Below the pieces are notes generated by a model. The model did not search any database. It had not been told where the DNA came from and saw only the letters and a program-made list of their open reading frames with translations. From positions 110,057 to 174,056 of the forward strand of contig CAWDDB010000013.1 of assembly GCA_963800975.1 (NCBI GenBank): 64,000 bases of DNA, in the 5' to 3' direction. The position numbers were made by a program, and so were the translations under genes. Each line of letters begins with the position of its first letter. Positions within the stretch are counted from its first letter, which is position 1. Of the stretch, positions 1 to 64,000 are shown piece after piece. The stretch is from an uncultured Rubrobacteraceae bacterium (lineage in GTDB: Bacteria > Actinomycetota > Rubrobacteria > Rubrobacterales > Rubrobacteraceae).

Positions 1-280
1 GCTCGGCCATAAGTACCAGACACGCGGTCATGAGAGCCGCCAACAGAAAGCCCAGGGCTCCCTCTCTCGCCCGACTCCTTGTTGCCCTTCGGAGCCAGCC
101 GGGCCCGGTCGCCGTCGTCGTGGGTGGAAGGATCGCCCGCGGATTCATGTTTTCCTGCCTCACCTTTTGTTTGTGACATGAGGATCATAGCCGGAGGCTC
201 TTTGCTGGCTCTTAGCTGTAGCGGTCCGTGCGTACTTAGTTTTAGGTATTTCTCGAGCCCTATCTGCGAAAGTGGCTGTT

Positions 281-3200
281 CTACCTGCGGTCTTGCTCTC
301 TTTGTTCGCTCAGCCAGGCGACGAGCTGGGTTCGGGAGCGCAGGTCGAGCTTGGAGAGGATGTTGGAGACGTGGGTGTTGACCGTGTGCTCTGAGAGCGA
401 CAGCTCGGCGGCTATCTCGCGGCTCGTCAGCCCGTGCGCGACGAGCGTCGAGATCTCCCACTGGCGGCGAGTGAGAACGTCGGGCCGCGCGCTCGACGGA
501 TCCTGCGGCGCCTCAGAGGCCGGCGCCGCAGGCGTGTCGGGTTCCCTCGCGAGGGCGTACCCGACCGCGTCTTCGGGGGACATCGCGCGTCCCTCCGCCC
601 ACGCGGCGGCGTCGAGCGTGACGGAGGACAGGTCTCTGTCGCGGTCGGCGCGTTCGCACTGGGGTACCGGGGTGCCGATGTCCCCGCGCAGGGCTTCGGC
701 CGCGCCGAACAGGCGCGCCGCGCGGCCCAACTCCCCGCGCGCGAGCGCCGTCGCGGCCAGCGCTTCGAGCACGCTGGCGGTGCGCCACCTGTCCCCTAGC
801 TCGTGGTGGATCCCCAGGCTCTCCTCGAGCAGCTCCTCGGCCTCCTCAAGGTCGCCCCGATGACGGGCCAGGACACCGAGCTCGTTGAGCGACCAGGCGA
901 TGCCCTCCCTGTACCCTGCTTCCCTGGACAGCGCGAGGCCTTCGTTCAGCAGCCTACTCGCCCGCTCGTGGTCGCCCTCGTGTTGGGCCGTCGCTCCCAG
1001 GTTGACGAGCGACCAGGCTATGCCTTCGGCGTCGTCCAGCCCCCTGTAGAGGGTCAGGGCCTCCGTGCACAGCGTCCGCGCTCGCCTGTAGTTCTCCTGC
1101 AACCACGCCACGAAGCCGAGGCCGTCGAGCGCGCGGGCGATGCCTTCCTCGTTGCCCAGCTTGCGCTGCAGGGCCAGGCTCTCCTCGTGGATTGCCACGG
1201 CCCTCGCGTATCGACCGCGCTCCCGCGCGATGCTCCCCAGGCTCTGCAGGGCGGAGGCGATGCCAAGCTCGTCCTCGAGCTCGCGGTAGAGCGCCAGGCT
1301 CTCCTCCAGCAGGACCGTGGCCCTGACGTAGTCGCACTGCAAAAAGGCCAGAACCCCGGCCCCGGTCAGCGCCTTCGCCCTGAGGCCTGCCGCGGAGTCG
1401 TGGGCGCGGGCGAGCGTTCCCTCCAGCCACTCGCGTCCTTCGCCGTAGTGTCCGCGCGTGTAGCAGAAGCGCCACAGGGCGCCGGCCAGCCGCAGACCGA
1501 CCTCGGGATCCCCGTCCTCCTCGAGCGACCAGGCTATCGCCGCCCGCAGGTTGCCGTACTCGTTCTCGAGCCGGTCCAGCCACGCTGCCTGCTGCGCCCC
1601 GGTTAGGTCTGGCTCGGCCCCCTCGGCGAGGCCCATGAAGTAGTCCGCGTGGCGTCGCCTGGCCTCGGGAGCCCCGCCGGACTCGCGCAGCCTCCCGACC
1701 CCGTACTGGCGCACGGGCTGCAGGAGCCGGTAGCGCACCTCGCCATCGTCGCCCATCTCCGCCATCACCAGCGATTTGTCGACGAGCCGGAAGACGAGGC
1801 CCGGGATGTCTTCCCTCTCCAGGCCGCCGCCGGAGCCCACCGCCTCGGCGGCGCCCAGGTGCCAGCCCCCCGCGAAGACCGAGAGCCGTCCGAACAGCAC
1901 CCGCTCGGGCTCATCGAGCAGATCGTAGCTCCAGTCCAGCGTCCCGCGCAGCGTCTGGTGGCGGGGATCCGCCGTCCGGGCGCCGCCCGTCAGGAGCTTG
2001 AGTGGGTCCGCGAGCCGCTCCGAGATCTGCTGCACGGAGAGCACGCCCACCCGCGCGGCGGCCAGCTCGATGGCGAGGGGCATGCCGTCCAGCATCCTGC
2101 ACACGTCCGCCACCGCGCCGGCGTTTCGCGGGCTCGCCACGAAGCCCGTGCGCCGGCGCCTGGCCCGCTCCACGAACAGCCGCGCCGACCCGTACCCTTC
2201 CAGCTCCCCGAGCGTGGGCTGTCGATGCGGGTCGGGCGTGGAGAGCGAGGGCACGAGCCAGGTGGTCTCCTCCGAGATGTTGAGAGCCTCCCGGCTGGTG
2301 GCCAGGACCCTGAGGCCCGGGCACGTGAGGAGTAGCTTCTCGACGAGCCTGGCGCAGGCGTCCACCAGGTGCTCGCAGTTGTCCAGCACGAGCAGCATCT
2401 CCTTGCCCTTCGAGGCGTCCACCAGCGCGGATGCGAGCGGCCGTCCCGGCTGCTCGCGCACCCCCAGGGCACCCGCCACCGCCTGCGGCACCAGCGCGTC
2501 CTCGGAGACCGGGCCAAGCTCCACCAGCCACACCCCGTCCGGGTATGCCCCGACCAGCTCCCTCGCCACCTCCAGCGCGAGCCGTGTCTTGCCGCAGCCG
2601 CCGGCGCCGGTGAGCGTGAGCAGCCCCGTCATCGACAGAAGACGCCTGACCTCCAGCATCTCGCGCTCCCGCCCGACGAAGCTGGTGCGCGAGACGGGAA
2701 GGTTGTGCCGACGTTCGTCCCGAGACCGCACCGCCGGACCATTCCCGGGGCTCGTGACCGACACCCCGAATCGCCCGGCCAGGATCTCCTGGTGCAGGCG
2801 CCGGCTAGCCTCGCCCGGCTCGATTCCCAGGTCGCGCGAGAGGGCGGCCCTGAGCCGCTCGTGCTGCTTTAGCGCCTCTTCCCGTCGTCCGGAGAGGGCG
2901 TGCAGCCTCATCAGGCCGAAGTTTGCCTCCTCGTGCGTCGGCTCGTTGCTCACCGCCCGCTGCAGCGCCTCGATCGCCGGCCCGTATTCCTCCCGCTCTT
3001 CGTGCAGCCCGGCCAGCTCGACGAGGAGCGCCTGTTGCATCGTCCGCAACCCCTCCCTACGTTCGTCGGCCCAGCTCTCGTACCTGTCCTGGGGCAGTAG
3101 CTCCCCGGCGTGCAGCTCGATCGCCGCCCTGTAGGCGGCCGGCTCCCGCAGACGACGGGCGGCCCGCGCCGCCTCCGAGAAGGAACCGACGTCGACCCAG

Positions 3201-3553
3201 AGCGAGGCGTCCGGACACAGCGTGAGCAGAGCACCCTGTAGGCGCAGGTAGTGGGAGGAGTAGGCCGGGTCCGGCTCCAGGGTCCGGCGGGCGATGTGGA
3301 GGGCGTGGTGCAGGTCGTTGGCCGCTGCCCTCGCGTCCAGATCTGGCCACAGCAGATCCATGAGCCGCTCCCGGTGCATCCGGTGCCCCGGCTCCAGGGC
3401 GAGCAGCTTCACCAGGCTTGCCGCCTTCCTGAGCCGCCACTCGTCCTCCGCGATGGAGCGATCGCCCACCGATACCCAGAAGCCGCCGAGCAGCCGTATC
3501 CGCACGGCCTCGGGCTTCCTGATTCGCGCTGCTTGGCGCGGCCGCGACATCAT
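281..3553 (-). CDS. Large STAND-type transcriptional regulator: N-terminal SARP module (OmpR-type winged helix + BTAD), NB-ARC P-loop ATPase, TPR repeats, C-terminal LuxR/GerE HTH
   Basis: 1090-aa ORF. The N-terminus (VRIRLLGGFWVSVGDRSI...LMDLLWPD...) fits the SARP/AfsR pattern. Walker A is GAGGCGKTRLA. The middle has many TPR-like repeats. The C-terminus (LTRRQWEISTLVAHGLTSREIAAELSLSEHTVNTHVSNILSKLD) is a LuxR-type HTH. Confidence 0.85.
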   Translation of the reverse strand: MMSRPRQAARIRKPEAVRIRLLGGFWVSVGDRSIAEDEWRLRKAASLVKLLALEPGHRMHRERLMDLLWPDLDARAAANDLHHALHIARRTLEPDPAYSSHYLRLQGALLTLCPDASLWVDVGSFSEAARAARRLREPAAYRAAIELHAGELLPQDRYESWADERREGLRTMQQALLVELAGLHEEREEYGPAIEALQRAVSNEPTHEEANFGLMRLHALSGRREEALKQHERLRAALSRDLGIEPGEASRRLHQEILAGRFGVSVTSPGNGPAVRSRDERRHNLPVSRTSFVGREREMLEVRRLLSMTGLLTLTGAGGCGKTRLALEVARELVGAYPDGVWLVELGPVSEDALVPQAVAGALGVREQPGRPLASALVDASKGKEMLLVLDNCEHLVDACARLVEKLLLTCPGLRVLATSREALNISEETTWLVPSLSTPDPHRQPTLGELEGYGSARLFVERARRRRTGFVASPRNAGAVADVCRMLDGMPLAIELAAARVGVLSVQQISERLADPLKLLTGGARTADPRHQTLRGTLDWSYDLLDEPERVLFGRLSVFAGGWHLGAAEAVGSGGGLEREDIPGLVFRLVDKSLVMAEMGDDGEVRYRLLQPVRQYGVGRLRESGGAPEARRRHADYFMGLAEGAEPDLTGAQQAAWLDRLENEYGNLRAAIAWSLEEDGDPEVGLRLAGALWRFCYTRGHYGEGREWLEGTLARAHDSAAGLRAKALTGAGVLAFLQCDYVRATVLLEESLALYRELEDELGIASALQSLGSIARERGRYARAVAIHEESLALQRKLGNEEGIARALDGLGFVAWLQENYRRARTLCTEALTLYRGLDDAEGIAWSLVNLGATAQHEGDHERASRLLNEGLALSREAGYREGIAWSLNELGVLARHRGDLEEAEELLEESLGIHHELGDRWRTASVLEALAATALARGELGRAARLFGAAEALRGDIGTPVPQCERADRDRDLSSVTLDAAAWAEGRAMSPEDAVGYALAREPDTPAAPASEAPQDPSSARPDVLTRRQWEISTLVAHGLTSREIAAELSLSEHTVNTHVSNILSKLDLRSRTQLVAWLSEQREQDRR

Positions 3554-3726
3554 CCGGGTCCCTCTTCTTCGGGTGGGATTCCGAACCCTATTAGTAGCGC
3601 AGAGCTACAAGATGTGCAAACGTGGGCATCGGGTTCCGGGCAATGGGTCCCCGTGCCCGATACCTGGAGTGGCGCCGGTTCTCGTCCGGGCAGCCACTCC
3701 TTCGCGCAACCGTCGGTCTTCACACC

Positions 3727-4212
3727 TCAGAGACGCCGGTGCATGACGTGGAGGCCGACGCGGCCGAGCGTGGGATGCTCGAAAGCTTCTGGAACGGTCC
3801 CGACGATGCGGAACCCGAGCGCCTGCCAGAGCCGCACGGCGGCGCGGTTGGATTGCACGACGGCGTTGAACTGCATCGCGGCGTATCCTTGCTCGCGCGC
3901 CCAGGAGAGCGCGTGCTCGCCGAGCGCCCGCCCGACGCCCCGGCCCCGAGCTTCGATGGCGACCATGAAGCTCGCGGTCGCGACGTGCGAGCCCGGACCG
4001 GGACGGTTTGGTCCCATGTGCGCCGTCCCAAGCACCCGCTCGCCGCCCGAGGCCACGACGGTGCGGCCGGGAGGAGCCAGTACCCACACGTCCCTGGCCT
4101 CCTCCGAAGACCACGCGGGGTCGTAAGGGAAGGTGTCGCCGGCGGCGACGATCTCCCCGAAGATGGGCCAGACCGACGGCCAGTCGGCGTCGACGTACTC
4201 ACGGATTCGCAC
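3727..4212 (-). CDS. GNAT family N-acetyltransferase
   Basis: The acetyl-CoA binding motif RGRGVGRAL and the overall GNAT layout are present. The ORF track extends to 4323, but GTG at 4212 (VRIREYV...) gives a typical ~161-aa GNAT. The upstream 37 codons are Arg/Pro-rich and look non-coding. Confidence 0.75.
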   Translation of the reverse strand: MRIREYVDADWPSVWPIFGEIVAAGDTFPYDPAWSSEEARDVWVLAPPGRTVVASGGERVLGTAHMGPNRPGPGSHVATASFMVAIEARGRGVGRALGEHALSWAREQGYAAMQFNAVVQSNRAAVRLWQALGFRIVGTVPEAFEHPTLGRVGLHVMHRRL

Positions 4213-4319
4213 CGCAACACCATAGTGGGAGTCCCGAGCCGGGGTCAAAGGAGAACGGACACCCGGACGGTCCGTCGTGCCCCGAGCGCGTTGCCGGCTC
4301 TGTTTGCCGGGTCCCGGGA

Positions 4320-4637
4320 TCATTCGTCGCCGACGGCGTCTTCGGGCTCCCGCCGCAGGTCCACGGCCACGGGCAAGGCGGTCCTGCGCCAGCCGGAGAG
4401 GCTCCCCGGGTTCGTCTCGTACTTCTCTACAAGGAGCCGCCTGGCCAGCTCGTCCTCATCCGGGTCCTCGACGATGCGGGCCCTGGCGACGAGGGCATCT
4501 CCGGCGACGCGGACCGTGACCTCGGGGGTGCGGCGCAGGTTTTGCACCCAGTCCGATCCGTGGTTGTCCGAGAGCATGTAGAGCGTCCCGCCTTCGATGG
4601 CGAACCAGATCTCGATCTCGTGCGGCCGGCCCGTCAC
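4320..4637 (-). CDS. Nitroreductase-family deazaflavin (F420)-dependent oxidoreductase-like protein (DDN/DUF385 type), N-terminally short
   Basis: GRPHEIEIWFAIEGGTLYML...DWVQNLRRTPEVTVRV...RRLLVEKY...WRRTALPVAVDL resembles the F420H2-dependent reductase family. Family-like residues (DRYDGEAFCYLTTTGRV) continue in frame upstream of the GTG at 4637 without an ATG/GTG/TTG start. Confidence 0.65.
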   Translation of the reverse strand: MTGRPHEIEIWFAIEGGTLYMLSDNHGSDWVQNLRRTPEVTVRVAGDALVARARIVEDPDEDELARRLLVEKYETNPGSLSGWRRTALPVAVDLRREPEDAVGDE

Positions 4638-4772
4638 CCTGCCCGTGGTCGTCAGGTAGCAGAACGCCTCGCCGTCGTAGCGGTCAGCTATCAGGCTTCG
4701 TCCTTTTGCGGCGGGGGAGGAGGGTCAGGATCCTCGAGTACCATGCGCCAATCGCCGATGGCTGACAGCTCT

Positions 4773-6371
4773 CTAGACCTTCTCCCGCTGTCTCAGCTCG
4801 ACGCGCCGGATCTTGCCGCTCGTGGTCTTTGGCAGCTCGTCGACGAACTCTATCCGCCTGGGGTACTTGTACGGGGCGGTCTGGGCTTTGCAGAAGTCCT
4901 GTATCTCGCGCGCTAGGTCGTCCGAGGGCTCGTAGTCCGCGCCGAGGACGACGAAGGCCTTGACGACGCTGCCCCGGTCTTCGTCGGGGGCGGGCACCAC
5001 CGCGCTCTCCACGACGGCCTGGTGCTCTATAAGGACGCTCTCTATCTCGAAAGGCCCGATGCGGTAGCCGGCCGAGAGGATGACGTCGTCCGAGCGGCCA
5101 ACGAACCAGAGGTAGCCGTCCTCGTCCCTGTAAGCCCTGTCCCCGGTCAGGTAGTTGCCGTCCCGGAAGACCGCCTCCGTCTCGTCCGGCTGGCCCCAGT
5201 ACTCCTTGAAGAGCGGGGGTATGCGACTCGCGAGCGCGATGTCGCCCGGCTCGTCGGGCCCGCACTCGTTGCCTTCGGCGTCCAGGATCCGCACCTCGCA
5301 GCCTGGGGAGGGCTTGCCCATCGAGCCGGGGCGCACCTCCAGGCCGGGGAAGTTGGCGACTATGAGGGTGTTCTCGGTCTGGCCGTAGCCGTCGTAGATC
5401 GTGACGCCGTGCAGATCCTTCCAGCGCTCGATAACGGGCGGGTTGAGGGGCTCGCCCGCGGAGACGGCGTGCCTGAGCTTCGAGACGTCGGCCCCCTCGA
5501 GCTCCGGGGTCTTGGCCAGCAGGCGGTACTCGGTCGGGGCCTGGCAGAGGACCGTTATACCGTACCGCTCGATCAGGCCTAGCCGTTCTGCCGGGTCGAA
5601 CCCGCCCTCGTGGAAGAAGATCTCCGTGCCGAAGCTCCACGGTCCGAGGAACACGTTCCAGATGCTCTTGGCCCAACCCGTCCCGGAGGTGCACCAGAGC
5701 CGGTCTCCCTCCTGGAGGTCCAACCAGTAACGCGCCTGCATCCGCTTGGCGTGGGTGTAGCCGTGGGTGTGCAGAACCCCCTTGGGGTGCTTCGTGGTCC
5801 CCGACGTGTAGAGGATAAAGGAGCCATCGTCTGAGGACGTGTCCTCGGCGGTGAAGTCCCCCGGGGCCTCCTCGACCAGCCTCTCGAACGGCTCCCAGCC
5901 CTCTCTGTCCTCGCCCACGGAGACGAAGTGCCTGAGGCTCGGGGCGTCAGCGCGCATCTTCTCGACCTCCCCGATGCCTTCGGGGCCCGAGATCATCGCC
6001 ACCGAGCCGGAGTGCTCGGCCCTGAACCTCAGGTCGTCGGAGCGGAGCTGCGGGGCGCAGGGGATCGCGATCGCGCCGAGCTTGAGTAGGCCGGTGAGAG
6101 TGGCGTGCCACTCGGGGACCTTGCCGAGAAGCACCATCACCCTGTCGCCGCGGCCCACGCCCATCTCGCGCGCGGCGCTTGCGAACCGGTCGGAGAGCCT
6201 AGAGAAGTCTCCGAAGGTTATCCGGCGCTCCTCGCCGTCGTCTCCGAGCCAAATCATGGCGGCCCTGTCTTCGCCCCAATCGTCCACCACGTCGCGTCCG
6301 AAGTTGAACCTCTCTGGCGTCTCCCAGGCAAACCGCTCGTAGGTGGTCGCGTAGTCGCCGATATTGGACAC
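4773..6371 (-). CDS. AMP-dependent acyl-CoA synthetase/ligase (medium-chain type)
   Basis: AMP-binding motifs are present: YTSGTTKHPKGV, GYGQTE, TGDRAYRDEDGYLWFVGRSDD, PKTTSGKIRR. Confidence 0.9.
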   Translation of the reverse strand: MSNIGDYATTYERFAWETPERFNFGRDVVDDWGEDRAAMIWLGDDGEERRITFGDFSRLSDRFASAAREMGVGRGDRVMVLLGKVPEWHATLTGLLKLGAIAIPCAPQLRSDDLRFRAEHSGSVAMISGPEGIGEVEKMRADAPSLRHFVSVGEDREGWEPFERLVEEAPGDFTAEDTSSDDGSFILYTSGTTKHPKGVLHTHGYTHAKRMQARYWLDLQEGDRLWCTSGTGWAKSIWNVFLGPWSFGTEIFFHEGGFDPAERLGLIERYGITVLCQAPTEYRLLAKTPELEGADVSKLRHAVSAGEPLNPPVIERWKDLHGVTIYDGYGQTENTLIVANFPGLEVRPGSMGKPSPGCEVRILDAEGNECGPDEPGDIALASRIPPLFKEYWGQPDETEAVFRDGNYLTGDRAYRDEDGYLWFVGRSDDVILSAGYRIGPFEIESVLIEHQAVVESAVVPAPDEDRGSVVKAFVVLGADYEPSDDLAREIQDFCKAQTAPYKYPRRIEFVDELPKTTSGKIRRVELRQREKV

Positions 6372-6483
6372 GGTTCCTCCTTGCTCCTCTTCCCAGCGAA
6401 GCTTCCCTTACGCCGTATCTTACCCGGATGTGGAGTGGTCGACGCTCTGGGCGAGGCAGGACGCTCTATCCGGGGCGGGGACG

Positions 6484-8043
6484 CTAACTCACGCGAGGCT
6501 CCTCGGTCTGCGCGGACCGGGGCGGGCCTCCGGCCACGAGAAAAGACGCCAGGACGCCGAGCACGGACACGACGAGGCACAGCAGCATCGCGCCGTCGAG
6601 GGCGTACACGAACGCCTCGCTAACCACGCGCTCGACCCTGTCCGCAACCTCGGGGGCCAGTTTGCCAAGCGACCTCTCCGCGGCCTGCGACCCCGAGAGC
6701 AGGCCCCGCACCTCCGCGCGGTCCGAGGAATCGAGGTCGGCGCCGGCAGCCGCTAGCACACTCGTCAGCCTGGCGTTCTCCAGCGCCTTGAACAGCGCGC
6801 CCGTGACCGCCACGCCGAAGACGGCGCCCATCAGCCGGACCATCGACAGAATCCCAGACGCGGCGCCTGCCTTGTTCTCGGGGATGACCGCCATGCCGCC
6901 GGTCGTCGAGACCGTGTAGGCGAACGCCTGGCCGGCGCCCGCGACCGCGAGCGCCGCGATCAGGGTCGCGGAGAGCCCGCTCGATGGCGTGGTAAGGGCC
7001 AGCAGGAGGAAGGCCACGGCGCTCGTCGCCATACCCACTGCCATAGGCAGGCGGAAACCGATGGCTCCCGCCACCGGACCGGCGAGGGCGTCGCAGACGG
7101 TGAGCGTGACCGTGAAGGCCAGCAGGATCAGGCCCGTGTTCAGCGGCGAGTAGCCGAGCACGTTCTGCAGGTAGAGGGGGATGAAGAAAAGGATCGCGCC
7201 GAAGCCGAAGTTCTGCGTGAACGCCACTGCGTTGGCGCCGAGATACCCGCGGTCGGCGAACAGGTTCAGGTCGAGGAGCGGGTTGCGCAGGCGCGGCTCG
7301 ACGACGAAGAACACGGCTAGAAGGACCACGGAAGCCACGAGCGTGCCGATCACGACAGGCGACCCCCAGCCCAGGGTGGGGCCCTGCTGGATCGCGAACA
7401 CCAGCGCGCTCAGCCCAGCCGTGATGGTGACGAGCCCGACCAGGTCGACGCTGCGTCCGGCGGATTCGTCCCTGGACTCGCGCACGGCGACCACGGTCAG
7501 AAAGATCGCGAGCAGGGTTATGGGCACGTTCACGAAAAAGAACGCGCGCCAGGACAGAGACTGGGTGAGGAACCCGCCGACCAGCGGACCGATGGCCAGC
7601 CCCACGGTACCGATGGCCGCCCAGATCCCGATCCCCCTGCTCCTTTGCTGCGGCGGGAAGGCGTTGCTGACGATCGAGAGGGACGCCGCGAAGAACGCCG
7701 AGGCACCCAGCCCCTGCACCACGCGGGCGGCGATAAGCCACGAGCCCGACTGCGCGAGCCCCGAGGCTGTCGACCCGACGACGAAGATGATCGTGCCGAT
7801 AAGCAGTACCCTGCGTCGGCCGAAGATGTCGGCCAGGCGCCCGGCGGCGACCGTCGGGGCGGCGAAGGCCAGCAGGTACGCGTTTATCGTCCACTGCAGG
7901 CCCGTGGTCGAGGTGTCGAGGTCCCGGCCGATGGTCGGCAGCGCCACAACCAGACCGTTGAAGTCGATGGTGATTAGGAGGGTTGTCAGGGCCATCGCCG
8001 CGACGGTCCACCACCTGCGGTTGCGGTCGTTGATCAGCGCCAT
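6484..8043 (-). CDS. MFS transporter, DHA2 (14-TMS, EmrB/QacA-like) family
   Basis: 519 aa and strongly hydrophobic with about 14 predicted helices. MFS motif A-like GRLADIFGRRRVLLIG is present. Confidence 0.85.
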   Translation of the reverse strand: MALINDRNRRWWTVAAMALTTLLITIDFNGLVVALPTIGRDLDTSTTGLQWTINAYLLAFAAPTVAAGRLADIFGRRRVLLIGTIIFVVGSTASGLAQSGSWLIAARVVQGLGASAFFAASLSIVSNAFPPQQRSRGIGIWAAIGTVGLAIGPLVGGFLTQSLSWRAFFFVNVPITLLAIFLTVVAVRESRDESAGRSVDLVGLVTITAGLSALVFAIQQGPTLGWGSPVVIGTLVASVVLLAVFFVVEPRLRNPLLDLNLFADRGYLGANAVAFTQNFGFGAILFFIPLYLQNVLGYSPLNTGLILLAFTVTLTVCDALAGPVAGAIGFRLPMAVGMATSAVAFLLLALTTPSSGLSATLIAALAVAGAGQAFAYTVSTTGGMAVIPENKAGAASGILSMVRLMGAVFGVAVTGALFKALENARLTSVLAAAGADLDSSDRAEVRGLLSGSQAAERSLGKLAPEVADRVERVVSEAFVYALDGAMLLCLVVSVLGVLASFLVAGGPPRSAQTEEPRVS

Positions 8044-8112
8044 GATGCTCCTCGTCGGCCCGCGGACACCCCATTCTAGGGGCGTCCGGCGCTCTCGCGC
8101 CGACTAGAGCAA

Positions 8113-9348
8113 ATGCGGCGCCTCCCTTGGGCTACACTGATGGCAACCAGTAACGAGATGGGAGAAGAATTGGTGGAACGAGCGGTTGTCTTGGGAGCGG
8201 CGCGGACGCCATTCGGGAAGTTCGGCGGGGCATTGTCTCCCCTGTCTGCGCCCGAGCTGGGCGGGACGGCGATCCGGGAGGCGGTGGACCGGTCCGGCGT
8301 CGAGGACGAGGAGCTGGGGCACTCCATCTTCGGCCTCGTCGTGCAGGCCGGGGTGGGTCAGATCCCCTCCCGCCAGGCCAACTTCCACGCGGGGCTGCCC
8401 TTCTCGCTGACGACCGAGACTATCAACCAGGTTTGCGCCTCTGGCCTGAGGAGCGCGACGCTCGCCGAGACCCTGATCCGCTGCGGCGACTTCGAGGTAG
8501 TCCTCGCCGGCGGGATGGAGAGCATGTCCAATGCCCCTTACCTGCTACCGAAAGCCAGGTGGGGCATGCGCATGGGCGACGCGCCGGCCGTGGACGCTAT
8601 GATGCACGACGGCCTCCTCGATGCCTTCGAGCACGTCAACATGATCCGGTTCGGCACGGACGGGGCAACGAAGTTCGACATCTCGCGCGAAGAGCAGGAC
8701 GAGTGGGCGCTGCGGAGCCAACAGCGAGCCGCCGCCGCGACCGACGAAGGCAGGCTCGCCGAGGAGATCGTGGGCGTCAAGGTGCCGGGGAGAAGAGGAG
8801 AGACGGCCTTCGTGGACGCCGACGAGCCGATCCGGCGCGACACCACCCTGGAGAAGCTGGCCTCGCTCGAGCCACTGGACGAGGGCGGCACCGTGACCGC
8901 AGGAAACGCGCCGGGCGTCACGGACGGGGCAGGGGCTCTGGTGCTCGCGAGCGAGTCCTTCGCGGAGAGGCGGGGCCTAGATCCCCTCGGAACCATCGTC
9001 GCGCACGCCAAGGTGGCAGAGGAGCCGCCGAACCTGCTTACGGTGCCGGGCAACTCGGGCAGGCTCGCCCTGGAGAAAGCCGGGTGGAGCGCCAAAGACC
9101 TCGACCTCGTGGAGATCAACGAGGCGTTCGCTGGGGTCGCGATCCGCTCGACGCGCATCCTCGGGGTGGACCCGGAGATCGTGAACGTCAACGGAGGCGC
9201 TCTGGCGCTCGGGCACCCGATAGGCGCCTCCGGCGCCCGCATTCTCGCGACGCTCATCTACGAGTTGAGGCGCAGGGGCGGCGGCAGGGGGCTCGCGGCG
9301 ATCTGCTCCGGCGGTGGCCAGGGCGACGCGGTGCTGGTGGAGGTATGA
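8113..9348 (+). CDS. Acetyl-CoA C-acetyltransferase (thiolase II)
   Basis: Has the active-site Cys context NQVCASGLRS, plus NGGALALGHPIGASGARI and CSGGGQGDAVLVE. The true start may be ATG 8158 (MGEELVERAVVLGAARTPFGKFGG). Confidence 0.9.
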   Translation: MRRLPWATLMATSNEMGEELVERAVVLGAARTPFGKFGGALSPLSAPELGGTAIREAVDRSGVEDEELGHSIFGLVVQAGVGQIPSRQANFHAGLPFSLTTETINQVCASGLRSATLAETLIRCGDFEVVLAGGMESMSNAPYLLPKARWGMRMGDAPAVDAMMHDGLLDAFEHVNMIRFGTDGATKFDISREEQDEWALRSQQRAAAATDEGRLAEEIVGVKVPGRRGETAFVDADEPIRRDTTLEKLASLEPLDEGGTVTAGNAPGVTDGAGALVLASESFAERRGLDPLGTIVAHAKVAEEPPNLLTVPGNSGRLALEKAGWSAKDLDLVEINEAFAGVAIRSTRILGVDPEIVNVNGGALALGHPIGASGARILATLIYELRRRGGGRGLAAICSGGGQGDAVLVEV

Positions 9349-9824
9349 GCGAGGACGCACGGGGGGCGCAGGACAACCCCGGAGTGGTCGCGCCGCCGCC
9401 CCTGATCTACGCCGGCACCCTGGCCGCGGGCTTGATCTCGAACGCCCTGTTCCGGGTTCCGTTCCTGCCGCGCGGGGTCGGAAGGCTTATCGGGTTACCC
9501 CTGGTCCTGGGTGGGCTCGCGGTCGGGCTGCTCGGCGTCCGCGAGATGAAACGCGCGGGAACCAACGTGGACCCCAGGGAACCCACGACCGCCATCGTCA
9601 CCGGGGGGCCATACCGGTTTACGCGCAACCCGCTCTACCTCAGCATGACGCTGATGTACGGCGGTATCACCGCCATCGCGAACGCGTTGCCAGCCGCGAT
9701 CCTGCTCCCGGTCGCCCTTGCCGTGATGCGGCGCGGCGTGATCGAACGCGAGGAGCGTTACCTGGAGGGCAAGTTCGGCGACGAGTATCTGGATTACAAG
9801 GCCCAGGTCAGGCGGTGGCTTTGA
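9345..9824 (+). CDS. Isoprenylcysteine carboxyl methyltransferase (ICMT)/phospholipid methyltransferase family membrane protein
   Basis: ATG at 9345 overlaps the thiolase stop (ATGA). There are several TM helices, and GPYRFTRNPLYLSMTLMYGG is the family motif. Confidence 0.75.
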   Translation: MSEDARGAQDNPGVVAPPPLIYAGTLAAGLISNALFRVPFLPRGVGRLIGLPLVLGGLAVGLLGVREMKRAGTNVDPREPTTAIVTGGPYRFTRNPLYLSMTLMYGGITAIANALPAAILLPVALAVMRRGVIEREERYLEGKFGDEYLDYKAQVRRWL

Positions 9825-10909
9825 GCTCCGGAGAGGCAAAGCTGCCCCAGGGGGTCACCTCCGCAACCGTGGAGACGCCCCGGCTCGCGACGCACGTTCT
9901 GCAGAGCGGACCCGAAGGCGGTGTCCCGGTAGTCCTCGTTCACGGCAACGTCACCTCGTCGCGCTTCTTCGACGAGACGCTGGCCGCGCTGCCCGCCCGC
10001 TACCGCGGGATCGCCCCCGACCTCAGGGGTTTCGGGGGCTCCGAGGCGAGACCGCTCGACGCCACGCGCGGCCTCGCCGATTTCTCCGATGACCTCCGGG
10101 CGCTGGTAGAGGTTCTGGGGCTCGGAAGTGTCCACCTCGTGGGGTGGTCTACGAGCGGAACGGTCGCAATGCGGTACGCGATCGACCACCCTGACGCGGT
10201 CGCTTCGGTGGCCCTGATCGATCCGATGTCTCCGTTCGGGTTCGGCGGGACGAGGGACGAGGCCGGGAACCCTTGCTGGCCGGATCACGCGGGCTCGGGC
10301 GGCGGGACGGCCAACCCCGAGTTCGTGCAACGTCTCGCGGAGGGCGACCGGGGTGAGGACGACCCCAACTCCCCGCGCAACGTGATGAACGCCTTCTACT
10401 TCAAGCCGCCGTTCAGGGTATCGCCCGGGCGCGAGGAAGCCTACCTGTCGTCGATGCTTTCGACGCGGGTCGGCGAAGACAACTACCCCGGGGACGCGAT
10501 GGCCTCGGAGAACTGGCCCACCACGGCTCCCGGCGCGAGGGGCATGAACAACGCCATCTCCCCGAGGTTCTGCGACCTCGGCGCGTTCGCCCGGGTGCGG
10601 CCCAAGCCCGACGTGCTCTGGGTGCGCGGCGAAGACGACTCCATCGTCTCGGATACCTCGCTTCTCGACTTCGGGTTTCTCGGGCGCCTCGGCGCGATCC
10701 CCGACTGGCCGGGGGAGGAAGTCTACCCGCCGCAGCCGATGGTGTCCCAGGTCAGGGCGCTGCTCGAAGAGTACGCGGCGGACGGCGGACGCTACCGTGA
10801 AGAAGCGATCCCCGACTGCGGGCACTCCCCGCACGTCGAGAGGCCGGAGGAGTTCCGCCGGCTCCTCCTGGGATTTCTGGACACGCAATCCGGAGGAGGC
10901 CAACCGTGA
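9815..10909 (+). CDS. Alpha/beta hydrolase
   Basis: VVLVHGNVTSSRFF, the nucleophile elbow HLVGWSTSG and a C-terminal CGHSPHVE (catalytic His) are present. The start is GTG 9815 or TTG 9821, overlapping the ICMT stop. The upstream part of ORF 9314.. lies inside the preceding gene. Confidence 0.8.
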   Translation: MALSSGEAKLPQGVTSATVETPRLATHVLQSGPEGGVPVVLVHGNVTSSRFFDETLAALPARYRGIAPDLRGFGGSEARPLDATRGLADFSDDLRALVEVLGLGSVHLVGWSTSGTVAMRYAIDHPDAVASVALIDPMSPFGFGGTRDEAGNPCWPDHAGSGGGTANPEFVQRLAEGDRGEDDPNSPRNVMNAFYFKPPFRVSPGREEAYLSSMLSTRVGEDNYPGDAMASENWPTTAPGARGMNNAISPRFCDLGAFARVRPKPDVLWVRGEDDSIVSDTSLLDFGFLGRLGAIPDWPGEEVYPPQPMVSQVRALLEEYAADGGRYREEAIPDCGHSPHVERPEEFRRLLLGFLDTQSGGGQP

Positions 10910-11445
10910 CGAACAGAGAAGACGGCCTGCTGCCCCACGGCGACGCCTTCCCCGAGGTCGAGGAGAGCGCGTGGGTCGCGCCGGGGGCGCGCGTGATCGG
11001 GGACGTCCGCCTGGCGGAGGAGTCGAGCGTCTGGTACGGCGCCGTGATACGCGGCGACACGGAGCCGATCCGGATCGGGGCCCGCACCAACATCCAGGAC
11101 GGGTGCGTGGTGCACGCGGACCCCGGCTACCCAGCCCTCGTCGGCGACGACTGCGTGGTCGGCCACAACGCGATCGTGCACGGGTGCGAGATCGAAGACG
11201 GCTGCCTCGTCGGCATGGGCGCGACCATCCTGAACGGCGCGAAGATCGGGGCGGGTTCCATCGTCGCCGCCAGTGCCCTTGTCCCCGAAGGCAGGGAGTA
11301 CCCGCCCCGCAGCCTCATCGTCGGCATACCGGCCAAGGCCGTCAAAGAGCTGACGGACGAGCAGGCAGAGGACATTGCCCACGGCGTGCGAGAGTACGTG
11401 GAGCGCGCCGCGGCCCACAGGGCGTCACTGGATCGTCCCGAATAG
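10906..11445 (+). CDS. Gamma-carbonic-anhydrase-like / hexapeptide-repeat (LbH) protein (PaaY/YrdA/CaiE family)
   Basis: Left-handed beta-helix hexapeptide repeats are present (IGARTNIQDGCVVHAD, VGHNAIVHGCEIEDGCLVGMGATILNGAKIG). There is a 4-nt overlap with the upstream gene. Confidence 0.85.
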   Translation: MTNREDGLLPHGDAFPEVEESAWVAPGARVIGDVRLAEESSVWYGAVIRGDTEPIRIGARTNIQDGCVVHADPGYPALVGDDCVVGHNAIVHGCEIEDGCLVGMGATILNGAKIGAGSIVAASALVPEGREYPPRSLIVGIPAKAVKELTDEQAEDIAHGVREYVERAAAHRASLDRPE

Positions 11446-11513
11446 CCCCGCAGAGGAACACAGTAGAAGATCCGGATGCCACCCCCTGAATGGGAGACCG
11501 GCGCGGCGGGCTC

Positions 11514-12272
11514 TCAAAGACGGCCGTAGTAGACCTCGGTGTCGTATTCGACGGTGACCTTGCCGCCTATCTGATGCTCGTCGAAGATTCTCTGGGCCTG
11601 CAGGAGCATCTCTTCCGCGCCAGGCTCACCGCGCGCGGGGACGTAGGAGACCGAGAGCAGCCTCCCATGCAGGCCGTCGAGGTCGAGCACCTGCTCGTTG
11701 TCGAAGGTCGCCCTCTCGAAGGAGCCCGGACCGAAGAGGGACTGCGCCATCTCGGCGTCCTGGCGCCAGATCTCGATCTCCCCGCGATCCGTCCTGTACT
11801 CGTGGAGCAACCGCTCGTAGGCTTCTAGGAACGGCGTCGCGTCCTTGCGGCGCAGGTTCCAGACGAGGGCCGCCCAGCCTCCAGGTCCGAGGACGCGCGC
11901 GAACTCGAGGCGAGACCGCCCGGCGTCGAACCAGTGGAACGCCTGTCCGGCGACGACGAAACCGGCGGCGTCGTCGGGGAGGCCGGTTGCCTCGGCCGTC
12001 CCGGCGACGCTCGTGAAGCGCGGCTGGTCGCGCAGGAGGTCTTCGGCGGCTGCCCGCATCTCCGGGTTGGGCTCGACGCCGAAGACGCGGTTGCCGTTCT
12101 CGAGGAAGAGCCTGCTCAGGATGCCGGTTCCCGAACCCACGTCGGCGACGACGGAGTCGCCCGTGAGGCCGCATTCCGTGCGGAGCAGATCCAGGACCGC
12201 CCGCGGGTAGGAGGGCCGGTACCTCACGTAGTTATCTACCCTGCCGGTGAAGCGGCGCGTGTGGTCGGTCAT
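11514..12272 (-). CDS. Class I SAM-dependent methyltransferase
   Basis: Motif I VADVGSGTGILS is followed by VFGVEPNPEM and QAFHWF. Confidence 0.85.
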   Translation of the reverse strand: MTDHTRRFTGRVDNYVRYRPSYPRAVLDLLRTECGLTGDSVVADVGSGTGILSRLFLENGNRVFGVEPNPEMRAAAEDLLRDQPRFTSVAGTAEATGLPDDAAGFVVAGQAFHWFDAGRSRLEFARVLGPGGWAALVWNLRRKDATPFLEAYERLLHEYRTDRGEIEIWRQDAEMAQSLFGPGSFERATFDNEQVLDLDGLHGRLLSVSYVPARGEPGAEEMLLQAQRIFDEHQIGGKVTVEYDTEVYYGRL

Positions 12273-12339
12273 CGGTCTTCGAGAGCGCCACGGTCGACGA
12301 GGTCTTTACCTCGTTTCTGCAACGTGATCGCCTCCTCGA

Positions 12340-15300
12340 CTACCTCGCGGGTGCTTGCTCTTCCGCCGGTGCGGCGGACGCTATGAGGTTCCGGATCTCG
12401 CGCAGCGCCACCGAGAGCGTGGCCAGACCGAAGGCGCCGCTGGAGTTTATGTCGGTGAGCACCTGCAGGGTGCGGTCCACCTGGGTGCGGTTTCTATCCA
12501 TCCAGGCGTCGATGCGTTCCCCGGCTGGCAGCTCCGCGTCGGTGCCTCGCACTATCTCGGCGGTAAGCTCGGCCTGCTGACCGTAGAGGTCGTCACGCAG
12601 CGCCGCCCTGGCGAGCGCCTGCCAGCGGTTCTCGCGCGGGAGCGCTTCGACGTGGCCGCGCAGCCAGTGCAGCCTCAGCCGGTCGCCAAGGGCGAAGTAG
12701 ACGGCCGCCACCTCTTGCATTGGCTCCTCCGTGGCCGAGGCGATGTCTACTATGTCGAGCTCCGAGAACATCGCGCCGAGGAGCGCCACGCGCTTCGCCA
12801 CCTCGGGCGGGACGTTGGCCTCGTCGAGCTGCGCGGCGGCGCGGTCCACGATCTCCCTGTCGCCATCGAGCAGGAACTCGGGGAGGCGCCTGGTGAGCTC
12901 GGAGAGACCCTCCGAGAAGTGCGAGACCGTATCGGAGATGTCGAGCGGGGGCCGGCGGCTGTGCAGGAACCAGCGGGTGGCGCGCTCGACCAGCCTGCGC
13001 CAGTCCAGGAGCATCCTCGTCTGGGTCTGGGCGTCGATGACGTTGTCCAGGGACTCCACGTCGTCCCAGAGCGAGCGCATGTCGAAGACCTCGCAGGCCG
13101 CGGTGTAGGCCCGGGCGATCTCCGCGGGTTCGGCCCCCGTCTCCTCTCCCAGTCGGAACGCGAAGGAGGGGCCGCCGCGGTTGACCAGGTCGTTCACCAC
13201 GCTCGTGGCCGTGATCTCGCGCCGCAGCCGGTGCTCACGCATCTGCTCGCCGAAGCGCTCGCGCAGGGGCGAGGGGAAGTAGCGCTCCAGCTCGTCCGCG
13301 AGGTAAGGGTCCTCCGGGAGTTCGGAGGCGAGGAGCCGCCTGTAGAGCGTGATCTTGGTGTACGAGAGCAGGATGGAGAACTCGGGGGCGGTCAGGCCCT
13401 TGCCCTGCGACTTGCGCTCGGCCAGGACCTCGTTGCTCGGGAGGAACTCCAGCTCGCGGTTGAGGCTCCCGGCCTGCTCCAGCGCCGCGATGTAGCGGAC
13501 GTGCACGTCGATCATGGCGTGGGCGAGGGCGAGGGCGTTGCTTACGGCCCGCGTCTGCTCGTAGTTGTCGTGCAGGACGAGCTGGCTCACCTCCTCCGTC
13601 ATCTCGACCAGGAGCTCGTTACGCTGCTTTTCTGTCATGTCGCCGTTCTCGACGACCGAGTCGAGCAGGATCTTGATGTTCACCTCGTGGTCCGAGCAGT
13701 CCACGCCGGCCGAGTTGTCTATGGCGTCCATGTAGATGCGGCCGCCGCCCAGCGCGTACTCGACGCGTCCCCGCTGGGTTAAGCCGAGGTTCCCGCCCTC
13801 GCCCACGACGCGGCACCCGAGCTCCTCGCCGTCCACCCTCACGGCGTCGTTCGCCCGGTCCCCGACCTCGGCGTCGGTCTCGTCGGAGGCCTTTACGTAG
13901 GTCCCGATGCCGCCGTTGAACAGCAGGTCGACTTTGGTCTTGAGGAGCGCCCGGATCACCTCGTTGGGGGTCAGCGTCTCGTCCTCGACGCCGAGCAGCT
14001 CCCTCGCCTCGGGGGAGAGGGGGATGGACTTGGCCGAGCGCGCGTACACGCCGCCGCCCTCGGAGATCAGGGACTCGTCGTACTCCGACCACGACGAGCG
14101 CGGCAGCTCGAAGAGCCGCTCGCGCTCCTCGAAGCTCGTCTCGGGGTCGGGATCCGGGTCGAGGAAGATGTGGAGGTGGTTGAACGCGCCCTGGAGCCTG
14201 ATGTGGCGGCTGAGGAGCATGCCGTTGCCGAAGACGTCCCCGGACATGTCCCCGATGCCGGCGACCGTGAAGTCCTCGTTCTGCACGTCGACGCCGAGCT
14301 CGCGGAAGTGGCGCTTGACCGACTCCCACGCGCCCTTCGCCGTTATCGCCATCTCCTTGTGGTCGTACCCGGCCGAGCCGCCCGAGGCGAAGGCGTCGCC
14401 GAGCCAGAAGCCGTACTCGGCTGAGATGCCGTTGGCGAGGTCCGAGAAAGTGGCCGTGCCCTTGTCCGCGGCGACCACCAGGTAGGGGTCGTCCTCGTCG
14501 TAGCGCACCACGTCGGGTGGCGGCTCGACGCCGCCGCCCACGCGGTTGTCTGTCAGGTCGAGCATGCCGCGGACGAGGGTCTTGTAGCAGAACACGACCT
14601 CCTGCATGAGGGCCTCGCGGCCGCCCTCCGCGGGGGGACGCTTCACGACGAAACCGCCCTTCGCGCCGACGGGCACGATCACGGCGTTCTTCACCATCTG
14701 GGCCTTCATGAGGCCGAGGACCTCGGTTCGGAAGTCCTCGCGCCTGTCGGACCATCTGATGCCGCCGCGCGCCACCTCGCCGCCCCTGAGGTGGACGCCC
14801 TCGGCCCGCGGGGAGTAGACGAAGATCTCGAACCTGGGGCGGGGCTGCGGCAGCACGAGGATCTCGCTCGGATCGAACTTGAAAGATAGGTAGGGCTTGT
14901 TCTCGCCCTCCCGGGTCCTCTGGTAGAAGTTGGTGCGCACCGTGCACAGGGTGACGTTCAGGAAGTTCCTGAGGATGCGGTCCTCGTCCAGGCTCTCGAT
15001 CTCTTCGAGCGCGTCCTCGATCTCGCCTCTCAGGCGCTCCGTCTCTTTCTCCGCCCCGGACGACCGCTCGGGGTCGAAGCGGGCCTCGAAGAGTTGCACG
15101 AGCAGCCCGGCGATGCGCGAGTTCGAGAAAAGGGCGTCCTCCATGTAGTCCTGCGAGAACGTGGTTCCCGCCTGGCGCAGGTACTTGCAGTAGGCCCTGA
15201 GGATCGTGATCTGGCGCCAGGTCAGGCGCGCGCGCAACACGAGACGGTTGAAGCCATCGTTCTCCACCGTCCCGCGCCAGGCGCGGGCGAAGGCGTCCTG

Positions 15301-17187
15301 GAAGATCTCCCGCACCTCGCCAGTCTGCAGCTCTCCCTCCGCCTCGTGCAGGAGGCCGAAGTCGTACACCCAGACCGGGGGGGAGCCGGTCGGCTCGATC
15401 CTGTGGGGGCGCTCGTCGACGACCTCGACGCCCATGTCCTCGAGCAGGGGCAGGATGTCCGAGAGCGAGATCTGCTCCCCCAGCCTGAAGAGCTTGAACC
15501 CGAGAAAGTTGTCCGGCTCCTCGAGCGGGTGGTAGAGGCTCATCTCTATGTCGTCCTCGGAGCCGAGGTCCTCGATCTTGTCGATATCGGAGACCGCGGT
15601 GCGGGCGAGGAAGCCGTCGCGGTAGCCCGGCGGGAAGGCGTCCTCGTACTTGCGGTAGAGCTCGGTTCCCCGCTCCTCCCCGAAATGCTCGATCAGGGCG
15701 TCGTAGAGGTTATCCGTCCACGAGCGGGTCGCCTCGGCGACGCGCTCCTCGATCTCGTTGGGGTCGTACTCAGGGATATCGCCAGGCGTCACGTAGATGA
15801 TGAAGTGGAGGCGGGCTAGCACGGACTCGGAGAGCCTGACGTTGAACTCGGTGTTGTTGCCGCCGAGGGCGCGCTGCAAGATGCGCTGCATCCTCTCCCG
15901 GATCACCGTGTTGTAGCGGTCTCGCGGCACGAAGACCAGGCAGGAGAAGAACCGCCCGTAGGTGTCGCGCCGTATGAAGAGCCTGACGCGCTGGCGCTCC
16001 TGCAGGTGCAGGATGCCCATCGCGATCTCGAAGAGCTCCTCCGCGTCGATCTGGAACAGCTCGTCGCGCGGGTAGGTCTCGAGGATCTCGATGAGGTCTT
16101 TCTCGTTGTGGCTGTCCTCGGGGAAGCCCGCGCGCTCGAGCACGTAGCTGACCTTGCGGCGCACCAGGGGGATGTCGAAGGCGCTCATGCTGTAGGCCGA
16201 GAAGGCGTATAGCCCGAGGAAACGCCGCTCGCCGGTCACCTCGCCGGAGTCGTCGAAGCGCTTGACACCGACGTAGTCGAGGTAGGAAGGCCTGTGCACG
16301 GTGGAGCGCGAGTTCGCCTTGGTCAGGTTGAGGAGGTGGGCAGCGTGCGCGAGCTTGCGGACCTCGGGCGGCAGCTTGGCAAAGCTGAGCGATTCGGGCT
16401 TGCGGCTCGTCTCGCGCAGGATGCCCAGGCCCGTCCCCGGTACGGTCCTCAGGAGGTCCTCCCCGTCCTCCGTGAGCAGCTCGTACTCGCGGTAGCCCAG
16501 GAAGGTGAAGTTGTTGTCGGCTATCCACTCGAGGAAGGCCCTGGCCTCCTCGGGGTCGTCCTCCTCCACCGGGGGCCGGTCCTCTCCTATCTCCGCGACG
16601 ATGTCGCGGGCCCTATCGCGCATCTCGGGCCAGTCCTCGACCGCTTTGCGGACCTGATCGAGGACGCTCGTGATGCACTCGTGCAGGTTTTCCAGGATCT
16701 CGGGCTCGGTCTGCCGGTCTATCTCCACGTGTATGATGGATTCTGAGGTGGCGTCGCCTTCGTCCTCGGGGTCGAGGACGTCGACGAGACGGCCCGCGCC
16801 GTCGCGCTTCAGCTTCATTATGGGGTGGAGCATGAGGTGGATCGCGAAGCCCTCGCGGTTTATCCTCATCCGCGTGGAGTCCACGAGGAACGGCATGTCG
16901 TCGGTGACGATCTCGAGCGCCGTGTGGGTGGACTGCCAGCCGTGCTCCTCGAAGGTCGGGTTGTACACCCTGACCTTCGCCGTGCCTGGTGTCCGTTGCT
17001 TGGCGAACGCCCACTGCCCTACGGCGGCGCCGTACAGGTCGATGGGCGAACGGTGGGCCAGGTCCTCCGGCGTGATCCAAGCGTAGTACTGGCGCACGAA
17101 CTCTTCAACCAGCGGCGCCTGGTCTTCCGGCAACTGCTCCCTAACGCGAGCGACGACCTTGTCGAGAACCTCGTCCTTGACCAACAT
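12340..17187 (-). CDS. gdh: NAD-specific glutamate dehydrogenase, large (~180 kDa) class
   Basis: 1615-aa ORF with the conserved catalytic core GGIRWSDRREDFRTEVLGLMKAQMVKNAVIVPVGAKGGFV and AADKGTATFSD, typical of the giant bacterial GDH family. Confidence 0.95.
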   Translation of the reverse strand: MLVKDEVLDKVVARVREQLPEDQAPLVEEFVRQYYAWITPEDLAHRSPIDLYGAAVGQWAFAKQRTPGTAKVRVYNPTFEEHGWQSTHTALEIVTDDMPFLVDSTRMRINREGFAIHLMLHPIMKLKRDGAGRLVDVLDPEDEGDATSESIIHVEIDRQTEPEILENLHECITSVLDQVRKAVEDWPEMRDRARDIVAEIGEDRPPVEEDDPEEARAFLEWIADNNFTFLGYREYELLTEDGEDLLRTVPGTGLGILRETSRKPESLSFAKLPPEVRKLAHAAHLLNLTKANSRSTVHRPSYLDYVGVKRFDDSGEVTGERRFLGLYAFSAYSMSAFDIPLVRRKVSYVLERAGFPEDSHNEKDLIEILETYPRDELFQIDAEELFEIAMGILHLQERQRVRLFIRRDTYGRFFSCLVFVPRDRYNTVIRERMQRILQRALGGNNTEFNVRLSESVLARLHFIIYVTPGDIPEYDPNEIEERVAEATRSWTDNLYDALIEHFGEERGTELYRKYEDAFPPGYRDGFLARTAVSDIDKIEDLGSEDDIEMSLYHPLEEPDNFLGFKLFRLGEQISLSDILPLLEDMGVEVVDERPHRIEPTGSPPVWVYDFGLLHEAEGELQTGEVREIFQDAFARAWRGTVENDGFNRLVLRARLTWRQITILRAYCKYLRQAGTTFSQDYMEDALFSNSRIAGLLVQLFEARFDPERSSGAEKETERLRGEIEDALEEIESLDEDRILRNFLNVTLCTVRTNFYQRTREGENKPYLSFKFDPSEILVLPQPRPRFEIFVYSPRAEGVHLRGGEVARGGIRWSDRREDFRTEVLGLMKAQMVKNAVIVPVGAKGGFVVKRPPAEGGREALMQEVVFCYKTLVRGMLDLTDNRVGGGVEPPPDVVRYDEDDPYLVVAADKGTATFSDLANGISAEYGFWLGDAFASGGSAGYDHKEMAITAKGAWESVKRHFRELGVDVQNEDFTVAGIGDMSGDVFGNGMLLSRHIRLQGAFNHLHIFLDPDPDPETSFEERERLFELPRSSWSEYDESLISEGGGVYARSAKSIPLSPEARELLGVEDETLTPNEVIRALLKTKVDLLFNGGIGTYVKASDETDAEVGDRANDAVRVDGEELGCRVVGEGGNLGLTQRGRVEYALGGGRIYMDAIDNSAGVDCSDHEVNIKILLDSVVENGDMTEKQRNELLVEMTEEVSQLVLHDNYEQTRAVSNALALAHAMIDVHVRYIAALEQAGSLNRELEFLPSNEVLAERKSQGKGLTAPEFSILLSYTKITLYRRLLASELPEDPYLADELERYFPSPLRERFGEQMREHRLRREITATSVVNDLVNRGGPSFAFRLGEETGAEPAEIARAYTAACEVFDMRSLWDDVESLDNVIDAQTQTRMLLDWRRLVERATRWFLHSRRPPLDISDTVSHFSEGLSELTRRLPEFLLDGDREIVDRAAAQLDEANVPPEVAKRVALLGAMFSELDIVDIASATEEPMQEVAAVYFALGDRLRLHWLRGHVEALPRENRWQALARAALRDDLYGQQAELTAEIVRGTDAELPAGERIDAWMDRNRTQVDRTLQVLTDINSSGAFGLATLSVALREIRNLIASAAPAEEQAPAR

Positions 17188-17324
17188 CGGTACGCTCCTC
17201 CGTCGATTCCGTGCCCCACAATGTTACCGAAAGGCACCGCCAGCCGCGCCTCTTCGTGGGCATTTTCGCGCGCGCAGAGTCCTCTGCCGTGTTAACTTTT
17301 CGTGTCACGAAGGAGGGAGTCAGG

Positions 17325-18455
17325 GTGCGGGCGGAGACGGAAGATTACACACTCGGGGTCGAGGAGGAGTACCAGATCATAGACCCCGAGTCCCGCGCGC
17401 TCTCGCCGCGCGCAGAGGACGTGCTGCGGCGCGTGCAGCAGACCCCCGGCGCGGACGGGATCGTGCCCGAGCTGCGCGCCTCGCAGCTGGAGGTCCTGAC
17501 CCCAATCTGCCGCACCCTCGCCGAAGTACGCGCCGAGCTGCTCCGGCTGCGGCGGCACGTGATCGATGCCTCAGGGCAAGAGGGGGTCCGTATCGCGGCC
17601 GCGAGCACCCACCCGTTCTCGCACTGGCGGGAGCAGCCGATCGCGGCGGGCGACCGCAACCGGCGGATCCTGGAGCGCGAGCGCCGCATGGTCGAGGAAC
17701 AGGTGGTCTTCGGCTTCCACGTGCACGTCGGTCTGGGAGACCGCGAGGCCGCCGTGATGACGATGAACCGCGCGCGCGTCTGGCTCGCGCCGCTGCTCGC
17801 GCTCTCGGCCAACTCCCCGTTCTGGATGGAGGAGGACACCGGCTACGACAGCTACCGGATGCAGATCTGGGGTTGGCTCCCGACCGCCGGACCGCCAGGC
17901 ATCTTCGCCTCCCTCGCCGAGCACGACGCCACCGTCAGGGCCCTCGTCGCGACGGGCGGCGCGCTCGAGGTCTCGCAGGTCTACTGGGACATGCGCCTGC
18001 CGCAAAGCCTGAACACCGTCGAGATCCGGGTCTGCGACGTCTGCACCAGCGTGGACGAGGCCGTGATGCTGGCAGGCCTCTCCCGCGCCATCGTACGCGC
18101 CTGCCACGAAGGAGCAGAGGAGGGGAGACCGTACCCCGAGGCGCGGCCCGAGATCCTGCACGCCGCGCACTGGATCGCCTCGCGCTACGGCCTCGGCGCC
18201 GAGCTGGTCGACGTCGAGGCCGGGCAACTCGTCCCGGCACGACGGGTTATCGAGGGCCTCCTCGCCTTCGCGCGCCCGGCGCTAGAGGAGCACGGGGACT
18301 GGGAGGAGGTCTCGGCGCTGGTGGGCGAGACGCTGGATCGCGGCAACGGAGCTGGCCGCCAGCGCAGGGCATTCGAGAAGACCGGAAAGCTCGAAGACGT
18401 CGTAGATATGCTGGTCGAGGAGACGGCCCAGGGCACACGACCGACCGTCAGGTGA
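17325..18455 (+). CDS. Carboxylate-amine ligase, glutamate-cysteine ligase family 2 (YbdK type)
   Basis: GTG 17325 sits 7 nt after a strong SD (AAGGAGGG). The N-terminus is TLGVEEEYQIIDPES, and the HVHVG motif is present. Confidence 0.85.
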   Translation: MRAETEDYTLGVEEEYQIIDPESRALSPRAEDVLRRVQQTPGADGIVPELRASQLEVLTPICRTLAEVRAELLRLRRHVIDASGQEGVRIAAASTHPFSHWREQPIAAGDRNRRILERERRMVEEQVVFGFHVHVGLGDREAAVMTMNRARVWLAPLLALSANSPFWMEEDTGYDSYRMQIWGWLPTAGPPGIFASLAEHDATVRALVATGGALEVSQVYWDMRLPQSLNTVEIRVCDVCTSVDEAVMLAGLSRAIVRACHEGAEEGRPYPEARPEILHAAHWIASRYGLGAELVDVEAGQLVPARRVIEGLLAFARPALEEHGDWEEVSALVGETLDRGNGAGRQRRAFEKTGKLEDVVDMLVEETAQGTRPTVR

Positions 18456-18649
18456 TCCTCCACACCACGGTCACGTTCTCCTCCGCGTAGGGAGCCTCTG
18501 GTTCTATGTCCGGCAGGGGGCAGACGGTTCGGCCACCTCGTAAGAGACCGGCAGGCAACTCACGCGAACGTCCACGATCCCGTGGTCGATCGCAGTCGCC
18601 GTCGCGGCGTCGATTCGGACGGGCGCGACTAGGCGCACGAAGTGTTCAC

Positions 18650-18655
18650 TATAAT
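18650..18655 (+). promoter_or_regulatory. Candidate -10 hexamer (TATAAT) for the acyl-CoA dehydrogenase gene
   Basis: A perfect TATAAT lies 31 nt upstream of ATG 18687. No convincing -35 was found. Confidence 0.35.
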
Positions 18656-18686
18656 CTTCTCGAAAGGTCTGCAACGAAGGGGAGTC

Positions 18687-19865
18687 ATGAACTTCGAACT
18701 CAGCAACGAGCAGCGGGAGATCAGGGAAAGGGCCGCGGAGTTCGCGGACCGGGAGGTGGTTCCCCACGCCGCGGAGCTGGACCGGGAGGACCGGGTCCCC
18801 TTCGAGACGCTGCAGAAGCTCTCGGAGCTCGGGTTCATGGGGTTGTGCGTGCCGGAGGAGTACGGCGGGGCGGGGTCGGACTTCCTCTCCTACTGCCTCC
18901 TGATCGAGGAGCTAAGCCGCGCCGACGCGGGCGTCGGCGTGACGCTCGCGGTGCACACGAGCGCCGGTACGCTCCCCATCGTTGCGTTCGGGAGCGAGGA
19001 GCAGAAGGCGCGGTGGGTGCCCGACCTGGCGCGCGGGACCAGGATCGGCTCCTTCGCCCTCACCGAGCGAACGACCGGGTCGGACGCCGCCGCGATACAG
19101 ACCACCGCCGAGAGGGTCGACGGCGGCTACAGGCTATCGGGCCACAAGCAGTGGATCACCAACGGCAGGATAGCGGGATCCACGATCGCCTTCGCCCGCG
19201 CCCCCGAGGGACCTACGGCCTTCGTCGTCCCAATGGATGCCGAGGGCGTCTCCTTCGGCAAACACGCGAAGAAGATGGGGGTCATCTCCGCCACGACCGA
19301 TGACGTGCACCTCGAAGACGTCTTCGTTCCAGAAGAAGACAGGCTGGGCGAGGAGGGCAAAGGGCTCGGGGTGGCGCTCGGGACGCTGGACTTCGGCAGG
19401 ATCGGGATCGCCGCGCAGGCCCTCGGCATCGCCGAGGCCGCCTTTCGCTACGCCTCGGGATACGCCGCCGAGCGAACCACCTTCGGCAAACCGATAGGGG
19501 AGCACCAGGCCATAGCCTTCAAGCTGGCCGACATGCAGACAAAGATACGGGCCGCCCGCCTGCTAGTGCACGAGGCGGCCTGGATGAAGGACCGTGGGAT
19601 GCGCGTCACCGAGGCCGGCGCCCGCGCGAAGCTCTACGCCTCGCAGGCGGCGAACGAGGTCACCTACGACGCCGTCCAGGTGCTGGGCGGCTACGGGTAC
19701 ATGAAGGACGAGAGCCCGGTCGAGCGCTACTACCGGGACGCCAGGGTAACGGAGATCTACGAGGGCACGAGCGAGATACAGCGGCTCGTGATCGCGCGCG
19801 GCATCCTGAAGGAGCGAACGGGATCTCCCGGCGGCGTCGAGGGCTCCCGGCCCGTCGTCGGGTAG
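18687..19865 (+). CDS. Acyl-CoA dehydrogenase
   Basis: SD AAGGGGAG precedes ATG 18687 (MNFELSNEQREIRE). ACAD signatures include YEGTSEIQRLVIAR and QVLGGYGY. Confidence 0.9.
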   Translation: MNFELSNEQREIRERAAEFADREVVPHAAELDREDRVPFETLQKLSELGFMGLCVPEEYGGAGSDFLSYCLLIEELSRADAGVGVTLAVHTSAGTLPIVAFGSEEQKARWVPDLARGTRIGSFALTERTTGSDAAAIQTTAERVDGGYRLSGHKQWITNGRIAGSTIAFARAPEGPTAFVVPMDAEGVSFGKHAKKMGVISATTDDVHLEDVFVPEEDRLGEEGKGLGVALGTLDFGRIGIAAQALGIAEAAFRYASGYAAERTTFGKPIGEHQAIAFKLADMQTKIRAARLLVHEAAWMKDRGMRVTEAGARAKLYASQAANEVTYDAVQVLGGYGYMKDESPVERYYRDARVTEIYEGTSEIQRLVIARGILKERTGSPGGVEGSRPVVG

Positions 19866-19932
19866 AGAGATCCCGCGCCGCTCCCTCCTCGGCCCCGGCC
19901 TGGCCGCCCTCGGCGCCGCGATCTGGCTCGCG

Positions 19933-21051
19933 GTGGCCTTCGACTGGTTCCGCGGCGGACGCCGCGTGCCCATACTGCGCGAGGCGAGAGAAGGCCAGGA
20001 GCCGCCCACCCGGTACCCTCTAGTCTCGGTCGTCGTGGCCGCCAGGGACGAGGTGGAGGGCGTCGAGGAGGCCGCCCGCTCCGTCCTCTCTCAGTCCTAC
20101 CCTGGCCGCCTGGAGCTGGTCGCCGTCAACGACCGCTCGACCGACGGCACGGGCGCCGTCCTGGCCCGGCTCGTCTCCGAACGGCCCGACGCCGTAAAGG
20201 TGCTCAGGGTAGACGAGCTGCCGGACGGGTGGCTTGGCAAGAACCACGCGCTCTACATTGGCGCCGAAGAGTCAGGCGGCGAGTGGCTCCTGTTCACCGA
20301 CGCCGATGTACGCTTCGCCGCGGACTGCCTGGAGAACGCGGTAACCTACGCCCTGAGCGAGGGCCTCGACCATCTGGCGCTCGCCCCCGAGATCATCTCC
20401 CGAGGCGTCGCCCTGAAGAGCTTCGTGGCGGCCTTCTCCCTCGTTTTCGAGGTCACCCAGAGACCATGGCGCGCCTCCGACCCGCGGGCGCGGGAGGCCA
20501 TCGGGGTCGGGGCGTTCAACCTGGTCAGGCGCGAGGCCTACGTCCGCTCGGGTACCCACAGCGCCATCCGCATGCGCCCGGATGACGATATGAGGATCGC
20601 CAGGCTCCTCAAGGATGCGGGCTTCAGGCAGGGCGTAGCCTACGGAACGGGCTCCGTGTGCGTCGAGTGGCACAAGACGGTCGCGGGCGCCGTGCGCGGC
20701 CTCGAGAAGAGCATGTTCGCCGGGACGGATTACCGGCTCCCGCTCGTCCTCTTTGCCTCGCTCGCGCTCTTCCTGACCAACGTGCTCCCCTTCGCCGGCG
20801 TGTTCCTCGCCCGTCGCGCCGTGACGCGGCTTCTCTTCGGCTCGAACGTGGGACTGGTGGTAGCGATGTACGTTCAAGGAGCGAGGCGGTCGGGCACACA
20901 ACTCTCACCTCTCTACGCCACGCTGCACCCCTTCGGCATCGGTGTGTTTATCTACGCGATGCTCAGGTCCGCATACAGGGTCCTGGCCGGCGGCGGCATC
21001 GAGTGGCGCGGCACAAAGTATCCGCTGGATCTCCTGCAAGAACCGCACTAA
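19933..21051 (+). CDS. Family 2 glycosyltransferase, membrane-associated (ceramide-glucosyltransferase/HpnI-like layout)
   Basis: VSVVVAARDE...VNDRSTDGT...FTDADV are GT2 motifs, and there are C-terminal TM helices. A hydrophobic helix continues in frame upstream of GTG 19933 without a canonical start, so the start is uncertain. Confidence 0.8.
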   Translation: MAFDWFRGGRRVPILREAREGQEPPTRYPLVSVVVAARDEVEGVEEAARSVLSQSYPGRLELVAVNDRSTDGTGAVLARLVSERPDAVKVLRVDELPDGWLGKNHALYIGAEESGGEWLLFTDADVRFAADCLENAVTYALSEGLDHLALAPEIISRGVALKSFVAAFSLVFEVTQRPWRASDPRAREAIGVGAFNLVRREAYVRSGTHSAIRMRPDDDMRIARLLKDAGFRQGVAYGTGSVCVEWHKTVAGAVRGLEKSMFAGTDYRLPLVLFASLALFLTNVLPFAGVFLARRAVTRLLFGSNVGLVVAMYVQGARRSGTQLSPLYATLHPFGIGVFIYAMLRSAYRVLAGGGIEWRGTKYPLDLLQEPH

Positions 21052-21222
21052 CGTCATAAACGTTGTCTGCAAACGCCGACCGCCTCGCGGTAGCTTCCGG
21101 ACGTCTTTCCGCACGCCACGGCATACAGGATCGCGGACAGCGGGGATCGCGACACCTCGCAACGGATCGTTGCTACCGGCTGTGCGGGTCGTGGCGAGCG
21201 GCGGCCCCGATCGCGCGCTGCA

Positions 21223-21274
21223 GGGGTACCGGGGCGGGGGTAGGGGGGGCCTGGAGGACCGGGGCCGGGCGGGG
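21223..21274 (+). other. Dense G-run cluster (potential G-quadruplex-forming tract)
   Basis: Seven runs of 3-7 G fall within 52 nt (GGGG tacc GGGG c GGGGG ta GGGGGGG ... GGGG cc GGG c GGGG), in an intergenic gap between convergent genes. Confidence 0.4.
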
Positions 21275-21335
21275 ATTGCTACCGCGAACTGCCGAGAACG
21301 CCCCTACTAGGCACCTCGGTGGATAGGGGCGAAGA

Positions 21336-21362
21336 GGGGCCGGAGCGTCGTACCCCGGCCCC
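21336..21362. terminator. GC-rich hairpin between convergent genes
   Basis: GGGGCCGG (21336-43) pairs with CCGGCCCC (21355-62) around an 11-nt loop. It lies just downstream of the minus-strand small ORF stop at 21388. Confidence 0.4.
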
Positions 21363-21387
21363 CCCGTGGCCGCCTGCGTTGGGTCTG

Positions 21388-21555
21388 CTACCTCAGCGGC
21401 GGGAAGTCGGCGCAGGTTGCCGCCACGCGGATCTCGGTATCCCCCGTGAAGGTTACCGTCCATAGATTGTCTATGAAGAGCGTCACCACCGCGCCCCCGA
21501 ACAGGGCCATCCCCTTGACCAACCACAACGCCTTCCTTGCCGCGCTCTTGAGCAT
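21388..21555 (-). CDS. Small hypothetical membrane protein (55 aa)
   Basis: ATG 21555 is preceded by AAAGGAGG. MLKSAARKALWLVKGMALFGGAVVTLFIDNLW... contains one hydrophobic helix. The upstream part of ORF 21388..21750 looks non-coding. Confidence 0.4.
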   Translation of the reverse strand: MLKSAARKALWLVKGMALFGGAVVTLFIDNLWTVTFTGDTEIRVAATCADFPPLR

Positions 21556-21628
21556 TATCACTTCCGTGCCTCCTTTGTCTTCGCTTTCGCACGACCGGGG
21601 ACAGCGTAGGTGACGGAGGGGGCGGGTG

Positions 21629-21648
21629 AATGGCAGGTTTCTGCCATT
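21629..21648. repeat. Hairpin AATGGCAG-GTTT-CTGCCATT
   Basis: Perfect 8-bp stem. It shares the stem core ATGGCAG/CTGCCAT with the hairpin at 24943-24968. Confidence 0.5.
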
Positions 21649-21800
21649 TCTCGGCGCCACCGCGGGACGAATGGCCCGTCGGACCGGGGCCACGCCGACT
21701 TCCGAGGACCCGTTGAAAGCGAAGGTGGGTGAATGAGCCTGACAGCGCACAAGAGAAGGTCGGGACTATTAGGCCATACACGATGGGTGCGAAAAAGGGT

Positions 21801-22241
21801 TCACCTGGCGTGCTCCACCAGCTTAGCCTCCAGGCCGATCTCCTCCACGCCCGCCAGGGCTTTGGATACCGCGCAGTCGCGCTTGGCATCCTCGGCCTTC
21901 TCCAGGAAAAGCTTCTTATCGACACCCGGGACCACGGCCTCCGTGCGCAGGTCGATCCGGGTGATGGCGTACCCCTCCCCCACGCGCCCGAAACGCACCC
22001 GAGCTTCGGTATGGATGCGCTCCGGGGAGTACCCGTCCGCAGAAAGCCTGCGCGCCAGGGACATCGAAAAGCAGCCGGCGTGCGCCGCGCCCAGCAACTC
22101 CTCGGGATTCGTGCCGGGACCCTCCTCCATGCGAGAGCGGTAGGAGTAAGCCCCTTCAAAGGCGCCGCTTCCTAGTCTCATCTTGCCTTCGCCGTCGCGA
22201 AATGTGCCGTGCCACGCGGCTTCCGCTTTGTGTATCGGCAT
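21801..22241 (-). CDS. osmC: OsmC family peroxiredoxin
   Basis: 146 aa, with the two conserved Cys contexts (AHAGCFSMSLA and KRDCAVSKAL) typical of OsmC. Confidence 0.9.
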   Translation of the reverse strand: MPIHKAEAAWHGTFRDGEGKMRLGSGAFEGAYSYRSRMEEGPGTNPEELLGAAHAGCFSMSLARRLSADGYSPERIHTEARVRFGRVGEGYAITRIDLRTEAVVPGVDKKLFLEKAEDAKRDCAVSKALAGVEEIGLEAKLVEHAR

Positions 22242-22483
22242 CGGCTCCTCCTTTCATCGATGCACCCTCAGCGCCTCGCCCGCCCGTCGGGTGCCCACAC
22301 AGCTTACCCCTTCCGGACCAGAAGCATTCCACACTCAGGACCTTTTGAGAACCCATTTTCCACGCATTCCGGTGAGTAATGCCGGAGGGCAGATCACCCC
22401 CTTGACAGATCGTGTTGCAGGAGCGACGATACAAATACCCCCCTAGGGTATAGATAGTGGCTTAGAGCAGGAGGGCAGGCAAG

Positions 22484-23059
22484 ATGGAGCAGACGCACGT
22501 TCCGCGGCGCTGGACCGACGTACTGAAGCACCGCTGGCCGACCGTGCTTGGCCTCGCTGTCGCCGCGCTGACCGCCTTCGACCTGGAAGTCGACGCCGGG
22601 TTCGTCTCCTCGCTTTCGGCGCTCGTCGCGCTCATGGCGTTCGTCTACGTTGGCGCCGCGGTCCTCGACCGGCGTCGCTCCGCTTGGGGGGTGTTCCTGG
22701 CCGCGTTCGCGGTCGTGGCCCTAACTCAAGTACTCGACCTAGCGATAAACCTCCCTTTGGTTTTCCTGGTCGTCGCGCTCGCCTTCCTGGTGCTGGCGGC
22801 GGCCCGTGGGCGGTTGCGCGGACGCAGCGACCTCACCCTCGAAGCCGCCGGGATGCTCGCGTTCGGCGCGACCGCGCTGGCGGCGTACTACGTGGATCCC
22901 ACGCTGGGCGGGTACCTCGTGGCCTTCGCCCTCCTCGGCCACGCCGCGTGGGACGCAATCCATTACCTCAGGGACAGGGTGGTCGCGCGTTCGTACGCGG
23001 AGTTCTGCGGAATTCTCGACCTCGTTGTGGGTGTGGCCATCCTCTGGTTCCTGGCGTAG
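22484..23059 (+). CDS. Hypothetical integral membrane protein
   Basis: 191 aa with five to six hydrophobic helices. No recognisable family. Confidence 0.6.
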   Translation: MEQTHVPRRWTDVLKHRWPTVLGLAVAALTAFDLEVDAGFVSSLSALVALMAFVYVGAAVLDRRRSAWGVFLAAFAVVALTQVLDLAINLPLVFLVVALAFLVLAAARGRLRGRSDLTLEAAGMLAFGATALAAYYVDPTLGGYLVAFALLGHAAWDAIHYLRDRVVARSYAEFCGILDLVVGVAILWFLA

Positions 23060-23133
23060 TGGAGCTTCGCCTGAGAGTCAGAACCTGGCGCGGGGTGTTG
23101 CACGGAGGGCGGGCCCGGTCGTGGATGCAAGCT

Positions 23134-23174
23134 TCCGAGAACACCTGCCGTCCACGCACTCCGGTGAATAGGGG
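23134..23174 (+). repeat. 41-bp repeat, copy 1 (TCCGAGAACACCTGCCGTCCACGCACTCCGGTGAATAGGGG)
   Basis: 35/41 identical to 24151-24191. Lies 18 nt beyond the stop of the minus-strand MOSC gene. Confidence 0.7.
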
Positions 23175-23191
23175 TGAGGGGGCGGGCGACC

Positions 23192-24031
23192 CTACGCCAG
23201 CGCCTCGACGCGGTCGCCGGTTCGGATCCTGCCGCTCGAGAGCACGTCGGCTCGCAACCCGCCCCGGTGTACGAGGCCGCGCAGCACCCCGGGCCGCGTC
23301 AGTCGTTCGAGGTGCGAGCAAGGCTCGCACCGTCGCTGGCCGAAGCACTCGACCTCGCCTACCCGGAAGCGCCGTCCGATAAGGTCGTCCAGCGCGATGC
23401 CTTTCACGACGATGTTGCGCCGCGCCTCGATCGGCGCCAGCTCGACGCCTCTTGCGGATAATTCCCCTAGCGCTTCGGCCTCCACCAGCGTGAGATCGTA
23501 GCCGCGTCCGCGCGGGTTCGAAAACGTCCCGGCCCCGCGCACGTAGCGGTCGCCCCGCAGGCCGCGTCCCTCGACCGCCTCCGCTTCGGACACCGCTCGC
23601 ATGGGGCCTTCGGCTTCGGCGGCCAGCGCGATCAGTTCGACCGTGCCAACGCTCTCGGTCCCCCGACCGGGTTCGGCCCCTCGTTGCGCGTCGTGCTGCG
23701 CGAGCACGAACGCGGCATCCATAGTGGCGTCTTGCTTGTTCCCGTCCGGCTCGGCCAGGGGATCGTGGACGATGCCGGGAGGCGAGCCGAAGTAGACCGC
23801 CCAGGTCGAGGAGTCGCGCTTGAGACCGAGGAAGTGCCCGGGCCAATCGAAGGTCTCGGGGGAGGCGACGGGCACGAGACCGAGGTTCCTCGAGGCGAGC
23901 CACTGGCCTATGTTGGCTTCCCGTTTCGTCGGCACCTCGGAGACGTCGATGTCGAGCATTCGTGCGACGCACGCCCTGAGCGAGGTTTCCTTGCGATCAC
24001 CCACGGAAGCCAAGGTGCTACTCCCTTCCAC
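23192..24031 (-). CDS. MOSC domain protein with an uncharacterised ~120-aa N-terminal domain
   Basis: The C-terminal half (GDRY...NIVVKGI...RRCEPCSHLE...GGLRADVLSSGRIRTGD) fits the MOSC beta-barrel with its conserved Cys. The N-terminal domain (SLRACVARMLDIDVSEVP...) is unassigned. Confidence 0.75.
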   Translation of the reverse strand: MEGSSTLASVGDRKETSLRACVARMLDIDVSEVPTKREANIGQWLASRNLGLVPVASPETFDWPGHFLGLKRDSSTWAVYFGSPPGIVHDPLAEPDGNKQDATMDAAFVLAQHDAQRGAEPGRGTESVGTVELIALAAEAEGPMRAVSEAEAVEGRGLRGDRYVRGAGTFSNPRGRGYDLTLVEAEALGELSARGVELAPIEARRNIVVKGIALDDLIGRRFRVGEVECFGQRRCEPCSHLERLTRPGVLRGLVHRGGLRADVLSSGRIRTGDRVEALA

Positions 24032-24150
24032 GCGCCACCAGCTGCGCGTAGCCTAGACGTGGTGGGGAGAGGATACAAGGCGCGGCGAAGGTGTCGGGCA
24101 TCCTTCGGAGAGACGATCTCCCCACAGCCTCGAAGCGGCGATGTTCAGTA

Positions 24151-24191
24151 TCCGAGACCGCCTACCTTCTACGCACTCCAGTGAATAGGGG
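24151..24191 (+). repeat. 41-bp repeat, copy 2 (TCCGAGACCGCCTACCTTCTACGCACTCCAGTGAATAGGGG)
   Basis: 35/41 identical to 23134-23174. Contains the end of a 15-codon ATG-initiated micro-ORF (24141-24188, MFSIRDRLPSTHSSE). Confidence 0.7.
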
Positions 24192-24276
24192 CGGGAAGGC
24201 GATGACCTCCGGGGCGAAGTCATCGCGGTGGACGGTCATGAGCACCGGCTTGGTGCGATCCCTCTCGCCTCGGAGA

Positions 24277-24873
24277 TCATCGCCCGGCCTCCCGGCGAGC
24301 CCGCCGGGTCGCAAGCAGCATCCGCACCAGGTAAAGCGGCGAAGGCGGGGTCCAGCCGAGCTGCGTCGCCGTGCCGAGGTCGTCCCTGTTGGCCCAGTGC
24401 TCGATGACCTTCCCGTCGGCTACGCGGAACCAGTGCGTCTGGGTGGTGGCGAACCGCCTGCCTGTGGGCGGGAACGCCTGCGCGGGGCGCGCGTTGGCAT
24501 CGTAGCCGACGAAGGTTCCGGTTTGCCTGCCAGACATCGTGGCGTGCAAAACGACCGTGTCGCCCTCTGCGACCACTTCGTGGACGTCCCAGCGCAGCTC
24601 GGCGTAGGCGTCGCGCAGCCACAGCGCGGTGGCGTAGAAGGCCGCGGGCCCGCGGCCGCGGCTGGCGGGCGGCTCGTCTACGTCCTCGCGGTTGCGGGCG
24701 TCGGGGTGGACGATGGCCTCGAAGTCTTCTAGCGTACCGTTGGCCATGATTTGGACCGAGCGGACGCACAGCTCCTTGGGGTCGTCGCGGGTGGAGTCCA
24801 TGAACGATCCTTTCCGCTGTCCTTGCTCATCGTAGACGCGACGGATGACGGCCTTGTTCTCATTAGACGACAT
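24277..24873 (-). CDS. Ester cyclase / SnoaL-like (NTF2-fold) protein
   Basis: NKAVIRRVYDE..., LHATMSGRQTGTF and GKVIEHWANRD are typical ester-cyclase patterns. Has a basic/hydrophobic C-terminal tail. Confidence 0.7.
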   Translation of the reverse strand: MSSNENKAVIRRVYDEQGQRKGSFMDSTRDDPKELCVRSVQIMANGTLEDFEAIVHPDARNREDVDEPPASRGRGPAAFYATALWLRDAYAELRWDVHEVVAEGDTVVLHATMSGRQTGTFVGYDANARPAQAFPPTGRRFATTQTHWFRVADGKVIEHWANRDDLGTATQLGWTPPSPLYLVRMLLATRRARREAGR

Positions 24874-24942
24874 GGTGCTCTCCTCTCGGTTTCGGGGCCT
24901 CTTGCAGTGTTCGTTAGGAGGGTACCTTGGGGATCCCGGAGC

Positions 24943-24968
24943 GAATATGGCAGAAAACTGCCATATTC
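24943..24968 (-). terminator. Perfect 11-bp hairpin downstream of the second ester-cyclase gene
   Basis: GAATATGGCAG-AAAA-CTGCCATATTC. On the minus strand the loop is UUUU. Lies 85 nt after the stop at 25053. Confidence 0.55.
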
Positions 24969-25052
24969 ACGCTGCTGGGGCGAATAGGGGCCAGGGAAGG
25001 AGAACCGACCATGCGGCGGCGCGGAGGGCTCTACCACGGGGCGTTGCCAATC

Positions 25053-25484
25053 CTAGGGCTCCGGTACGGCTCCCACCTGGCGCAGCGCCCCTAGCAGGTC
25101 GAACTCGGCCCTCTCTTCGACTATCTTGCCGCTGCTCTCGTCGAAGCGGTCTATCTGGATGCCCGTGAACGTCACCCGGTTTCCCGTTCCGCCAACACCG
25201 AAGAAGTCCCCCCGGTGGGTGCCCCGAACCGTCCAGCGGCTCACGACCTTCTGCCCTTCGGCTAGCTGCTCATCGACGGTGCAGGTGAGGTCGGGGAAGG
25301 CGTTGCGGAACCACACTATGTTTTCCTTCACGGTGTGCGCTCCGCGGACCTCTCCTGCCTCGATGTACGGGTCGTAACGGACGAAGTCGGGGTCGAGCAG
25401 GTCGTCCACCAGTTCCGGCCTGCCCCCTCCGAATGACTCCTCCATCAAGCGACGCACCGTTTCCTTGTTCTCTTGCGCGGACAT
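25053..25484 (-). CDS. Ester cyclase / SnoaL-like (NTF2-fold) protein
   Basis: 143 aa with NKETVRRLMEE, VSRWTVRGTHRGDFFG and GKIVEE. Confidence 0.8.
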   Translation of the reverse strand: MSAQENKETVRRLMEESFGGGRPELVDDLLDPDFVRYDPYIEAGEVRGAHTVKENIVWFRNAFPDLTCTVDEQLAEGQKVVSRWTVRGTHRGDFFGVGGTGNRVTFTGIQIDRFDESSGKIVEERAEFDLLGALRQVGAVPEP

Positions 25485-25608
25485 ACGTACTCCTCTCCGC
25501 TCTTCCCCTACGGCCGTATGCTAGTCCAATAGGCAACCACAGATAAAAGGCACACAACGTTACTGGTGGCGCGTGGGGTCGCGGGAGACCATTCGTATCT
25601 GAGGCTTA

Positions 25609-25617
25609 TGCTAGAGT
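25609..25617 (+). promoter_or_regulatory. Candidate extended -10 (TGCTAGAGT) for the mutase gene
   Basis: TGn + TAGAGT lies 37 nt upstream of GTG 25654. The same TGCTA-type box occurs at 27862 and 38091. Confidence 0.4.
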
Positions 25618-25653
25618 CTGGGCAAAGGGAGCGGACACACCGGAGGGCATGCC

Positions 25654-27297
25654 GTGGACACCAAGAAAGGCGCGAGCGAGCGCTGGGAAGAAGCCTACTC
25701 GAAGAACCCCGAGCGCGACGCCGAGTACTCGACGATGTCCGGCATCCCCGTCAAGCCGCTCTACACGCCCGAGGACGTCGAAGGCTCCTACGACGAAAAG
25801 CTTGGCTTTCCTGGGGAGTACCCGTACACGCGCGGCGTCTACCCGAACATGTACAGGGGGCGCCTGTGGACCGTCCGGCAGTTCGCGGGCTTCGGCGACG
25901 CCGAGGAGACCAACAAGCGGTTCAGGTACCTCATAGACCACGGGCAGAACGGCCTCTCGGTCGCCTTCGACATGCCGACCCTGATGGGACTCGACTCTGA
26001 CTCGCCGCTGTCCCTGGGGGAGGTCGGGACCGAGGGCGTGGCGGTCGACTCGCTCGCGGACGTGGAGCGGCTCTTCGAGGGCATCCCGATGCGTGAGATC
26101 ACGACCTCCATGACCATAAACGCCCCCGCGATGGTGCTCCTAGCGATGTACGTCGTCGCCGCCGAGAAGCAGGGCGTCTCGCCGGAGGAGCTAGGCGGCA
26201 CGAACCAGAACGACATCCTCAAGGAGTACATAGCCCAGAAGGAGTGGCTCTTCCCGCCGGCCCCCTCGATGCGCGTCTTCAGGGACATGCTCGTCTACGC
26301 GACCGAGCACATGCCGAAGTGGAACACCGTCTCCATCAGCGGCTACCACATCCGTGAGGCGGGGAGCACGGCCGCGCAGGAGCTCGCCTTCACGCTGGCC
26401 GACGGCTTCGCCTACGTCGAGGCCGGTATCGAGGCTGGCCTCGACGTCGACGACTTCGCCCCGCGTTTCTCGTTCTTCTTCAACTCGCACATAGACTTCT
26501 TCGAGGAGATCGCCAAGTTCCGCGCGGCGCGGCGCATCTGGGCGACCGTGCTGAAGGAGAAGTACGGCGCGAAGAACGAGAAGAGCCTCCTCATGCGCTT
26601 CCACACCCAGACCGCGGGCGTCTCGCTCACGGCCCAGGAGCCCCACAACAACGTCGCCAGGACGGCCTTCGAGGCGCTCGCCGCCATCCTCGGCGGTACG
26701 CAGAGCCTGCACACCAACTCGCTGGACGAGGCCCTGGCGCTGCCGACCGAGGAGGCGGTCAGGATCGCGGTTCGCACGCAGCAGATTGCGGCGCTTGAGA
26801 CCGGCGTGACCAACACCATCGACCCGCTCGGGGGCTCCTACTTCGTCGAGGCGCTGACGGATGAGATCGAGCGCCAGGCCTACGACTACTTCAGGCAGAT
26901 TGACGAGATGGGCGGCATGATAGAGGCCATCGAGGCTGGCTTCCCGATGCGCGAGATCGCCGAGGCCAGCGCCCGCTACCAGCGCGAGCTCGAGGAGAAG
27001 AAGCGCTACATGGTCAACGTCAACGTCTACGAGCCGCAGGACGAGCAGGACGTCGAGACCCACCGCATAGACCCCGAGATCTCGGAACGCCAGCTCCAGC
27101 GCCTGAAAGAGCTGAAGGAGGAGAGGGACAACGACCTGGTCGAGCAAAGGCTCGAAGAGCTCAAGGACACGGCCAGGGGCGACGAGAACACTATGTACCC
27201 GATCATCGAGGCCGTCCGAGCCTACGCGACCGTCGAGGAGATCTCCAAAGCCCTGCAGGAGGTCTTCGGCTCCTACCGCGAGACGCCGGTTATTTGA
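25654..27297 (+). CDS. Methylmalonyl-CoA (acyl-CoA) mutase large subunit, catalytic TIM-barrel domain only (no B12-binding domain)
   Basis: [35 protein letters not shown] and [21 protein letters not shown] are mutase signatures. The ORF ends at 547 aa, before any cobalamin-binding domain. Confidence 0.9.
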
Positions 27298-27334
27298 GAC
27301 CGCAGGCTTCGGGCATCAGGTTTCGTCTGCCGGC

Positions 27335-27772
27335 TTGAGCGGGCCCGGGGCATCCGATCCGCTGGAGCGGGTGCGGGCTAGCTTCGAGAAGCAGGGGTTG
27401 ATGCGGCTGCTCGACGCGAGGGTGCTGGAGGCCGGGTCGGGGACCTGCGTCATCGAGGTACCTTTTCGGGATGAGCTGACGCAGCAGGAGCGCTTTTTTC
27501 ATGGGGCGATTACGGGAGCTATCGCGGACACCGCGGGCGGCTACGCGGCGCTCACGCTGGCGCCTCCCGACCGAGAGGTGCTCACGGTCGAGTACAAGGT
27601 CAACTTCCTCGCTCCCGCCGTCGGCGAGAAGCTGGTGGCGCGTGGGGAGGTGCTCACGGCCGGCCGTCGGCTGTTCATCTGCAGGGCCGAGGTGGCCGCC
27701 GTCGCGAGCGGGGAGGAGCGAGCCTGCGCGATGATGCTCCAGACGGTCACGCTCTCGCCCGCGAAGACCTGA
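27335..27772 (+). CDS. PaaI-family (hotdog fold) thioesterase
   Basis: FFHGAITGAIADTAGGYAAL and EYKVNFLAP...LVARGEV fit the PaaI/4HBT pattern. Confidence 0.8.
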   Translation: MSGPGASDPLERVRASFEKQGLMRLLDARVLEAGSGTCVIEVPFRDELTQQERFFHGAITGAIADTAGGYAALTLAPPDREVLTVEYKVNFLAPAVGEKLVARGEVLTAGRRLFICRAEVAAVASGEERACAMMLQTVTLSPAKT

Positions 27773-27861
27773 GACGTCTACCGGATCAGCGGAGGGTAGC
27801 AGACCCGGAACGCACGAAACGCGTGTTCGGGCGGCTCCGACCGTTGGTAGGCTTGGCGGTT

Positions 27862-27870
27862 TGCTAAGAT
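27862..27870 (+). promoter_or_regulatory. Candidate extended -10 (TGCTAAGAT) for the BCKDH operon
   Basis: TGn + TAAGAT lies 73 nt upstream of ATG 27943, which has SD CAGGAGGAGG. Confidence 0.4.
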
Positions 27871-27942
27871 AAAGTCGGTGAAGGAGCGGCTCCGTTCCCG
27901 GTCCCGTTCCTGTCGGGGTGAGCGGCGATCAGGAGGAGGCCT

Positions 27943-28947
27943 ATGGCTGTCGAGGAGACCCGGACCCGCCACCGGTCCCTGGGTCTGGGCGAAGAAGACC
28001 TGTTAAAGATCTACCGCCACATGCTCCTCGCCCGCAGGGTGGACGAGCGGTCCTGGATCCTGAACCGCCAGGGCAAGGCCGCGTTCGTCATCTCTTGCCA
28101 GGGCCAGGAGGGTTGCCAGGTCGGCGCCGCCTACAATCTCAGGCCCGGCTACGATTACGTCTACCCCTATTACCGCGACCACGGCATCGTGATGACCCTC
28201 GGGATGAGCGCGCGCGACGAGCTGCTCGCGCTTCTCGGCAAGAGGGAGGACCCGAGCAGCGCAGGCCGCCAGATGCCTGGCCACTTCTCGAGCCGCGAGC
28301 TCAACATCGTGACGGCCTCGGCCCCGATCGGGGTGCAGTTCCCGCAGGCCACAGGGACTGCCCTGGCCTTCAAGTTGCGCGGCGAGGAGGGTGTCGTCCT
28401 CGCCTGCGGCGGCGAGGCATCCACCAGCGGCGGCGACTGGCACGAGGCGATGAACATGGCCGGCATCCACGACCTGCCCGTCGTCTTCCTGATCCAGAAC
28501 AACGTCTACGCGATCTCCGTCCCGGAGTCGTTTCAGGTCGCCGGCTCCATAGCGAAGCGGGCCGAGGGCTACGGGTTCCCGGGCCACCAGGTGGACGGCA
28601 ACGACGTGCTCGCCGTCTACGAGGTGGCCAGGGAGGCGGTGGAGCGCGCCCGCGCGGGCGAAGGGCCAACCCTCATCGAGGCGAAGACGTACAGGATGAC
28701 GGCCCACTCATCCGACGACGACGACCGCAGGTACCGCGAGCGCGAGGAGATCGAGGAGTGGCGCCGGAAGGACCCGATCCTGCGCTTCGAGAGGTACCTG
28801 CTGCAGAACGGCGTCCTGGACGAGGAGAGGAAAGAGGAGACCTCGGCGGAGATCACAGCCGAGGTCGCCGAGGCGAGCGAGTACGCCGAGAGTGCCCCCT
28901 TCGCGGATCCCGAAGAGGCGCTGGAGCGCGTCTACGCGGAGGCTTAG
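27943..28947 (+). CDS. 2-oxoisovalerate (branched-chain 2-oxoacid) dehydrogenase E1 alpha subunit, TPP-dependent
   Basis: The TPP-binding region GGEASTSGGDWHEAMNMAGIHDLPVVFLIQNNVYAIS and YRMTAHSSDDD are present. Confidence 0.9.
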   Translation: MAVEETRTRHRSLGLGEEDLLKIYRHMLLARRVDERSWILNRQGKAAFVISCQGQEGCQVGAAYNLRPGYDYVYPYYRDHGIVMTLGMSARDELLALLGKREDPSSAGRQMPGHFSSRELNIVTASAPIGVQFPQATGTALAFKLRGEEGVVLACGGEASTSGGDWHEAMNMAGIHDLPVVFLIQNNVYAISVPESFQVAGSIAKRAEGYGFPGHQVDGNDVLAVYEVAREAVERARAGEGPTLIEAKTYRMTAHSSDDDDRRYREREEIEEWRRKDPILRFERYLLQNGVLDEERKEETSAEITAEVAEASEYAESAPFADPEEALERVYAEA

Positions 28948-28949
28948 GG

Positions 28950-29936
28950 ATGGCCGAGAAGAACCTGCTGCAGGCCATCCACGACGGTCTGGCCGAGGAG
29001 ATGCGCTCCGACGACACCGTGATGGTGTTGGGCGAGGACGTGGGGCGGGCCGGCGGCGTCTTCAGGGTGACGCAGGGATTGCTGGAAGAGTTCGGACCGT
29101 CCAGGGTCATGGACACCCCGCTGGCAGAGAGCCTGATCGTCGGCTCCGCCATCGGCCTCTCCGTGAACGGGATGCGCCCCGTGGCCGAGATACAGTTCGC
29201 CGACTTTATCCCGCCGGCGTTCGATCAGATAGTGAGCGAGGCGGCCCGCTTCTACTACCGCTCGAACGGCGCGTGGGAGGTGCCCATTACCATAAGGGCC
29301 CCCTATGGCGTGGTGCCTGGCGGCGCGCTCTACCACTCCCAGAGCGTCGAAGCGTACTTCTGCAACACGCCAGGTCTCAAGGTCGTCGCCCCGACGTTCC
29401 CGGCCGACGCCCAGGCCATGATCAGGAGCGCCATCCGCGACCCCAACCCCGTCCTGTTTCTCGAGCACAAACGGACCTACCGCCTGATCAAGGAGGACGT
29501 CCCGGATAACGGGTTCGAGGTCCCTCTGAGTAAGGCCCGCGTGCACCGCGAAGGGACCGACCTGACGGTGGTCTCCTACGGGTTGACCCTCTACACGGCG
29601 CTGCAGGTGGCCCAGCAACTCTCCGAGGAGGAAGGCATCGAGGCCGAGGTCGTCGAGCCGCGCACGCTCTACCCGCTGGACAGGGAGACGATCCTCGAGT
29701 CCGCCAGGAAGACGGGCAAGTTCCTCGTCGTCTCGGAGGCGAACCTGACGGGGTCGGTGTCGGGCGAGATCGCGGCTATAGTAGCCCACGAGGCGTTCGA
29801 GTGGCTGGACGGGCCGGTGATGAGGGTCGGGGGGCCGGACATCCCGGCTGCGGCCTTCGCCAAGCCGATGATGGACTTCTTCGTCCCGAGCGCCGAAAAA
29901 ATAGGGTCGGCGATGCTCGAGCTTGCGCGGTACTAG
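28950..29936 (+). CDS. Branched-chain 2-oxoacid dehydrogenase E1 beta subunit
   Basis: ATG 28950 follows the E1a stop by 2 nt. MVLGEDVGRAGGVFRVTQGL and EIQFADFI are typical transketolase-like E1 beta motifs. Confidence 0.9.
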   Translation: MAEKNLLQAIHDGLAEEMRSDDTVMVLGEDVGRAGGVFRVTQGLLEEFGPSRVMDTPLAESLIVGSAIGLSVNGMRPVAEIQFADFIPPAFDQIVSEAARFYYRSNGAWEVPITIRAPYGVVPGGALYHSQSVEAYFCNTPGLKVVAPTFPADAQAMIRSAIRDPNPVLFLEHKRTYRLIKEDVPDNGFEVPLSKARVHREGTDLTVVSYGLTLYTALQVAQQLSEEEGIEAEVVEPRTLYPLDRETILESARKTGKFLVVSEANLTGSVSGEIAAIVAHEAFEWLDGPVMRVGGPDIPAAAFAKPMMDFFVPSAEKIGSAMLELARY

Positions 29937-29948
29937 AGGGGGGAGATA

Positions 29949-31268
29949 GTGGCGACGCCCGTAACGATGCCCCAACTCGGGGAGAGTGTGACGGAGGGGA
30001 CGATCACCCGCTGGCTTAAGGCCGAGGGCGACGAGATCGAGCTGGACGAGCCCCTGGCCGAGGTGGACACCGACAAGGTCAACGCCGAGCTCCCATCGCC
30101 GGTCGCGGGCACGATCGAGAAGCTCCTGGTCTCCGAAGGAACGACCGTGGACGTCGGCACCGAGATAGTCCTCGTCTCCGCAGGCGGAGACGAGCCCGCA
30201 TCCGAAGCTCAACCCCTCGAGGCCGTGACCGAGGAGTTCCCGGCCGCGGGAACCGAGGCGCAGCCGACCATGCGCGGGGACGGCGAGAAGCAGCGCGCGG
30301 TCGCCGAGGCGCGTGGCTCGCAGGGCGGCGGCAACGGCCGCGGGGCGGTCGAAGACGCCGAGACGCTGCGGCTGCGGCGCTCCTCGCCCGTGGTAAGACG
30401 GCTCGCCAGGGAGCACGAGGTCGACATCTCGGAGATCTCCGGCACCGGCACCGGCGGCCGGGTGACCAAGAAGGACATCACGAGCTTTATCCAGGAGCGC
30501 GGCGTGCAGAGGGAGAAGCCCGCCCGGGCCGCACCCGAGCGGGTGGCGATCCACGACGGCGACCGGGTCGTGGATCTGACGGGCATCAGGCGGGCCATCG
30601 CGAACCGCATGTCGCAGAGCAAGGCCGAGATACCGCACGCCTGGACGCTCGTCGAGGTCGACATGACGGGCCTCGCGGCGCTGCGCGAGCAGGAGAAGGC
30701 GTCCTTTGCCGAGAGCGAGGGCGTGAAGCTCACGTACCTGCCGTTCATCGTCAAGGCCGCGGTAGAGGGTCTCAAGGAGCAGCCGGTTCTCAACTCGGTG
30801 TGGGACGGGGACAGCATCGTCCTGCGGAGGCAGATCAACGTTGGGATAGCGGTCGACCTCGAAGAAGGAGCCCTGATCGTGCCCGTCATCCGCGGAGCCG
30901 ACGAGCTCAACATCGTCGGCCTCGCCCGCAAGTTAGACGATCTGGTGAGGCGAGCCAGGAGCCAGGAGCTCGACACTGAGGACGTCTCGGGCGGCACGTT
31001 CACCGTGAACAACCCGGGCGCTTTGGGTAGCGTGGCCTCGACCCCGATCATCAACCATCCGCAGGCCGCGATCCTGCAGGCCGAAGCCGTCGTGAAGCGT
31101 CCGGTCGTCGTTGGCGACGCCGGCGGCGAAGCCATCGCGATCCGCAGCATGATGAACCTCGAGGTCTCCTTCGACCACCGCATCCTCGACGGCGGCGTGG
31201 CCCTGCGCTTCCTCAACTCGGTCAAGGACCGTCTGGAGGGCTATGGTCCCGAGAGCGGCATCGGGTGA
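29949..31268 (+). CDS. Dihydrolipoamide acyltransferase (E2) of the 2-oxoacid dehydrogenase complex
   Basis: Lipoyl domain with EVDTDKV, a peripheral subunit-binding domain (SPVVRRLAREHEVDISEISGTGTGGRVTKKD), and a catalytic DHRILDG. Confidence 0.9.
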   Translation: MATPVTMPQLGESVTEGTITRWLKAEGDEIELDEPLAEVDTDKVNAELPSPVAGTIEKLLVSEGTTVDVGTEIVLVSAGGDEPASEAQPLEAVTEEFPAAGTEAQPTMRGDGEKQRAVAEARGSQGGGNGRGAVEDAETLRLRRSSPVVRRLAREHEVDISEISGTGTGGRVTKKDITSFIQERGVQREKPARAAPERVAIHDGDRVVDLTGIRRAIANRMSQSKAEIPHAWTLVEVDMTGLAALREQEKASFAESEGVKLTYLPFIVKAAVEGLKEQPVLNSVWDGDSIVLRRQINVGIAVDLEEGALIVPVIRGADELNIVGLARKLDDLVRRARSQELDTEDVSGGTFTVNNPGALGSVASTPIINHPQAAILQAEAVVKRPVVVGDAGGEAIAIRSMMNLEVSFDHRILDGGVALRFLNSVKDRLEGYGPESGIG

Positions 31269-31298
31269 GGCGTCCGCGTAACGGGCGCCGCTAGATCG

Positions 31299-31859
31299 GT
31301 GGGCGGGATACGGCTCGTCGAAGCCGAGACGGTTCTCGAGACAGAAAGGCTGTTGCTCGAGCCGCTGCTGCTGCGGCACGCGGCGGCGCTGTACGGGATC
31401 TTGCGGGACCCCCGGATCTACCGCTACATCCCTCAGGAGCCGCCCGAGACGCTCGAAGCGCTGGAAGAGCGCTACCAGATGCTGGAGTCCCGCCTCTCTC
31501 CGCGGGGCGACGAGGCTTGGTTGAACTGGGCCATCCGGCTGAAGGAAGCGCCGCGGTACGTGGGACGGGTCGAGGCATCCGTCTTGCCGGACGGCACCGC
31601 GCAGATCGCGTACGAGCTGTCGCCCGGTTTCTGGGGCGCGGGATACGCGACCGAAGCGTGCCGACGCGTGCTGTCCCTGCTGTTCTCGGGCTACCGCGTT
31701 GGCGAGGTTACGGCCGAGGTCGACACGCGCAACGGGGCTTCGATCAGCTTGCTCGAGCGCCTGGGGTTCGAGCGCGTCGGGTACCAGGCCGAGGCCGACT
31801 ACTTCAAGGGTAGCCCGAGCGACGAGTACACCTACCGGCTCCTGACTCCCGAAGCGTAA
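31299..31859 (+). CDS. GNAT N-acetyltransferase (RimJ/RimL-like)
   Basis: TERLLLEPL..., FWGAGYATEA and NGASISLLERLGFE are present. Confidence 0.8.
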   Translation: MGGIRLVEAETVLETERLLLEPLLLRHAAALYGILRDPRIYRYIPQEPPETLEALEERYQMLESRLSPRGDEAWLNWAIRLKEAPRYVGRVEASVLPDGTAQIAYELSPGFWGAGYATEACRRVLSLLFSGYRVGEVTAEVDTRNGASISLLERLGFERVGYQAEADYFKGSPSDEYTYRLLTPEA

Positions 31860-31953
31860 CCGAGCGGCACGGGGTCAGCTGAGGTCGAAGATACGTCGCA
31901 GGCCGGAAGCGGCACAGCGATCGATCGTGCGCCTCGACGGTTCTTTCGATCGT

Positions 31954-31959
31954 TATAAT
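31954..31959 (+). promoter_or_regulatory. Candidate -10 hexamer (TATAAT)
   Basis: A perfect TATAAT lies 31 nt upstream of the TTG start at 31991. Confidence 0.3.
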
Positions 31960-31990
31960 GACGGCGAGCGGAGAGGTCAGGTGAAGTCCA

Positions 31991-32542
31991 TTGAGCCCGG
32001 GCACGAGAGCGACGATAAACGCCCTGTACCAGGTTGCGGATAACGGCAAGGCAGAACTCGTCGATGGGGAGATAGTGCTGATGCCGCCAACTGGCGGGAT
32101 CCCGGGGCGGGCGGGCGGCGAGATCTACGTCGCCTTGCGCGACCACGAGCGGCGCACCGGACGCGGCTACGCGTTCCCGGACAACGTTGGCTTCGTGGTG
32201 CACTTACCGCGGCGTGGTTCGTTCAGCCCCGACGCCGCGTTCCACCCCGGCCCGCTGCGGGGCGGACGATTCCTGGACGGCGCTCCTGCATTCGCCGCGG
32301 AGGTCCGCGGCGAGGGAGATTACGGGGAGGGGGCCGAGCGTGAGATGGCCGAGAAACGGGCCGATTACTTTGCCGCCGGTACCGCGGTAGTGTGGGACGT
32401 CGACGTGCTGCGCGAGCGCGTCGTGCGCGTCTACCGGGCTGACGACCCGGATCGGCCGACGGTCTATCGGAGCGGCGAGATGGCCGAAGCCGAGCCCGCC
32501 CTGCCGGGATGGTCCATGCCGGTCGACGACCTCTTGCCGTAG
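31991..32542 (+). CDS. Uma2 family (DUF820) putative restriction-endonuclease-like protein
   Basis: AELVDGEIVLMPP..., EIYVAL and PDAAF...APAFAAEV fit the Uma2 PD-(D/E)xK-like pattern. Confidence 0.7.
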   Translation: MSPGTRATINALYQVADNGKAELVDGEIVLMPPTGGIPGRAGGEIYVALRDHERRTGRGYAFPDNVGFVVHLPRRGSFSPDAAFHPGPLRGGRFLDGAPAFAAEVRGEGDYGEGAEREMAEKRADYFAAGTAVVWDVDVLRERVVRVYRADDPDRPTVYRSGEMAEAEPALPGWSMPVDDLLP

Positions 32543-32546
32543 CGGC

Positions 32547-33824
32547 TTGACGCAATCTCACGCAAACCCGGATCCTACCGACGCCCGGTTCGAGGAGCTG
32601 ATCGAAACGGTGCTGCGTCGCGTGGATCGTGAAAACCTGACGCGCCTGGTTCGGGATCTCGTCCGCATCCCGAGCGTTTACCGGCCCGAGGAGCCCGGGG
32701 GCAACGAGGAGCGGGTGGCTGGCTTCGTCGCCGACTACCTGGAACGGGAAGGCTTCGAGGTCGACGTGGAGGAGGTCGCGCCGGGACGCCCGAACGTGTG
32801 GGCGGTGTGGGAGGGGGAGAGGCCGGGCAAGACGTTGCTGTTCGAGGCGCACACCGACGTCGTTACCGAGGGGCGTGCGGGGGACTGGGAGCACCCGCCT
32901 TTCGAGGCCGAGCGGGTCGGGGATCGCATCTACGGCCGGGGGGCTTGCGACACGAAGGGCAACCTGGCGGCGGCGGTCCTGGCCGTCGCGGCGATCAAGG
33001 ACTCAGGGGTGCCGTTTCCCGGCAGGATCGTCCTCTGCCATCCCGTGGACGAGGAGGGGATGATGGTGGGCATCAAGGCCTTTATCGAGGGTGGACACGC
33101 CGAAGGGGTGGACGGCGCCGTTATCTGCGAGCCCGAGGAGAACCAGCTCTGCGTAAAGCAGAAGGGGGCCTTGAGGATCGAGGTCAAGTTCCAGGGAAGG
33201 ATGGCGCACGGGGCGATGCCACTTAGCGGCATCAACCCCGTCACCCACGCGGCGCGCTTCGTGGTCGCCGTCGAGGAGCTGGAGCGGGAGGAGAAGGCGA
33301 GCCACGGCGAGGACCCCTTCCTCGGCTACCCGAGCCTGACGCCGACGATCCTGCTGGGGCCGGATCGCGGGGAGCCGCAGCTGAACGTTATCCCCGCCAG
33401 CGCCTACGTCGCCCTGGATATCCGAACGGTCCCGAGCCAGTCGCACGAGGACCTCGTCCGCAGCCTCCGGGGACGCCTCGAGCGGCTCGAATCCGAGGAC
33501 CCGGACTTCGACGCGGAGCTCGAGGTGATCGAGGAGCGCCCCCCGACCGAGACCCCGATGGACGACCCGCTGGTGCGGTCCATGTCCGCGGCGTACCGGG
33601 GCCTTACCGGGGAGGAGCCCACCTACAACGGTGTTCCGGGCGCGACGGACGGGACGTACCTGAGTTCTTGGGCTGGCGTCCCCATCGTCACCACGGGGGC
33701 CGGGGAGCGCGAGATCCCGCACCACAAGGACGAATGGGTCGGCGTTGAGGAGCTTCTCACCACCTGCAAGCTCTACGCCGCCACCGCCATGTACTTCTGT
33801 TACGGAAAGGATGCAGATGTTTGA
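32547..33824 (+). CDS. M20 family metallohydrolase (ArgE/DapE-type deacylase)
   Basis: EAHTDVV, GRGACDTKG, HPVDEEG, and a dimerisation-domain region with a C-terminal HHKDEWV. Confidence 0.85.
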   Translation: MTQSHANPDPTDARFEELIETVLRRVDRENLTRLVRDLVRIPSVYRPEEPGGNEERVAGFVADYLEREGFEVDVEEVAPGRPNVWAVWEGERPGKTLLFEAHTDVVTEGRAGDWEHPPFEAERVGDRIYGRGACDTKGNLAAAVLAVAAIKDSGVPFPGRIVLCHPVDEEGMMVGIKAFIEGGHAEGVDGAVICEPEENQLCVKQKGALRIEVKFQGRMAHGAMPLSGINPVTHAARFVVAVEELEREEKASHGEDPFLGYPSLTPTILLGPDRGEPQLNVIPASAYVALDIRTVPSQSHEDLVRSLRGRLERLESEDPDFDAELEVIEERPPTETPMDDPLVRSMSAAYRGLTGEEPTYNGVPGATDGTYLSSWAGVPIVTTGAGEREIPHHKDEWVGVEELLTTCKLYAATAMYFCYGKDADV

Positions 33825-34599
33825 CTACAGATCTATGTTCGACCTAACCGACAAGAAGGCGCTCGTCGTTGGGGCCGGGAGCGGAATCGGGGAGGCCGGG
33901 GCGCACGCGCTCGCGGCCTTCGGGGCCGTCGTGTTCTGCGCCGACGCCAACGTCGAGGCCGCCGAAGGCACGGCCGAGGAGGCCAGGTCCCAGGGCTGGA
34001 AGGCCGAGGCCGTCGAGCTCGACATGCTCGACCCGGAGAGCGTCGACGCGGCCTCGGAGCGCGTAGGCGTCCCGGACGTGCTGGTGAGCACGCCGAGCGT
34101 CAACGTCAGGAAGGCGCTGCTGGATTACACCGACGAGGAGTTCGACAAGGTCATAGACCTCAACCTCAAGGGCACCTTCCGGCTCTGCCGGGAGTTCGGG
34201 CGCGGCATGGCCGAGAGGGGCACGGGGAGCATAATCGCGTTCTCGAGCATCCGGGGTCAGGTCGTCGAGCCGGGGCAGAGCGTCTACGCGGCTACGAAGT
34301 CCGGGACGGTGCAGATGCTGCGGGCGCTGGCGGCCGAGCTCGGGCCGCGGGGCGTGCGGGCCAACGCCATCGGCCCTGGCATCGTCGAGACGCCGCTGAC
34401 GGCCCAGATCAAGGACAGCCCCGACTGGTGGAACTCCTACGCGGAAAAGAGCATCCTCGAGCGCTGGGCCAAGCCGCACGAGATGGCAGGCATGATCGTG
34501 TACCTGGCCTCGGACGCGAGCTCCTACGTGACCGGCGCCTTCATGATGGTGGACGGCGGCTGGACCGCCGCCGACGGCCGCTTCAAACCACCGCTATAG
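33811..34599 (+). CDS. SDR family oxidoreductase
   Basis: GAGSGIGEA (TGxxxGxG), NVRK, and YAATKSG (YxxxK). The start is ATG 33811 or 33817 after GGAAAGGA, overlapping the M20 stop. Confidence 0.85.
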   Translation: MQMFDYRSMFDLTDKKALVVGAGSGIGEAGAHALAAFGAVVFCADANVEAAEGTAEEARSQGWKAEAVELDMLDPESVDAASERVGVPDVLVSTPSVNVRKALLDYTDEEFDKVIDLNLKGTFRLCREFGRGMAERGTGSIIAFSSIRGQVVEPGQSVYAATKSGTVQMLRALAAELGPRGVRANAIGPGIVETPLTAQIKDSPDWWNSYAEKSILERWAKPHEMAGMIVYLASDASSYVTGAFMMVDGGWTAADGRFKPPL

Positions 34600-34610
34600 A
34601 GTTAGGAATG

Positions 34611-34798
34611 CGGAATTAGGAATGATGAATTGGAGGTAGGCGGGAGGTTCGCGTCTTTGTCGGAACGGGGTTTTCGGCCTGCGGGTTCGGACCCTCGACC
34701 GATCTCCGATCTTCCGAACTACCCGCGGGCCTTCCCATGGTGACGGTAGGCACTCGAGAAAACAATTCCAAGTTCCTCATTCATCATTCCTAATTCCG
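34611..34798. repeat. Perfect 20-bp AT-rich inverted repeat pair flanking a 148-bp GC-rich spacer
   Basis: CGGAATTAGGAATGATGAAT (34611-34630) is the exact reverse complement of ATTCATCATTCCTAATTCCG (34779-34798). The spacer contains its own interrupted hairpin (34681-34691 / 34713-34726). The element sits between the SDR stop and the ECF promoter. Confidence 0.85.
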
Positions 34799-34802
34799 AG
34801 GT

Positions 34803-34831
34803 TTGACAGTTCGCACATAGCTGCGGATACT
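34803..34831 (+). promoter_or_regulatory. Candidate sigma-70-type promoter of the ECF transporter operon
   Basis: TTGACA (34803-08), a 17-nt spacer, then GATACT (34826-31). GTG 34864 is preceded by GGAGG. Confidence 0.55.
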
Positions 34832-34863
34832 TCACGCGGGCTCGGACAAACGGAGGTGCCAGA

Positions 34864-35463
34864 GTGACGGCTAATTCGGGTAGCGACCGGGGTGGCTCGG
34901 TCTTCAGCTTGAGCGTCCGGCAGATCGTCATAGCCGGGATCCTTGGCGGGATCGCGATCTTCCTCGGCGCCACCCAGCTCGGCTTTATACCCGTGCCGAA
35001 CCTCTCGGGCCGGGCGACCATCATGCACGTGCCCGTGATCCTGGGCGGCGCTCTCGAGGGACCGATGGTCGGCACCATTGTGGGCCTCATCTTCGGCATC
35101 TTCTCCTTTATCCAGGCGGACGTGCCCTTCTTCAGGGACCCGCTGGTCTCCATCCTGCCGCGGTTGCCCATCGGTATCGTGTCCTGGGCCGTCTTCGCCG
35201 CCCTGCGCAGCCGCAGCCTGGACCTCGCGTCGGCAGCGGCCGGCGTGCTCGGCTCCCTCACCAACACCGTCGGGGTGCTCGGGATGGCGGTGCTGCTCGG
35301 GTACCTGCCGCTCGCGGCCACCGTCCCGATCATCCCGCAGGCCATCGCCGAGGCGGTCCTGGCCGCGGTCGTCACGGTCGTCGTGGTGCGGGGCGTGATG
35401 CTATTCCGCAGCGGGCGGACTACCGCGCCCGAGGTGGGGCCCGACGAAGAGCGCCGCTACTAG
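34864..35463 (+). CDS. ECF transporter substrate-specific (S) component, substrate unknown
   Basis: 199 aa and about 6 TM. The pattern ...MHVPVILGGALEGPMVGTIVGLIFGI... is typical of ECF S components. It is immediately followed by ecfA/A'/T. Confidence 0.7.
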   Translation: MTANSGSDRGGSVFSLSVRQIVIAGILGGIAIFLGATQLGFIPVPNLSGRATIMHVPVILGGALEGPMVGTIVGLIFGIFSFIQADVPFFRDPLVSILPRLPIGIVSWAVFAALRSRSLDLASAAAGVLGSLTNTVGVLGMAVLLGYLPLAATVPIIPQAIAEAVLAAVVTVVVVRGVMLFRSGRTTAPEVGPDEERRY

Positions 35464-35481
35464 CGGGGCGACGCAGGCGCG

Positions 35482-36336
35482 ATGATCGAGATCGAGGGGG
35501 TCTCTTTCGCCTACAGGACGGGCGAGGCGGACGCCGTGCCGGCGCTGCGGGATCTGAACCTGCGGATCGATCCCGGCCAGCTCGTGGCGATCATCGGGCA
35601 CAACGGCTCGGGGAAGAGCACGCTGGTCAAGCTGCTGACCGCCGTCCTGTACCCGCTCGAGGGCGCCATCCGGATAGACGGCGTCCCGGTGCGCGTGCAG
35701 GACCAGTGGAAGATCCGCGAGCGGGTGGCGGTCGTCTTCCAGGACCCGGACGACCAGCTGATCATGAACCGGGTCGCCGACGACATCGCCTTCGGCCCCG
35801 AGAACCTCGGGATCGCGCGCGAGGAGATAGGGGAGCGCGTCGCGTTCGCGATCGAGGCGCTCGGCCTGCAGGATATCTCGGGCACCCTGATCGAGGACCT
35901 CTCGCCCGGGCAGAAGCAGAGGGTCGCGATAGCCGGCGCCCTGGCCATGCAGCCCAGGTACCTGATCCTGGACGAGCCGACCTCGCTGCTTCCGGCCCCC
36001 GTGGCGATGCGCCTGATCTCCACGGTCAGGGACCTTAGCCGCCGGGAGGGGATGGGCGTCCTCCACGTTACCCACTCGATGTCCGAGGCGGTCCTCTTCG
36101 ACCGCGTGGTCGTCATGGACGCGGGCCGCAAGGTGATGGACGGCACCCCGGCCGAGGTCTTCCGGCGCGTCGAGGAGCTGCGCGAGATCGGGCTCGACGT
36201 GCCGCTGGCCGCGAGCCTCGCGCACAGGCTGCGCTCGCGCGGGGTGCCGCTCGAAGGAGAGATCCTCGGCCCCGAGGACCTGCGCGCCGCGCTCTCTGGG
36301 CTGGAGGACACGCCCGCGGGAGCGTCGGGACGATGA
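35482..36336 (+). CDS. ecfA1: ECF transporter ATPase component EcfA1
   Basis: Walker A GHNGSGKST, signature LSPGQKQRVAIAG, Walker B LILDEPTS. Confidence 0.85.
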   Translation: MIEIEGVSFAYRTGEADAVPALRDLNLRIDPGQLVAIIGHNGSGKSTLVKLLTAVLYPLEGAIRIDGVPVRVQDQWKIRERVAVVFQDPDDQLIMNRVADDIAFGPENLGIAREEIGERVAFAIEALGLQDISGTLIEDLSPGQKQRVAIAGALAMQPRYLILDEPTSLLPAPVAMRLISTVRDLSRREGMGVLHVTHSMSEAVLFDRVVVMDAGRKVMDGTPAEVFRRVEELREIGLDVPLAASLAHRLRSRGVPLEGEILGPEDLRAALSGLEDTPAGASGR

Positions 36337-37205
36337 ACGGCGAGGAGCCGCCGATCCTCGAGCTGCGGGACTTCCGATACACCTACCTGGAAGGCACACC
36401 GAAGGCGAACGAGGCGATACGCGACGTGTCGTTCTCCATAAGCCGCGGCGAGCGCGTCGCGATAGTCGGGCCGACGCACTCGGGCAAATCCACCGTCGTG
36501 GACTCCTTCGCCCACCTGCTGCGCCTCAAGGGGGAACAGGTCTTCTACGAGGGAGAGGACATCGCGGCCCCCGGCTACGACCGCTCGGCGCTGCGCCGGA
36601 AGGTCGGCATCGTCTTCCAGCGTCCGGACTCGCAGCTAATAGAGGACGTTGTCGGCGCGGACGTGGCCTTCGGCCCGACCGCCGCTGGGATCACCGCGGA
36701 GGAGACGCGCGAGCGCGTCGAGGAGAGCCTCGACGCCCTGGGATTGCCTTACCAGGACTTCCGGCTCAGGTACGTGCACGCGCTCTCGGGCGGACAGCGC
36801 CGCAGGGTGGCGATAGCCGGCGTCATCGCGATGCGCACGCCCGTCCTGGTTCTCGACGAGCCGATGGCTGGCCTCGACCCGAGGGGCCGGCGCGAGCTGC
36901 TCGGGCTGCTGCGCCGGCTCGCCGACGACCGCGACCTCACCCTGGTCGTCTGCTCGGCCTCGCTCGGCGACGCGAGTCTCCTGTGCGACCGGGTCATCGT
37001 CCTGAGCGACGGTCGCGTCGCGATGGACGGGCCATTGCGCGAGGTCCTGCGCGACGCCGACGCGCTCGCGGCGCTCGACGTCACGCTCCCCGAACCCGTC
37101 GAAGGCGCGAGGGAGCTCAGGAAGCTGTTCCCGGATCTCCCGGCGGACATCCTGACGGAGGACGAGCTGGAGGCCGCGCTGCTCGAGCGGCTGGGCGTGG
37201 CGTAG
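36333..37205 (+). CDS. ecfA2: ECF transporter ATPase component EcfA2
   Basis: Walker [10 protein letters not shown], signature [13 protein letters not shown], Walker [12 protein letters not shown]. There is a 4-nt overlap with ecfA1. Confidence 0.85.
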
Positions 37206-38017
37206 TGCTCGAGCTGCAGCGAAACGTCGTCTTCGGGCAGTTCGTGGACACGGGGTCCGTCATCCACCGCATGGACCCCCGCATAAAGCTTGCGGCGACC
37301 TTCGCGATGCTCGTCGCCTCCTTCGTCATAGACGACTTCCTCGGCTTCGCGGTGGCGCTCGCGCTGCTGGTCGTGATCCAGCTAGTCTCCCGCATTCCCC
37401 TCGGCTACCTCCTGCGGGGCTCCGGCTTCTTTATAGGGTTCCTGCTGTTCATCCTTGTCTTCCAGATTCTCTTCTACCCCGGGGAGGTGGCCGAGGGAGA
37501 TTACCTGTGGCGCTGGGGCATACTCTCGATCTCGACCGAGGGTCTCAGGGCGGCCGGGATCCTGGGTCTGCGCGTGATCTTCCTTTACTACGTCACCACG
37601 ATGCTGATGCTGGCGACCTCCCTCGTCGACCTGACCAACGGCCTGGAGCTGATCTTCGGCCCGCTGCAGAGGCTGAGGGTCCCGGTCAACGAGCTGGTCC
37701 TCGTCTTCGTCATCGCCATCAAGTTCGTCCCCATCTTTATAGAGGAGGTCGAGCGCCTGGCCCGCGCCCAGACCGCCCGCGGCGTCCCCTTCGACGAGGG
37801 CGGCGCCGTAAAACGCGCCCGCCGCCTGGGAAGGCTCCTGGTCCCGATCTTTATCGGTGGCTTCGCCCGCGCCGACGTCCTCACGACCGCCATGAACACC
37901 CGCTGCTACCGCGGCGGCCGCCGCCGAACCAAGTTCCGCCAGCTCAGCACCAGGCCCTCAGACTGGCTCATCCTCGCCCTGGTCGTCGTCTGGATGGTCG
38001 CCGCCTGGCTCGTTTAG
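37205..38017 (+). CDS. ecfT: ECF transporter transmembrane (T) component EcfT
   Basis: GTG 37205 overlaps the ecfA2 stop. Multi-TM, with the conserved coupling motif ARAQTARGV. Confidence 0.85.
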
Positions 38018-38039
38018 CGCTCAGGCTTAGCCTGAGCGC
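38017..38039 (+). terminator. Strong hairpin directly after the ecfT stop
   Basis: GCGCTCAGGC-TTA-GCCTGAGCGC (10-bp perfect stem), with no U-tract. A second hairpin, GCGCCC-GAA-GGGCGC, lies at 38075-38089. Confidence 0.5.
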
Positions 38040-38090
38040 GCACGCCTGCGTCGCTGGCCGACGCGTGCTGACAAGCGCCCGAAGGGCGCG

Positions 38091-38099
38091 TGCTAGAAT
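38091..38099 (+). promoter_or_regulatory. Candidate extended -10 (TGCTAGAAT) for the carboxylase operon, possibly giving a leaderless or near-leaderless mRNA
   Basis: TGn + TAGAAT ends 10 nt before ATG 38110, and there is no SD between them. Confidence 0.4.
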
Positions 38100-38109
38100 T
38101 CCTGCTGCT

Positions 38110-39684
38110 ATGCAGGAAGAGAGGCTTGGTGAGGGGACGACCGCGGGCAAGATCGAGGGTCTCGGGCGCCTGCGGGAGGCCGCAACAAACCCGGCCCCCG
38201 AGCAGGCGGTCCAGCGTCAGCGCGAGCGCGGCAAGCTCACGGCGCGGGAGCGCATAGACCTGCTGCTCGACCCGGGAACCTTCGTCGAGCTGGACCGTTA
38301 CCGGGTACACCGCTCCTACAACTTCGGGCTCGAGGAGAACAGGCCGCTGGGGGACGGCGTGATCACGGGCTACGGGGAGGTCGCCGGGCGCAAGGTCTGC
38401 GTCTTCAGCCAGGACTTCACGGTCTTCGGCGGTTCCCTGGGCGAGGTGTACGCGCAGAAGATCTGCAAGGTGATGGACCTCGCCATCTCGACCGGGTGCC
38501 CGATCGTCGGCATCAACGACTCCGGCGGGGCGCGTATCCAGGAGGGCGTCGTCTCGCTCGCCGGCTACGCCGACATCTTCCACCGCAACGTCCTTGCCTC
38601 GGGGGTGGTGCCCCAGATCTCCGTCGTCGTGGGGCCCTGCGCCGGCGGCGCGGTGTACTCCCCCGCCATAACCGACTTCGTGTTCATGGTCGAGGAGACG
38701 AGCCACATGTTCATCACGGGCCCCGACGTCATAAAGAGCGTCACGGGCGAGGAGGTCACCTTCGAGGACCTCGGGGGAGCGGGCACCCACAACACCAGGT
38801 CCGGCGTCGCCCACTTCGCCGCCCCCGACGAGGAGAGCTGCTTCTCCGACGTGCGCTATCTGCTCTCCTTCCTGCCCGAGAACAACCTGGAGACGGCCCC
38901 CTACTTCGAGCCGGCAGACTCCCCGGAGCGCGCGGACGAGGAGCTGGCGACGCTCGTGCCAGACTCGGCGCAGCGGCCCTACGACATCAGGAGGGCCGTC
39001 GAGCTCGTGGTCGACGACGGGGAGTTCTACGAGGTGCAGGAGGGCTGGGCGCAGAACCTGGTGGTGGGCTTCGCCCGGCTCGACGGGCACGCCATCGGGG
39101 TGGTGGGCAACCAGCCGATGGTCTTGGCCGGGACGCTGGACATCGACGCGAGCGTCAAGGGGGCGCGCTTCGTCAGGTTCTGTGACGCGTTCAACATACC
39201 GCTGCTCACCTTCGTGGACGTGCCCGGTTTCATGCCAGGGACCGACCAGGAGTGGGGCGGGATCATCCGCCACGGGGCCAAGCTGCTCTACGCCTTCTCC
39301 GAGGCAACCGTGCCCAAGATGACCGTGATAACCCGCAAGGCCTACGGCGGGGCCTACGACGTCATGAACTCCAAGCACATAGGCGCAGACGTCAACGTGG
39401 CGTGGCCGACGGGGGAGGTGGCGGTCATGGGCGCGCCCGCCGCCGTGAACATCATCTTCAGGCGCCAGATCTCCGAGGCGGAGGACCCGGACGCGAAGCG
39501 CGAGGAGCTTATCGAGGGCTACGAGGAACAGTTCAACAACCCGATGGTGGCGGCCGAGATGGGCTACATAGACGACGTCGTGGACCCGCGCGAGACGCGG
39601 CCGTACCTGATCAAAGCTCTCCAGATGATCCAGACCAAGCGTCCCGAACGCCCGCCACGCAAGCACGGAAACATTCCCCTTTGA
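38110..39684 (+). CDS. pccB: Propionyl-CoA/acyl-CoA carboxylase carboxyltransferase (beta) subunit
   Basis: [27 protein letters not shown] and AYGGAYDVM are present. The upstream part of ORF 37507.. overlaps ecfT and is not coding. Confidence 0.9.
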
Positions 39685-39887
39685 GGGTCACCCCCGACCC
39701 GACGCCCGAAGAGGCCGCCGCGATAGTGGCCGCTCTTGGGACGCTGCGCCCGCAAGAGCCGAAGGACGATAGCTCGCTGCATCGCAGCCGCTGGAGGCTT
39801 GCGGGTCTGCTCGGGCACGAGGTGCCGAGGGGGATGAGGCTGGAGGGCTCCTTGTGGTCTTACGCTAGCCGGAGGGGGATGGTCTGA
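39681..39887 (+). CDS. Acyl-CoA carboxylase epsilon subunit-like small protein
   Basis: TTG 39681 overlaps the pccB stop. [19 protein letters not shown]...SRWRLAG matches the AccE/PccE pattern and lies between the beta and alpha subunits. Confidence 0.6.
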
Positions 39888-39889
39888 GG

Positions 39890-41620
39890 GTGTTCGGCAA
39901 GGTCCTTATCGCCAACCGGGGAGAGATCTCCGTCCGCATCATCCGGGCTTTGCGTGAGTTGGGCGTCTCCAGCGTCGCCGTGTACTCGGACGCGGACAGG
40001 GAGGCCCTGCACGTCCGCCTGGCCGACGAGGCCTACCACGTCGGTCCTACGCCCGCGGCGGAGAGCTACCTGAACATCGACAAGCTCGTGCAGACGGCCA
40101 GGAGGAGTGGGGCCGATGCCGTGCACCCAGGCTACGGGTTCCTGGCGGAGAGCGCGGCCTTCGCGCGGGCCGTCACGGCGGCCGGCATGGCCTGGATCGG
40201 GCCCCACCCCGAGGCGATAGAGGCGATGGGCAGCAAGGTCGAGTCCAGGCGCATCATGGCGCGGGCGGGAGTCCCCATCACGCCCGGCACAGAAGGGCCG
40301 GTCGGGTCACCCGACTCGGTCTTCGAGTTCGCCGGCGTCCACGGATACCCCGTTGCGGTCAAGGCGTCCGCCGGCGGCGGGGGAAAGGGCTTCGCTGTCG
40401 TCCAGGACAAGAGGGGGGCGCAGTCCGCCTTCGAGCGGGCGAGCAGGGAGGGCGAGGCGTACTTCGGCGACGGCTCCGTGTACCTGGAGAGGTACCTTCC
40501 CGCCCCGAGGCACGTGGAGATACAGGTCCTGCGGGACAAGCACGGAAACTCGGTCCACCTCGGAGAGCGGGACTGCTCCATCCAGCGCAGGCACCAGAAG
40601 CTGGTCGAGGAGTGCCCCAGCCCCGCGATAGACCCGGGGATGCGCGAGGAGATGGGGCAGGCGGCGGTTCAGGCCGCCGAGGCCGTCGGCTACGACAACG
40701 CCGGCACCGTCGAGTTCCTCGTCCAGGGGGACGAGTTCTTCTTCCTGGAGATGAACACGAGGGTTCAGGTCGAGCACCCCGTTACCGAGGAGGTGACGGG
40801 GATAGACATCGTGCAGACCGGCATCCGCATCGCGGCTGGTGAGCGCCTGACTTTCGCGCAGGAGGACGTCTCCTGGCGCGGACACGCCATCGAGGCGCGG
40901 GTGAACGCCGAGGACCCAGGCAGGGACTTCGCCCCGAGCCCCGGCTCCGTGACCCTCTACGCGGAGCCTGGCGGACCGGGCGTGAGGGTGGACTCTTCCC
41001 TGGACGGACCCGGCGTGGTGCCCGAGGCCTACGATCCCCTTTTCGCCAAGCTCATCGTGCGCGGAGCGGACCGCCAGGACGCGCTTCGGAGGCTCGGGCG
41101 GGCGCTCTCTGAGTTCAGGGTCGAGGGCATCTCCACGACGCTCCCGTTCCACAGGGCTTTGCTCGAGGACGAGGCGTTCGTCTCGGGCGATTACACCACC
41201 GGATTCGTGGCCGAGCGGCTCCCCGCGATGGGGATCGAGGCTTCGCACCCGCGCGACCCTGGCGAGGCGCCAGCGAAGGATAGCCGGGAGGTCGAGGTAG
41301 AGGTCAACGGCAAGCTCTTCCACGTCCGCCTGTTCGAGGAAGGGAAACCCGAACGTGGCGCGCCCACGCGGCGCAAGGGAAGCACCACGAGGCGGGCGAT
41401 TATGGGGGGAGGGGCGATCCTGGCCCCCATGCAGGGGACCATCGTGAAGGTGCTCGTCCAGGAGGGGCAGGAGGTCGAGGCGGACGAGCCGGTCTGCGTC
41501 CTCGAGGCGATGAAGATGGAGAGCGAGATCCGGGCCCAGAGGCCGGGGAGGATCGGGGAGGTCACGGCGAAGGCCGGCCAGACGGTCCGCTCCGGCGAGC
41601 CGCTGATGGTGCTGGAATAG
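39890..41620 (+). CDS. pccA: Acetyl/propionyl-CoA carboxylase alpha subunit (biotin carboxylase + BCCP)
   Basis: Has an ATP-grasp biotin carboxylase N-terminus (KVLIANRGEISVRIIRA, EMNTRVQVEHPVTE). The C-terminal biotinyl domain carries LEAMKMESEI. Confidence 0.9.
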   Translation: MFGKVLIANRGEISVRIIRALRELGVSSVAVYSDADREALHVRLADEAYHVGPTPAAESYLNIDKLVQTARRSGADAVHPGYGFLAESAAFARAVTAAGMAWIGPHPEAIEAMGSKVESRRIMARAGVPITPGTEGPVGSPDSVFEFAGVHGYPVAVKASAGGGGKGFAVVQDKRGAQSAFERASREGEAYFGDGSVYLERYLPAPRHVEIQVLRDKHGNSVHLGERDCSIQRRHQKLVEECPSPAIDPGMREEMGQAAVQAAEAVGYDNAGTVEFLVQGDEFFFLEMNTRVQVEHPVTEEVTGIDIVQTGIRIAAGERLTFAQEDVSWRGHAIEARVNAEDPGRDFAPSPGSVTLYAEPGGPGVRVDSSLDGPGVVPEAYDPLFAKLIVRGADRQDALRRLGRALSEFRVEGISTTLPFHRALLEDEAFVSGDYTTGFVAERLPAMGIEASHPRDPGEAPAKDSREVEVEVNGKLFHVRLFEEGKPERGAPTRRKGSTTRRAIMGGGAILAPMQGTIVKVLVQEGQEVEADEPVCVLEAMKMESEIRAQRPGRIGEVTAKAGQTVRSGEPLMVLE

Positions 41621-41639
41621 GGCCAGCGACCCGAACCCT

Positions 41640-42740
41640 ATGGTCGAGTACGCGGGAGACTTCGAGTGGCGCGGGGAGGGCGAGGAGGCCGAGCTGGTGC
41701 TCTACGCCTCAGGCGACCGGGCCGCGGACAACGCACTGGAGCGTGCCCTCCCGGCCGCCCGGCTCCCCGGCGTCGAGAGCCCCGTCTACGCGGCCGCCTC
41801 GCCGGAGGGCTTCGGGTTGGTGGCAGCCTCGGCGTCGCACGCGGCGCCCGACCTCGTCTCCGTGCCGGAGCGTGGCCTGCTCCTCGCGGCGGACGTCATG
41901 GTTGAGGATCTCGGGATGCCGCCGGCGGAGCTTGCGAACCTCGTCTTGCGGGATCTTGCCGGGGCCGGCTCGTCGCTGCCCCCGCTCACCGAGGCTCGGG
42001 TACGCAGGATGTGCGACGAGGGAGCGCCCGCCGCCGCGGAAGACGGGCTTATCGAGGAGGAAGATCTCCCGTTCCTCGATGAGGCCTCGGGCTACGCCGA
42101 CGCCCTCGGGCGCCAGGCAATAACCGCCGGGACGAGAGGGCAAGAGGACGAAGTCCGGGCGAACGTGACGGTCGTGTCGGAGACCCTGGACGCCGACGGG
42201 GCCGAGACCCTGGGGCTTGAGGCTGGCATGCTAGCGCTGGTGGTTCGGATCGGGGCGGGGGACCTTGGAAGGGTCGGGCTGGGCGGGCATCGGGACCGGA
42301 TCTCCGGCAGGATCCTGGCTGGGGCGGACTTCGGCGCCAGGGAGGTCCTGCCGGCGGCGCCCGCCGACTCGGAGGAGGCCGCCGACCTGCTGGTCGCCTC
42401 GGCCGCCGCGGCAAACTTCGCCGACGGCCGCGCCGCCCGGGCCCTGTACGTGATCCGCCGTTCTCTGGGCGACGCCGCGGGACGTCTTGGCCTGCGCGCG
42501 GCCTGGAGGATAGGCGGCCTGGAGACCCCGGAAGGGCTCCTCGCGCACCGGCGGGGTCTCGCGACGGTAGTGGAGGGACAGGTCCTGGTGTCGGGTGGCA
42601 GCGTCGCGGTCGGGACGGGTAACATGTTGGGGAGCGCGCCCCCTTTCGGCGCCCCGGAGGACGACGGAAGTCATCCGTGGGAGGAGGCAGGGATACTCGA
42701 GCGCTGGGCGGAGCTGTGGCCGACGGAAGGGGGGGCCTGA
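41640..42740 (+). CDS. RtcB-like protein with degenerate active site (probable pseudoenzyme)
   Basis: Alignable by eye to RtcB: LPGVESPVYAAASPEGFG vs LPGI..MPDxHxGYG; VVRIGAGDLG vs HTGSRGLG; AAAANFA vs AAANFA; HRRGLATV..GQVLVSGGS vs HRKGAT..GQPVLIPGS. The metal-binding and guanylylated His/Cys positions are replaced and the HGAGR motif is absent. Confidence 0.5.
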   Translation: MVEYAGDFEWRGEGEEAELVLYASGDRAADNALERALPAARLPGVESPVYAAASPEGFGLVAASASHAAPDLVSVPERGLLLAADVMVEDLGMPPAELANLVLRDLAGAGSSLPPLTEARVRRMCDEGAPAAAEDGLIEEEDLPFLDEASGYADALGRQAITAGTRGQEDEVRANVTVVSETLDADGAETLGLEAGMLALVVRIGAGDLGRVGLGGHRDRISGRILAGADFGAREVLPAAPADSEEAADLLVASAAAANFADGRAARALYVIRRSLGDAAGRLGLRAAWRIGGLETPEGLLAHRRGLATVVEGQVLVSGGSVAVGTGNMLGSAPPFGAPEDDGSHPWEEAGILERWAELWPTEGGA

Positions 42741-42744
42741 GTAC

Positions 42745-42996
42745 GTGGACTTGCTGATGGTACGCGACGAGGCGACGGGGCGCTTCCTCTACACCGAGCG
42801 GCTCGAGCGCAGATCCGGGGAGACTTCCTGGGAGTACATCCGCCGCAGCGTCCGCCGCGAGGCCCAGGTGCGCGAACGGTTCAAGGGCGACACCCTGCAG
42901 GTCATAGTTGGCTACGGGGCCGAGTCGGTGGAAGAGTTCCTCGAATCTTACCCCGAGTACGGCGGCCCCTCGCGGGGGGCGGGCGGCGAAGCCTGA
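42745..42996 (+). CDS. Small hypothetical protein
   Basis: Start is GTG 42745 or ATG 42757. ...MVRDEATGRFLYTERLERRSGETSWEYIRRSVRRE... has coding-like composition but no recognised family. Confidence 0.4.
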   Translation: MDLLMVRDEATGRFLYTERLERRSGETSWEYIRRSVRREAQVRERFKGDTLQVIVGYGAESVEEFLESYPEYGGPSRGAGGEA

Positions 42997-43108
42997 TAGC
43001 CGCTCAAGTAGGCTACATAGACCGTAACGTTTTCCGCGCGAGGTGCCCCGGACTTCGGGGCGGGAGTATCGCGCGTGGTTCAGCGAGCCGGAAGGGAGAG
43101 GTGGGGCA

Positions 43109-43372
43109 TTGAGCAGCGAAGTACTGGACAAGCTAGTCGAGCTGATGACGGCGGCCTTCGGGCTGGTGGCGGCCCTGGCGTGGAACACGGCCATCCAGGC
43201 GCTGTTCGCCCTGGTGTTTCCCGAGGCGGGGGACCTGATCGCGAAGTTCCTCTACGCCATCACCGTCACGATCATCGTGGTCTTCGTCACCATCCGCCTC
43301 GGCCGGCTAGCCGAGCAGGCCAAGCAGCGTGAGGGAGAGGTCTTGGGCCGCGGGCGAGATCAACAAACGTAG
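43109..43372 (+). CDS. Small membrane protein (DUF5654-like)
   Basis: TTG 43109 follows GGGAGAGG. TAAFGLVAALAWNTAIQALF is followed by a TM helix. Confidence 0.5.
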   Translation: MSSEVLDKLVELMTAAFGLVAALAWNTAIQALFALVFPEAGDLIAKFLYAITVTIIVVFVTIRLGRLAEQAKQREGEVLGRGRDQQT

Positions 43373-43393
43373 AGACGACCCGACGGGTCGTCT

Positions 43394-43894
43394 CTACTTG
43401 AAATCCTCCGGGGAGACGCGGTTCATCCAGTCTTTGAACTTGTCCACGACCTCCTCCTCCGGGGCATCTTCCATCGCCTCCTCGAAGACGACGGCCGCCT
43501 CCTCGATCACGTCGTCGGCGGCGAAGATCTCCGCGCCGGAGCGCACCGCGAGGGCTATGGCGTCCGAAGGGCGGGAGTCGATGTCGATGGTACGCCCGCC
43601 TATCTCCACGCTGATGACGGCGAAGAAAGTCTGGTCCTTCAGCTCCGTCACCGTGATCTTCTCCATCGACCCGCCCAGCTCGGCGACGAGGTTCACGGCG
43701 AGGTCGTGGGTCAGGGGCCGGCTGAACTCCTGGTTCTGCAGCTTCATCAAGATCGAACGGGCCTCGGGCTGGCCGATCCAGATCGGCAGGTAGCGGTTCT
43801 CGTCCTCGACCTTGAGGATGACGATGGGGCTCGAGGAAAAGAGATCCAGGTTGATCCCGTAGATGGACATCTTGGTGAAGCCGTCGGCGCTCAC
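43394..43894 (-). CDS. Bifunctional nuclease (BFN/DUF151) family protein
   Basis: ILKVEDENRYLPIWIGQPEARSI...SRPLTHDL...SRPSDAIALAVR is the BFN domain pattern. Has an acidic C-terminal tail. Confidence 0.8.
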   Translation of the reverse strand: MSADGFTKMSIYGINLDLFSSSPIVILKVEDENRYLPIWIGQPEARSILMKLQNQEFSRPLTHDLAVNLVAELGGSMEKITVTELKDQTFFAVISVEIGGRTIDIDSRPSDAIALAVRSGAEIFAADDVIEEAAVVFEEAMEDAPEEEVVDKFKDWMNRVSPEDFK

Positions 43895-44033
43895 TAGATA
43901 TTTGCTCCTCTCACAACGCTCGAGCGTAGTGACCTACTCGGTCCGGCCCGATTGTACTTCCCGCCTCGCCCGTCTTCAATCGGGTTGTCAGGACCCGGCC
44001 CTTGTTGTAAATTATTCCGGCGGCACCCCTTTC

Positions 44034-44108
<75 letters not shown>

Positions 44109-44179
44109 CCTCGGAATCCCTTTGTTGGTGGGACAAATCGTGAGCTGAGGCAAACGGCCGGAGGTTTCCCCGGCTGATT

Positions 44180-44190
44180 TTGACACCAAC
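44180..44190 (+). repeat. TTGACACCAAC motif, copy 1 (71 nt downstream of the attL core)
   Basis: Same 11-mer as at 59321 and 59573. TGACACCAACCCG is shared with 59334. Confidence 0.7.
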
Positions 44191-44285
44191 CCGAAGGCCA
44201 TCGGCGCCAGGGTTGCGACCGCCGAGGGCGGTTTCTCCGCCGAGGAAGCCCCGTCGGGCATCACTCGACCGCCCGACCGTGGGCA

Positions 44286-44333
44286 ATCTCTCCCCTCCTG
44301 ATCCCCCCTTCGGGGGATGCCGCTACCCCCGTC
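44286..44333 (+). promoter_or_regulatory. Conserved island element, copy A (palindrome ATCCCCC-CTTC-GGGGGAT at 44301-44318)
   Basis: About 85-90 % identical by eye to 52481-52528 and 55686-55733. TACAAA at 44341 lies 31.5 bp from the palindrome centre. ATG 44394 is downstream. Confidence 0.7.
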
Positions 44334-44393
44334 CTCCCGTTACAAATGCGAGTGGCGAAAGAAGACGGGCACAGGCCCGAAGGGAGCACGACC

Positions 44394-44612
44394 ATGCAGG
44401 ATAGAACCGCCACCAACTACCCCGTCGACGAGGAGGCCATCCGCGACCTCCTCCGCCGGAAGCTCCTCGACGACATAGGCAGGGGCGACGGCGGGTCCCT
44501 CGGCTCCCGATTCACCGGAGACGGCGAACCTGGCAGACGGGCACCACGCAAGCGGGAACGGCTCACTGCCCCTTACGGTCAATCCCTCGATCGAAACATA
44601 CGTCCCATTTGA
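44394..44612 (+). CDS. Small hypothetical protein (72 aa)
   Basis: ATG 44394 follows GAAGGGAG, downstream of element copy A. No recognisable domain. Confidence 0.35.
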   Translation: MQDRTATNYPVDEEAIRDLLRRKLLDDIGRGDGGSLGSRFTGDGEPGRRAPRKRERLTAPYGQSLDRNIRPI

Positions 44613-44733
44613 CTGCGACGCACCAGGAGCGCGACGGTCCGTCGCGTGAGCAGGAAGAAGTAGACGATGAATCGAGGTTCCGTTGACACGTGTGCATCTT
44701 CCAGTGCGGTCGCGCTAGGAAAGGAGTTTACGA

Positions 44734-45273
44734 ATGATCGGTGTGTTGATACTGGCCGGCGAGATCTCCTTCTGGGCCTTCGTACTCGGCGGGTTGATCT
44801 CGCGCTACCTGCTGCGCAGGCCGCGGTTGGGGGTGGCCCTGCTGCTGATGACGCCTGTGGTGGATCTTGCTCTCGTCGCCGCCACGGTGATCGACCTGCG
44901 CGCCGGGGCCACGGCCAGCCTCTTCCACGGCCTCGCTGCCGTCTACGTCGGCGTGTCGATAGCCTTCGGCCACAGGATGATCTGCTGGGCCGACGAGCGG
45001 TTCGCCCACCGGTTCGCCGGGGGGCCGCCGCCCGCGCGGCCGCCCAGGCACGGACCGGAGCGCGCCCGCCGCGAGCGGGAGGGATGGTACCGGCACCTCC
45101 TTGCGTGGGCGATCGGCAGCGCCTTGCTGCTAGGCATGGGCCTCCTCGTCGGGGACCCGTCCAGGACCGAGTCGCTCTCGGCCAGGGCGGCCCTGTGGAC
45201 CTTGATCCTCGCCATCGACTTCCTGTGGAGCTTCAGCTACACGCTCTGGCCCGGCGAGGCGAAGACGTCGTGA
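44734..45273 (+). CDS. Hypothetical membrane protein
   Basis: 179 aa with four hydrophobic helices separated by an Arg/Pro-rich loop. SD AAAGGAG lies upstream. Confidence 0.6.
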   Translation: MIGVLILAGEISFWAFVLGGLISRYLLRRPRLGVALLLMTPVVDLALVAATVIDLRAGATASLFHGLAAVYVGVSIAFGHRMICWADERFAHRFAGGPPPARPPRHGPERARREREGWYRHLLAWAIGSALLLGMGLLVGDPSRTESLSARAALWTLILAIDFLWSFSYTLWPGEAKTS

Positions 45274-45329
45274 GACCGCCTGGATAGTCGAGCGTGGAAT
45301 GTCACCCGAACGAGGAAAGGGATCGACCG

Positions 45330-46028
45330 ATGGTGGGCTACTTGAACCCGAAGGACCAGGCGGACGCGGACTTCTCCCGCGCCCGCAGAAAGGCGCTGCT
45401 TCGACGGGTGACTGCCCGCTTGCGAAGAGACGTCGCCACGGAAAAGCTTCTGTGTTTCGAGGAGATCAGGACGTACTATGGGGCTGTGGGGCGCGCTCAT
45501 CGAGGCCCGACCGCGGTGCCGGTCGGGCGGATAGTCGGCAGCGTCGGTAGATGTCCGGAGTTCGATCGAAGCTTCATGCCCGCCAATGCCAGCTCAGAAG
45601 AAAGGTGGAAGCGGATAGACAAAGCCTTCCACCGGCGCGAGGAACTACCCGCCGTGAGCCTGTACAGGCTCGGAGGCTCATACTTCGTGCTGGACGGACA
45701 CCACCGCGTCTCGGTGGCCCACTACCACGGTGTCGAGTGGATCGACGCCGTGGTGACGGAGTTCCGTGTTCCGCTTCGGGAAAGGGAAGAACCGCTCACG
45801 ACGCCGAGAGGCGAGAGGAGGTGCCATGAATCGGGGCAAGAAGCGGACGGTGTACGCGCCGCCGGCAGGGGAAGGCGCGACGCCTCCTGCCATCATCAGC
45901 GTCGAACTGGACGAAGACGAGGACGTCGAATGGACCTGGACGCACACGTCGGACAGCGAGAGCGTCGTCACCGGCTACACCATCACGAAGCATGCCAGGA
46001 AACGGGCAGGCTAAACCATCGAGAATGA
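45330..46028 (+). CDS. ParB/sulfiredoxin-fold (ParB-like nuclease domain) protein; C-terminal extent doubtful
   Basis: ATG 45330 follows GGAAAGGGA. LYRLGGSYFVLDGHHRVSVAHYHG carries the DGHHR ParB-N motif. The last ~70 codons are Arg/His-rich and overlap a better-looking small ORF in another frame. Confidence 0.55.
   Translation: MVGYLNPKDQADADFSRARRKALLRRVTARLRRDVATEKLLCFEEIRTYYGAVGRAHRGPTAVPVGRIVGSVGRCPEFDRSFMPANASSEERWKRIDKAFHRREELPAVSLYRLGGSYFVLDGHHRVSVAHYHGVEWIDAVVTEFRVPLREREEPLTTPRGERRCHESGQEADGVRAAGRGRRDASCHHQRRTGRRRGRRMDLDAHVGQRERRHRLHHHEACQETGRLNHRE
45826..46014 (+). CDS. Small acidic hypothetical protein (62 aa)
   Basis: ATG 45826 follows the strong SD GAGAGGAGG. Third-codon positions are GC-rich, as in genuine genes here. 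It overlaps the tail of the ParB-like ORF. Confidence 0.45.
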   Translation: MNRGKKRTVYAPPAGEGATPPAIISVELDEDEDVEWTWTHTSDSESVVTGYTITKHARKRAG

Positions 46029-46067
46029 ATTCGCTCGGTCCCGCCAGATGACAAGGAGGAGTTTCGG

Positions 46068-46847
46068 ATGGCTACGTACGTGCTGGTGGGCGGCGCCTGG
46101 ATGGGGGGCTGGTGCTGGAAGCCCATCGCCCGAACGCTTCGCAACGAAGGCCACGACGCCTACCCCGCCACCCTCACCGGCCTCGGCGAACGCGCCCACC
46201 TCGCCTCCCCAAAGGTGGACCTCGAGACCCACATCACCGACGTGGTGAACCTCATGGAATATGAGGACCTGCGCGAGGTGGTGCTCGTGGGGCACAGCTA
46301 CGCGGGGATCGTGGTAACGGCGGTGGCGGATCGGGTTCCCGAGCGCGTCTCCCGGCTGGTGTACCTGGACACCGCGCCGTTGCCGGACGGCACAGCCCTT
46401 ATCGAAACGGTCCCGCCCGAAACGAAACGCTACATAGAGAGTCAGGTGGAGGAGCTGGGTGACGGCTGGAGGTGGCCCATGCCGCCCGAAGAAGAGCTTG
46501 CCGTCTTCGGCAGCCTCGAAGGGGTAGACGAAGATCACCTGAGGCTGCTGCGCTCCCGGGCCGCCCCGCAACCGTTCGGAACCTACACCCAACCGCTCAG
46601 GCTGGAGAATCCCGCCCGCGAAGCGTTGCCCAAGCTGGGCATCCTGTGCAGCTTTTCGCTGCAACAGGTGCGGGAGATGATCGCCGGCGGCGTCCCCCTG
46701 TTCCACGAACTTACCGGCCCGGGTTGGGGATTCGTCGAGCTGCCTACCGGGCACTGGCCGATGTTCTCCAGGCCAGAGGATCTCGCCGAGCTGCTCCTCG
46801 ACCTCCCGCCGGGAACGCCCGCCCGAGAGGACGGCACGGATGAGTAG
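46068..46847 (+). CDS. Alpha/beta hydrolase (esterase, SABP2/methylesterase-like)
   Basis: YVLVGGAWMGGWCW, the nucleophile elbow LVGHSYAG, and a C-terminal TGHWPMFSRPEDL. Confidence 0.8.
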   Translation: MATYVLVGGAWMGGWCWKPIARTLRNEGHDAYPATLTGLGERAHLASPKVDLETHITDVVNLMEYEDLREVVLVGHSYAGIVVTAVADRVPERVSRLVYLDTAPLPDGTALIETVPPETKRYIESQVEELGDGWRWPMPPEEELAVFGSLEGVDEDHLRLLRSRAAPQPFGTYTQPLRLENPAREALPKLGILCSFSLQQVREMIAGGVPLFHELTGPGWGFVELPTGHWPMFSRPEDLAELLLDLPPGTPAREDGTDE

Positions 46848-48744
46848 TAGCGGCGGCCAATGGAAGTCGCGCCGGCGATGGCTCGGGGTCGTGGCCGCGC
46901 TTGTGCTGAGCATTCTCGCGGCGGGTGTGATCATGACACTGCAGCCCCTCGATCCCTTGCCCGCGAGCGCTTCGACGAACGAGTTCTCGGCCGAGCGGGC
47001 CTTCGCCCACGTCGATCGGATCGCCCGGCGGCCGCATCCGGTGGGTTCGGAGGCGAACAGCGAGGTCCGCCGGTACTTGATCCGGCAGCTGGAGGACCTC
47101 GGGCTACAGCCCAACGTCCAGGCGACCACGGCCGTCCAGAAACACCCGGACGGGACCGCTTCGCTGGCACGCGTTCACAACATCCACGCCCGGATCGAGG
47201 GAACGGAGCCCACCGGGCATGTCGTCCTCGTCGCCCACCACGACTCGGCACCCAACAGTCCCGGGGCCTCCGACGACGGGGCCGGGGTGGCCGCCATCCT
47301 CGAGATCACCCGAGCGCTCACCTCGGGTACTCCGCCGCGCAACGACGTCGACGTCTTGCTCACCGACGCCGAGGAGCCGGGCCTGCTCGGCGCGCAGGCG
47401 TTCGTGAACGCTGGCCGGCTCGATCCTCGGCGCAGCGTCGTGCTCAACCTCGAGGCTCGCGGCACGTCCGGGCCAGCGATCATGTTCGAAACCAACTCGG
47501 ACAACGCGAACGTCGTTCCGGCCCTCGCGAGCGCGCGGCGCCCGATCGGAGGGTCGGAGACGGCCGCGATCTACGGGCTGCTGCCGAACAACACCGACTT
47601 CACTTCCTTCCGCGAGGCCGGCTTCGCCGGATTGAACTTCGCCTTCGTGGACGGCTCGGCCCACTACCACACGCCGGGGGACTCGCCGTCCAATCTTGAC
47701 CCCTCGAGCCTGCAGCACATGGGCTCTGCCGTGCTCGGTTCTGCCCGCTACCTTGCAGAGCAAGACCTGGGCGCACGGCGAGGCGGAGAGCTCACGTACT
47801 CCAGCGTGCTGGGACAGCTCGTCTACTACCCGCAGGGTCTGACTATCCCGCTGTCCGTTCTCGCGGCCGTGGCGTTCGCGGCAACCGTGCTGTATGCGCG
47901 GAGACTGGACGGTGTGCGGGTACGCGGGGTCGCGTGGGCTGCGGCTGCCTTCATCGCGCCTCTGTTGGCGACGGCGGCGCTCGGGATCGGGGCCTGGCAG
48001 GCGCTGATGCTGCTCCGCCCCGGCTACAGCTCGTTCCTCTTCGGCGACCCCTATCGCCCCGGGTGGTACGCGGCCGGCCTGCTCACGCTGGCGGCCGCGG
48101 CGACCGTTGCCTGGTACCTCCTCCTGCGCCGGCGCCGCGAACCGGAGGAAGCTGCCCTGGCGGTCTGGGCCTGGATGGTCGTGCTCGCCATTCTCACCAC
48201 CGTGTTCGTGCCGGGGGCGGCCTACATGTTCACCTGGACCGTGCTCGTGGGCTGCGGCGCCCTGGCGGCCGCGATACGCTGGGGTGGGGCAGATCCGACG
48301 TGGCGGTGGTTCGCCTGCTGCGCGGCCGCCGCGCCGGCCATCGTGGTGTTCTTGCCGCTGGTCGACTTCTCGACCGGCCTGCCGTCCGCCGCCTTTCCCA
48401 TGATCGTCGCGGTTCTGGTCCTGGGCGTTGCCCTGCCGGTGTTGGATCTCCTGGCGCCACGTCGCGCCTGGCTCGTGCCGCTGGCGCTGTCGGTGGTGGG
48501 GCTCGGCCTGTTCGCCGCCGGGGTACGCATCGACACCTTCGACGTGCAGCACCCCCGCCAGACCAGCCTCGTCTACGCCCTCGACGCCGACCAGGAACGG
48601 GCCTGGTGGTTCAGCGCCGACCCCAACCCGACGTCCTGGACCGACCGCTACGTCGACCCGGAACGCCGCGACTTCGCCGACGAGTTCCCCGCCAACGGCA
48701 TCTTCTCTTTCCCCCCCGCTACCACGCTGGACCGGCTTCCGTAG
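46840..48744 (+). CDS. M28 family aminopeptidase fused to a polytopic membrane domain (reading frame ends prematurely)
   Basis: HHDSAPNSPGASDDGAGVAAILE and TDAEEPGLLGA are M28 zinc-ligand motifs, followed by about 8 TM helices. The ORF stops 25 nt after a C7 run. Confidence 0.8.
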   Translation: MSSSGGQWKSRRRWLGVVAALVLSILAAGVIMTLQPLDPLPASASTNEFSAERAFAHVDRIARRPHPVGSEANSEVRRYLIRQLEDLGLQPNVQATTAVQKHPDGTASLARVHNIHARIEGTEPTGHVVLVAHHDSAPNSPGASDDGAGVAAILEITRALTSGTPPRNDVDVLLTDAEEPGLLGAQAFVNAGRLDPRRSVVLNLEARGTSGPAIMFETNSDNANVVPALASARRPIGGSETAAIYGLLPNNTDFTSFREAGFAGLNFAFVDGSAHYHTPGDSPSNLDPSSLQHMGSAVLGSARYLAEQDLGARRGGELTYSSVLGQLVYYPQGLTIPLSVLAAVAFAATVLYARRLDGVRVRGVAWAAAAFIAPLLATAALGIGAWQALMLLRPGYSSFLFGDPYRPGWYAAGLLTLAAAATVAWYLLLRRRREPEEAALAVWAWMVVLAILTTVFVPGAAYMFTWTVLVGCGALAAAIRWGGADPTWRWFACCAAAAPAIVVFLPLVDFSTGLPSAAFPMIVAVLVLGVALPVLDLLAPRRAWLVPLALSVVGLGLFAAGVRIDTFDVQHPRQTSLVYALDADQERAWWFSADPNPTSWTDRYVDPERRDFADEFPANGIFSFPPATTLDRLP

Positions 48745-49154
48745 CCGAGCTCAGGTCGCCGAACGTCGAGGTGATCCGAAGCCGACAGGTCGGCGACACT
48801 AGGGAGCTCGAGTTGCGCGTCGCTCCCGGCGCGGCCTCACGCCTCGCGGTCTACGCCGACACCAGCGCCCACACCCTGGCCGACGCGACGGTCGACGGAG
48901 TGAGCGTGGAGACGGCGGATGGTGGACCGCAAAGCGCTGGCCCATCTGAGTGGGGGTTCGTGTTCCACGCGGCGCCACCCGAGGGGATCGACGTGACGCT
49001 AAGGGTGCGCGGCGAAGGCCCGCTGCCGCTGCGCGTCGTCGCCTACCGCGGCGGGTTCCCGCGAGTCCCCGAGTTCACACCTCGTCCGGAGGACGTGAGG
49101 TGGTCGGCAGCCTCGTCGAACCTCACCATGATCACAAGGACCTACGGCGTGTAG
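48711..49154 (+). pseudogene. Out-of-frame C-terminal continuation of the M28 membrane peptidase
   Basis: The neighbouring frame reads on for ~137 codons (...VAELRSPNVEVIRSRQVGDTRELELRVAPG...LRVRGEGPLPLRVVAYRGGFP...) with coding-like composition. One extra C in the C7 tract (48711-48717) would fuse it to the upstream ORF. Confidence 0.5.
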
Positions 49155-49661
49155 CCTGCCCTGCGACGCCACCAGCCGGATCTCGGCCCCGGCCTGGGAG
49201 ATGAAGCGGATCGCCGGCCGTCGCCTCAAGCGTGTCGGGGTCCCGCCGCGCGACCGATGACGCGCGCCGAACGGGGACGAAGGGCTTTGGAAGCTTCCTG
49301 CCCCGGTTGTCGGCGCATCAGTGGGCTGGCGCGCTCGAGTTCATGATCCGGGCTGTACCGCAAAGTCCCTGGCCGAGGCCGGCGCGGACGGACAGGCACG
49401 GACAGGGGCTACGCCGACAACGCGCATGAGGGCACCCTCAAGAAGGTCGGCCCGGTTCTCGGTGCCCGGCGCAAGAGGATGTTTGCGCAGCCCATGCCAG
49501 TGTGCGCGGAGTTTGTGGGCATGCCCATCCCCCAGCGCCCGGAGGCGATCTTCGGCTGGCCGAGCGCCCAGTTTTCGAGGAAGGTGCGCGCGGTCACATC
49601 CAGACGCTTCGAGCTGAAGGCGGTCACCTTCATCTCGGGGTCCTCCATTCTATGTCCGTGG

Positions 49662-49680
49662 GGATTAGCCGGATTAGAAT
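49662..49680 (+). promoter_or_regulatory. Direct repeat GGATTAG-CC-GGATTAG overlapping a TAGAAT -10-like box upstream of the island LuxR gene
   Basis: GGATTAG occurs at 49662-68 and 49671-77, and TAGAAT at 49675-80, 31 nt before ATG 49711. TGGGGATTAG is the reverse complement of CTAATCCCCA in element copy B. Confidence 0.4.
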
Positions 49681-49710
49681 ACGACTCGGGAGACGGATCG
49701 GGGGACCTGC

Positions 49711-52428
49711 ATGCTAACCTCACTCATTTCGACCAAGCTGCGTTCGCCGCAACTTCGCGCCGACCTGGTCACGCGGCCGCGGTTGACCGAAAAGCTGGAA
49801 CCGATGCCGGGGCGCAGGCTGACGCTGGTCTCCGCGCCGGCGGGCTTCGGCAAGACCACCCTGCTCGGCGAGTGGCTGGAGGCGCTTGCGAGCGGCGAGC
49901 GGTCCGTCGCCTGGGTATCGTTGGACGAAGGCGATAACGACCCGGCACGCTTCATCTCTTACCTGGTGGCCGCATTTCGGGATTTCCACGATGGAATAGG
50001 GGAGGGCGTACTTTCCTCGTTGCGCTCACCGCAACCGGCACCCCTCGACGCCCTGGTGGGCGCCCTCGTCAACGATCTCGCCGACATCCGGAGTGTGAAG
50101 GTTCTGATCCTCGACGACTACCACGTCATCGAAGCGGAGCCGGTCCACGGGATCGTCACCTTCCTGCTCGAACACCTGCCGGAAGACATGCACCTCATCA
50201 TCGCCAGTCGCGTCGATCCGCCCCTTCCGCTCTCTAGGTTGCGTGCCAGGGGTCAGATGGCCGAGCTGAGGGCCGCCGACCTGGCCATGACCCCGGAGGA
50301 GGCCGCGGATTTCCTGGACGGCGTGATGGGGCTGGAGCTCTCGGCCGAGGACGTGGCCGCACTCGAGGAGCGAACCGAGGGTTGGATCGCGGGTCTGCAA
50401 CTGGCCGCGCTCTCGATGCGGGACCGCAAAGACCTCTCCGGGTTCGTCAGGGCTTTTTCGGGCAGCCATCGCGACGTCCTGGACTTCCTGGCCGGGGAGG
50501 TTCTTGATCGGCAACCCGAAGGGGTCCGTGAATTCCTACTGGAAACCTCTATCGCCGATCACGTGACGGGTGCGCTGTGCGACGCGCTCACCGGCCGCTC
50601 CGACGGCCAGGAGACACTGGAGAGGCTGGAGCGGGAGAACCTCTTCGTCGTCACCCTCGACGACGAGCGCAGGTGGTACCGCTACCACCACCTCTTCGCC
50701 GACTTCCTGCGCGGCCGCCTCGAACTCGAGAGCCCGGAGGAGGTCAAGGAGCTGCGCCTGCGGGCTGCGGCGTGGTACGAGCGGGAGGGGCGAGCGTCCG
50801 AAGCGATCGGGCACGCGCTGGCCGCCGAAGACTACGAGTGGGCGGGGCGCCTCATCGAACAGGTGGTCGGAGAAAACCTGGTCCACGGCGAGGTGCTTAC
50901 CCTGCTTGGCTGGCTGGAGGCGTTGCCCGAAGAAACCAAGCGCGAGCGACCGCGACTGTTGCTCGAGAACGCTATGTCGCTGATGTGGATCGGCCGGCCG
51001 GACGACATCGAACCCCTCCTGCGAGAGGTCGAGCGTGCGGCAGGTGCCACCGGGTTGGACCCCCGCGAAGATCCGCCTGAAACCGACGAGTTCAACCGCC
51101 GGCACCTGTTGGGGTACGCCACGGCCATCCGATCCTGGCTCGTCTACCTTCGGGGGGATCCTTCAGAGGCGATCGAACTCGCCCGACGCGCCCTCGAGGT
51201 TCTGCCCGAGGACCCGACCCCACGCTCCTTCGCCGCCCTTTCCCTGGGGATGGCGTACCACAACACAGACGATCTGGAGGCGGCGAGCCAGGCCCTCGCC
51301 GAGGCCACCGAGCTCGGCCGGGCGTCGGGTAACACCTACGTGGCCGAATCGGCCATGACCTACCTCGCCAGGCTGCAGATGGCGCGAGGACGGCTCTGGG
51401 AAGCGGAGAACGTTCTGCGACGTACCCTCCGGGTCGCGACCGAACAAAGCGACGCCTCCCTGCCGGCCGCGGGGTGGGTATCCGTGACCCTGGGCGAGTT
51501 GCTGTACGAGTGGGACGACCTGGACGCCGCGGAAGATAGGCTGACGGAAGGCCTGGAGCTGGCCGAGCGGACGGCGGACGTCGGTAGCCTGGTAGACGCG
51601 CACGTCGCACTTTCGCGCGTGGAGCAGGCGCGAGGCGACGCGGAAGGCGCCCTCGAGACGGCCCGGGACGCCGAGCACCTGGCGCGAAGCACCGGCGTGG
51701 TCCTGCTCGTCGTCTACGCGGCGGTCTGGAAGGCGCGGGTGCACCTGGCGATGGGCGACGTGGCGGCCGCCGCCGCCGAGCAGGAGCGGGCGGCAGGAGC
51801 GGGCGTGATCCCGGCTTCCGAACGTGAGGGGGAGCGGATCGGCATGGCGCGGCTGCTGATAGCCCGCCGCGAGCACGACCAAGCGCTTAGGCTGCTCGAT
51901 GGCCTGCTCGCGCCCGCGGAGTCCGCCGGACGGATGGGAAGCGCGATACAGGTCCAGGTCCTGCGAGCGCTGGCTCTATGGGCCAGGGAGGAGAAGAAAC
52001 CGGCGTTGAACACCCTGGCGCAAGCCCTCGCCCTGGCCGAGCCGGAGGGCTACGTCAGGACCTTCGTAGACGAAGGACCACAGATGGCCGAGATCCTCTC
52101 CGCCGCGCTCGAAGCCCACCAGAGGGGACGCTTGGACCCGCCCGTCCCGGCGCACTACATGAGGAAGCTCCTGGCGGCCACCGAACGGGCGACGCCGCCG
52201 ACCGCCGGTCGTGCCCGATCCTCCGAGCAACTCCCCGAGCAGTTGAGCGAGCGCGAGCGCGAGGTGCTCGTCCTGATCGCCGCCGGCAAGACCAATCGGG
52301 AGATCGCGAAGGAGCTGTTCGTGAGCGTGGGCACGGTCAAGTCCCACGCCAAGAGCATCTACCGCAAGCTGGATGCACACAGCCGCACCCAGGCCGTCTC
52401 TACGGCCAGGGATCTGAACCTGATCTAG
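49711..52428 (+). CDS. MalT-like LuxR family STAND transcriptional regulator (AAA/NACHT-like ATPase + TPR-like sensor + LuxR HTH)
   Basis: The N-terminus STKLRSPQLRADLVTRPRL is MalT-like. Walker A is SAPAGFGKTTLLGEW and Walker B is ILDDYHVI. The C-terminus is LSEREREVLVLIAAGKTNREIAKELFVSVGTVKSHAKSIYRKLD. Confidence 0.9.
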   Translation: MLTSLISTKLRSPQLRADLVTRPRLTEKLEPMPGRRLTLVSAPAGFGKTTLLGEWLEALASGERSVAWVSLDEGDNDPARFISYLVAAFRDFHDGIGEGVLSSLRSPQPAPLDALVGALVNDLADIRSVKVLILDDYHVIEAEPVHGIVTFLLEHLPEDMHLIIASRVDPPLPLSRLRARGQMAELRAADLAMTPEEAADFLDGVMGLELSAEDVAALEERTEGWIAGLQLAALSMRDRKDLSGFVRAFSGSHRDVLDFLAGEVLDRQPEGVREFLLETSIADHVTGALCDALTGRSDGQETLERLERENLFVVTLDDERRWYRYHHLFADFLRGRLELESPEEVKELRLRAAAWYEREGRASEAIGHALAAEDYEWAGRLIEQVVGENLVHGEVLTLLGWLEALPEETKRERPRLLLENAMSLMWIGRPDDIEPLLREVERAAGATGLDPREDPPETDEFNRRHLLGYATAIRSWLVYLRGDPSEAIELARRALEVLPEDPTPRSFAALSLGMAYHNTDDLEAASQALAEATELGRASGNTYVAESAMTYLARLQMARGRLWEAENVLRRTLRVATEQSDASLPAAGWVSVTLGELLYEWDDLDAAEDRLTEGLELAERTADVGSLVDAHVALSRVEQARGDAEGALETARDAEHLARSTGVVLLVVYAAVWKARVHLAMGDVAAAAAEQERAAGAGVIPASEREGERIGMARLLIARREHDQALRLLDGLLAPAESAGRMGSAIQVQVLRALALWAREEKKPALNTLAQALALAEPEGYVRTFVDEGPQMAEILSAALEAHQRGRLDPPVPAHYMRKLLAATERATPPTAGRARSSEQLPEQLSEREREVLVLIAAGKTNREIAKELFVSVGTVKSHAKSIYRKLDAHSRTQAVSTARDLNLI

Positions 52429-52480
52429 CACAAGCCGTCGAGGCCCTACCGGGCAGCACTCGACCATCCGGCGGCGGGTG

Positions 52481-52528
52481 ATCTCTCCCCCCTAATCCCC
52501 ACTTTGGGGGATGCCGCTACCCACCGTC
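52481..52528 (+). promoter_or_regulatory. Conserved island element, copy B (palindrome ATCCCCA-CTTT-GGGGGAT at 52495-52512)
   Basis: See copy A. TAAAAA at 52535 lies 31.5 bp from the palindrome centre, and ATG 52582 is downstream. Confidence 0.7.
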
Positions 52529-52581
52529 TCCCGGTAAAAAGGTGAGTAGTGAAACACGGCGATCTGGAAGAAAGGAGCACG

Positions 52582-53451
52582 ATGGAAGTTGGCAAAGACA
52601 GCAGCGCCGGGCGAGGCACGACGGCGAGCAACGGGACGCCGGCGATCTCGGCGAGGGGGTTGCGGAACACCACCTGGACCGGCATGGTCCCGGTCGATGA
52701 CACGGCTCTGGCCGTGACCGACATCCGCGGCCCTGGCCGTCCCATCGTCTACCTCAACGGCGCCTATGCCGACCAGCGGCCATGGCGGCCCGTGATCGCC
52801 GAACTCGGGCCCGACTGGCGACACATCACCTACGACGAGCGGGCCCGCGGCAGATCGAAGCGCTCGTCGGACTACTCTTTCGAGGCGTGCCTCCGAGATC
52901 TCGATGCCGTCCTCGATGCGACCGGGGTGGACCGGCCGCTGCTCGTGGGCTGGTCCTACGGCGCGACGCTCGCGGTGCACTGGGCCGAGAGGAATTCGGA
53001 CCGCGTCGGGGGGGTGGTGTCCGTGGACGGCGCTATGCCGTACGGCTTGACCGGCGAGGAAGGTCGCGAGCGGATCCGGAAGCTGTTCGGCCGGATGCGG
53101 TTGGTGCTACCGCTGGTGCGCCCGCTTGGCCTGGCCGCGCGGATGAGCGCCGACCAGCACGCCGAGGTCAACATCGAGATAAACGAGATCAACGCCGCCA
53201 TCGCGTCGGTCTTCGAGCGCGTGAGCTGCCCGGTGCGGTACGTCCTTGCCACAGGTGCCAACCTCGGCGGGGGCCAGGAGGAGATGGAACAGGTGCGGGC
53301 CTCACTCGATCCGGTGCTCGCCCGGAATCCGAACATCAGGGTCAGCGCGAAGGTCGCGAGCAACCACTCCAAGATCGTGCGTAAGGACTTCCGGGCCATC
53401 GCCGAGGCCGTACGAGAGACCGCGGCCGCCTACGATCAGGGGGTCCGCTGA
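52582..53451 (+). CDS. Alpha/beta hydrolase carrying a ~28-aa N-terminal segment homologous to the N-terminus of the downstream ABC ATPase
   Basis: The hydrolase core has IVYLNGAY, the nucleophile elbow LVGWSYGA and a C-terminal SNHSKIV. The N-terminus GRGTTASNGTPAISARGLRNT parallels GRSATASRGASAISARGLRKS of ORF 53686. Confidence 0.8.
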   Translation: MEVGKDSSAGRGTTASNGTPAISARGLRNTTWTGMVPVDDTALAVTDIRGPGRPIVYLNGAYADQRPWRPVIAELGPDWRHITYDERARGRSKRSSDYSFEACLRDLDAVLDATGVDRPLLVGWSYGATLAVHWAERNSDRVGGVVSVDGAMPYGLTGEEGRERIRKLFGRMRLVLPLVRPLGLAARMSADQHAEVNIEINEINAAIASVFERVSCPVRYVLATGANLGGGQEEMEQVRASLDPVLARNPNIRVSAKVASNHSKIVRKDFRAIAEAVRETAAAYDQGVR

Positions 53452-53685
53452 GCCGATGGCGGACGGGCTCACGTTCGGTCAGGCAGCCGCGTTCGCCGGC
53501 GTCACAGTGAAGATCCCGCCGGGGGTCGTGAGCGCCGGAGAAGGGTCCCGCGGGAGGAGACCTGCCTCCGGGCCTGCGTCTCCGAGGATAGCAGGCCGCG
53601 CGGGACGTACATCGTTTGGATCGCGGGGCGCGACGACGCGGAGGAAGAGGCGTTCGAGCCGATCCCTCGACGACACGAAAGGAGC

Positions 53686-54693
53686 GTGATGGAGAAGAGA
53701 GAAATACACACCGGACGGAGTGCGACGGCGAGTCGCGGGGCGTCGGCGATCTCAGCGAGGGGGTTGCGCAAGTCGTTCGGCGAGCAGGTCGTGCTCGACG
53801 GCATAGACCTGGACGTCGCAGAGGGGACTACCTTCGCGCTGCTCGGTCCCAACGGCGCCGGCAAGACCACCGTGGTGAACATCCTCTCCACGCTCATCGG
53901 CGCCGACGGCGGCGAAACGAGGGTCGCAGGCCACGATCCGGCCCGAGATCCCGACGGGGTGCGCGGCGCGATCGGCGTCACGGGGCAGTTCTCGGCGGTG
54001 GACGACCTGCTCACCGGCGAAGAGAACCTGATCCTGATGGCCGACCTGGGCCACCTGGGCCGATCCGAGGGCTGGCGGCGCGCGGCCGAACTGCTGAGGC
54101 GCTTCGATCTGGCCGAGGCGGCCAGGAAGACGCCCGCCACCTACTCCGGCGGTATGACGCGCCGGCTCGACCTCGCGATGACGTTGATGGGAGACCCGCG
54201 CATCGTCTTCCTCGACGAGCCGACCACCGGCCTGGACCCGCGTAGCCGTCGCACCATGTGGGAGATCATACGCGACCTCGTGGCCGGCGGCGTCACGATC
54301 TTCCTGACGACGCAGTACCTGGAGGAGGCCGACGAGCTCGCCGACCGGATCGCGATCCTCGACCGAGGCAGGCTGGTCGCCGAGGGGACCCCCGACGAAC
54401 TCAAGCGCCGCATCCCAGGAGGCCACGTCCGCCTGCGCTTCGCCGACCCGGGCGGACTCGAATCGGCCGCCCTCGCCGTCGGCGAGTCCTCGCGCGACGA
54501 CGAAGCGCTCACGCTTCAGGTCCCGATAGACGGCAGCGTCGGATCGCTGAAGACCGTCCTCGACCGTCTCGACGGAGAGTCGTCCTCAGTCGAAGGGTTG
54601 TCGGTACACACCCCCGACCTCGACGACGTCTTCTTCGCCCTCACCGGCCAACTCGACGTCGGAAACCACGACACCGAAAAGGAGAAGCCATAA
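53686..54693 (+). CDS. ABC transporter ATP-binding protein (DrrA-like, ABC-2 exporter family)
   Basis: Walker A GPNGAGKTT, signature YSGGMTRRLDLA, Walker B VFLDEPTTGLD, and a C-terminal DrrA-type domain. Confidence 0.9.
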   Translation: MMEKREIHTGRSATASRGASAISARGLRKSFGEQVVLDGIDLDVAEGTTFALLGPNGAGKTTVVNILSTLIGADGGETRVAGHDPARDPDGVRGAIGVTGQFSAVDDLLTGEENLILMADLGHLGRSEGWRRAAELLRRFDLAEAARKTPATYSGGMTRRLDLAMTLMGDPRIVFLDEPTTGLDPRSRRTMWEIIRDLVAGGVTIFLTTQYLEEADELADRIAILDRGRLVAEGTPDELKRRIPGGHVRLRFADPGGLESAALAVGESSRDDEALTLQVPIDGSVGSLKTVLDRLDGESSSVEGLSVHTPDLDDVFFALTGQLDVGNHDTEKEKP

Positions 54694-55484
54694 TGAATTC
54701 CCTCTCGCTCTGGGCAGGCGACTCGGCGCCGATGCTGCGCCGCCAACTCCGGCGCATGCTGCGCTACCCGTCCATGACGGCGATCCTCGTCGGCATGCCC
54801 GTAGTCTTCCTGCTTTTGTTCGTCTACGTCTTCGGCGGCACGCTGGGCGCCGGACTCGGCGGCGTCTCGGGCGGACGCGCCGCCTACGTCGACTACGTCG
54901 CTCCCGGCATCCTTTTGCTGACCGTGGCCGCCGTGGCGCAGGGGACGGCGATCTCGGTCGCCATGGACATGACCGGGGGTATCATCGCCCGGTTCCGCAC
55001 CATGGCGATCTCCCGCGCCTCGGTTTTGACCGGCCACGTCCTCGGAGCCATGATCCAGACCATGCTCGCCGTCGCCGTCGTCACGGGCGTCGCGCTGCTC
55101 GTCGGTTGGCGGCCCACCGCCGGCCCCGTCGAATGGATCGCCGCCATCGGCGTCCTGGCGATGGTCTCCTGGGCGCTCACCTGGCTGACCGTCGCGCTCG
55201 GCCTTGTGTCAGAGAGCGTCGAGACCGCCAGCAACCTCCCGATGCCGCTGATCCTGTTGCCGTTCCTGGGCAGCGGCTTCGTCCCCACCGACTCGATGCC
55301 CACCGCGCTGCGTTGGTTCGCCGAGTACCAACCCTTCACGCCCATCATCGAGACGCTGCGGGGACTGCTCATGGGCACCCCCATCGGCAACAGCGCGATC
55401 ATCAGCGTCGCCTGGTGCGCGGCCATCTCGCTGGTCGGGTACCTGTGGGCGCGAGCGCTGTTCGACCGCGATCCCGCACGGTAG
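54693..55484 (+). CDS. ABC-2 type transporter permease
   Basis: ATG 54693 overlaps the ATPase stop (TAATG). 263 aa and six TM helices, with a typical DrrB-like layout. Confidence 0.85.
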   Translation: MNSLSLWAGDSAPMLRRQLRRMLRYPSMTAILVGMPVVFLLLFVYVFGGTLGAGLGGVSGGRAAYVDYVAPGILLLTVAAVAQGTAISVAMDMTGGIIARFRTMAISRASVLTGHVLGAMIQTMLAVAVVTGVALLVGWRPTAGPVEWIAAIGVLAMVSWALTWLTVALGLVSESVETASNLPMPLILLPFLGSGFVPTDSMPTALRWFAEYQPFTPIIETLRGLLMGTPIGNSAIISVAWCAAISLVGYLWARALFDRDPAR

Positions 55485-55685
55485 GCGGGCTTCACAGAAA
55501 TCAAGGGCATCGAGGTCGAGGAGATCGTGGAGCCCTTCGGCGTACGCGCTGTGGTCGGGCGTCGCCATCGACGCCTACTTCCTGATAGGTGGGATCCTGT
55601 TCGGCGTGGCGGCCTGGGGCTACCAGTGCGGATCGCGCAGTAAGGCTAGGAGGATGTCGGGCTGGTGAGGACCCGCTTGGAGAAG

Positions 55686-55733
55686 ATCTCCTCCCCCTGA
55701 TCCCCCCTTTAGGTGATGCTGCTACCCCCGGTC
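55686..55733 (+). promoter_or_regulatory. Conserved island element, copy C (degenerate palindrome ATCCCCC-CTTT-AGGTGAT at 55700-55717)
   Basis: See copy A. TACGTT at 55740 lies 31.5 bp from the palindrome centre, and GTG 55785 is downstream. Confidence 0.65.
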
Positions 55734-55784
55734 GGACGATACGTTAGGACTGCCCGATGAGCCACCCAAAAGAGGAGGACCGGA

Positions 55785-55925
55785 GTGAACGAGATAATGG
55801 ATCCCCAGCTCATAAAGCAGCGTCACGAGGAGCTGCTGCGCGAAGCGGAACTGAATCGCCTGACCAGGGCGCTGCGGGACTCGCGCAAACGGCGCGAGTC
55901 CCGCGGGGCATCTGCCCTGGCGTAG
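55785..55925 (+). CDS. Small basic coiled-coil-like protein (46 aa; below the ORF-track cutoff)
   Basis: Hand-translated as VNEIMDPQLIKQRHEELLREAELNRLTRALRDSRKRRESRGASALA*. GTG lies 6 nt after AGGAGG, and there is an alternative ATG at 55797. Confidence 0.4.
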   Translation: MNEIMDPQLIKQRHEELLREAELNRLTRALRDSRKRRESRGASALA

Positions 55926-55977
55926 GAATCGAAGAGGATCGCCGGCAGTCTCCGAAAGCTGTTGAGGACCTCGAAGG

Positions 55978-56667
55978 ATGCCAGCTAGGATGAGCGGCAA
56001 CGGCATGCCCGCTGCCGGTTCGCCAGAGCCGCCGGGAGGACGAACCTGCACAAGAGACTTCTCGGCCCAGCTCGGTTCGGCGACGGGCGGGCGCCTCATC
56101 TTCGTCACCGGAGCCTCGAACGTCACCATCCACGCCGACCCCGCGATGCCGGACCTCTACCGCGCTCGCTTCGAGGATCGTATGCCTACCGTCGAGGTGC
56201 GTCGAGGTACCGTGACGGTCCGGTACCCCGGCTTCCCGCGCTTCGACCGGCTCCACTACCGGCGCGAGCGTCCCGCCGAGGTCAAGCTGGGCGCCTCCAT
56301 CCCCTGGCACATCGAGGTCCGCGACTTTGCCTCAAGGCTCACCGCCGATCTGAGTAGTCTAAGGCTAGGTTCCCTCGACCTGGGCGGCGGCGCCAGCCGA
56401 ATAGAACTGACGCTCCCCAGGGCCTCGGGCACCGTTCCGGTTCGCGTCCTGGGAGGCGCGAGCCACCTCACCATCCGCCGCCCCGCCGGCGTGTCCGTAC
56501 GGCTCCACGTGGGTGGCGGTTCCACCAACCTGACCTTCGACGAGGAGCGCTTCGGCGTCGTAGGCGGCGCGGTGAGTTTGCAAACTCCCGACTACGACGG
56601 TGCCGACGACCGGTACGACATCGCCGTCACGGGAGGCGCGAACGCCGTGGCCGTCGGTGCCTGGTAA
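55978..56667 (+). CDS. Toastrack/LiaF-C-terminal-like beta-rich protein (DUF4097/DUF2154-like)
   Basis: Repetitive beta-strand pattern (VTIHADP..., GTVTVRYPG, SRIELTLPRASGTVPVRVLGGASHLTIRRPAGVSVRLHVGGGSTNLTFD) characteristic of toastrack domains. Confidence 0.55.
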   Translation: MPARMSGNGMPAAGSPEPPGGRTCTRDFSAQLGSATGGRLIFVTGASNVTIHADPAMPDLYRARFEDRMPTVEVRRGTVTVRYPGFPRFDRLHYRRERPAEVKLGASIPWHIEVRDFASRLTADLSSLRLGSLDLGGGASRIELTLPRASGTVPVRVLGGASHLTIRRPAGVSVRLHVGGGSTNLTFDEERFGVVGGAVSLQTPDYDGADDRYDIAVTGGANAVAVGAW

Positions 56668-56699
56668 CGGGTGGAAGCCCGACCTGGGCAATCCTCGGG

Positions 56700-57010
56700 A
56701 GCCGGAAACCGCCGTCGGGCGCCGAGCGAGGCTCGGCCGCATCGCTCCTGCCATCGGTCTATTCTTCCTGGCGCCCCTGGTGGGCGAGTTCCTACTCGGC
56801 AACAAGCCGATCACCTCGCCGATCGCCGGCACGCGTCCTCCGGGATAGCGATCTGGTTCGTCTGGGTCAGTCTGGGCGTGTTTTCGGCCGAGATACTGCC
56901 GACTGGGATCGTTGGCTCGGCCCTGTTCGTCTCTATGCAGACGGTCGCCCTCGCGGCGCTCATCCTCGGTTCTACCATCATCTACCTGCGCAAGGTGGGC
57001 AATGCGTGCT
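56700..57010 (+). pseudogene. Possible disrupted membrane-protein gene
   Basis: Two hydrophobic ORF pieces lie in different frames (...RIAPAIGLFFLAPLVGEFLLGN... then ...IAIWFVWVSLGVFSAEILPTGIVGSALFVSMQTVALAALILGSTIIYL...). No intact start or frame. Confidence 0.3.
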
Positions 57011-57089
57011 CGTTAGCGTACGTTCTCGTGCCGTTGCTACCAAGGTCCAGGTCGGTGGCCTCCGCGGGCGAGCGCTGTCCTCGAAACAC

Positions 57090-57815
57090 CTAACCGACGC
57101 GTCCCCGGCGGTCTCCTTCTCCTGCGACGGCCTCGATGCCCCTGACGAGGATGTCGAGGCCGGCCTCGAAACCGGCCTCGAAGTCGTAGCGCGCGCCCTC
57201 CTCCCCGAGCGTCCCGAAGACCCGGCGCAGCGCCGGAACTTTCCCCGCCGGCTGCGTCTGGATGCGTGCCAGAATTTCCCGGCCGATGTCGAACCCCCCG
57301 GAAGGATTCGACGCCTCGCCCAGCGCGAACCCGTGGACGAAATCGACCAACGAGTCCGCGGCCCGCACGATCATCGCGGGAGGGAGCCCCGACTCCTCCA
57401 ACGCCTCGTAGAGCGGCTCGCTGCCCAGGAGCACGGCCTCCGAGACCGCGGCGGCGTCGGAGAAGATCTGCAACGCGAGGTTGGGGTGCGAAAGTACAAC
57501 GTCCCGGTGAGCGTGGGCATAAGCGCGCACGCGCTCCTGCCAGGGCAGGCCCTCGGAGGGCGGCATCCGCATCCGGGAGAAGACGACCCCGACGAGGCCC
57601 GAGACCACGGCGCCCTTGCCGGGCAGGTGGTGGTAGATCGACATCGGGCTCACCCCGAGGTCTGCGGCCAGCCGGCGCATCGTCAGGGCGTCCAAGCCTT
57701 CCCGGTCCACAAGCTCGAGCGCCGCCGCGAGGATACCCTCGCGCGTCAATGGCTCCTGCCCCGCCCTCGGACGACCGGCCCTACGCCCCTGTTCCTTCTC
57801 CCTTTCGCAACCCAT
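57090..57815 (-). CDS. TetR/AcrR family transcriptional regulator
   Basis: N-terminal HTH LTMRRLAADLGVSPMSIYHHLPGK, with SD AGGAGG upstream of ATG 57815. Confidence 0.9.
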   Translation of the reverse strand: MGCEREKEQGRRAGRPRAGQEPLTREGILAAALELVDREGLDALTMRRLAADLGVSPMSIYHHLPGKGAVVSGLVGVVFSRMRMPPSEGLPWQERVRAYAHAHRDVVLSHPNLALQIFSDAAAVSEAVLLGSEPLYEALEESGLPPAMIVRAADSLVDFVHGFALGEASNPSGGFDIGREILARIQTQPAGKVPALRRVFGTLGEEGARYDFEAGFEAGLDILVRGIEAVAGEGDRRGRVG

Positions 57816-57830
57816 CCTCGAGACCTCCTT

Positions 57831-57881
57831 GATTAATCATACACAGTATGTATAATCGCAAGTAATTATACGATGTATAAT
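57831..57881. promoter_or_regulatory. AT-rich divergent promoter/operator region between the tetR and SDR genes
   Basis: Palindrome GATTAATC (57831-38). IR ATACA-N5-TGTAT (57839-53). Perfect IR GTATAAT-N8-ATTATAC (57850-71). Direct repeat ATGTATAAT x2 (57848, 57873). TATAAT boxes sit on the plus strand (57851, 57876) and the minus strand (57865-70). Confidence 0.6.
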
Positions 57882-57905
57882 TTTTGGAAACGTGAGGAGG
57901 TCGTT

Positions 57906-58820
57906 ATGGCGCCGCGGTTGGAAGGGAAGGTTGCGTTGGTGGCCGGGGGAACGCGCGGGGCGGGGCGTGGGATCTCGGTCGAGCTGGGAGCTGCGGGGGC
58001 CACGGTCTACGTGACCGGACGCTCCACGCGGGGGCGCCCCTCCGAGTACGACCGCCCCGAGACGATCGAGGAGACGGCCGCCCTGGTGGACGAGGCTGGC
58101 GGAAGTGGCGTCGCCGTTCGGGTCGACCATCTGGAACCGGATGAGGTGCGGGCCCTGGTGGAGCGCATCGAGGGCGAGCAGGGCCGTCTCGACGTGCTCG
58201 TCAACGACGTGTGGGGGGCCGAGCACCTTACCGAGTGGAATGTCCCCGTGTGGGAGCACTCCCTGGAGAAGGGGTTGCGAACACTGAGGTTGGCGATCGA
58301 CACGCACATCACGACCAGCCACTTCGCCCTGCCCCTCCTGATCAAGAACGAGGGCGGATTGGTCGTCGAGATGACCGACGGCACCGCAGAGTACAACGTC
58401 GCCAACTACAGGCTGTCGCTGTACTACGACCTGGCGAAGACGTGCGTCATCCGCATGGCGTGGGCCCAGGCTCAGGAGCTCGCGCCCCACGGGTGTACGG
58501 CGGTCGCCCTGACACCAGGCTGGCTGCGCTCGGAGATGATGCTCGACATCTACGGCGTGGGCGAGTCGAACTGGCGCGATGCGACCGCCGCGCAGCCGCA
58601 CTTCGCCATCTCCGAGACGCCGCGTTACGTGGGACGGGCCGTGGCCCACCTCGCTGCTGACCCCAAGGTCGCGCGTTGGAACGGTAGCTCCCTTTCTAGC
58701 GGCGGGCTCGCCAAGGAGTACGGCTTCACGGACCTCGACGGCTCTAGGCCCGACGCCTGGCGCTACCTCGTGGAGGTCCAAGACGCCGGCCTGCCGGCCG
58801 ACACCACCGGGTACCGGTAA
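57906..58820 (+). CDS. SDR family oxidoreductase
   Basis: ATG 57906 follows GTGAGGAGG. VAGGTRGAGRGISVEL is the glycine-rich NAD(P) motif, with a Rossmann-type layout. Confidence 0.85.
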   Translation: MAPRLEGKVALVAGGTRGAGRGISVELGAAGATVYVTGRSTRGRPSEYDRPETIEETAALVDEAGGSGVAVRVDHLEPDEVRALVERIEGEQGRLDVLVNDVWGAEHLTEWNVPVWEHSLEKGLRTLRLAIDTHITTSHFALPLLIKNEGGLVVEMTDGTAEYNVANYRLSLYYDLAKTCVIRMAWAQAQELAPHGCTAVALTPGWLRSEMMLDIYGVGESNWRDATAAQPHFAISETPRYVGRAVAHLAADPKVARWNGSSLSSGGLAKEYGFTDLDGSRPDAWRYLVEVQDAGLPADTTGYR

Positions 58821-59320
58821 CGCCAGGGGCAGAGGACTCCGCCATCCGCCCGGAACGCGCCTAGGACAGGGTCCGAACACCAACACCCGCGAGAGCACAC
58901 TCCGAGAGGATCAGACGGTGCCGATGCCCTCGCCGGAACCGGGCCGCGGCCAAAGCGGAGCGTCCGCTTCGGGGAGAGCTGTGGAAGCCGCCACCAGCCG
59001 CAGCGTGACCCGCGCCGCGTGAAGTCGGCGGCGCGTCCGGTCTCGGCCGGAGATCCTCTCGCACCAGGTTGCCTCCGGCTGCCGCCTCTGCGGGTCCGGA
59101 CTCTGTTTTCTCTCACCCTGTACGTAACCGACATCCGCGTGTCTCATTGCCCATGACTACGGACCAGTTCCTACACCATGTTTTTGAGACCGGCTTTGAT
59201 ACATGGTGTGGACGCCAGAGCGGAGGTTGTCCACACGCCTGCGGGACGTCTTTATACCGTTCGTTCGCGAGACTCCGGGGGCCCAACCACCGTGGGTCCC
59301 GATCGGTGCCGCGATCCGGT

Positions 59321-59343
59321 TTGACACCAACGCTGACACCAAC
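59321..59343 (+). repeat. Tandem TTGACACCAAC / CTGACACCAAC motifs (copies 2 and 3), 111-134 nt upstream of the attR core
   Basis: The sequence is TTGACACCAACGCTGACACCAACCCG. Confidence 0.7.
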
Positions 59344-59454
59344 CCGGCCGGCACCCCGCGACACCCGGCGAACCGACGAACCTCGGACACACCGCCAAAC
59401 GGCCCATATAAGCAGGATTCGCGGACGCTCCGGTACAGGACGGTAAACGATCAC

Positions 59455-59502
<48 letters not shown>

Positions 59503-59572
59503 TCTCAGAACGCTTACCCCTACGGCGAATCGCAGGACGTGCGGCGAAAGTCGGGACGTCCTTCCAACTCTG

Positions 59573-59583
59573 TTGACACCAAC
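59573..59583 (+). repeat. TTGACACCAAC motif, copy 4 (70 nt downstream of the attR core)
   Basis: Same spacing from the core as copy 1 (70 vs 71 nt). TTGACACCAACGC is shared with copy 2. Confidence 0.7.
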
Positions 59584-60053
59584 GCGGCGGGGCAGGGGCA
59601 GGCACCGCTTCCGCTCGAAGCGCCGGTTCTCCTCGATGCACGCCGGGGCGACCTTCACGCCAGATACGCAAGATCACCGTCCCTCCCCCGTCCCACCGAG
59701 ACTGGGTCAAGCAGGCGCAGTTTGACCGCGGCGACGAGGTCTCACCACCGAAGAGTGAATATCTCGACCAGAACTTTCCAGGCGACCACTTTTTGGGTCC
59801 TGAGGATTACCGGCTTTCGTTCCGCGGACCGAGGTGCGCCGGTCCTCCTCGAAGTACCGTGCATGCTCAGAACGCTGACCGCAAGGAGAGCAGATGGGCG
59901 CGGTATGGGTCTCGAATAGACCGGGGGCGGCACGGATCAGCTGGGCGCGGTGGTCGGCGTATTCCTGGCGCTGGGCTGCGCCTACCGAAACGGCCTGTCG
60001 TCCTTGCCCCTCAGGCGCGCTGGCGGCGGACCGGTTGGTGTGAGGGAGCCGCG

Positions 60054-60746
60054 GTGAGCGTCGAGGCACTTGTTTACCTGCTGGAAGCCCATCCCTACCT
60101 CTTGCTGTTCCCGCTGGTGGCGCTGGAGGGTCCGCTCGCCACGATCTGCGCCGGTTTCCTCGTCTCGGCCGGATTTATGAGCTGGCCGTTGGCCTACGCT
60201 CTCGCCGTGACCGCCGACCTCACCGCGGACACCCTCTACTACCTGCTGGGGCGCTCCGCGCGTCACCCGCGGGTGGGCTGCCTACTCCACCGCGTCGGCC
60301 TGACACAGGAGAGGTTGGCGGCGATGGAGGTGGCGTTCCGGAGTAAAGAAGCCAGGACGGTTGTAGGCGCGAAGGTCACCGAAATTGCGGCGGTACCGAT
60401 GTTAATCACGGCGGGGCTCATGAAGATGGGCTACGGGCGCTTCCTGGCCTGGAACGCGTCGGTCGCCCTGCTGAAGACCGGGGTCCTGCTGGCCGTGGGC
60501 TTCTTCGCTGGCGGGCAGGTCCTGAGCCTCGCCCAGCGTCTGGACCCCGGTTCGGCCGTCCCACTGGCACTGCTCGCGCTCGTGGCGGTCGGCTACCTGA
60601 TGGTCTCAAGACGGCTCTACATTCGGAAACCGGTAAACCCAGAACAGGAGTCGAAGGAAAACGATGAAAATCCTGGCGGTAACGTCTCACCAGCCAGCGG
60701 GTGTTCGACTAGCCGGACGAGCGCAGATGGCAGGTGGGACAAATGA
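60054..60746 (+). CDS. DedA family membrane protein
   Basis: GTG 60054 follows GAGGGAG. YLLLFPLVALEGPLATICAGFLVSAG...ADTLYYLLGR is the DedA/SNARE-associated pattern. The C-terminal extent is uncertain because of overlap with the next gene. Confidence 0.7.
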   Translation: MSVEALVYLLEAHPYLLLFPLVALEGPLATICAGFLVSAGFMSWPLAYALAVTADLTADTLYYLLGRSARHPRVGCLLHRVGLTQERLAAMEVAFRSKEARTVVGAKVTEIAAVPMLITAGLMKMGYGRFLAWNASVALLKTGVLLAVGFFAGGQVLSLAQRLDPGSAVPLALLALVAVGYLMVSRRLYIRKPVNPEQESKENDENPGGNVSPASGCSTSRTSADGRWDK

Positions 60747-62626
60747 GACGTTACGGCTACGTCATCGGACCACTGTTGGGCCTCCTGCTGCCAGCCCTGA
60801 CCATCGGCCTGATCGCCGTCCGGACGGAGGAGGTGCCTCGGGTGGTGAGCGTCTGGCCGCTCCTCGCGGCGCTGGGCGCCTCCGCAGCGACCTGGTGGCT
60901 CCAGGGTCTTATCGTCGCCGTCCTGGCGCGGCCTCAACTTGACAGCCTCCGGGTGGGGGACATGTTCCGCGTCTACATGGCGGGCACGTTCGTGGCGCTC
61001 GTTTCGCCCATAAGGGGAGCAGAGATCCCCTACGAGGTGTACCTGCTAAAGCGTCTCGGCCTCTCGGCTGGAGAGGGGAGCAACGTGGTGGTCACCAGGG
61101 TCTTGCTCGACGCCGCCGTCTTGACCCCCGCGGCGCTTGTCGCCGCGTTTGCCCTCTACTCTTCCGCGCTCCCCGAGGTGCAAAACCCCGGCCTTTTCCT
61201 GGCGGGCCTAGCCTCCGCCGTAGCCCTGGCCGCGGTCGCCTTCCTGGTGCGCAGGAGAATACGAGGAAGCGGGGGGAAGAGAACACTGCGTCTCGGTGGA
61301 TCGGTCTGGCAGGCGAAAGCGGGGGCGAAGATCTCCGGCTTTCTGAGGGATATGCGGCGGAGCTTCGCCTCGTATTGGCGTCCGGGGCACAGGGCCACCC
61401 TGGCCTACGCCATCGCCCTCGCGATCGTCTACTGGGCGTTCCGCCTCTCCGCCGGCCCTCTGGCGTTGATGGCGGTGGGGTGGTCCGGCGACTGGCTCCC
61501 CGTGGTGGGGGCCCAACTGCTCCTGGCCTCCTTCGTCCTCCCGTTCGTCCCGACCCCAGGTGGCGGCGGCGCGAGGGAGCTGGGTTTAGCGGCGCTTCTC
61601 TCCGGCTACGTGCCGGAGGGGCAGCTGCTGAGCGGGATCGTCGTCCACACCGTCCTGTCCCACTGGCTGCCTTTGATCGCCGGTGCCTTCTTCGCCGGTC
61701 ACGAGTTGCGGCGGGGGACCTTTCGACGCGGTGGAGGGCGGAATGCCGCAGGCCAGGGTGTCCACGCCGAAGCCAATGCACAGGTCTTGCTGGCCGCTCC
61801 TCGCATCACTTCCCCGCGGCGTTACGTTTTGTCCGGCAACCAGGAACCGGAGGAGAACATGGCAGCACCACGAGGCAAACCCTCCGACAGACCGTATCTC
61901 GGGAGGGAGCAAGGCCTGAGGAAGCCTCCGGCGACGACCAGGTTCTTCAACGGATTGGGACGGCGAGTCGCATACTTCTACGTCCGGCGGCTGATGCGAT
62001 CGGACATCGAGTGGGGGACCGAACTGCCATCGGGTGCGAAGATCATCGCCGTTAACCATCCGACGACGACGGACCCTTTCCTGATGATGTCTTGGCCGTT
62101 CGAGCCGATCTACATCCTCATCAGCGAAGCCGCTTTCGAGGTGCCGCTGGTCGGACGATTCTTGCGTCTCGCGGGACACATACCCGTCTACGCCGATCGC
62201 GGACGCGAAGCGTTCGAGGCCGCACTACGCCTGCTGGGCGAGGGAAAAACCGTGGGCATCTTCCCGGAAGGCGCCTTGAGCGAGGATGACGGACAACTCG
62301 TGAGTGCGCGGAGCGGAGCGGTCAGGCTGGCCGTAACGGCGCAGGTGCCGATCGTCCCGGCTGGCATCGCGCCAGACTGGCACTTCGTCACCGCGCGCCA
62401 GTGGCGGCGATCCGGAGCAAGCGAGCAGATGCGGTGGTTCTGGCTCGGAGCGTACGAAGTATCCGTGGGGGAGCCGCTGGTGTTCGAGCACGCCGTGGAC
62501 GATCGCGAGGCGGTCAAACGGTCAACGGACATCCTGACAGGAGAGATCGAGCGACTTATGCAACGGAGTGCAGATCGATTACTGCGCGCAAGCTGGCCTC
62601 TCATTACCAGGCAACACGAAGGGTAG
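60734..62626 (+). CDS. Fusion protein: lysylphosphatidylglycerol-synthase-TM/flippase-like domain (UPF0104) + lysophospholipid acyltransferase (PlsC-like)
   Basis: The N-terminal ~330 aa is polytopic, with a UPF0104-like pattern ending in PTPGGGGARE. The C-terminus has the acyltransferase HX4D motif VNHPTTTDP and GIFPEGA. Confidence 0.75.
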   Translation: MGQMRRYGYVIGPLLGLLLPALTIGLIAVRTEEVPRVVSVWPLLAALGASAATWWLQGLIVAVLARPQLDSLRVGDMFRVYMAGTFVALVSPIRGAEIPYEVYLLKRLGLSAGEGSNVVVTRVLLDAAVLTPAALVAAFALYSSALPEVQNPGLFLAGLASAVALAAVAFLVRRRIRGSGGKRTLRLGGSVWQAKAGAKISGFLRDMRRSFASYWRPGHRATLAYAIALAIVYWAFRLSAGPLALMAVGWSGDWLPVVGAQLLLASFVLPFVPTPGGGGARELGLAALLSGYVPEGQLLSGIVVHTVLSHWLPLIAGAFFAGHELRRGTFRRGGGRNAAGQGVHAEANAQVLLAAPRITSPRRYVLSGNQEPEENMAAPRGKPSDRPYLGREQGLRKPPATTRFFNGLGRRVAYFYVRRLMRSDIEWGTELPSGAKIIAVNHPTTTDPFLMMSWPFEPIYILISEAAFEVPLVGRFLRLAGHIPVYADRGREAFEAALRLLGEGKTVGIFPEGALSEDDGQLVSARSGAVRLAVTAQVPIVPAGIAPDWHFVTARQWRRSGASEQMRWFWLGAYEVSVGEPLVFEHAVDDREAVKRSTDILTGEIERLMQRSADRLLRASWPLITRQHEG

Positions 62627-62727
62627 GCGCTGGATCTTCACCTTTCCTCTACCGTTTGCCCGATGGCTTTCCATCCGAGAGAACAGTATCGTCGAACTCG
62701 ACATCCGTTGGTAGCGGTGAGGAGAAC

Positions 62728-62985
62728 ATGCGCAGGCTCGTCCATTACGTTTCGGTGACCCAGGACGGCTTCATCGGCTCGGAGAAGACGGCGTTGACGT
62801 CCGTCGCTAGGGCCACGCCCGTGGCGTCCTCCGCGGGGGCCATCGTGCCGCAGCCGGTGGTGTCTTCAGGTGCGAGAGGTCCGGCAAGTCCTCGGAGGGC
62901 GGCAAGGCTCTTCTCGGGTTGCGGAACAACCGGGACCCGCAAGGGCCGCTTTACTGCATGGGTTGTGTCACCCGGAGTTCGGTAA
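62728..62985 (+). pseudogene. Possible remnant of a RibD-C/dihydrofolate-reductase-like gene
   Basis: A good SD (GGTGAGGAG) precedes ATG 62728, and the first 17 aa (MRRLVHYVSVTQDGFIG) match the typical family N-terminus. The rest of the 85-aa ORF is low-complexity and unlike the family. Confidence 0.25.
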
Positions 62986-63137
62986 CTATACCGGGATGGG
63001 ATTGGAGACTACGCTCGTAGATTAGACGCGGTTGGTTCCAGGGGACCACGCGAATTACTCCTCCGGACCGATGGCAGGGCGCGGACCGCGGAATAAGCTA
63101 GTCGCGTGGGCTGGAGAGCGTAGAGAAGGAGTTGGTG

Positions 63138-63812
63138 ATGCAGACGGAGCAGCAGAACTACGGCGAGGCGGGAGGCCATCCTGGCGAAGACCCAAGAAGG
63201 GCGTCCACCGGCTCCGCAACGGCGGAGTTTACTTACACCAATCCAGTAGAAAGCTTCGTGGGCACGGTCAGGGATCTGGTTACCCGGCCTGTGGACTTCT
63301 TTCGCGGCATAGCCCGGCGGGGAGACTTCGTGAATCCCCTGACCTTCGCCCTGGTGTGCGCGATGATCTCGGCTGCAATAGGCGGTTTTCTAGGAGTACT
63401 GTACGCCACCGTGGGCATAGGGGACACGGGCGTCGGGGGAGCGATGGGGGCCTTGGTAGCCTCTTTGTTCTTAACGCCGATCATCTCCGCGATAGCGTTG
63501 TTTATAGGAGCCGGCATTCTGCACTTGCTGGTCGCCCTGGTCGTCAAGCCCGCTAATTCCGGCTTCGAGGCCACGTTCCGGGTGGTTTCTTACTCAAACG
63601 TTGGGCAGCTCGTGGGCTGGGTCCCGGTAGTGGGACCGCTGGTGGCCGCCGTAGCTTCCATAGTCCTGTCTGTTATCGGTGTGCGGGAAGTTCACGAGAC
63701 GACGACCGGCAAGGCTGCGCTCGTGGTTCTGATTCCCGCTGCGGTGGGGCTGTTGATAGCGTTGCTCCTTATTGCGCTAGTAGGTGCTGTCCTGTTGTTT
63801 GCCTCGCAGTAA
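63138..63812 (+). CDS. Yip1 family membrane protein
   Basis: ATG 63138 follows AAGGAG. A hydrophilic N-terminus is followed by five TM helices, with FFRGIARRGDFVNPLTFALV typical of the Yip1 domain. Confidence 0.65.
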   Translation: MQTEQQNYGEAGGHPGEDPRRASTGSATAEFTYTNPVESFVGTVRDLVTRPVDFFRGIARRGDFVNPLTFALVCAMISAAIGGFLGVLYATVGIGDTGVGGAMGALVASLFLTPIISAIALFIGAGILHLLVALVVKPANSGFEATFRVVSYSNVGQLVGWVPVVGPLVAAVASIVLSVIGVREVHETTTGKAALVVLIPAAVGLLIALLLIALVGAVLLFASQ

Positions 63813-63867
63813 TTGGGCATCCGTGCCGGTGAGTTAGCCAATCTAGGTTGTCCCTAAACCGGTAAAC

Positions 63868-63922
63868 GGTATCCTCCCGATCAGAAGGCTACCCGAAGCC
63901 TTTTCCGAACCGGGAGGATACC
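63868..63922 (+). terminator. Nested hairpin: 12-bp outer stem enclosing an intrinsic-terminator-like inner hairpin
   Basis: Outer stem is GGTATCCTCCCG / CGGGAGGATACC (perfect). The inner stem AAGGCT-ACCCGA-AGCCTT is followed by TT. Lies 56 nt after the Yip1 stop. Confidence 0.5.
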
Positions 63923-64000
63923 TTGTCGTTGGCGTCTGTCCCGCTGCCTCTGCTAGTTCTCAGAGGTTCGCCTCACGGCCTCCTACTGCGGCACAACAGC

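Follow-up and report, generated by a model that had tools for sequence, protein, structure and literature searches.

The gap between an SDR gene and an ECF transporter operon in an uncultured Rubrobacteraceae bacterium holds two AT-rich 20-nt sequences that are exact reverse complements of each other, the second of them just upstream of a good promoter. Is this palindrome a control device of the operon, or has it come from elsewhere? The present study suggests the latter. Specifically, the interval is probably a gene-less copy of a dispersed palindromic element that inserted at the stop codon of the SDR gene, belongs to a class of heptamer-array hairpins tied to PF05635 genes, and is a miniature of cassettes that carry such a gene. 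We assign this reading a probability of about 0.72. The DNA analyzed (the window) is a stretch of 64,000 nucleotides, C13:110057-174056, of a 5.21-Mb assembly with 66% GC (genome G000); positions without a contig are those of the window.

Results

A hairpin built of two five-unit heptamer arrays

The interval consists of two convergent arrays, each of five heptamer units, on either side of a GC-rich core (Table 1). The first-pass annotation had described a perfect 20-bp inverted repeat that encloses 148 nt, and this repeat is present, its two sites lying 168 bp apart. The near-duplicate TAGGAATG that it saw ahead of the left arm is likewise real, and turns out to be part of the five-unit left array. 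Across the window, with up to three mismatches allowed, CGGAATTAGGAATGATGAAT matches only the two arm sites, against 0 matches in 100 shuffles. When the 205-nt interval was folded as RNA, the predicted minimum free energy was -86.2 kcal/mol (z = -3.9) with the 20-nt arms paired; the inner hairpin of the core that had been noted earlier exists, and in the minimum-free-energy fold it is formed by GCGGGTTCGGA...TCCGAACTACCCGC (the TCCGAAC..CCCGC side).

The perfect 20-mer pairs left units 3-5 with right units 1-3, plus two flanking bases, and GAATTAG-GAATGAT is a frequent outer-unit combination in the GAAT-array family to which the element belongs. At the variable positions of 18 array pairs from this family, identity is 0.56 between arms of the same element and 0.59 between arms of different elements (permutation p = 0.87). 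This offset register of common unit variants, together with the lack of extra complementarity within elements, shows that the perfection of the 20-mer is a coincidence of two low-complexity arrays and carries no special meaning. That complementarity is no higher within elements also speaks against the view that a perfect RNA stem is under strong selection, and covariation sought at the variable heptamer positions across the 18 pairs lent no support to a selected stem.

An intrinsic terminator was considered and rejected: in place of a GC-rich hairpin and a U tract there are AT-rich arms and then CGAGGTTTGACA, and the sole terminator-like match at the locus is a 5-bp stem within the core.

The G of the SDR stop codon (TAG, 34597-34599) doubles as the first base of the element, and the SDR protein, which ends in ...DGRFKPPL*, has a C-terminus of the same length as in relatives. 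Just downstream of the element, between the SDR gene and the ECF S-A-A'-T genes, the promoter that had been proposed was confirmed; its TTGACA-17-GATACT is the single promoter-like site in 34300-35000. The leader that follows is too short for a riboswitch, and the substrate of the S component is therefore not signalled by a known RNA element.

Table 1. Features of the SDR-ECF interval and the flanking genes, in window coordinates
Feature	Position	Strand	Description
SDR gene	33745..34599	+	Pfam adh_short_C2, E = 2.4e-58
Whole heptamer-array palindromic element	34599..34796		~198 nt, with ends placed to within about 2 nt; supported by empty sites in relatives, the family census and sibling copies
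Left arm	34599..34633	+	Five heptamer units: GAGTTAG GAATGCG GAATTAG GAATGAT GAATTGG
Left half of perfect 20-nt inverted repeat	34611..34630	+	CGGAATTAGGAATGATGAAT; end of unit 2 to GAAT of unit 5
GC-rich core	34634..34761		Internal hairpin at about 34676-34731; two other long copies have homologous cores
Right arm	34762..34796	-	Five heptamer units: GAATTAG GAATGAT GAATGAG GAACTTG GAATTGT
Right half of perfect 20-nt inverted repeat	34779..34798	-	Right units 1-3 plus 2 flanking bases
ECF promoter	34803..34831	+	Sigma-70-type, TTGACA-17-GATACT; outside the element; boxes conserved in relatives without the element
ECF leader	34832-34863		From -10 box to GTG start, only about 30 nt; conserved with closest relatives
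ECF operon	34864..38017	+	Pfam ECF_trnsprt, ABC_tran x2, CbiQ
ECF S component	34864-35463	+	
ECF A component	35482-36336	+	
ECF A' component	36333-37205	+	
ECF T component	37202-38017	+	

A dispersed family with a fixed unit number

The element is one of a repeat family in this genome. A blast search of the unit for copy number, as the first-pass annotation had advised, returned 11 further partial matches in the genome. A census of GAAT cores at period 7 counted 76 arrays, against 2 for a reversed-core control word, and the number of units is exactly five in 55 of the 76. The consensus of 48 aligned termini reads GAATTAG GAATKNG GAATKNG GAATKNG GAATTGr and is followed on the inner side by a semi-conserved motif, rGGGTTCGGGkGCC. 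Because the first and last units are distinct, what recurs is a fixed terminal repeat of ~35 nt with inner sequence attached, not a free-running microsatellite. The arrays form 26 convergent pairs, with spans of 34-233 nt, alongside 24 solo arrays, and the hairpins into which family members are predicted to fold range from -9 to -86 kcal/mol. The GAATKNG unit has no G3 tract and does not qualify as a G-quadruplex motif.

The core of the window copy can be aligned with C5:234367-234527 and C5:324929-325161 (81% identity in the blast match to C5:234447-234520). Since the cores of these three long copies are homologous, it was whole elements that were copied, not arrays alone.

Some further loci of the genome deserve mention. 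Two short palindromic arrays of GAATTyG units lie about 420 bp apart at C20:66891-66945 and C20:67361-67401, the latter exactly at the junction where an ImuB-like gene stops and a DnaE2-like (PHP-domain) gene begins, and this position implies that elements can occur inside operons. The near-identical loci C7:19378-19694 and C13:7582-7891 each hold a 55-nt mini-palindrome in common flanks, which points to a duplicated segment or to a collapsed or duplicated contig end. Runs of a single base (T, G or A), up to several hundred bases long, occur within contigs at C8:7703-7821, C8:129017-129133, C14:610091-610542 and C21:392288-393183 and are almost certainly artefacts of assembly or scaffolding.

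The orthologous site is empty in relatives

The closest ortholog of the S component is 96% identical, and comparison of the SDR-ECF gap among relatives, also advised by the first-pass annotation, was informative. Seven relatives (L009-L015) have no element here: a spacer of 3-4 nt separates their SDR stop codon from the same TTGACA, and beyond the -35 box the matching -10 box, Shine-Dalgarno sequence and start codon are kept. The window element is wedged between TA(G) and (A)GGTTTGACA, and at the cleanly empty orthologous site there is no seed repeat. The seven empty sites indicate that the ~198-nt unit is a lineage-specific insertion, as judged from presence and absence between species, and that the ECF promoter is ancestral rather than supplied by the element. 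Relatives keep the promoter without the element, which excludes that it acts as an operator or leader conserved along with the operon. A second empty site was found in a relative at the position corresponding to C8:460298, where two stop codons stand 8 nt apart and the element is missing.

At the sites C6:47690, C9:117745 and C21:170627 of this genome, relatives carry elements of the same design in another flavor, that is, with another heptamer. The loci concerned are L089:1745-1895, L091:1750-1900, L284 (G044:C286, about 8948-9293) and L298 (G044:C98, about 6375-6517), and the flavors are TCAGCnn, CTTGTCAGCACGC and GGCAyCA. Either such sites are reused as hot spots or resident hairpins are replaced by hairpins of another flavor.

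Array ends abut stop codons

The arrays sit at the ends of genes. Of 62 array ends, 27 fall between -12 and +8 nt relative to the stop codon of an inward-reading gene, compared with 1.8% of random intergenic positions (p = 5e-29), and nearly every array pair adjoins one stop codon or more. Gaps between convergent genes, which make up 16% of gene gaps genome-wide, contain 11 of the 26 pairs, and divergent gaps contain only 2. Six loci allowed comparison with relatives, and at five of them the element starts directly after the native stop codon; in one case it truncates the ORF. Stop codons in all frames of the arrays contribute to the adjacency, but they cannot account for elements that abut native stops exactly.

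Flavors among relatives

The GGAAT flavor is specific to this genome among its relatives. With up to one mismatch, GGAATNNGGAATNNGGAAT has 65 matches in this genome, whereas 40 relatives have 0-3 apiece, and of 104 Rubrobacteria genomes just 3 contain exact matches to the GGAAT pattern (18 in G000 and 1 each in two others). GGAAT-type palindromes also occur in unidentified high-GC metagenome contigs, where convergent pairs were present at 30 of 80 fetched loci, and one metagenome locus (L201) is closely similar to the family described here. TCAGCnn arrays are plentiful in many Rubrobacteraceae, with up to about 200 matches per genome, whereas other families of the phylum have essentially none; 25 of them occur in G000, where they start at TAG as the GGAAT arrays do. 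This distribution suggests that the GGAAT family is a genome-specific flavor of a wider class of inverted heptamer arrays, which in Rubrobacteraceae mostly uses TCAGCnn and is found in other phyla as well, such as GGGAATC in Xanthomonas.

A third flavor in G000 consists of GGGAGTn / nACTCCC hairpins (C12:74787-74860, C8:1101100-1101192 and C14:430037-430081). No PF05635 gene matching this flavor was found in G000; in a relative (L124, G021) a PF05635 gene is accompanied by ACTCCCn arrays. A few GAACCnn hairpins are also present in G000.

Heptamer arrays surround PF05635 genes

The only gene found inside a GGAAT pair, at C6:149732-150204 (L135:1370-1850), is a PF05635 gene. PF05635 is the 23S-rRNA-IVS/Avd-like (S23p) family of four-helix bundles and has no known catalytic activity. 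The gene is broken, its N-terminal helix (TFEFARRVVGLCRVLEQAPG) standing in another frame than the remainder, and the break reflects either a frameshifted pseudogene or a sequencing error. The second PF05635 gene of the genome, at C13:60294-60608, is intact and lies between inverted CTTGTCAGCACGC and GCGTGCTGACAAG arrays with a TCAGC core. The two PF05635 genes thus match, in their arrays, the two gene-less families of the genome, GGAAT and TCAGC. When the mini-elements were compared with the gene-bearing GGAAT copy, matches were confined to the arrays and none was found in the interior.

Around the intact gene, in a locus outside the window (L123:1300-2060, C13:60094-60853), three CTTGTCAGCACGC-type motifs stand upstream and four GCGTGCTGACAAG motifs downstream. 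These are separated by small GC hairpins, and the arms are not strictly of period 7, the TCAGC core being common to them.

PF05635 loci were scored, without regard to orientation, for a period-7 array within 200 nt of the PF05635 match. Among the loci of the Rubrobacteraceae batch such an array was present at 7 of 18 (4 of 18 on both flanks; Fisher p = 3e-9 for either flank), and among loci from across the Actinomycetota, with GC contents of 0.34-0.68, at 19 of 24 (12 of 24 on both flanks; p = 6e-28 for either flank). For control genes, taken from G000 only, the figures were 6 of 695 and, for both flanks, 0 of 695. The heptamer differs from locus to locus around PF05635 genes, the same architecture recurring with many unrelated heptamers. 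These comparisons show that the class of heptamer-array hairpins is physically tied to PF05635 genes, which typically sit within such arrays.

Small actinobacterial genomes (1.4-2.2 Mb) of several families (L259-L283) hold 5-10 copies of PF05635, several of them truncated or interrupted by internal stops; such multiplication and decay is the behavior of a selfish gene family. In two genera (L121, G014:C72; L128, G004:C41) a PF05635 cassette occupies the same junction, after an OpcA-like stop and ahead of zwf, with different arm heptamers, CATCAGG and TCAGCnn. The solved structure closest to the PF05635 protein is XCC0516 of Xanthomonas campestris (2GSC, five chains). A supplementary table of Rehm et al. 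2015 (PMC4692102) lists a four-unit GGGAATC repeat 6 nt from bccP that overlaps the annotated start of XCC0516. Our literature search found no published link between gene-less heptamer arrays and PF05635.

Discussion

Alternative explanations

The competitor that survives best, although we consider it improbable, is a classical MITE that a DDE transposase, such as an IS630/Tc1-like enzyme with a TA target, mobilizes in trans; the heptamer period would then be a peculiarity of the terminal inverted repeats. Much of the MITE-like insertion suggested by the first-pass annotation holds: the element has inverted ends, measures under about 300 bp, is multi-copy (76 arrays, 26 pairs), has interiors homologous to those of its siblings and is absent from the site in seven relatives. 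What failed are the marks of a classical MITE. A target-site duplication, which the annotation had proposed to look for, was sought in the flanks of the 48 termini, and no uniform one was found. The base at -1 is A in 26 of the 48, and a few copies, such as C2:100351-100433, are flanked by TA...TA, as a TA target would predict, but TA precedes only 8 of the 48. Array pairs separated by as much as 8 kb contain no transposase between them, the distant arrays enclosing ordinary metabolic genes, and neither a transposase-bearing parent with these ends nor any other mobility enzyme for the family was identified in the genome. The sole gene in a GGAAT pair is instead a PF05635 gene, and the same architecture recurs around such genes with many unrelated heptamers. 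A literature search for Rubrobacter MITEs found none.

Growth of the arrays in situ by polymerase slippage, so that they merely resemble a dispersed element, is very unlikely and already largely refuted. Many bacteria do have an excess of heptamer SSRs, for which slippage is a proposed cause (PMC4692102, PMC4679880), and the heptamer copy number of the Coxiella IVS differs between strains (PMC4990558). Here, however, the unit number is fixed at five in most arrays, the first and last units are specific to their positions, a conserved inner sequence that is not repetitive accompanies the arrays, cores are homologous between copies, and the site in relatives is cleanly empty without a seed from which slippage could have started.

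The first-pass annotation also offered a pair of operator sites looping or repressing the ECF promoter, and two identical 20-bp sites immediately upstream of a good promoter do invite that view. It is refuted for practical purposes: relatives retain the same promoter without the sites, about 50 loci carry the motif, for the most part where unrelated genes have their 3' ends, only two pairs stand in divergent promoter gaps, and the identity of the two sites is the offset-register coincidence described above. Its third proposal, a riboswitch or other structured cis-regulatory RNA for the transporter, and the related possibility of a REP/REPIN mobilized by a RAYT, can draw on the strong predicted structure and on the palindromic, extragenic character shared with REPs, but are scarcely credible, given that an Rfam scan of 34200-35200 at E <= 10 gave only a chance snoRNA match in the S-component gene, that the element lies upstream of the -35 box rather than in the leader and is missing from the seven relatives, and that a search of the genome for the Y1/RAYT transposase family PF01797, which detected the family in 6 control genomes, gave 0 matches.

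A model for spread and effect

If the interval is indeed a gene-less copy of a dispersed heptamer-array element, the events at this locus may be pictured as follows. The copy landed exactly between the stop codon of the SDR gene and the pre-existing -35 box of the ECF operon. Gene-less copies of this kind would be miniature derivatives of gene-bearing cassettes, related to them as MITEs are to insertion sequences, and their spread would depend on recognition of the heptamer array by a cognate four-helix-bundle pentamer rather than on a classical transposase. Transcribed as part of the SDR 3' UTR, the element is predicted to fold into a long imperfect hairpin (-86 kcal/mol), which, by analogy with the arms of 23S intervening sequences, might serve as an RNase III site or as a barrier at the 3' end. 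Such a hairpin would keep the SDR transcript apart from the ECF operon and leave the ECF promoter unaltered. Counting against this model, searches turned up no mobility enzyme and no uniform target-site duplication, the mini-elements have only their arrays in common with the gene-bearing copy, and the GGAAT flavor has no evident intact cognate protein, its gene-bearing copy being frameshifted.

A bolder version can be entertained only tentatively, and we think it rather doubtful as a whole. PF05635 pentamers would be sequence-specific partners of the arrays, five subunits matching five units, and the elements would propagate themselves, homing to stop-codon junctions and to hairpins of other flavors, which they would overwrite. 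In G000, a recent switch of flavor from TCAGCnn to GGAATKN would then have preceded a burst of about 50 gene-less copies, after which the master gene decayed.

Heptamer repeats, such as the cyanobacterial STRR and the Xanthomonas GGGAATC repeats, and S23p/IVS proteins have each been without explanation for about 30 years. The genome studied here is a compact test bed for both: two flavors each have a matching four-helix-bundle gene, one of them has undergone a genome-specific gene-less burst, orthologous sites are cleanly filled or empty, and at some sites relatives carry a different flavor. Questions that become testable include binding of the arrays by the protein, movement of the hairpins, and processing or termination of transcripts at gene ends. 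Annotators of such genomes are also warned that a striking, perfect palindrome near a promoter consists of element arms and is not an operator.

Relation to known repeats and intervening sequences

The nearest published counterparts are the heptamer repeats of Xanthomonas (GGGAATC) and Nostoc (GGGGAYT), with 70-75 stem-loop-capable convergent pairs per genome (PMC4692102). According to Rehm et al. 2015 (PMC4692102), these repeats lie between genes and near the ORF that precedes them, often pair convergently, favor a certain number of units and are for the most part transcribed, their function being unexplained; they are treated there as SSRs or G4 motifs, and no protein family is linked to them. 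The GAAT arrays share with the Xanthomonas repeats the tandem 7-nt units, a similar unit (GGGAATC vs GGAATKN), the convergent pairing, the preferred unit number and an intergenic position nearer the end of the preceding ORF. They differ in belonging to the Actinomycetota, in having AT-rich units in a 66% GC genome, in lacking a G-quadruplex and in a preferred number of five units rather than four. Moreover, they clearly serve as arms of discrete elements whose inner sequence is conserved and for which empty sites give direct evidence.

Likeness to MITEs and to REP/REPIN sequences lies in the small, noncoding, palindromic, multi-copy and intergenic nature of the element, in its presence or absence between relatives and in the likely relation of parent to miniature. 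In contrast to those classes, no consistent target-site duplication, cognate DDE transposase or RAYT accompanies it, and its arms are periodic heptamer arrays instead of unique terminal inverted repeats or GTAG-type REP hairpins. The cyanobacterial STRR and the TAACTGA repeats of Beggiatoaceae (PMC4679880) resemble the present arrays in that several heptamer flavors coexist in a lineage, lie between genes and end ORFs with stop codons in all frames. They differ in being mostly direct arrays upstream of start codons, inverted pairing being rare (one case, in a Beggiatoa genome; PMC4679880).

A further close parallel is provided by the ORF-bearing 23S intervening sequences of Coxiella burnetii and Leptospira (PMC4990558), in which terminal inverted repeats close a hairpin and tandem heptamers stand beside a PF05635 (S23p) ORF. 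The IVS of Coxiella burnetii combines an S23p ORF with a terminal stem of 28 bp and tandem GACAGAT heptamers, and is excised by RNase III, with a cut at the first repeat (Warrier et al. 2016, PMC4990558). The same authors cite older proposals that the IVS is a transposon remnant or a mobile element, as well as the pentameric toroid of the Xanthomonas S23p. Such sequences are seen as selfish and possibly once mobile, with arms that are RNase III substrates. The window element has the long closing stem of terminal inverted repeats and the tandem heptamers, whereas it has no PF05635 ORF inside and lies at a stop codon between protein-coding genes, in the SDR-ECF gap, rather than in a 23S rRNA helix. 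Its sibling at C6:149732-150204, however, has exactly the gene-in-arms layout of an IVS. What is new, then, is that inverted heptamer-repeat hairpins, a known but unexplained kind of repeat, occur in a new phylum with a new unit, that the evidence for their insertion is unusually clean, and that a four-helix-bundle gene of matching flavor resides in the same genome.

Follow-up and report, generated by a model that had tools for sequence, protein, structure and literature searches.

The locus considered here lies in DNA of an actinobacterium of the Rubrobacteraceae, within a window of 64 kb, as we call the whole stretch of DNA that was analyzed. An island bounded by a tRNA-Ile gene and an att-like duplicate of its 3' end encodes a large MalT-family regulator and three presumed target operons, each preceded by one copy (A, B, or C) of a conserved element (Table 1). 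All three copies are found between the tRNA gene and its duplicate, as the preliminary description of this DNA had it.

Table 1. Features of the tRNA-Ile island, in order of position in the window.
Feature	Position	Strand	Description
tRNA-Ile(GAT)	44034-44109	+	Left island boundary
Copy A	44285-44346	+	Candidate promoter (repeat search, profile search, box scoring)
Copy A, U box	~44286-44296		Predicted
Copy A, L box	44297-44306		Predicted
Copy A, R box	44313-44322		Predicted, GGGGATGCCG
Copy A, spacer block	44321-44332
Copy A, -10-like hexamer	44341-44346		TACAAA
Presumed target operon A	44394-49154	+	72-aa ORF, unknown proteins of 206 and 244 aa, alpha/beta hydrolase, M28 peptidase
-10-like hexamer of the regulator gene	49675-49680	+	TAGAAT, the gene's own promoter (predicted); kept upstream of homologous regulator genes
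MalT-family STAND/LAL regulator	49711-52428	+	905 aa, presumed activator, predicted binder of the boxes
Copy B	52480-52540	+	Candidate promoter, 53 nt 3' of the regulator stop codon
Copy B, U box	~52481-52490		Predicted
Copy B, L box	52491-52500		Predicted, bottom strand GGGGATTAGG
Copy B, R box	52507-52516		Predicted
Copy B, spacer block	52515-52526
Copy B, -10-like hexamer	52535-52540		TAAAAA
Presumed target operon B	52582-55484	+	Alpha/beta hydrolase, DrrA-like ABC ATPase, ABC-2 permease
Copy C	55685-55745	+	Candidate promoter (repeat search, profile search, box scoring)
Copy C, U box	55687-55696		Predicted, bottom strand GGGGAGGAGA
Copy C, L box	55696-55705		Predicted, GGGGATCAGG
Copy C, R box	55712-55721		Predicted, GGTGATGCTG
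Copy C, spacer block	55720-55731
Copy C, -10-like hexamer	55740-55745		TACGTT
Presumed target operon C	55785-57093	+	Conserved 46-aa ORF, conserved 229-aa protein without known function, 140-aa ORF
tRNA-Ile 3'-end duplicate	59455-59510	+	Right island boundary, 96% identical, att-like repeat

The regulator has the domain composition of MalT-family STAND activators, that is, an NTPase domain (AAA_22/AAA_16), a MalT-type TPR/SUPR sensor (Pfam TPR_MalT, 1.7e-71), and a C-terminal LuxR/GerE helix-turn-helix (HTH) domain (GerE, 1.4e-20). It aligns end to end with the NCBIfam MalT model (protein 5-902, model positions 2-896 of 903) at 492.8 bits, just below the equivalog cutoff of 537, and matches E. 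coli MalT (8bob) with an E-value of 1.3e-68. The HTH domains of the two proteins are 43% identical, and their recognition helices are similar (TVKSHAKSIYRKL in the island regulator vs. TIKTHIRNLYQKL in E. coli MalT). As judged from these alignments, the island regulator is a full-length MalT homologue. Its gene would be transcribed from a separate TAGAAT promoter, in the region of which no copy of the element was found. A half-site related to the element, reported earlier upstream of this gene, is indeed present (TGGGGATTAG, 49659-49668); homologous regulator genes show no conservation at this upstream position.

The maltose regulon proper consists of genes for maltodextrin uptake and catabolism, with maltotriose as the inducer. 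No such genes occur among the presumed targets in the island, where the 72-aa ORF of operon A is a truncated homologue of DUF4440/SnoaL_4 proteins. In the related loci described below, the presumed targets encode DUF4440/SnoaL proteins, FAD monooxygenases, and multicopper oxidases. A conserved core regulon can be recognized, containing the small ORF, the 229-aa protein, the multicopper oxidase, the FAD monooxygenase, and DUF4440.

A repeat search of the window yielded a single three-copy family (44293-44367, 52487-52561, and 55692-55766). The ~48-bp segments described initially are 89.8% (A/B), 83.7% (A/C), and 81.2% (B/C) identical, with 1-nt indels, and contain the inverted repeat ATCCCCC-N4-GGGGGAT, which is perfect in copy A (44301-44318) and has one mismatch in copy B (52495-52512) and two in copy C (55700-55717). 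The palindrome centers (44309.5, 52503.5, and 55708.5) are situated exactly 31.5 bp 5' of TACAAA (44341), TAAAAA (52535), and TACGTT (55740), and the start codons ATG 44394, ATG 52582, and GTG 55785 are preceded by the SD-like sequences GGGAG, AGGAG, and GAGGAGG, respectively. Copies A and B can be aligned down to the ATG and over ~45 nt more on the upstream side. The sequence statements of the preliminary description were thus accurate throughout. The 31-mer core had no match in 100 shuffles, and a profile of the three copies, which recovers them with E-values of 1e-18 to 1e-20, has no further match within the window; the three-copy repeat is far beyond chance.

An nhmmer profile of the element was then applied to 1.1 Mb of DNA, comprising the window and metagenomic, plasmid, and E. 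coli loci. It detected 26 copies, each either in the window or in one of 12 metagenomic loci whose regulators are 52-65% identical to the 905-aa regulator; thus the element is not specific to the island, contrary to the initial assumption. A MalT-like gene is present in all 13 element-bearing sources. No copies were found in 79 metagenome loci with regulators of 35-47% identity, in four plasmid loci, or in the E. coli loci, nor in the 87 other sources taken together and the rest of the window (61 kb). A copy follows each of the clade's 15 regulator genes, 49-226 nt 3' of the stop codon, and other copies occupy divergent intergenic regions, among them L088 12110, L089 9836, L097 9836, and L098 9724. 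Every one of the 26 copies is oriented toward a downstream gene, with a same-strand gene start ~40-170 nt downstream in 18 of the first 20.

This distribution bears on the idea that the element ends transcription of the upstream gene as an intrinsic terminator, or that it belongs to the REP/MITE-like repeats, for which the G+C-rich stem and the location of many copies just 3' of a stop codon could be taken to speak. However, the copies in divergent intergenic regions have no gene on their upstream side whose transcript could end there, the stem lacks a 3' T-run, and the site is not called in the terminator scan; instead of being scattered regardless of genes, all copies reside in regulator-encoding loci and face a gene. 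We regard this explanation as extremely unlikely.

In loci of more distant regulators, analogous sites of the form ATCnnnn-N4-nnnnGAT with TAnnnT were observed right after the regulator stop codon in 12 cases vs. 0.3 expected from shuffles, and the same arrangement is seen on plasmid pDEIPE01 of Deinococcus peraridilitoris. The homology search returned more than 8000 regulator homologues, the closest 120 of which are mostly metagenomic. Judging by these comparisons, the element represents a predicted promoter type that is family-wide in a large clade of MalT-like regulators and extends beyond one island. Related sites are also located 3' of the stop codons of Deinococcus and Gemmatirosa homologues, where the three boxes are not resolved.

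The conserved span covers ~62 bp, with high information content from -31 to +30 relative to the G of GATGC. The TA of the hexamer is at +25 in 21 copies and at +24 in five, and 17 of the 26 hexamers match TAnnnT. Information content collapses directly 3' of the hexamer, and the 5' UTRs are unrelated. Since the final base of the -10-like hexamer marks the end of conservation and the hexamer spacing is fixed, the element is better interpreted as a promoter than as a transcribed leader. The latter had been suggested as an alternative. On this reading, termination or translation would be governed by an RNA hairpin whose loop is UUCG-like, along with a C-rich anti-SD. In its favor, copy A has a perfect G+C-rich stem of 7 bp, 80% of stem cells pair in 20 copies, neither the observed percentage of pairing nor the covariation score was ever reached in 500 column shuffles, and the SD is matched by complementary CTCC runs. 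Against this, compensated changes affect only one stem pair of 7, half of the copies do not form pair 22/33, and a group of copies of the form CTCCACC-cttt-GGnCGAT (class 2) lacks the stem. Folding z-scores are -1.4, 0.1, and -1.2, with three different structures, there is no match in Rfam, and no promoter-like sequence is conserved 5' of the element. The C-rich stretch proposed as anti-SD coincides with the conserved distal box, and any CTCC complements a GGAG SD. We consider a leader function highly improbable.

The conserved span can be decomposed by scoring against the E. coli/Klebsiella MalT consensus GGGGA(T/G)GAGG (matches out of 10). The proximal top-strand box R, with the consensus GGGGGATGCC, scores 8/10 in copies A and B and 7/10 in copy C, and ends 18 nt 5' of the -10-like hexamer. 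The bottom-strand box L, GGGGAT(C/T)AGG, scores 9/10 in all three copies, and the bottom-strand box U 9/10 in copy C, 7/10 in copy B (GGGGGAGAGA), and 6/10 in copy A (AGGGGAGAGA). The class-1 copies overall have scores of 7-9/10 for R, 9/10 for L, and 8-9/10 for U. Single 10-mers with at least nine matches number 31 in the window vs. 23 in shuffles, which is no enrichment in this G+C-rich DNA, and the box assignment therefore rests on layout rather than on single matches. The layout is that of MalT promoters: a proximal box over the -35 region facing the gene and, upstream of it, two direct-repeat boxes in the opposite orientation. The palindrome, previously compared with a lux box and not attributed to any named promoter class, reads as two oppositely oriented MalT boxes, the predicted proximal one and the closer member of the distal pair.

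The same arrangement can be read directly in E. coli malPp (CTCCTCCC-TGCC-TAATCCCCC-GCAG-GATGAGG) and malKp (two bottom-strand boxes, then a top-strand box). The strings CTCCTCCC and TAATCCCCC are common to malPp and the element, while the GATGA of malPp has its only match in the related copy L088 5202; the copies in the window have GATGC instead. The activator of the E. coli and Klebsiella promoters malPp, malKp, and pulAp is a full-length homologue of the island regulator with the same STAND NTPase, MalT-type TPR sensor, and GerE HTH. These promoters have no -35 hexamer, and none is recognizable in the element, for which the sigma-70 consensus scan makes no call and the -35 position reads TGCCGC. 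The systems differ in host (enterobacterial vs. actinobacterial), in targets, which are not maltodextrin genes here, in how far apart the centers of boxes L and R lie (16 bp vs. 12 bp in malPp), and in the spacing of the distal boxes (10 bp, or 9 bp in window copies B and C, vs. 11 bp in malPp). The MalT-box reading has several points against it: a search with the element's profile misses E. coli malPp, the R and L boxes of class-2 copies are poor, and the targets are not those of maltose utilization.

Another parallel is provided by MalT of Actinoplanes sp. SE50/110, which activates 40 of 51 genes via TCATCC-N5-GGATGA overlapping the -35 region; mapped transcription starts there lie 34.4 +/- 1 nt from the motif's 3' end (Droste et al. 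2020, PMC7567727). In our case, the 3' end of GGATGC is ~33-34 nt from the inferred start. Both hosts are actinobacteria with a MalT-like activator and a palindrome of ATCC/GGAT half-sites overlapping -35, and maltose genes are absent from the Actinoplanes regulon as well as from the presumed targets here. The Actinoplanes regulon (MRLGR) likewise involves several promoters in one horizontally mobile region, with peptidases, hydrolases, and transporters whose role is unclear (PMC7567727). The half-sites of our element are 5 bp wider apart (ATC-N12-GAT vs. ATC-N7-GAT), and the third upstream box and the conserved spacer block have no counterpart in the Actinoplanes motif. The Actinoplanes sites are backed by mapped starts and mutant transcriptomes (PMC7567727), whereas our element is known from sequence.

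Taken together, the three elements are very probably sigma-A-type promoters of the MalT-box kind that depend on an activator, namely the MalT-like regulator encoded between them. The preliminary description had proposed a class II activator site for this regulator, and the exclusive co-occurrence with its close homologues, the invariant hexamer distance, and the end of conservation support such a site comparatively. The regulator would bind an inducer and ATP and multimerize, and its C-terminal LuxR/GerE HTH domains would occupy the three boxes. The proximal top-strand box at ~-40 to -31 would stand in for the -35 hexamer, with the tandem bottom-strand boxes GGGG(A/T)GGAGA at ~-66 to -57 and GGGGAT(T/C)AGG at ~-56 to -47. 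The bound regulator could then recruit RNA polymerase to the weak -10 hexamer TA(C/T)nnT, 20 nt 3' of GATGC. The operons switched on would be those of the hydrolases and M28 peptidase, of the hydrolase and ABC-2 exporter, and of the small ORF and conserved 229-aa protein.

The switch inferred here would be of a familiar type, found in a setting that is new, and no new regulatory principle emerges. An anonymous repeat becomes a regulon marker: for MalT-like STAND regulators of this large and unstudied clade, the ~62-bp profile could be used to predict which genes are direct targets. The three-box layout of enterobacterial MalT promoters appears to exist also in Actinomycetota, where it would be re-used not for sugar utilization but for genes that resemble detoxification or oxidation functions. 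The compact cassette of regulator and promoter, apparently without -35 dependence, might serve as an inducible part for high-G+C hosts when its inducer has been identified.

Between the proximal box and the -10 hexamer, at ~-32 to -21 relative to the inferred start, all this is accompanied by a block, CGCTCCACCCGG, conserved as strongly as the boxes; its bottom strand, GGGTGGAGCG, is itself box-like. A conserved block inside the core promoter is unusual for an activator-dependent promoter, and it has no counterpart in malPp. It recalls the specific -35/-10 pairs of sigma factors, and, together with the failure of the profile to find malPp, could indicate that an alternative or ECF sigma factor or another transcription factor recognizes GATGCCGCTCCACCCGG...CG-TAC, the MalT-like gene being a mere neighbor. 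However, neither sigma genes nor genes of other regulators accompany the element with any consistency, in contrast to the MalT-like gene. An ECF sigma gene occurs 3 kb from the element in one locus only (L098), the TA(C/T)nnT hexamer is of the housekeeping actinobacterial type, and the box layout agrees with known MalT promoters. Recognition by another factor is thus unlikely in our opinion.

The box-like block between -35 and -10, the overlap of the boxes with the core promoter, and the copy directly 3' of every regulator gene would also suit an operator at which the MalT-like protein represses, or a block on read-through from the regulator gene. We find this very unlikely: the apparent absence of a -35 hexamer and the weak -10 are typical of activator dependence, and MalT of both E. 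coli and Actinoplanes activates from the equivalent position (PMC7567727; PMC4381067). A rather doubtful further option is that the rigid ~62-bp architecture goes beyond that of a MalT promoter whose spacing has shifted and that GGGTGGAGCG is a fourth box-like site. The promoter would then be kept closed at CGCTCCACCCGG, either by the regulator in its resting state (ADP-bound, monomeric) or by a second factor, until the multimer moves into register with the three boxes for activation, giving a built-in switch from repressor to activator; alternatively, DNA could wrap round the STAND multimer through the spacer. If so, this mechanism and the core regulon would together constitute an uncharacterized, widespread inducible system of uncultured soil Actinomycetota.

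The lux box is a 20-bp dyad at which an autoinducer-binding LuxR protein binds as a dimer. The element resembles it in having a dyad near -43, a GerE/LuxR-type DNA-binding domain in its presumed activator, and predicted activation beside sigma region 4. It was rejected as an AHL-LuxR operator, because the regulator is a 905-aa STAND ATPase without an autoinducer-binding domain, and the symmetry is imperfect, with one stem position unpaired in half of the copies and the dyad broken in class 2, while a third, non-symmetric box is conserved. Another comparison is offered by the LAL activator TpdR of Rhodococcus jostii, whose PTTMP promoter has direct repeats and a 7-bp inverted repeat near -35 (PMC6099782). 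The repeat (TnnAAnnGCGGAnTC) is unrelated to ours and TpdR is shorter (788 aa) and no close MalT homologue, but it too is a large ATP-binding LuxR-family activator encoded beside an inducible catabolic/detoxification operon (PMC6099782).

The main features of the element and of the island that carries it are listed in the table. The preliminary description of a three-copy element was confirmed by the repeat search, in which copies A, B, and C form the top direct-repeat family of the window (44293-44367, 52487-52561, and 55692-55766). The 48-nt segments delimited originally are 81-90% identical pairwise, with 1-nt indels. Copy A has the inverted repeat ATCCCCC-N4-GGGGGAT without mismatch, copy B with one, and copy C with two. 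The center of the repeat lies exactly 31.5 bp 5' of TACAAA (44341), TAAAAA (52535), and TACGTT (55740), respectively, and a Shine-Dalgarno sequence and a start codon follow each copy (44394, 52582, and 55785). All three copies are on the + strand within the 15.4-kb island; the three-copy profile matches them at E 1e-18 to 1e-20 and nothing else in the window. A housekeeping protein encoded in the window is 82% identical to proteins ascribed to Rubrobacteraceae MAGs, and the host is therefore probably one of the Rubrobacteria.

Features of the tRNA-Ile island and of related loci (L numbers) encoding homologues of its regulator
Feature	Position	Remarks
tRNA-Ile	44034-44109	left island boundary
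Direct repeat of the tRNA-Ile 3' end, 56 nt	44061-44116, 59455-59510	flanks the island
tRNA-Ile 3'-end duplicate	59455-59510	96% identical; right island boundary
Copy A	44285-44346	downstream: 72-aa ORF, two unknown ORFs, alpha/beta hydrolase, M28 peptidase
Copy B	52480-52540	53 nt past the regulator stop; downstream: alpha/beta hydrolase, DrrA-like ABC ATPase, ABC-2 permease
Copy C	55685-55745	downstream: 46-aa ORF, 229-aa protein
72-aa ORF	44394-44612	
M28 peptidase ORF	46840-48744	
ORF in another frame	47934-49154	overlaps the M28 peptidase ORF
Minus-strand ORF	49409-49640	just 5' of the regulator gene
Regulator upstream region	49640-49711	
Regulator	49711-52428	905 aa
Duplicated 5' ends	52566-52690, 53670-53800	hydrolase (52582) and ABC ATPase (53686)
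Conserved small ORF, window	55785-55925	
Conserved small ORF, L087	8170-8373	
Conserved small ORF, L090	12935-13141	
Conserved small ORF, L089	13058-13273	
Conserved small ORF, L099	12934-13140	
229-aa protein	55978-56667	
TetR gene	57090-57815	minus strand; far end of the island
TTGATT-16-TATAAT	57829-57856	consensus-like; near the TetR and SDR genes
SDR gene	57873-58820	far end of the island
Rifampicin-phosphotransferase-like gene, L006	20057-22693	end of one related regulon

The island regulator contains a MalT-type TPR sensor, a P-loop NTPase, and a GerE/LuxR HTH. The NCBI MalT model aligns with it end to end (492.8 bits, slightly below the equivalog cutoff of 537), and its N-terminal 417 residues match Escherichia coli MalT (PDB 8bob) with E 1.3e-68. 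The HTH is 43% identical to that of E. coli MalT across the 58-residue domain, and the recognition helix, TVKSHAKSIYRKL in the window regulator and TVKTH(I/V)KNI(Y/H)RKL in its relatives, is close to TIKTHIRNLYQKL of MalT.

The MalT box of E. coli is GGGGA(T/G)GAGG (PMC7567727). Three boxes of this kind can be read in the element. The proximal top-strand box, GGGGATGCCG, agrees with the consensus at 8/10 positions in copies A and B and at 7/10 in C; the nearer distal box, GGGGAT(C/T)AGG on the bottom strand, agrees at 9/10 in all three. The adjoining bottom-strand box is GGGGAGGAGA in C (9/10), weaker in A and B, and GGGG(A/T)GGAGA in related loci. The palindrome thus reads as the proximal box and the nearer distal box, which explains its imperfect symmetry, as well as the compensated change at only one of seven stem positions and the position left unpaired in half of the copies.

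The same layout, a tandem bottom-strand pair followed by a top-strand box toward malP, is seen in the sequence of the E. coli K-12 malP promoter, CTCCTCCC-TGCC-TAATCCCCC-GCAG-GATGAGG, which has CTCCTCCC and TAATCCCCC in common with the element and GATGA in common with a related copy (L088, 5202). The malK promoter has the same box order, CTCATCCTCC-CG-CCTCCTCCCC and then GGGGTGGAGG on the top strand. This arrangement is reportedly the motif of "two MalT sites in direct repeat" of Vidal-Ingigliardi et al. (1991). However, the centers of the nearer distal and proximal boxes are 16 bp apart in the element and 12 bp apart at malP. The distal boxes are separated by 10 bp (9 in B and C) in the element and by 11 at malP. 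The element profile has no nhmmer match in the E. coli malT-malP region and does not detect the malP promoter, so the kinship with E. coli lies only in boxes and layout. Further, 10-mers with at least 9/10 agreement to the consensus occur at about the chance rate in the G+C-rich window DNA (31 observed, 23 expected). The case therefore rests jointly on layout, regulator homology, exclusive co-occurrence, and precedent, and together these support the principal reading of the preliminary description, an activator site of the island MalT/LuxR-type regulator. We consider it quite probable that the element is a promoter of the known MalT-box class, switched on by the MalT-like regulator.

Homologues of the regulator number in the thousands; the best 120 are 58-65% identical to it and mostly metagenomic. 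We analyzed the contigs of 11 close homologues and 80 metagenome loci from among the matches listed (35-53% identity). In the 1.1 Mb of DNA searched, the iterated nhmmer profile identified 26 copies. These are confined to the window and to 12 loci encoding regulators with 52-65% identity to that of the window; the 79 metagenome loci of more distant regulators had no match, nor did the plasmid and E. coli loci. Thus the element, initially taken to be specific to the island, is found family-wide in loci of this clade. Each of the 15 regulator genes of the clade, among them the paralogues paired in L006, L088, and L099, has a same-strand copy 49-226 nt past its stop codon. The remaining copies sit upstream of other genes, and a same-strand gene starts approximately 40-170 nt downstream of 18 of the first 20 copies. 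Four copies lie in divergent intergenic regions beside NmrA-like genes, with no upstream gene there to terminate. A terminator or REP was rejected, since the element has no T-run, is not called by the terminator scan, occurs in divergent regions, and is always directed toward a gene.

When the 26 copies are anchored at the invariant GAT of GATGC, the hexamer TA is at +25 in 21 of them and at +24 in the other five. The actinobacterial housekeeping -10 is TAnnnT, and 17 of the 26 hexamers fit it, most commonly as TACGTT or TATGTT. Columns from about -31 to +30 relative to the G of GATGC carry high information, which drops to background right after the hexamer; the leaders between hexamers and start codons are unrelated across loci. 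Judged from the aligned sequences, this conservation footprint is that of a promoter. Weaker conservation lies some 20-40 nt 5' of the outer distal box in copies following regulator genes, e.g., GGTGAGGACCCG. With the hexamer taken as -12 to -7, GGATGC would lie at about -38 to -33; the proximal MalT box in E. coli is centered at -37.5/-38.5. The -35 position reads TGCCGC, there is no recognizable -35 hexamer, and the sigma-70 consensus scan calls none of these sites. The spacer block CGCTCCACCCGG (about -32 to -21) is conserved as strongly as the boxes, and could point to another sigma or other factor reading the promoter, but no other regulator is consistently linked to the element, and we regard this explanation as improbable. 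On the bottom strand the block is GGGTGGAGCG, resembling the distal box, and has no counterpart at the malP promoter.

A transcribed RNA leader with anti-Shine-Dalgarno pairing, the alternative raised in the preliminary description, found no support: no Rfam family matches, the three leaders fold into unrelated structures with z-scores of -1.4, 0.1, and -1.2, and hairpin pair counts were negative. The C-rich stretch proposed to pair with the Shine-Dalgarno sequence is the conserved distal box.

MalT works as a multimer, dependent on inducer and ATP, which occupies its boxes cooperatively and recruits RNA polymerase (PMC4381067; PMC10427625). By analogy, the island regulator with its inducer and ATP would multimerize, bind the boxes cooperatively, and recruit RNA polymerase. 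Of 51 genes in a horizontally mobile region of Actinoplanes sp. SE50/110, 40 are activated by a MalT homologue; its targets include peptidases, transporters, and hydrolases, and no maltose genes (PMC7567727). The motif there, TCATCC-N5-GGATGA, overlaps the -35, with its 3' end 34.4 +/- 1 nt from mapped starts (PMC7567727). The right half-site of our element is at an equal inferred distance, approximately 33-34 nt from the start, whereas the left one is set 5 bp further out. Repression rather than activation through the boxes is improbable: both precedents point the other way, and no -35 is recognizable. The literature searched on this clade or motif, in Rubrobacter or in MalT-like families, yielded only the Actinoplanes paper. 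As a MalT-dependent promoter, the element would mark the regulon of a large uncharacterized regulator clade, form a compact inducible cassette with the regulator, and indicate the range over which the three-box MalT layout has been kept.

An exact-pattern search with ATCCCCNNNNNNGGNGATGCNGCTACC over 185,579 species genomes gave only three matches, in a delta-proteobacterial symbiont, a Rhodospirillaceae MAG, and a Planctomycetota MAG, all unrelated and alike in pattern alone; the pattern is overly narrow, GCTACC being confined to the window copies. A relaxed scan of the 79 distant-regulator loci (ATCnnnn-N4-nnnnGAT, at least 3/4 inner pairs, TAnnnT 24-26 nt after the G) yielded 12 matches compared to 0.3 in shuffled sequences, nine of them directly after the regulator stop. 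Their inner bases are clade-specific, for instance ATCACCA-GGTG-TGGTGAT and ATCACCC-CCCT-GGGTGAT. In Deinococcus peraridilitoris (pDEIPE01) the homologue is followed by GTCACCA-CATG-TGGTGAC and, after 22 nt, TATCGT; the Gemmatirosa kalamazoonensis site is ACACCCCCC-TCTGCACC-TTTC-GGTCGAT. Related sites thus follow the stops of homologous regulators across phyla, and their inner bases drift with the regulator. Two classes of copies can be told apart in the close clade, class 1 with ATCCCCC..GGGGGAT and class 2 with CTCCACC-cttt-GGnCGAT. The class 2 copies go with the regulators L088b (of the L088 pair), L089, L097, and L098, and the HTHs of L088b and L089, the two aligned, differ, reading THxNNLYRKLGARSRT. 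In this small sample, co-variation of class 2 sites with the HTH is suggestive.

The regulator genes themselves share a distinct upstream region without a copy of the element, (G)TAGAAT(A)GGCACCGGAGGTGAGCCAG-GTG, found in the window and in L004, L005, L006, L087, L088, and L090. Its TAGAAT hexamer would be a good -10 with a short leader, and the region differs from the target promoters. In the window it also carries GGGGATTAG-CC-GGATTAG, not conserved in other loci. Autoregulation through TGGGGATTAG, the half-site noticed earlier upstream of the regulator, was dropped, as homologous loci lack its conservation and single-box matches are at chance level. The minus-strand ORF beside this region (MKVTAFSSKRLDVTARTFLENWALGQPK...) has no Pfam match and may be a gene remnant.

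Among the ORFs in and just beyond the island that were run through Pfam or NCBIfam (a non-exhaustive set), no integrase family was matched, and the 72-, 206-, 244-, 46-, and 229-aa products have no match in either. The 72-aa ORF resembles only the N-terminal ~45 residues of 170-190-aa DUF4440/SnoaL_4 proteins, which hold the equivalent promoter-proximal position in L004, L088, and L006, and is probably a frameshifted or truncated gene. The ORF overlapping the M28 peptidase gene has no Pfam match; the overlap (46840-49154) may reflect a frameshift or a C-terminal extension. Behind copy B, the 5' end of the alpha/beta-hydrolase ORF duplicates the Shine-Dalgarno region and first ~28 codons of the ABC ATPase (N-termini MEVGKDSSAGRGTTASNGTPAISARGLRN and MEKREIHTGRSATASRGASAISARGLRK; DNA ~80% identical at the same offset from the start), as if a gene insertion had copied the ATPase 5' end behind the promoter.

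In several loci the first gene after the promoter is a conserved small ORF of 46-71 aa (MxxMMDxxxxKxRxEExLREAELxRxxxALRxxRK), which has no family in Pfam or NCBIfam and might modulate the regulator. The 229-aa protein, which has no family assignment, has orthologues at 51-63% identity in five related loci, usually preceding a multicopper oxidase and a ~145-aa protein; this set looks like a conserved regulon core. Among the conserved targets, the multicopper oxidase, FAD monooxygenase, and SnoaL-like proteins make aromatic or phenolic compounds and antibiotics candidate inducers. Finally, the rifampicin-phosphotransferase-like gene of L006 (PPDK_N, Rph_4th, PEP-utilizers) fits a detoxification or resistance theme of the targets.
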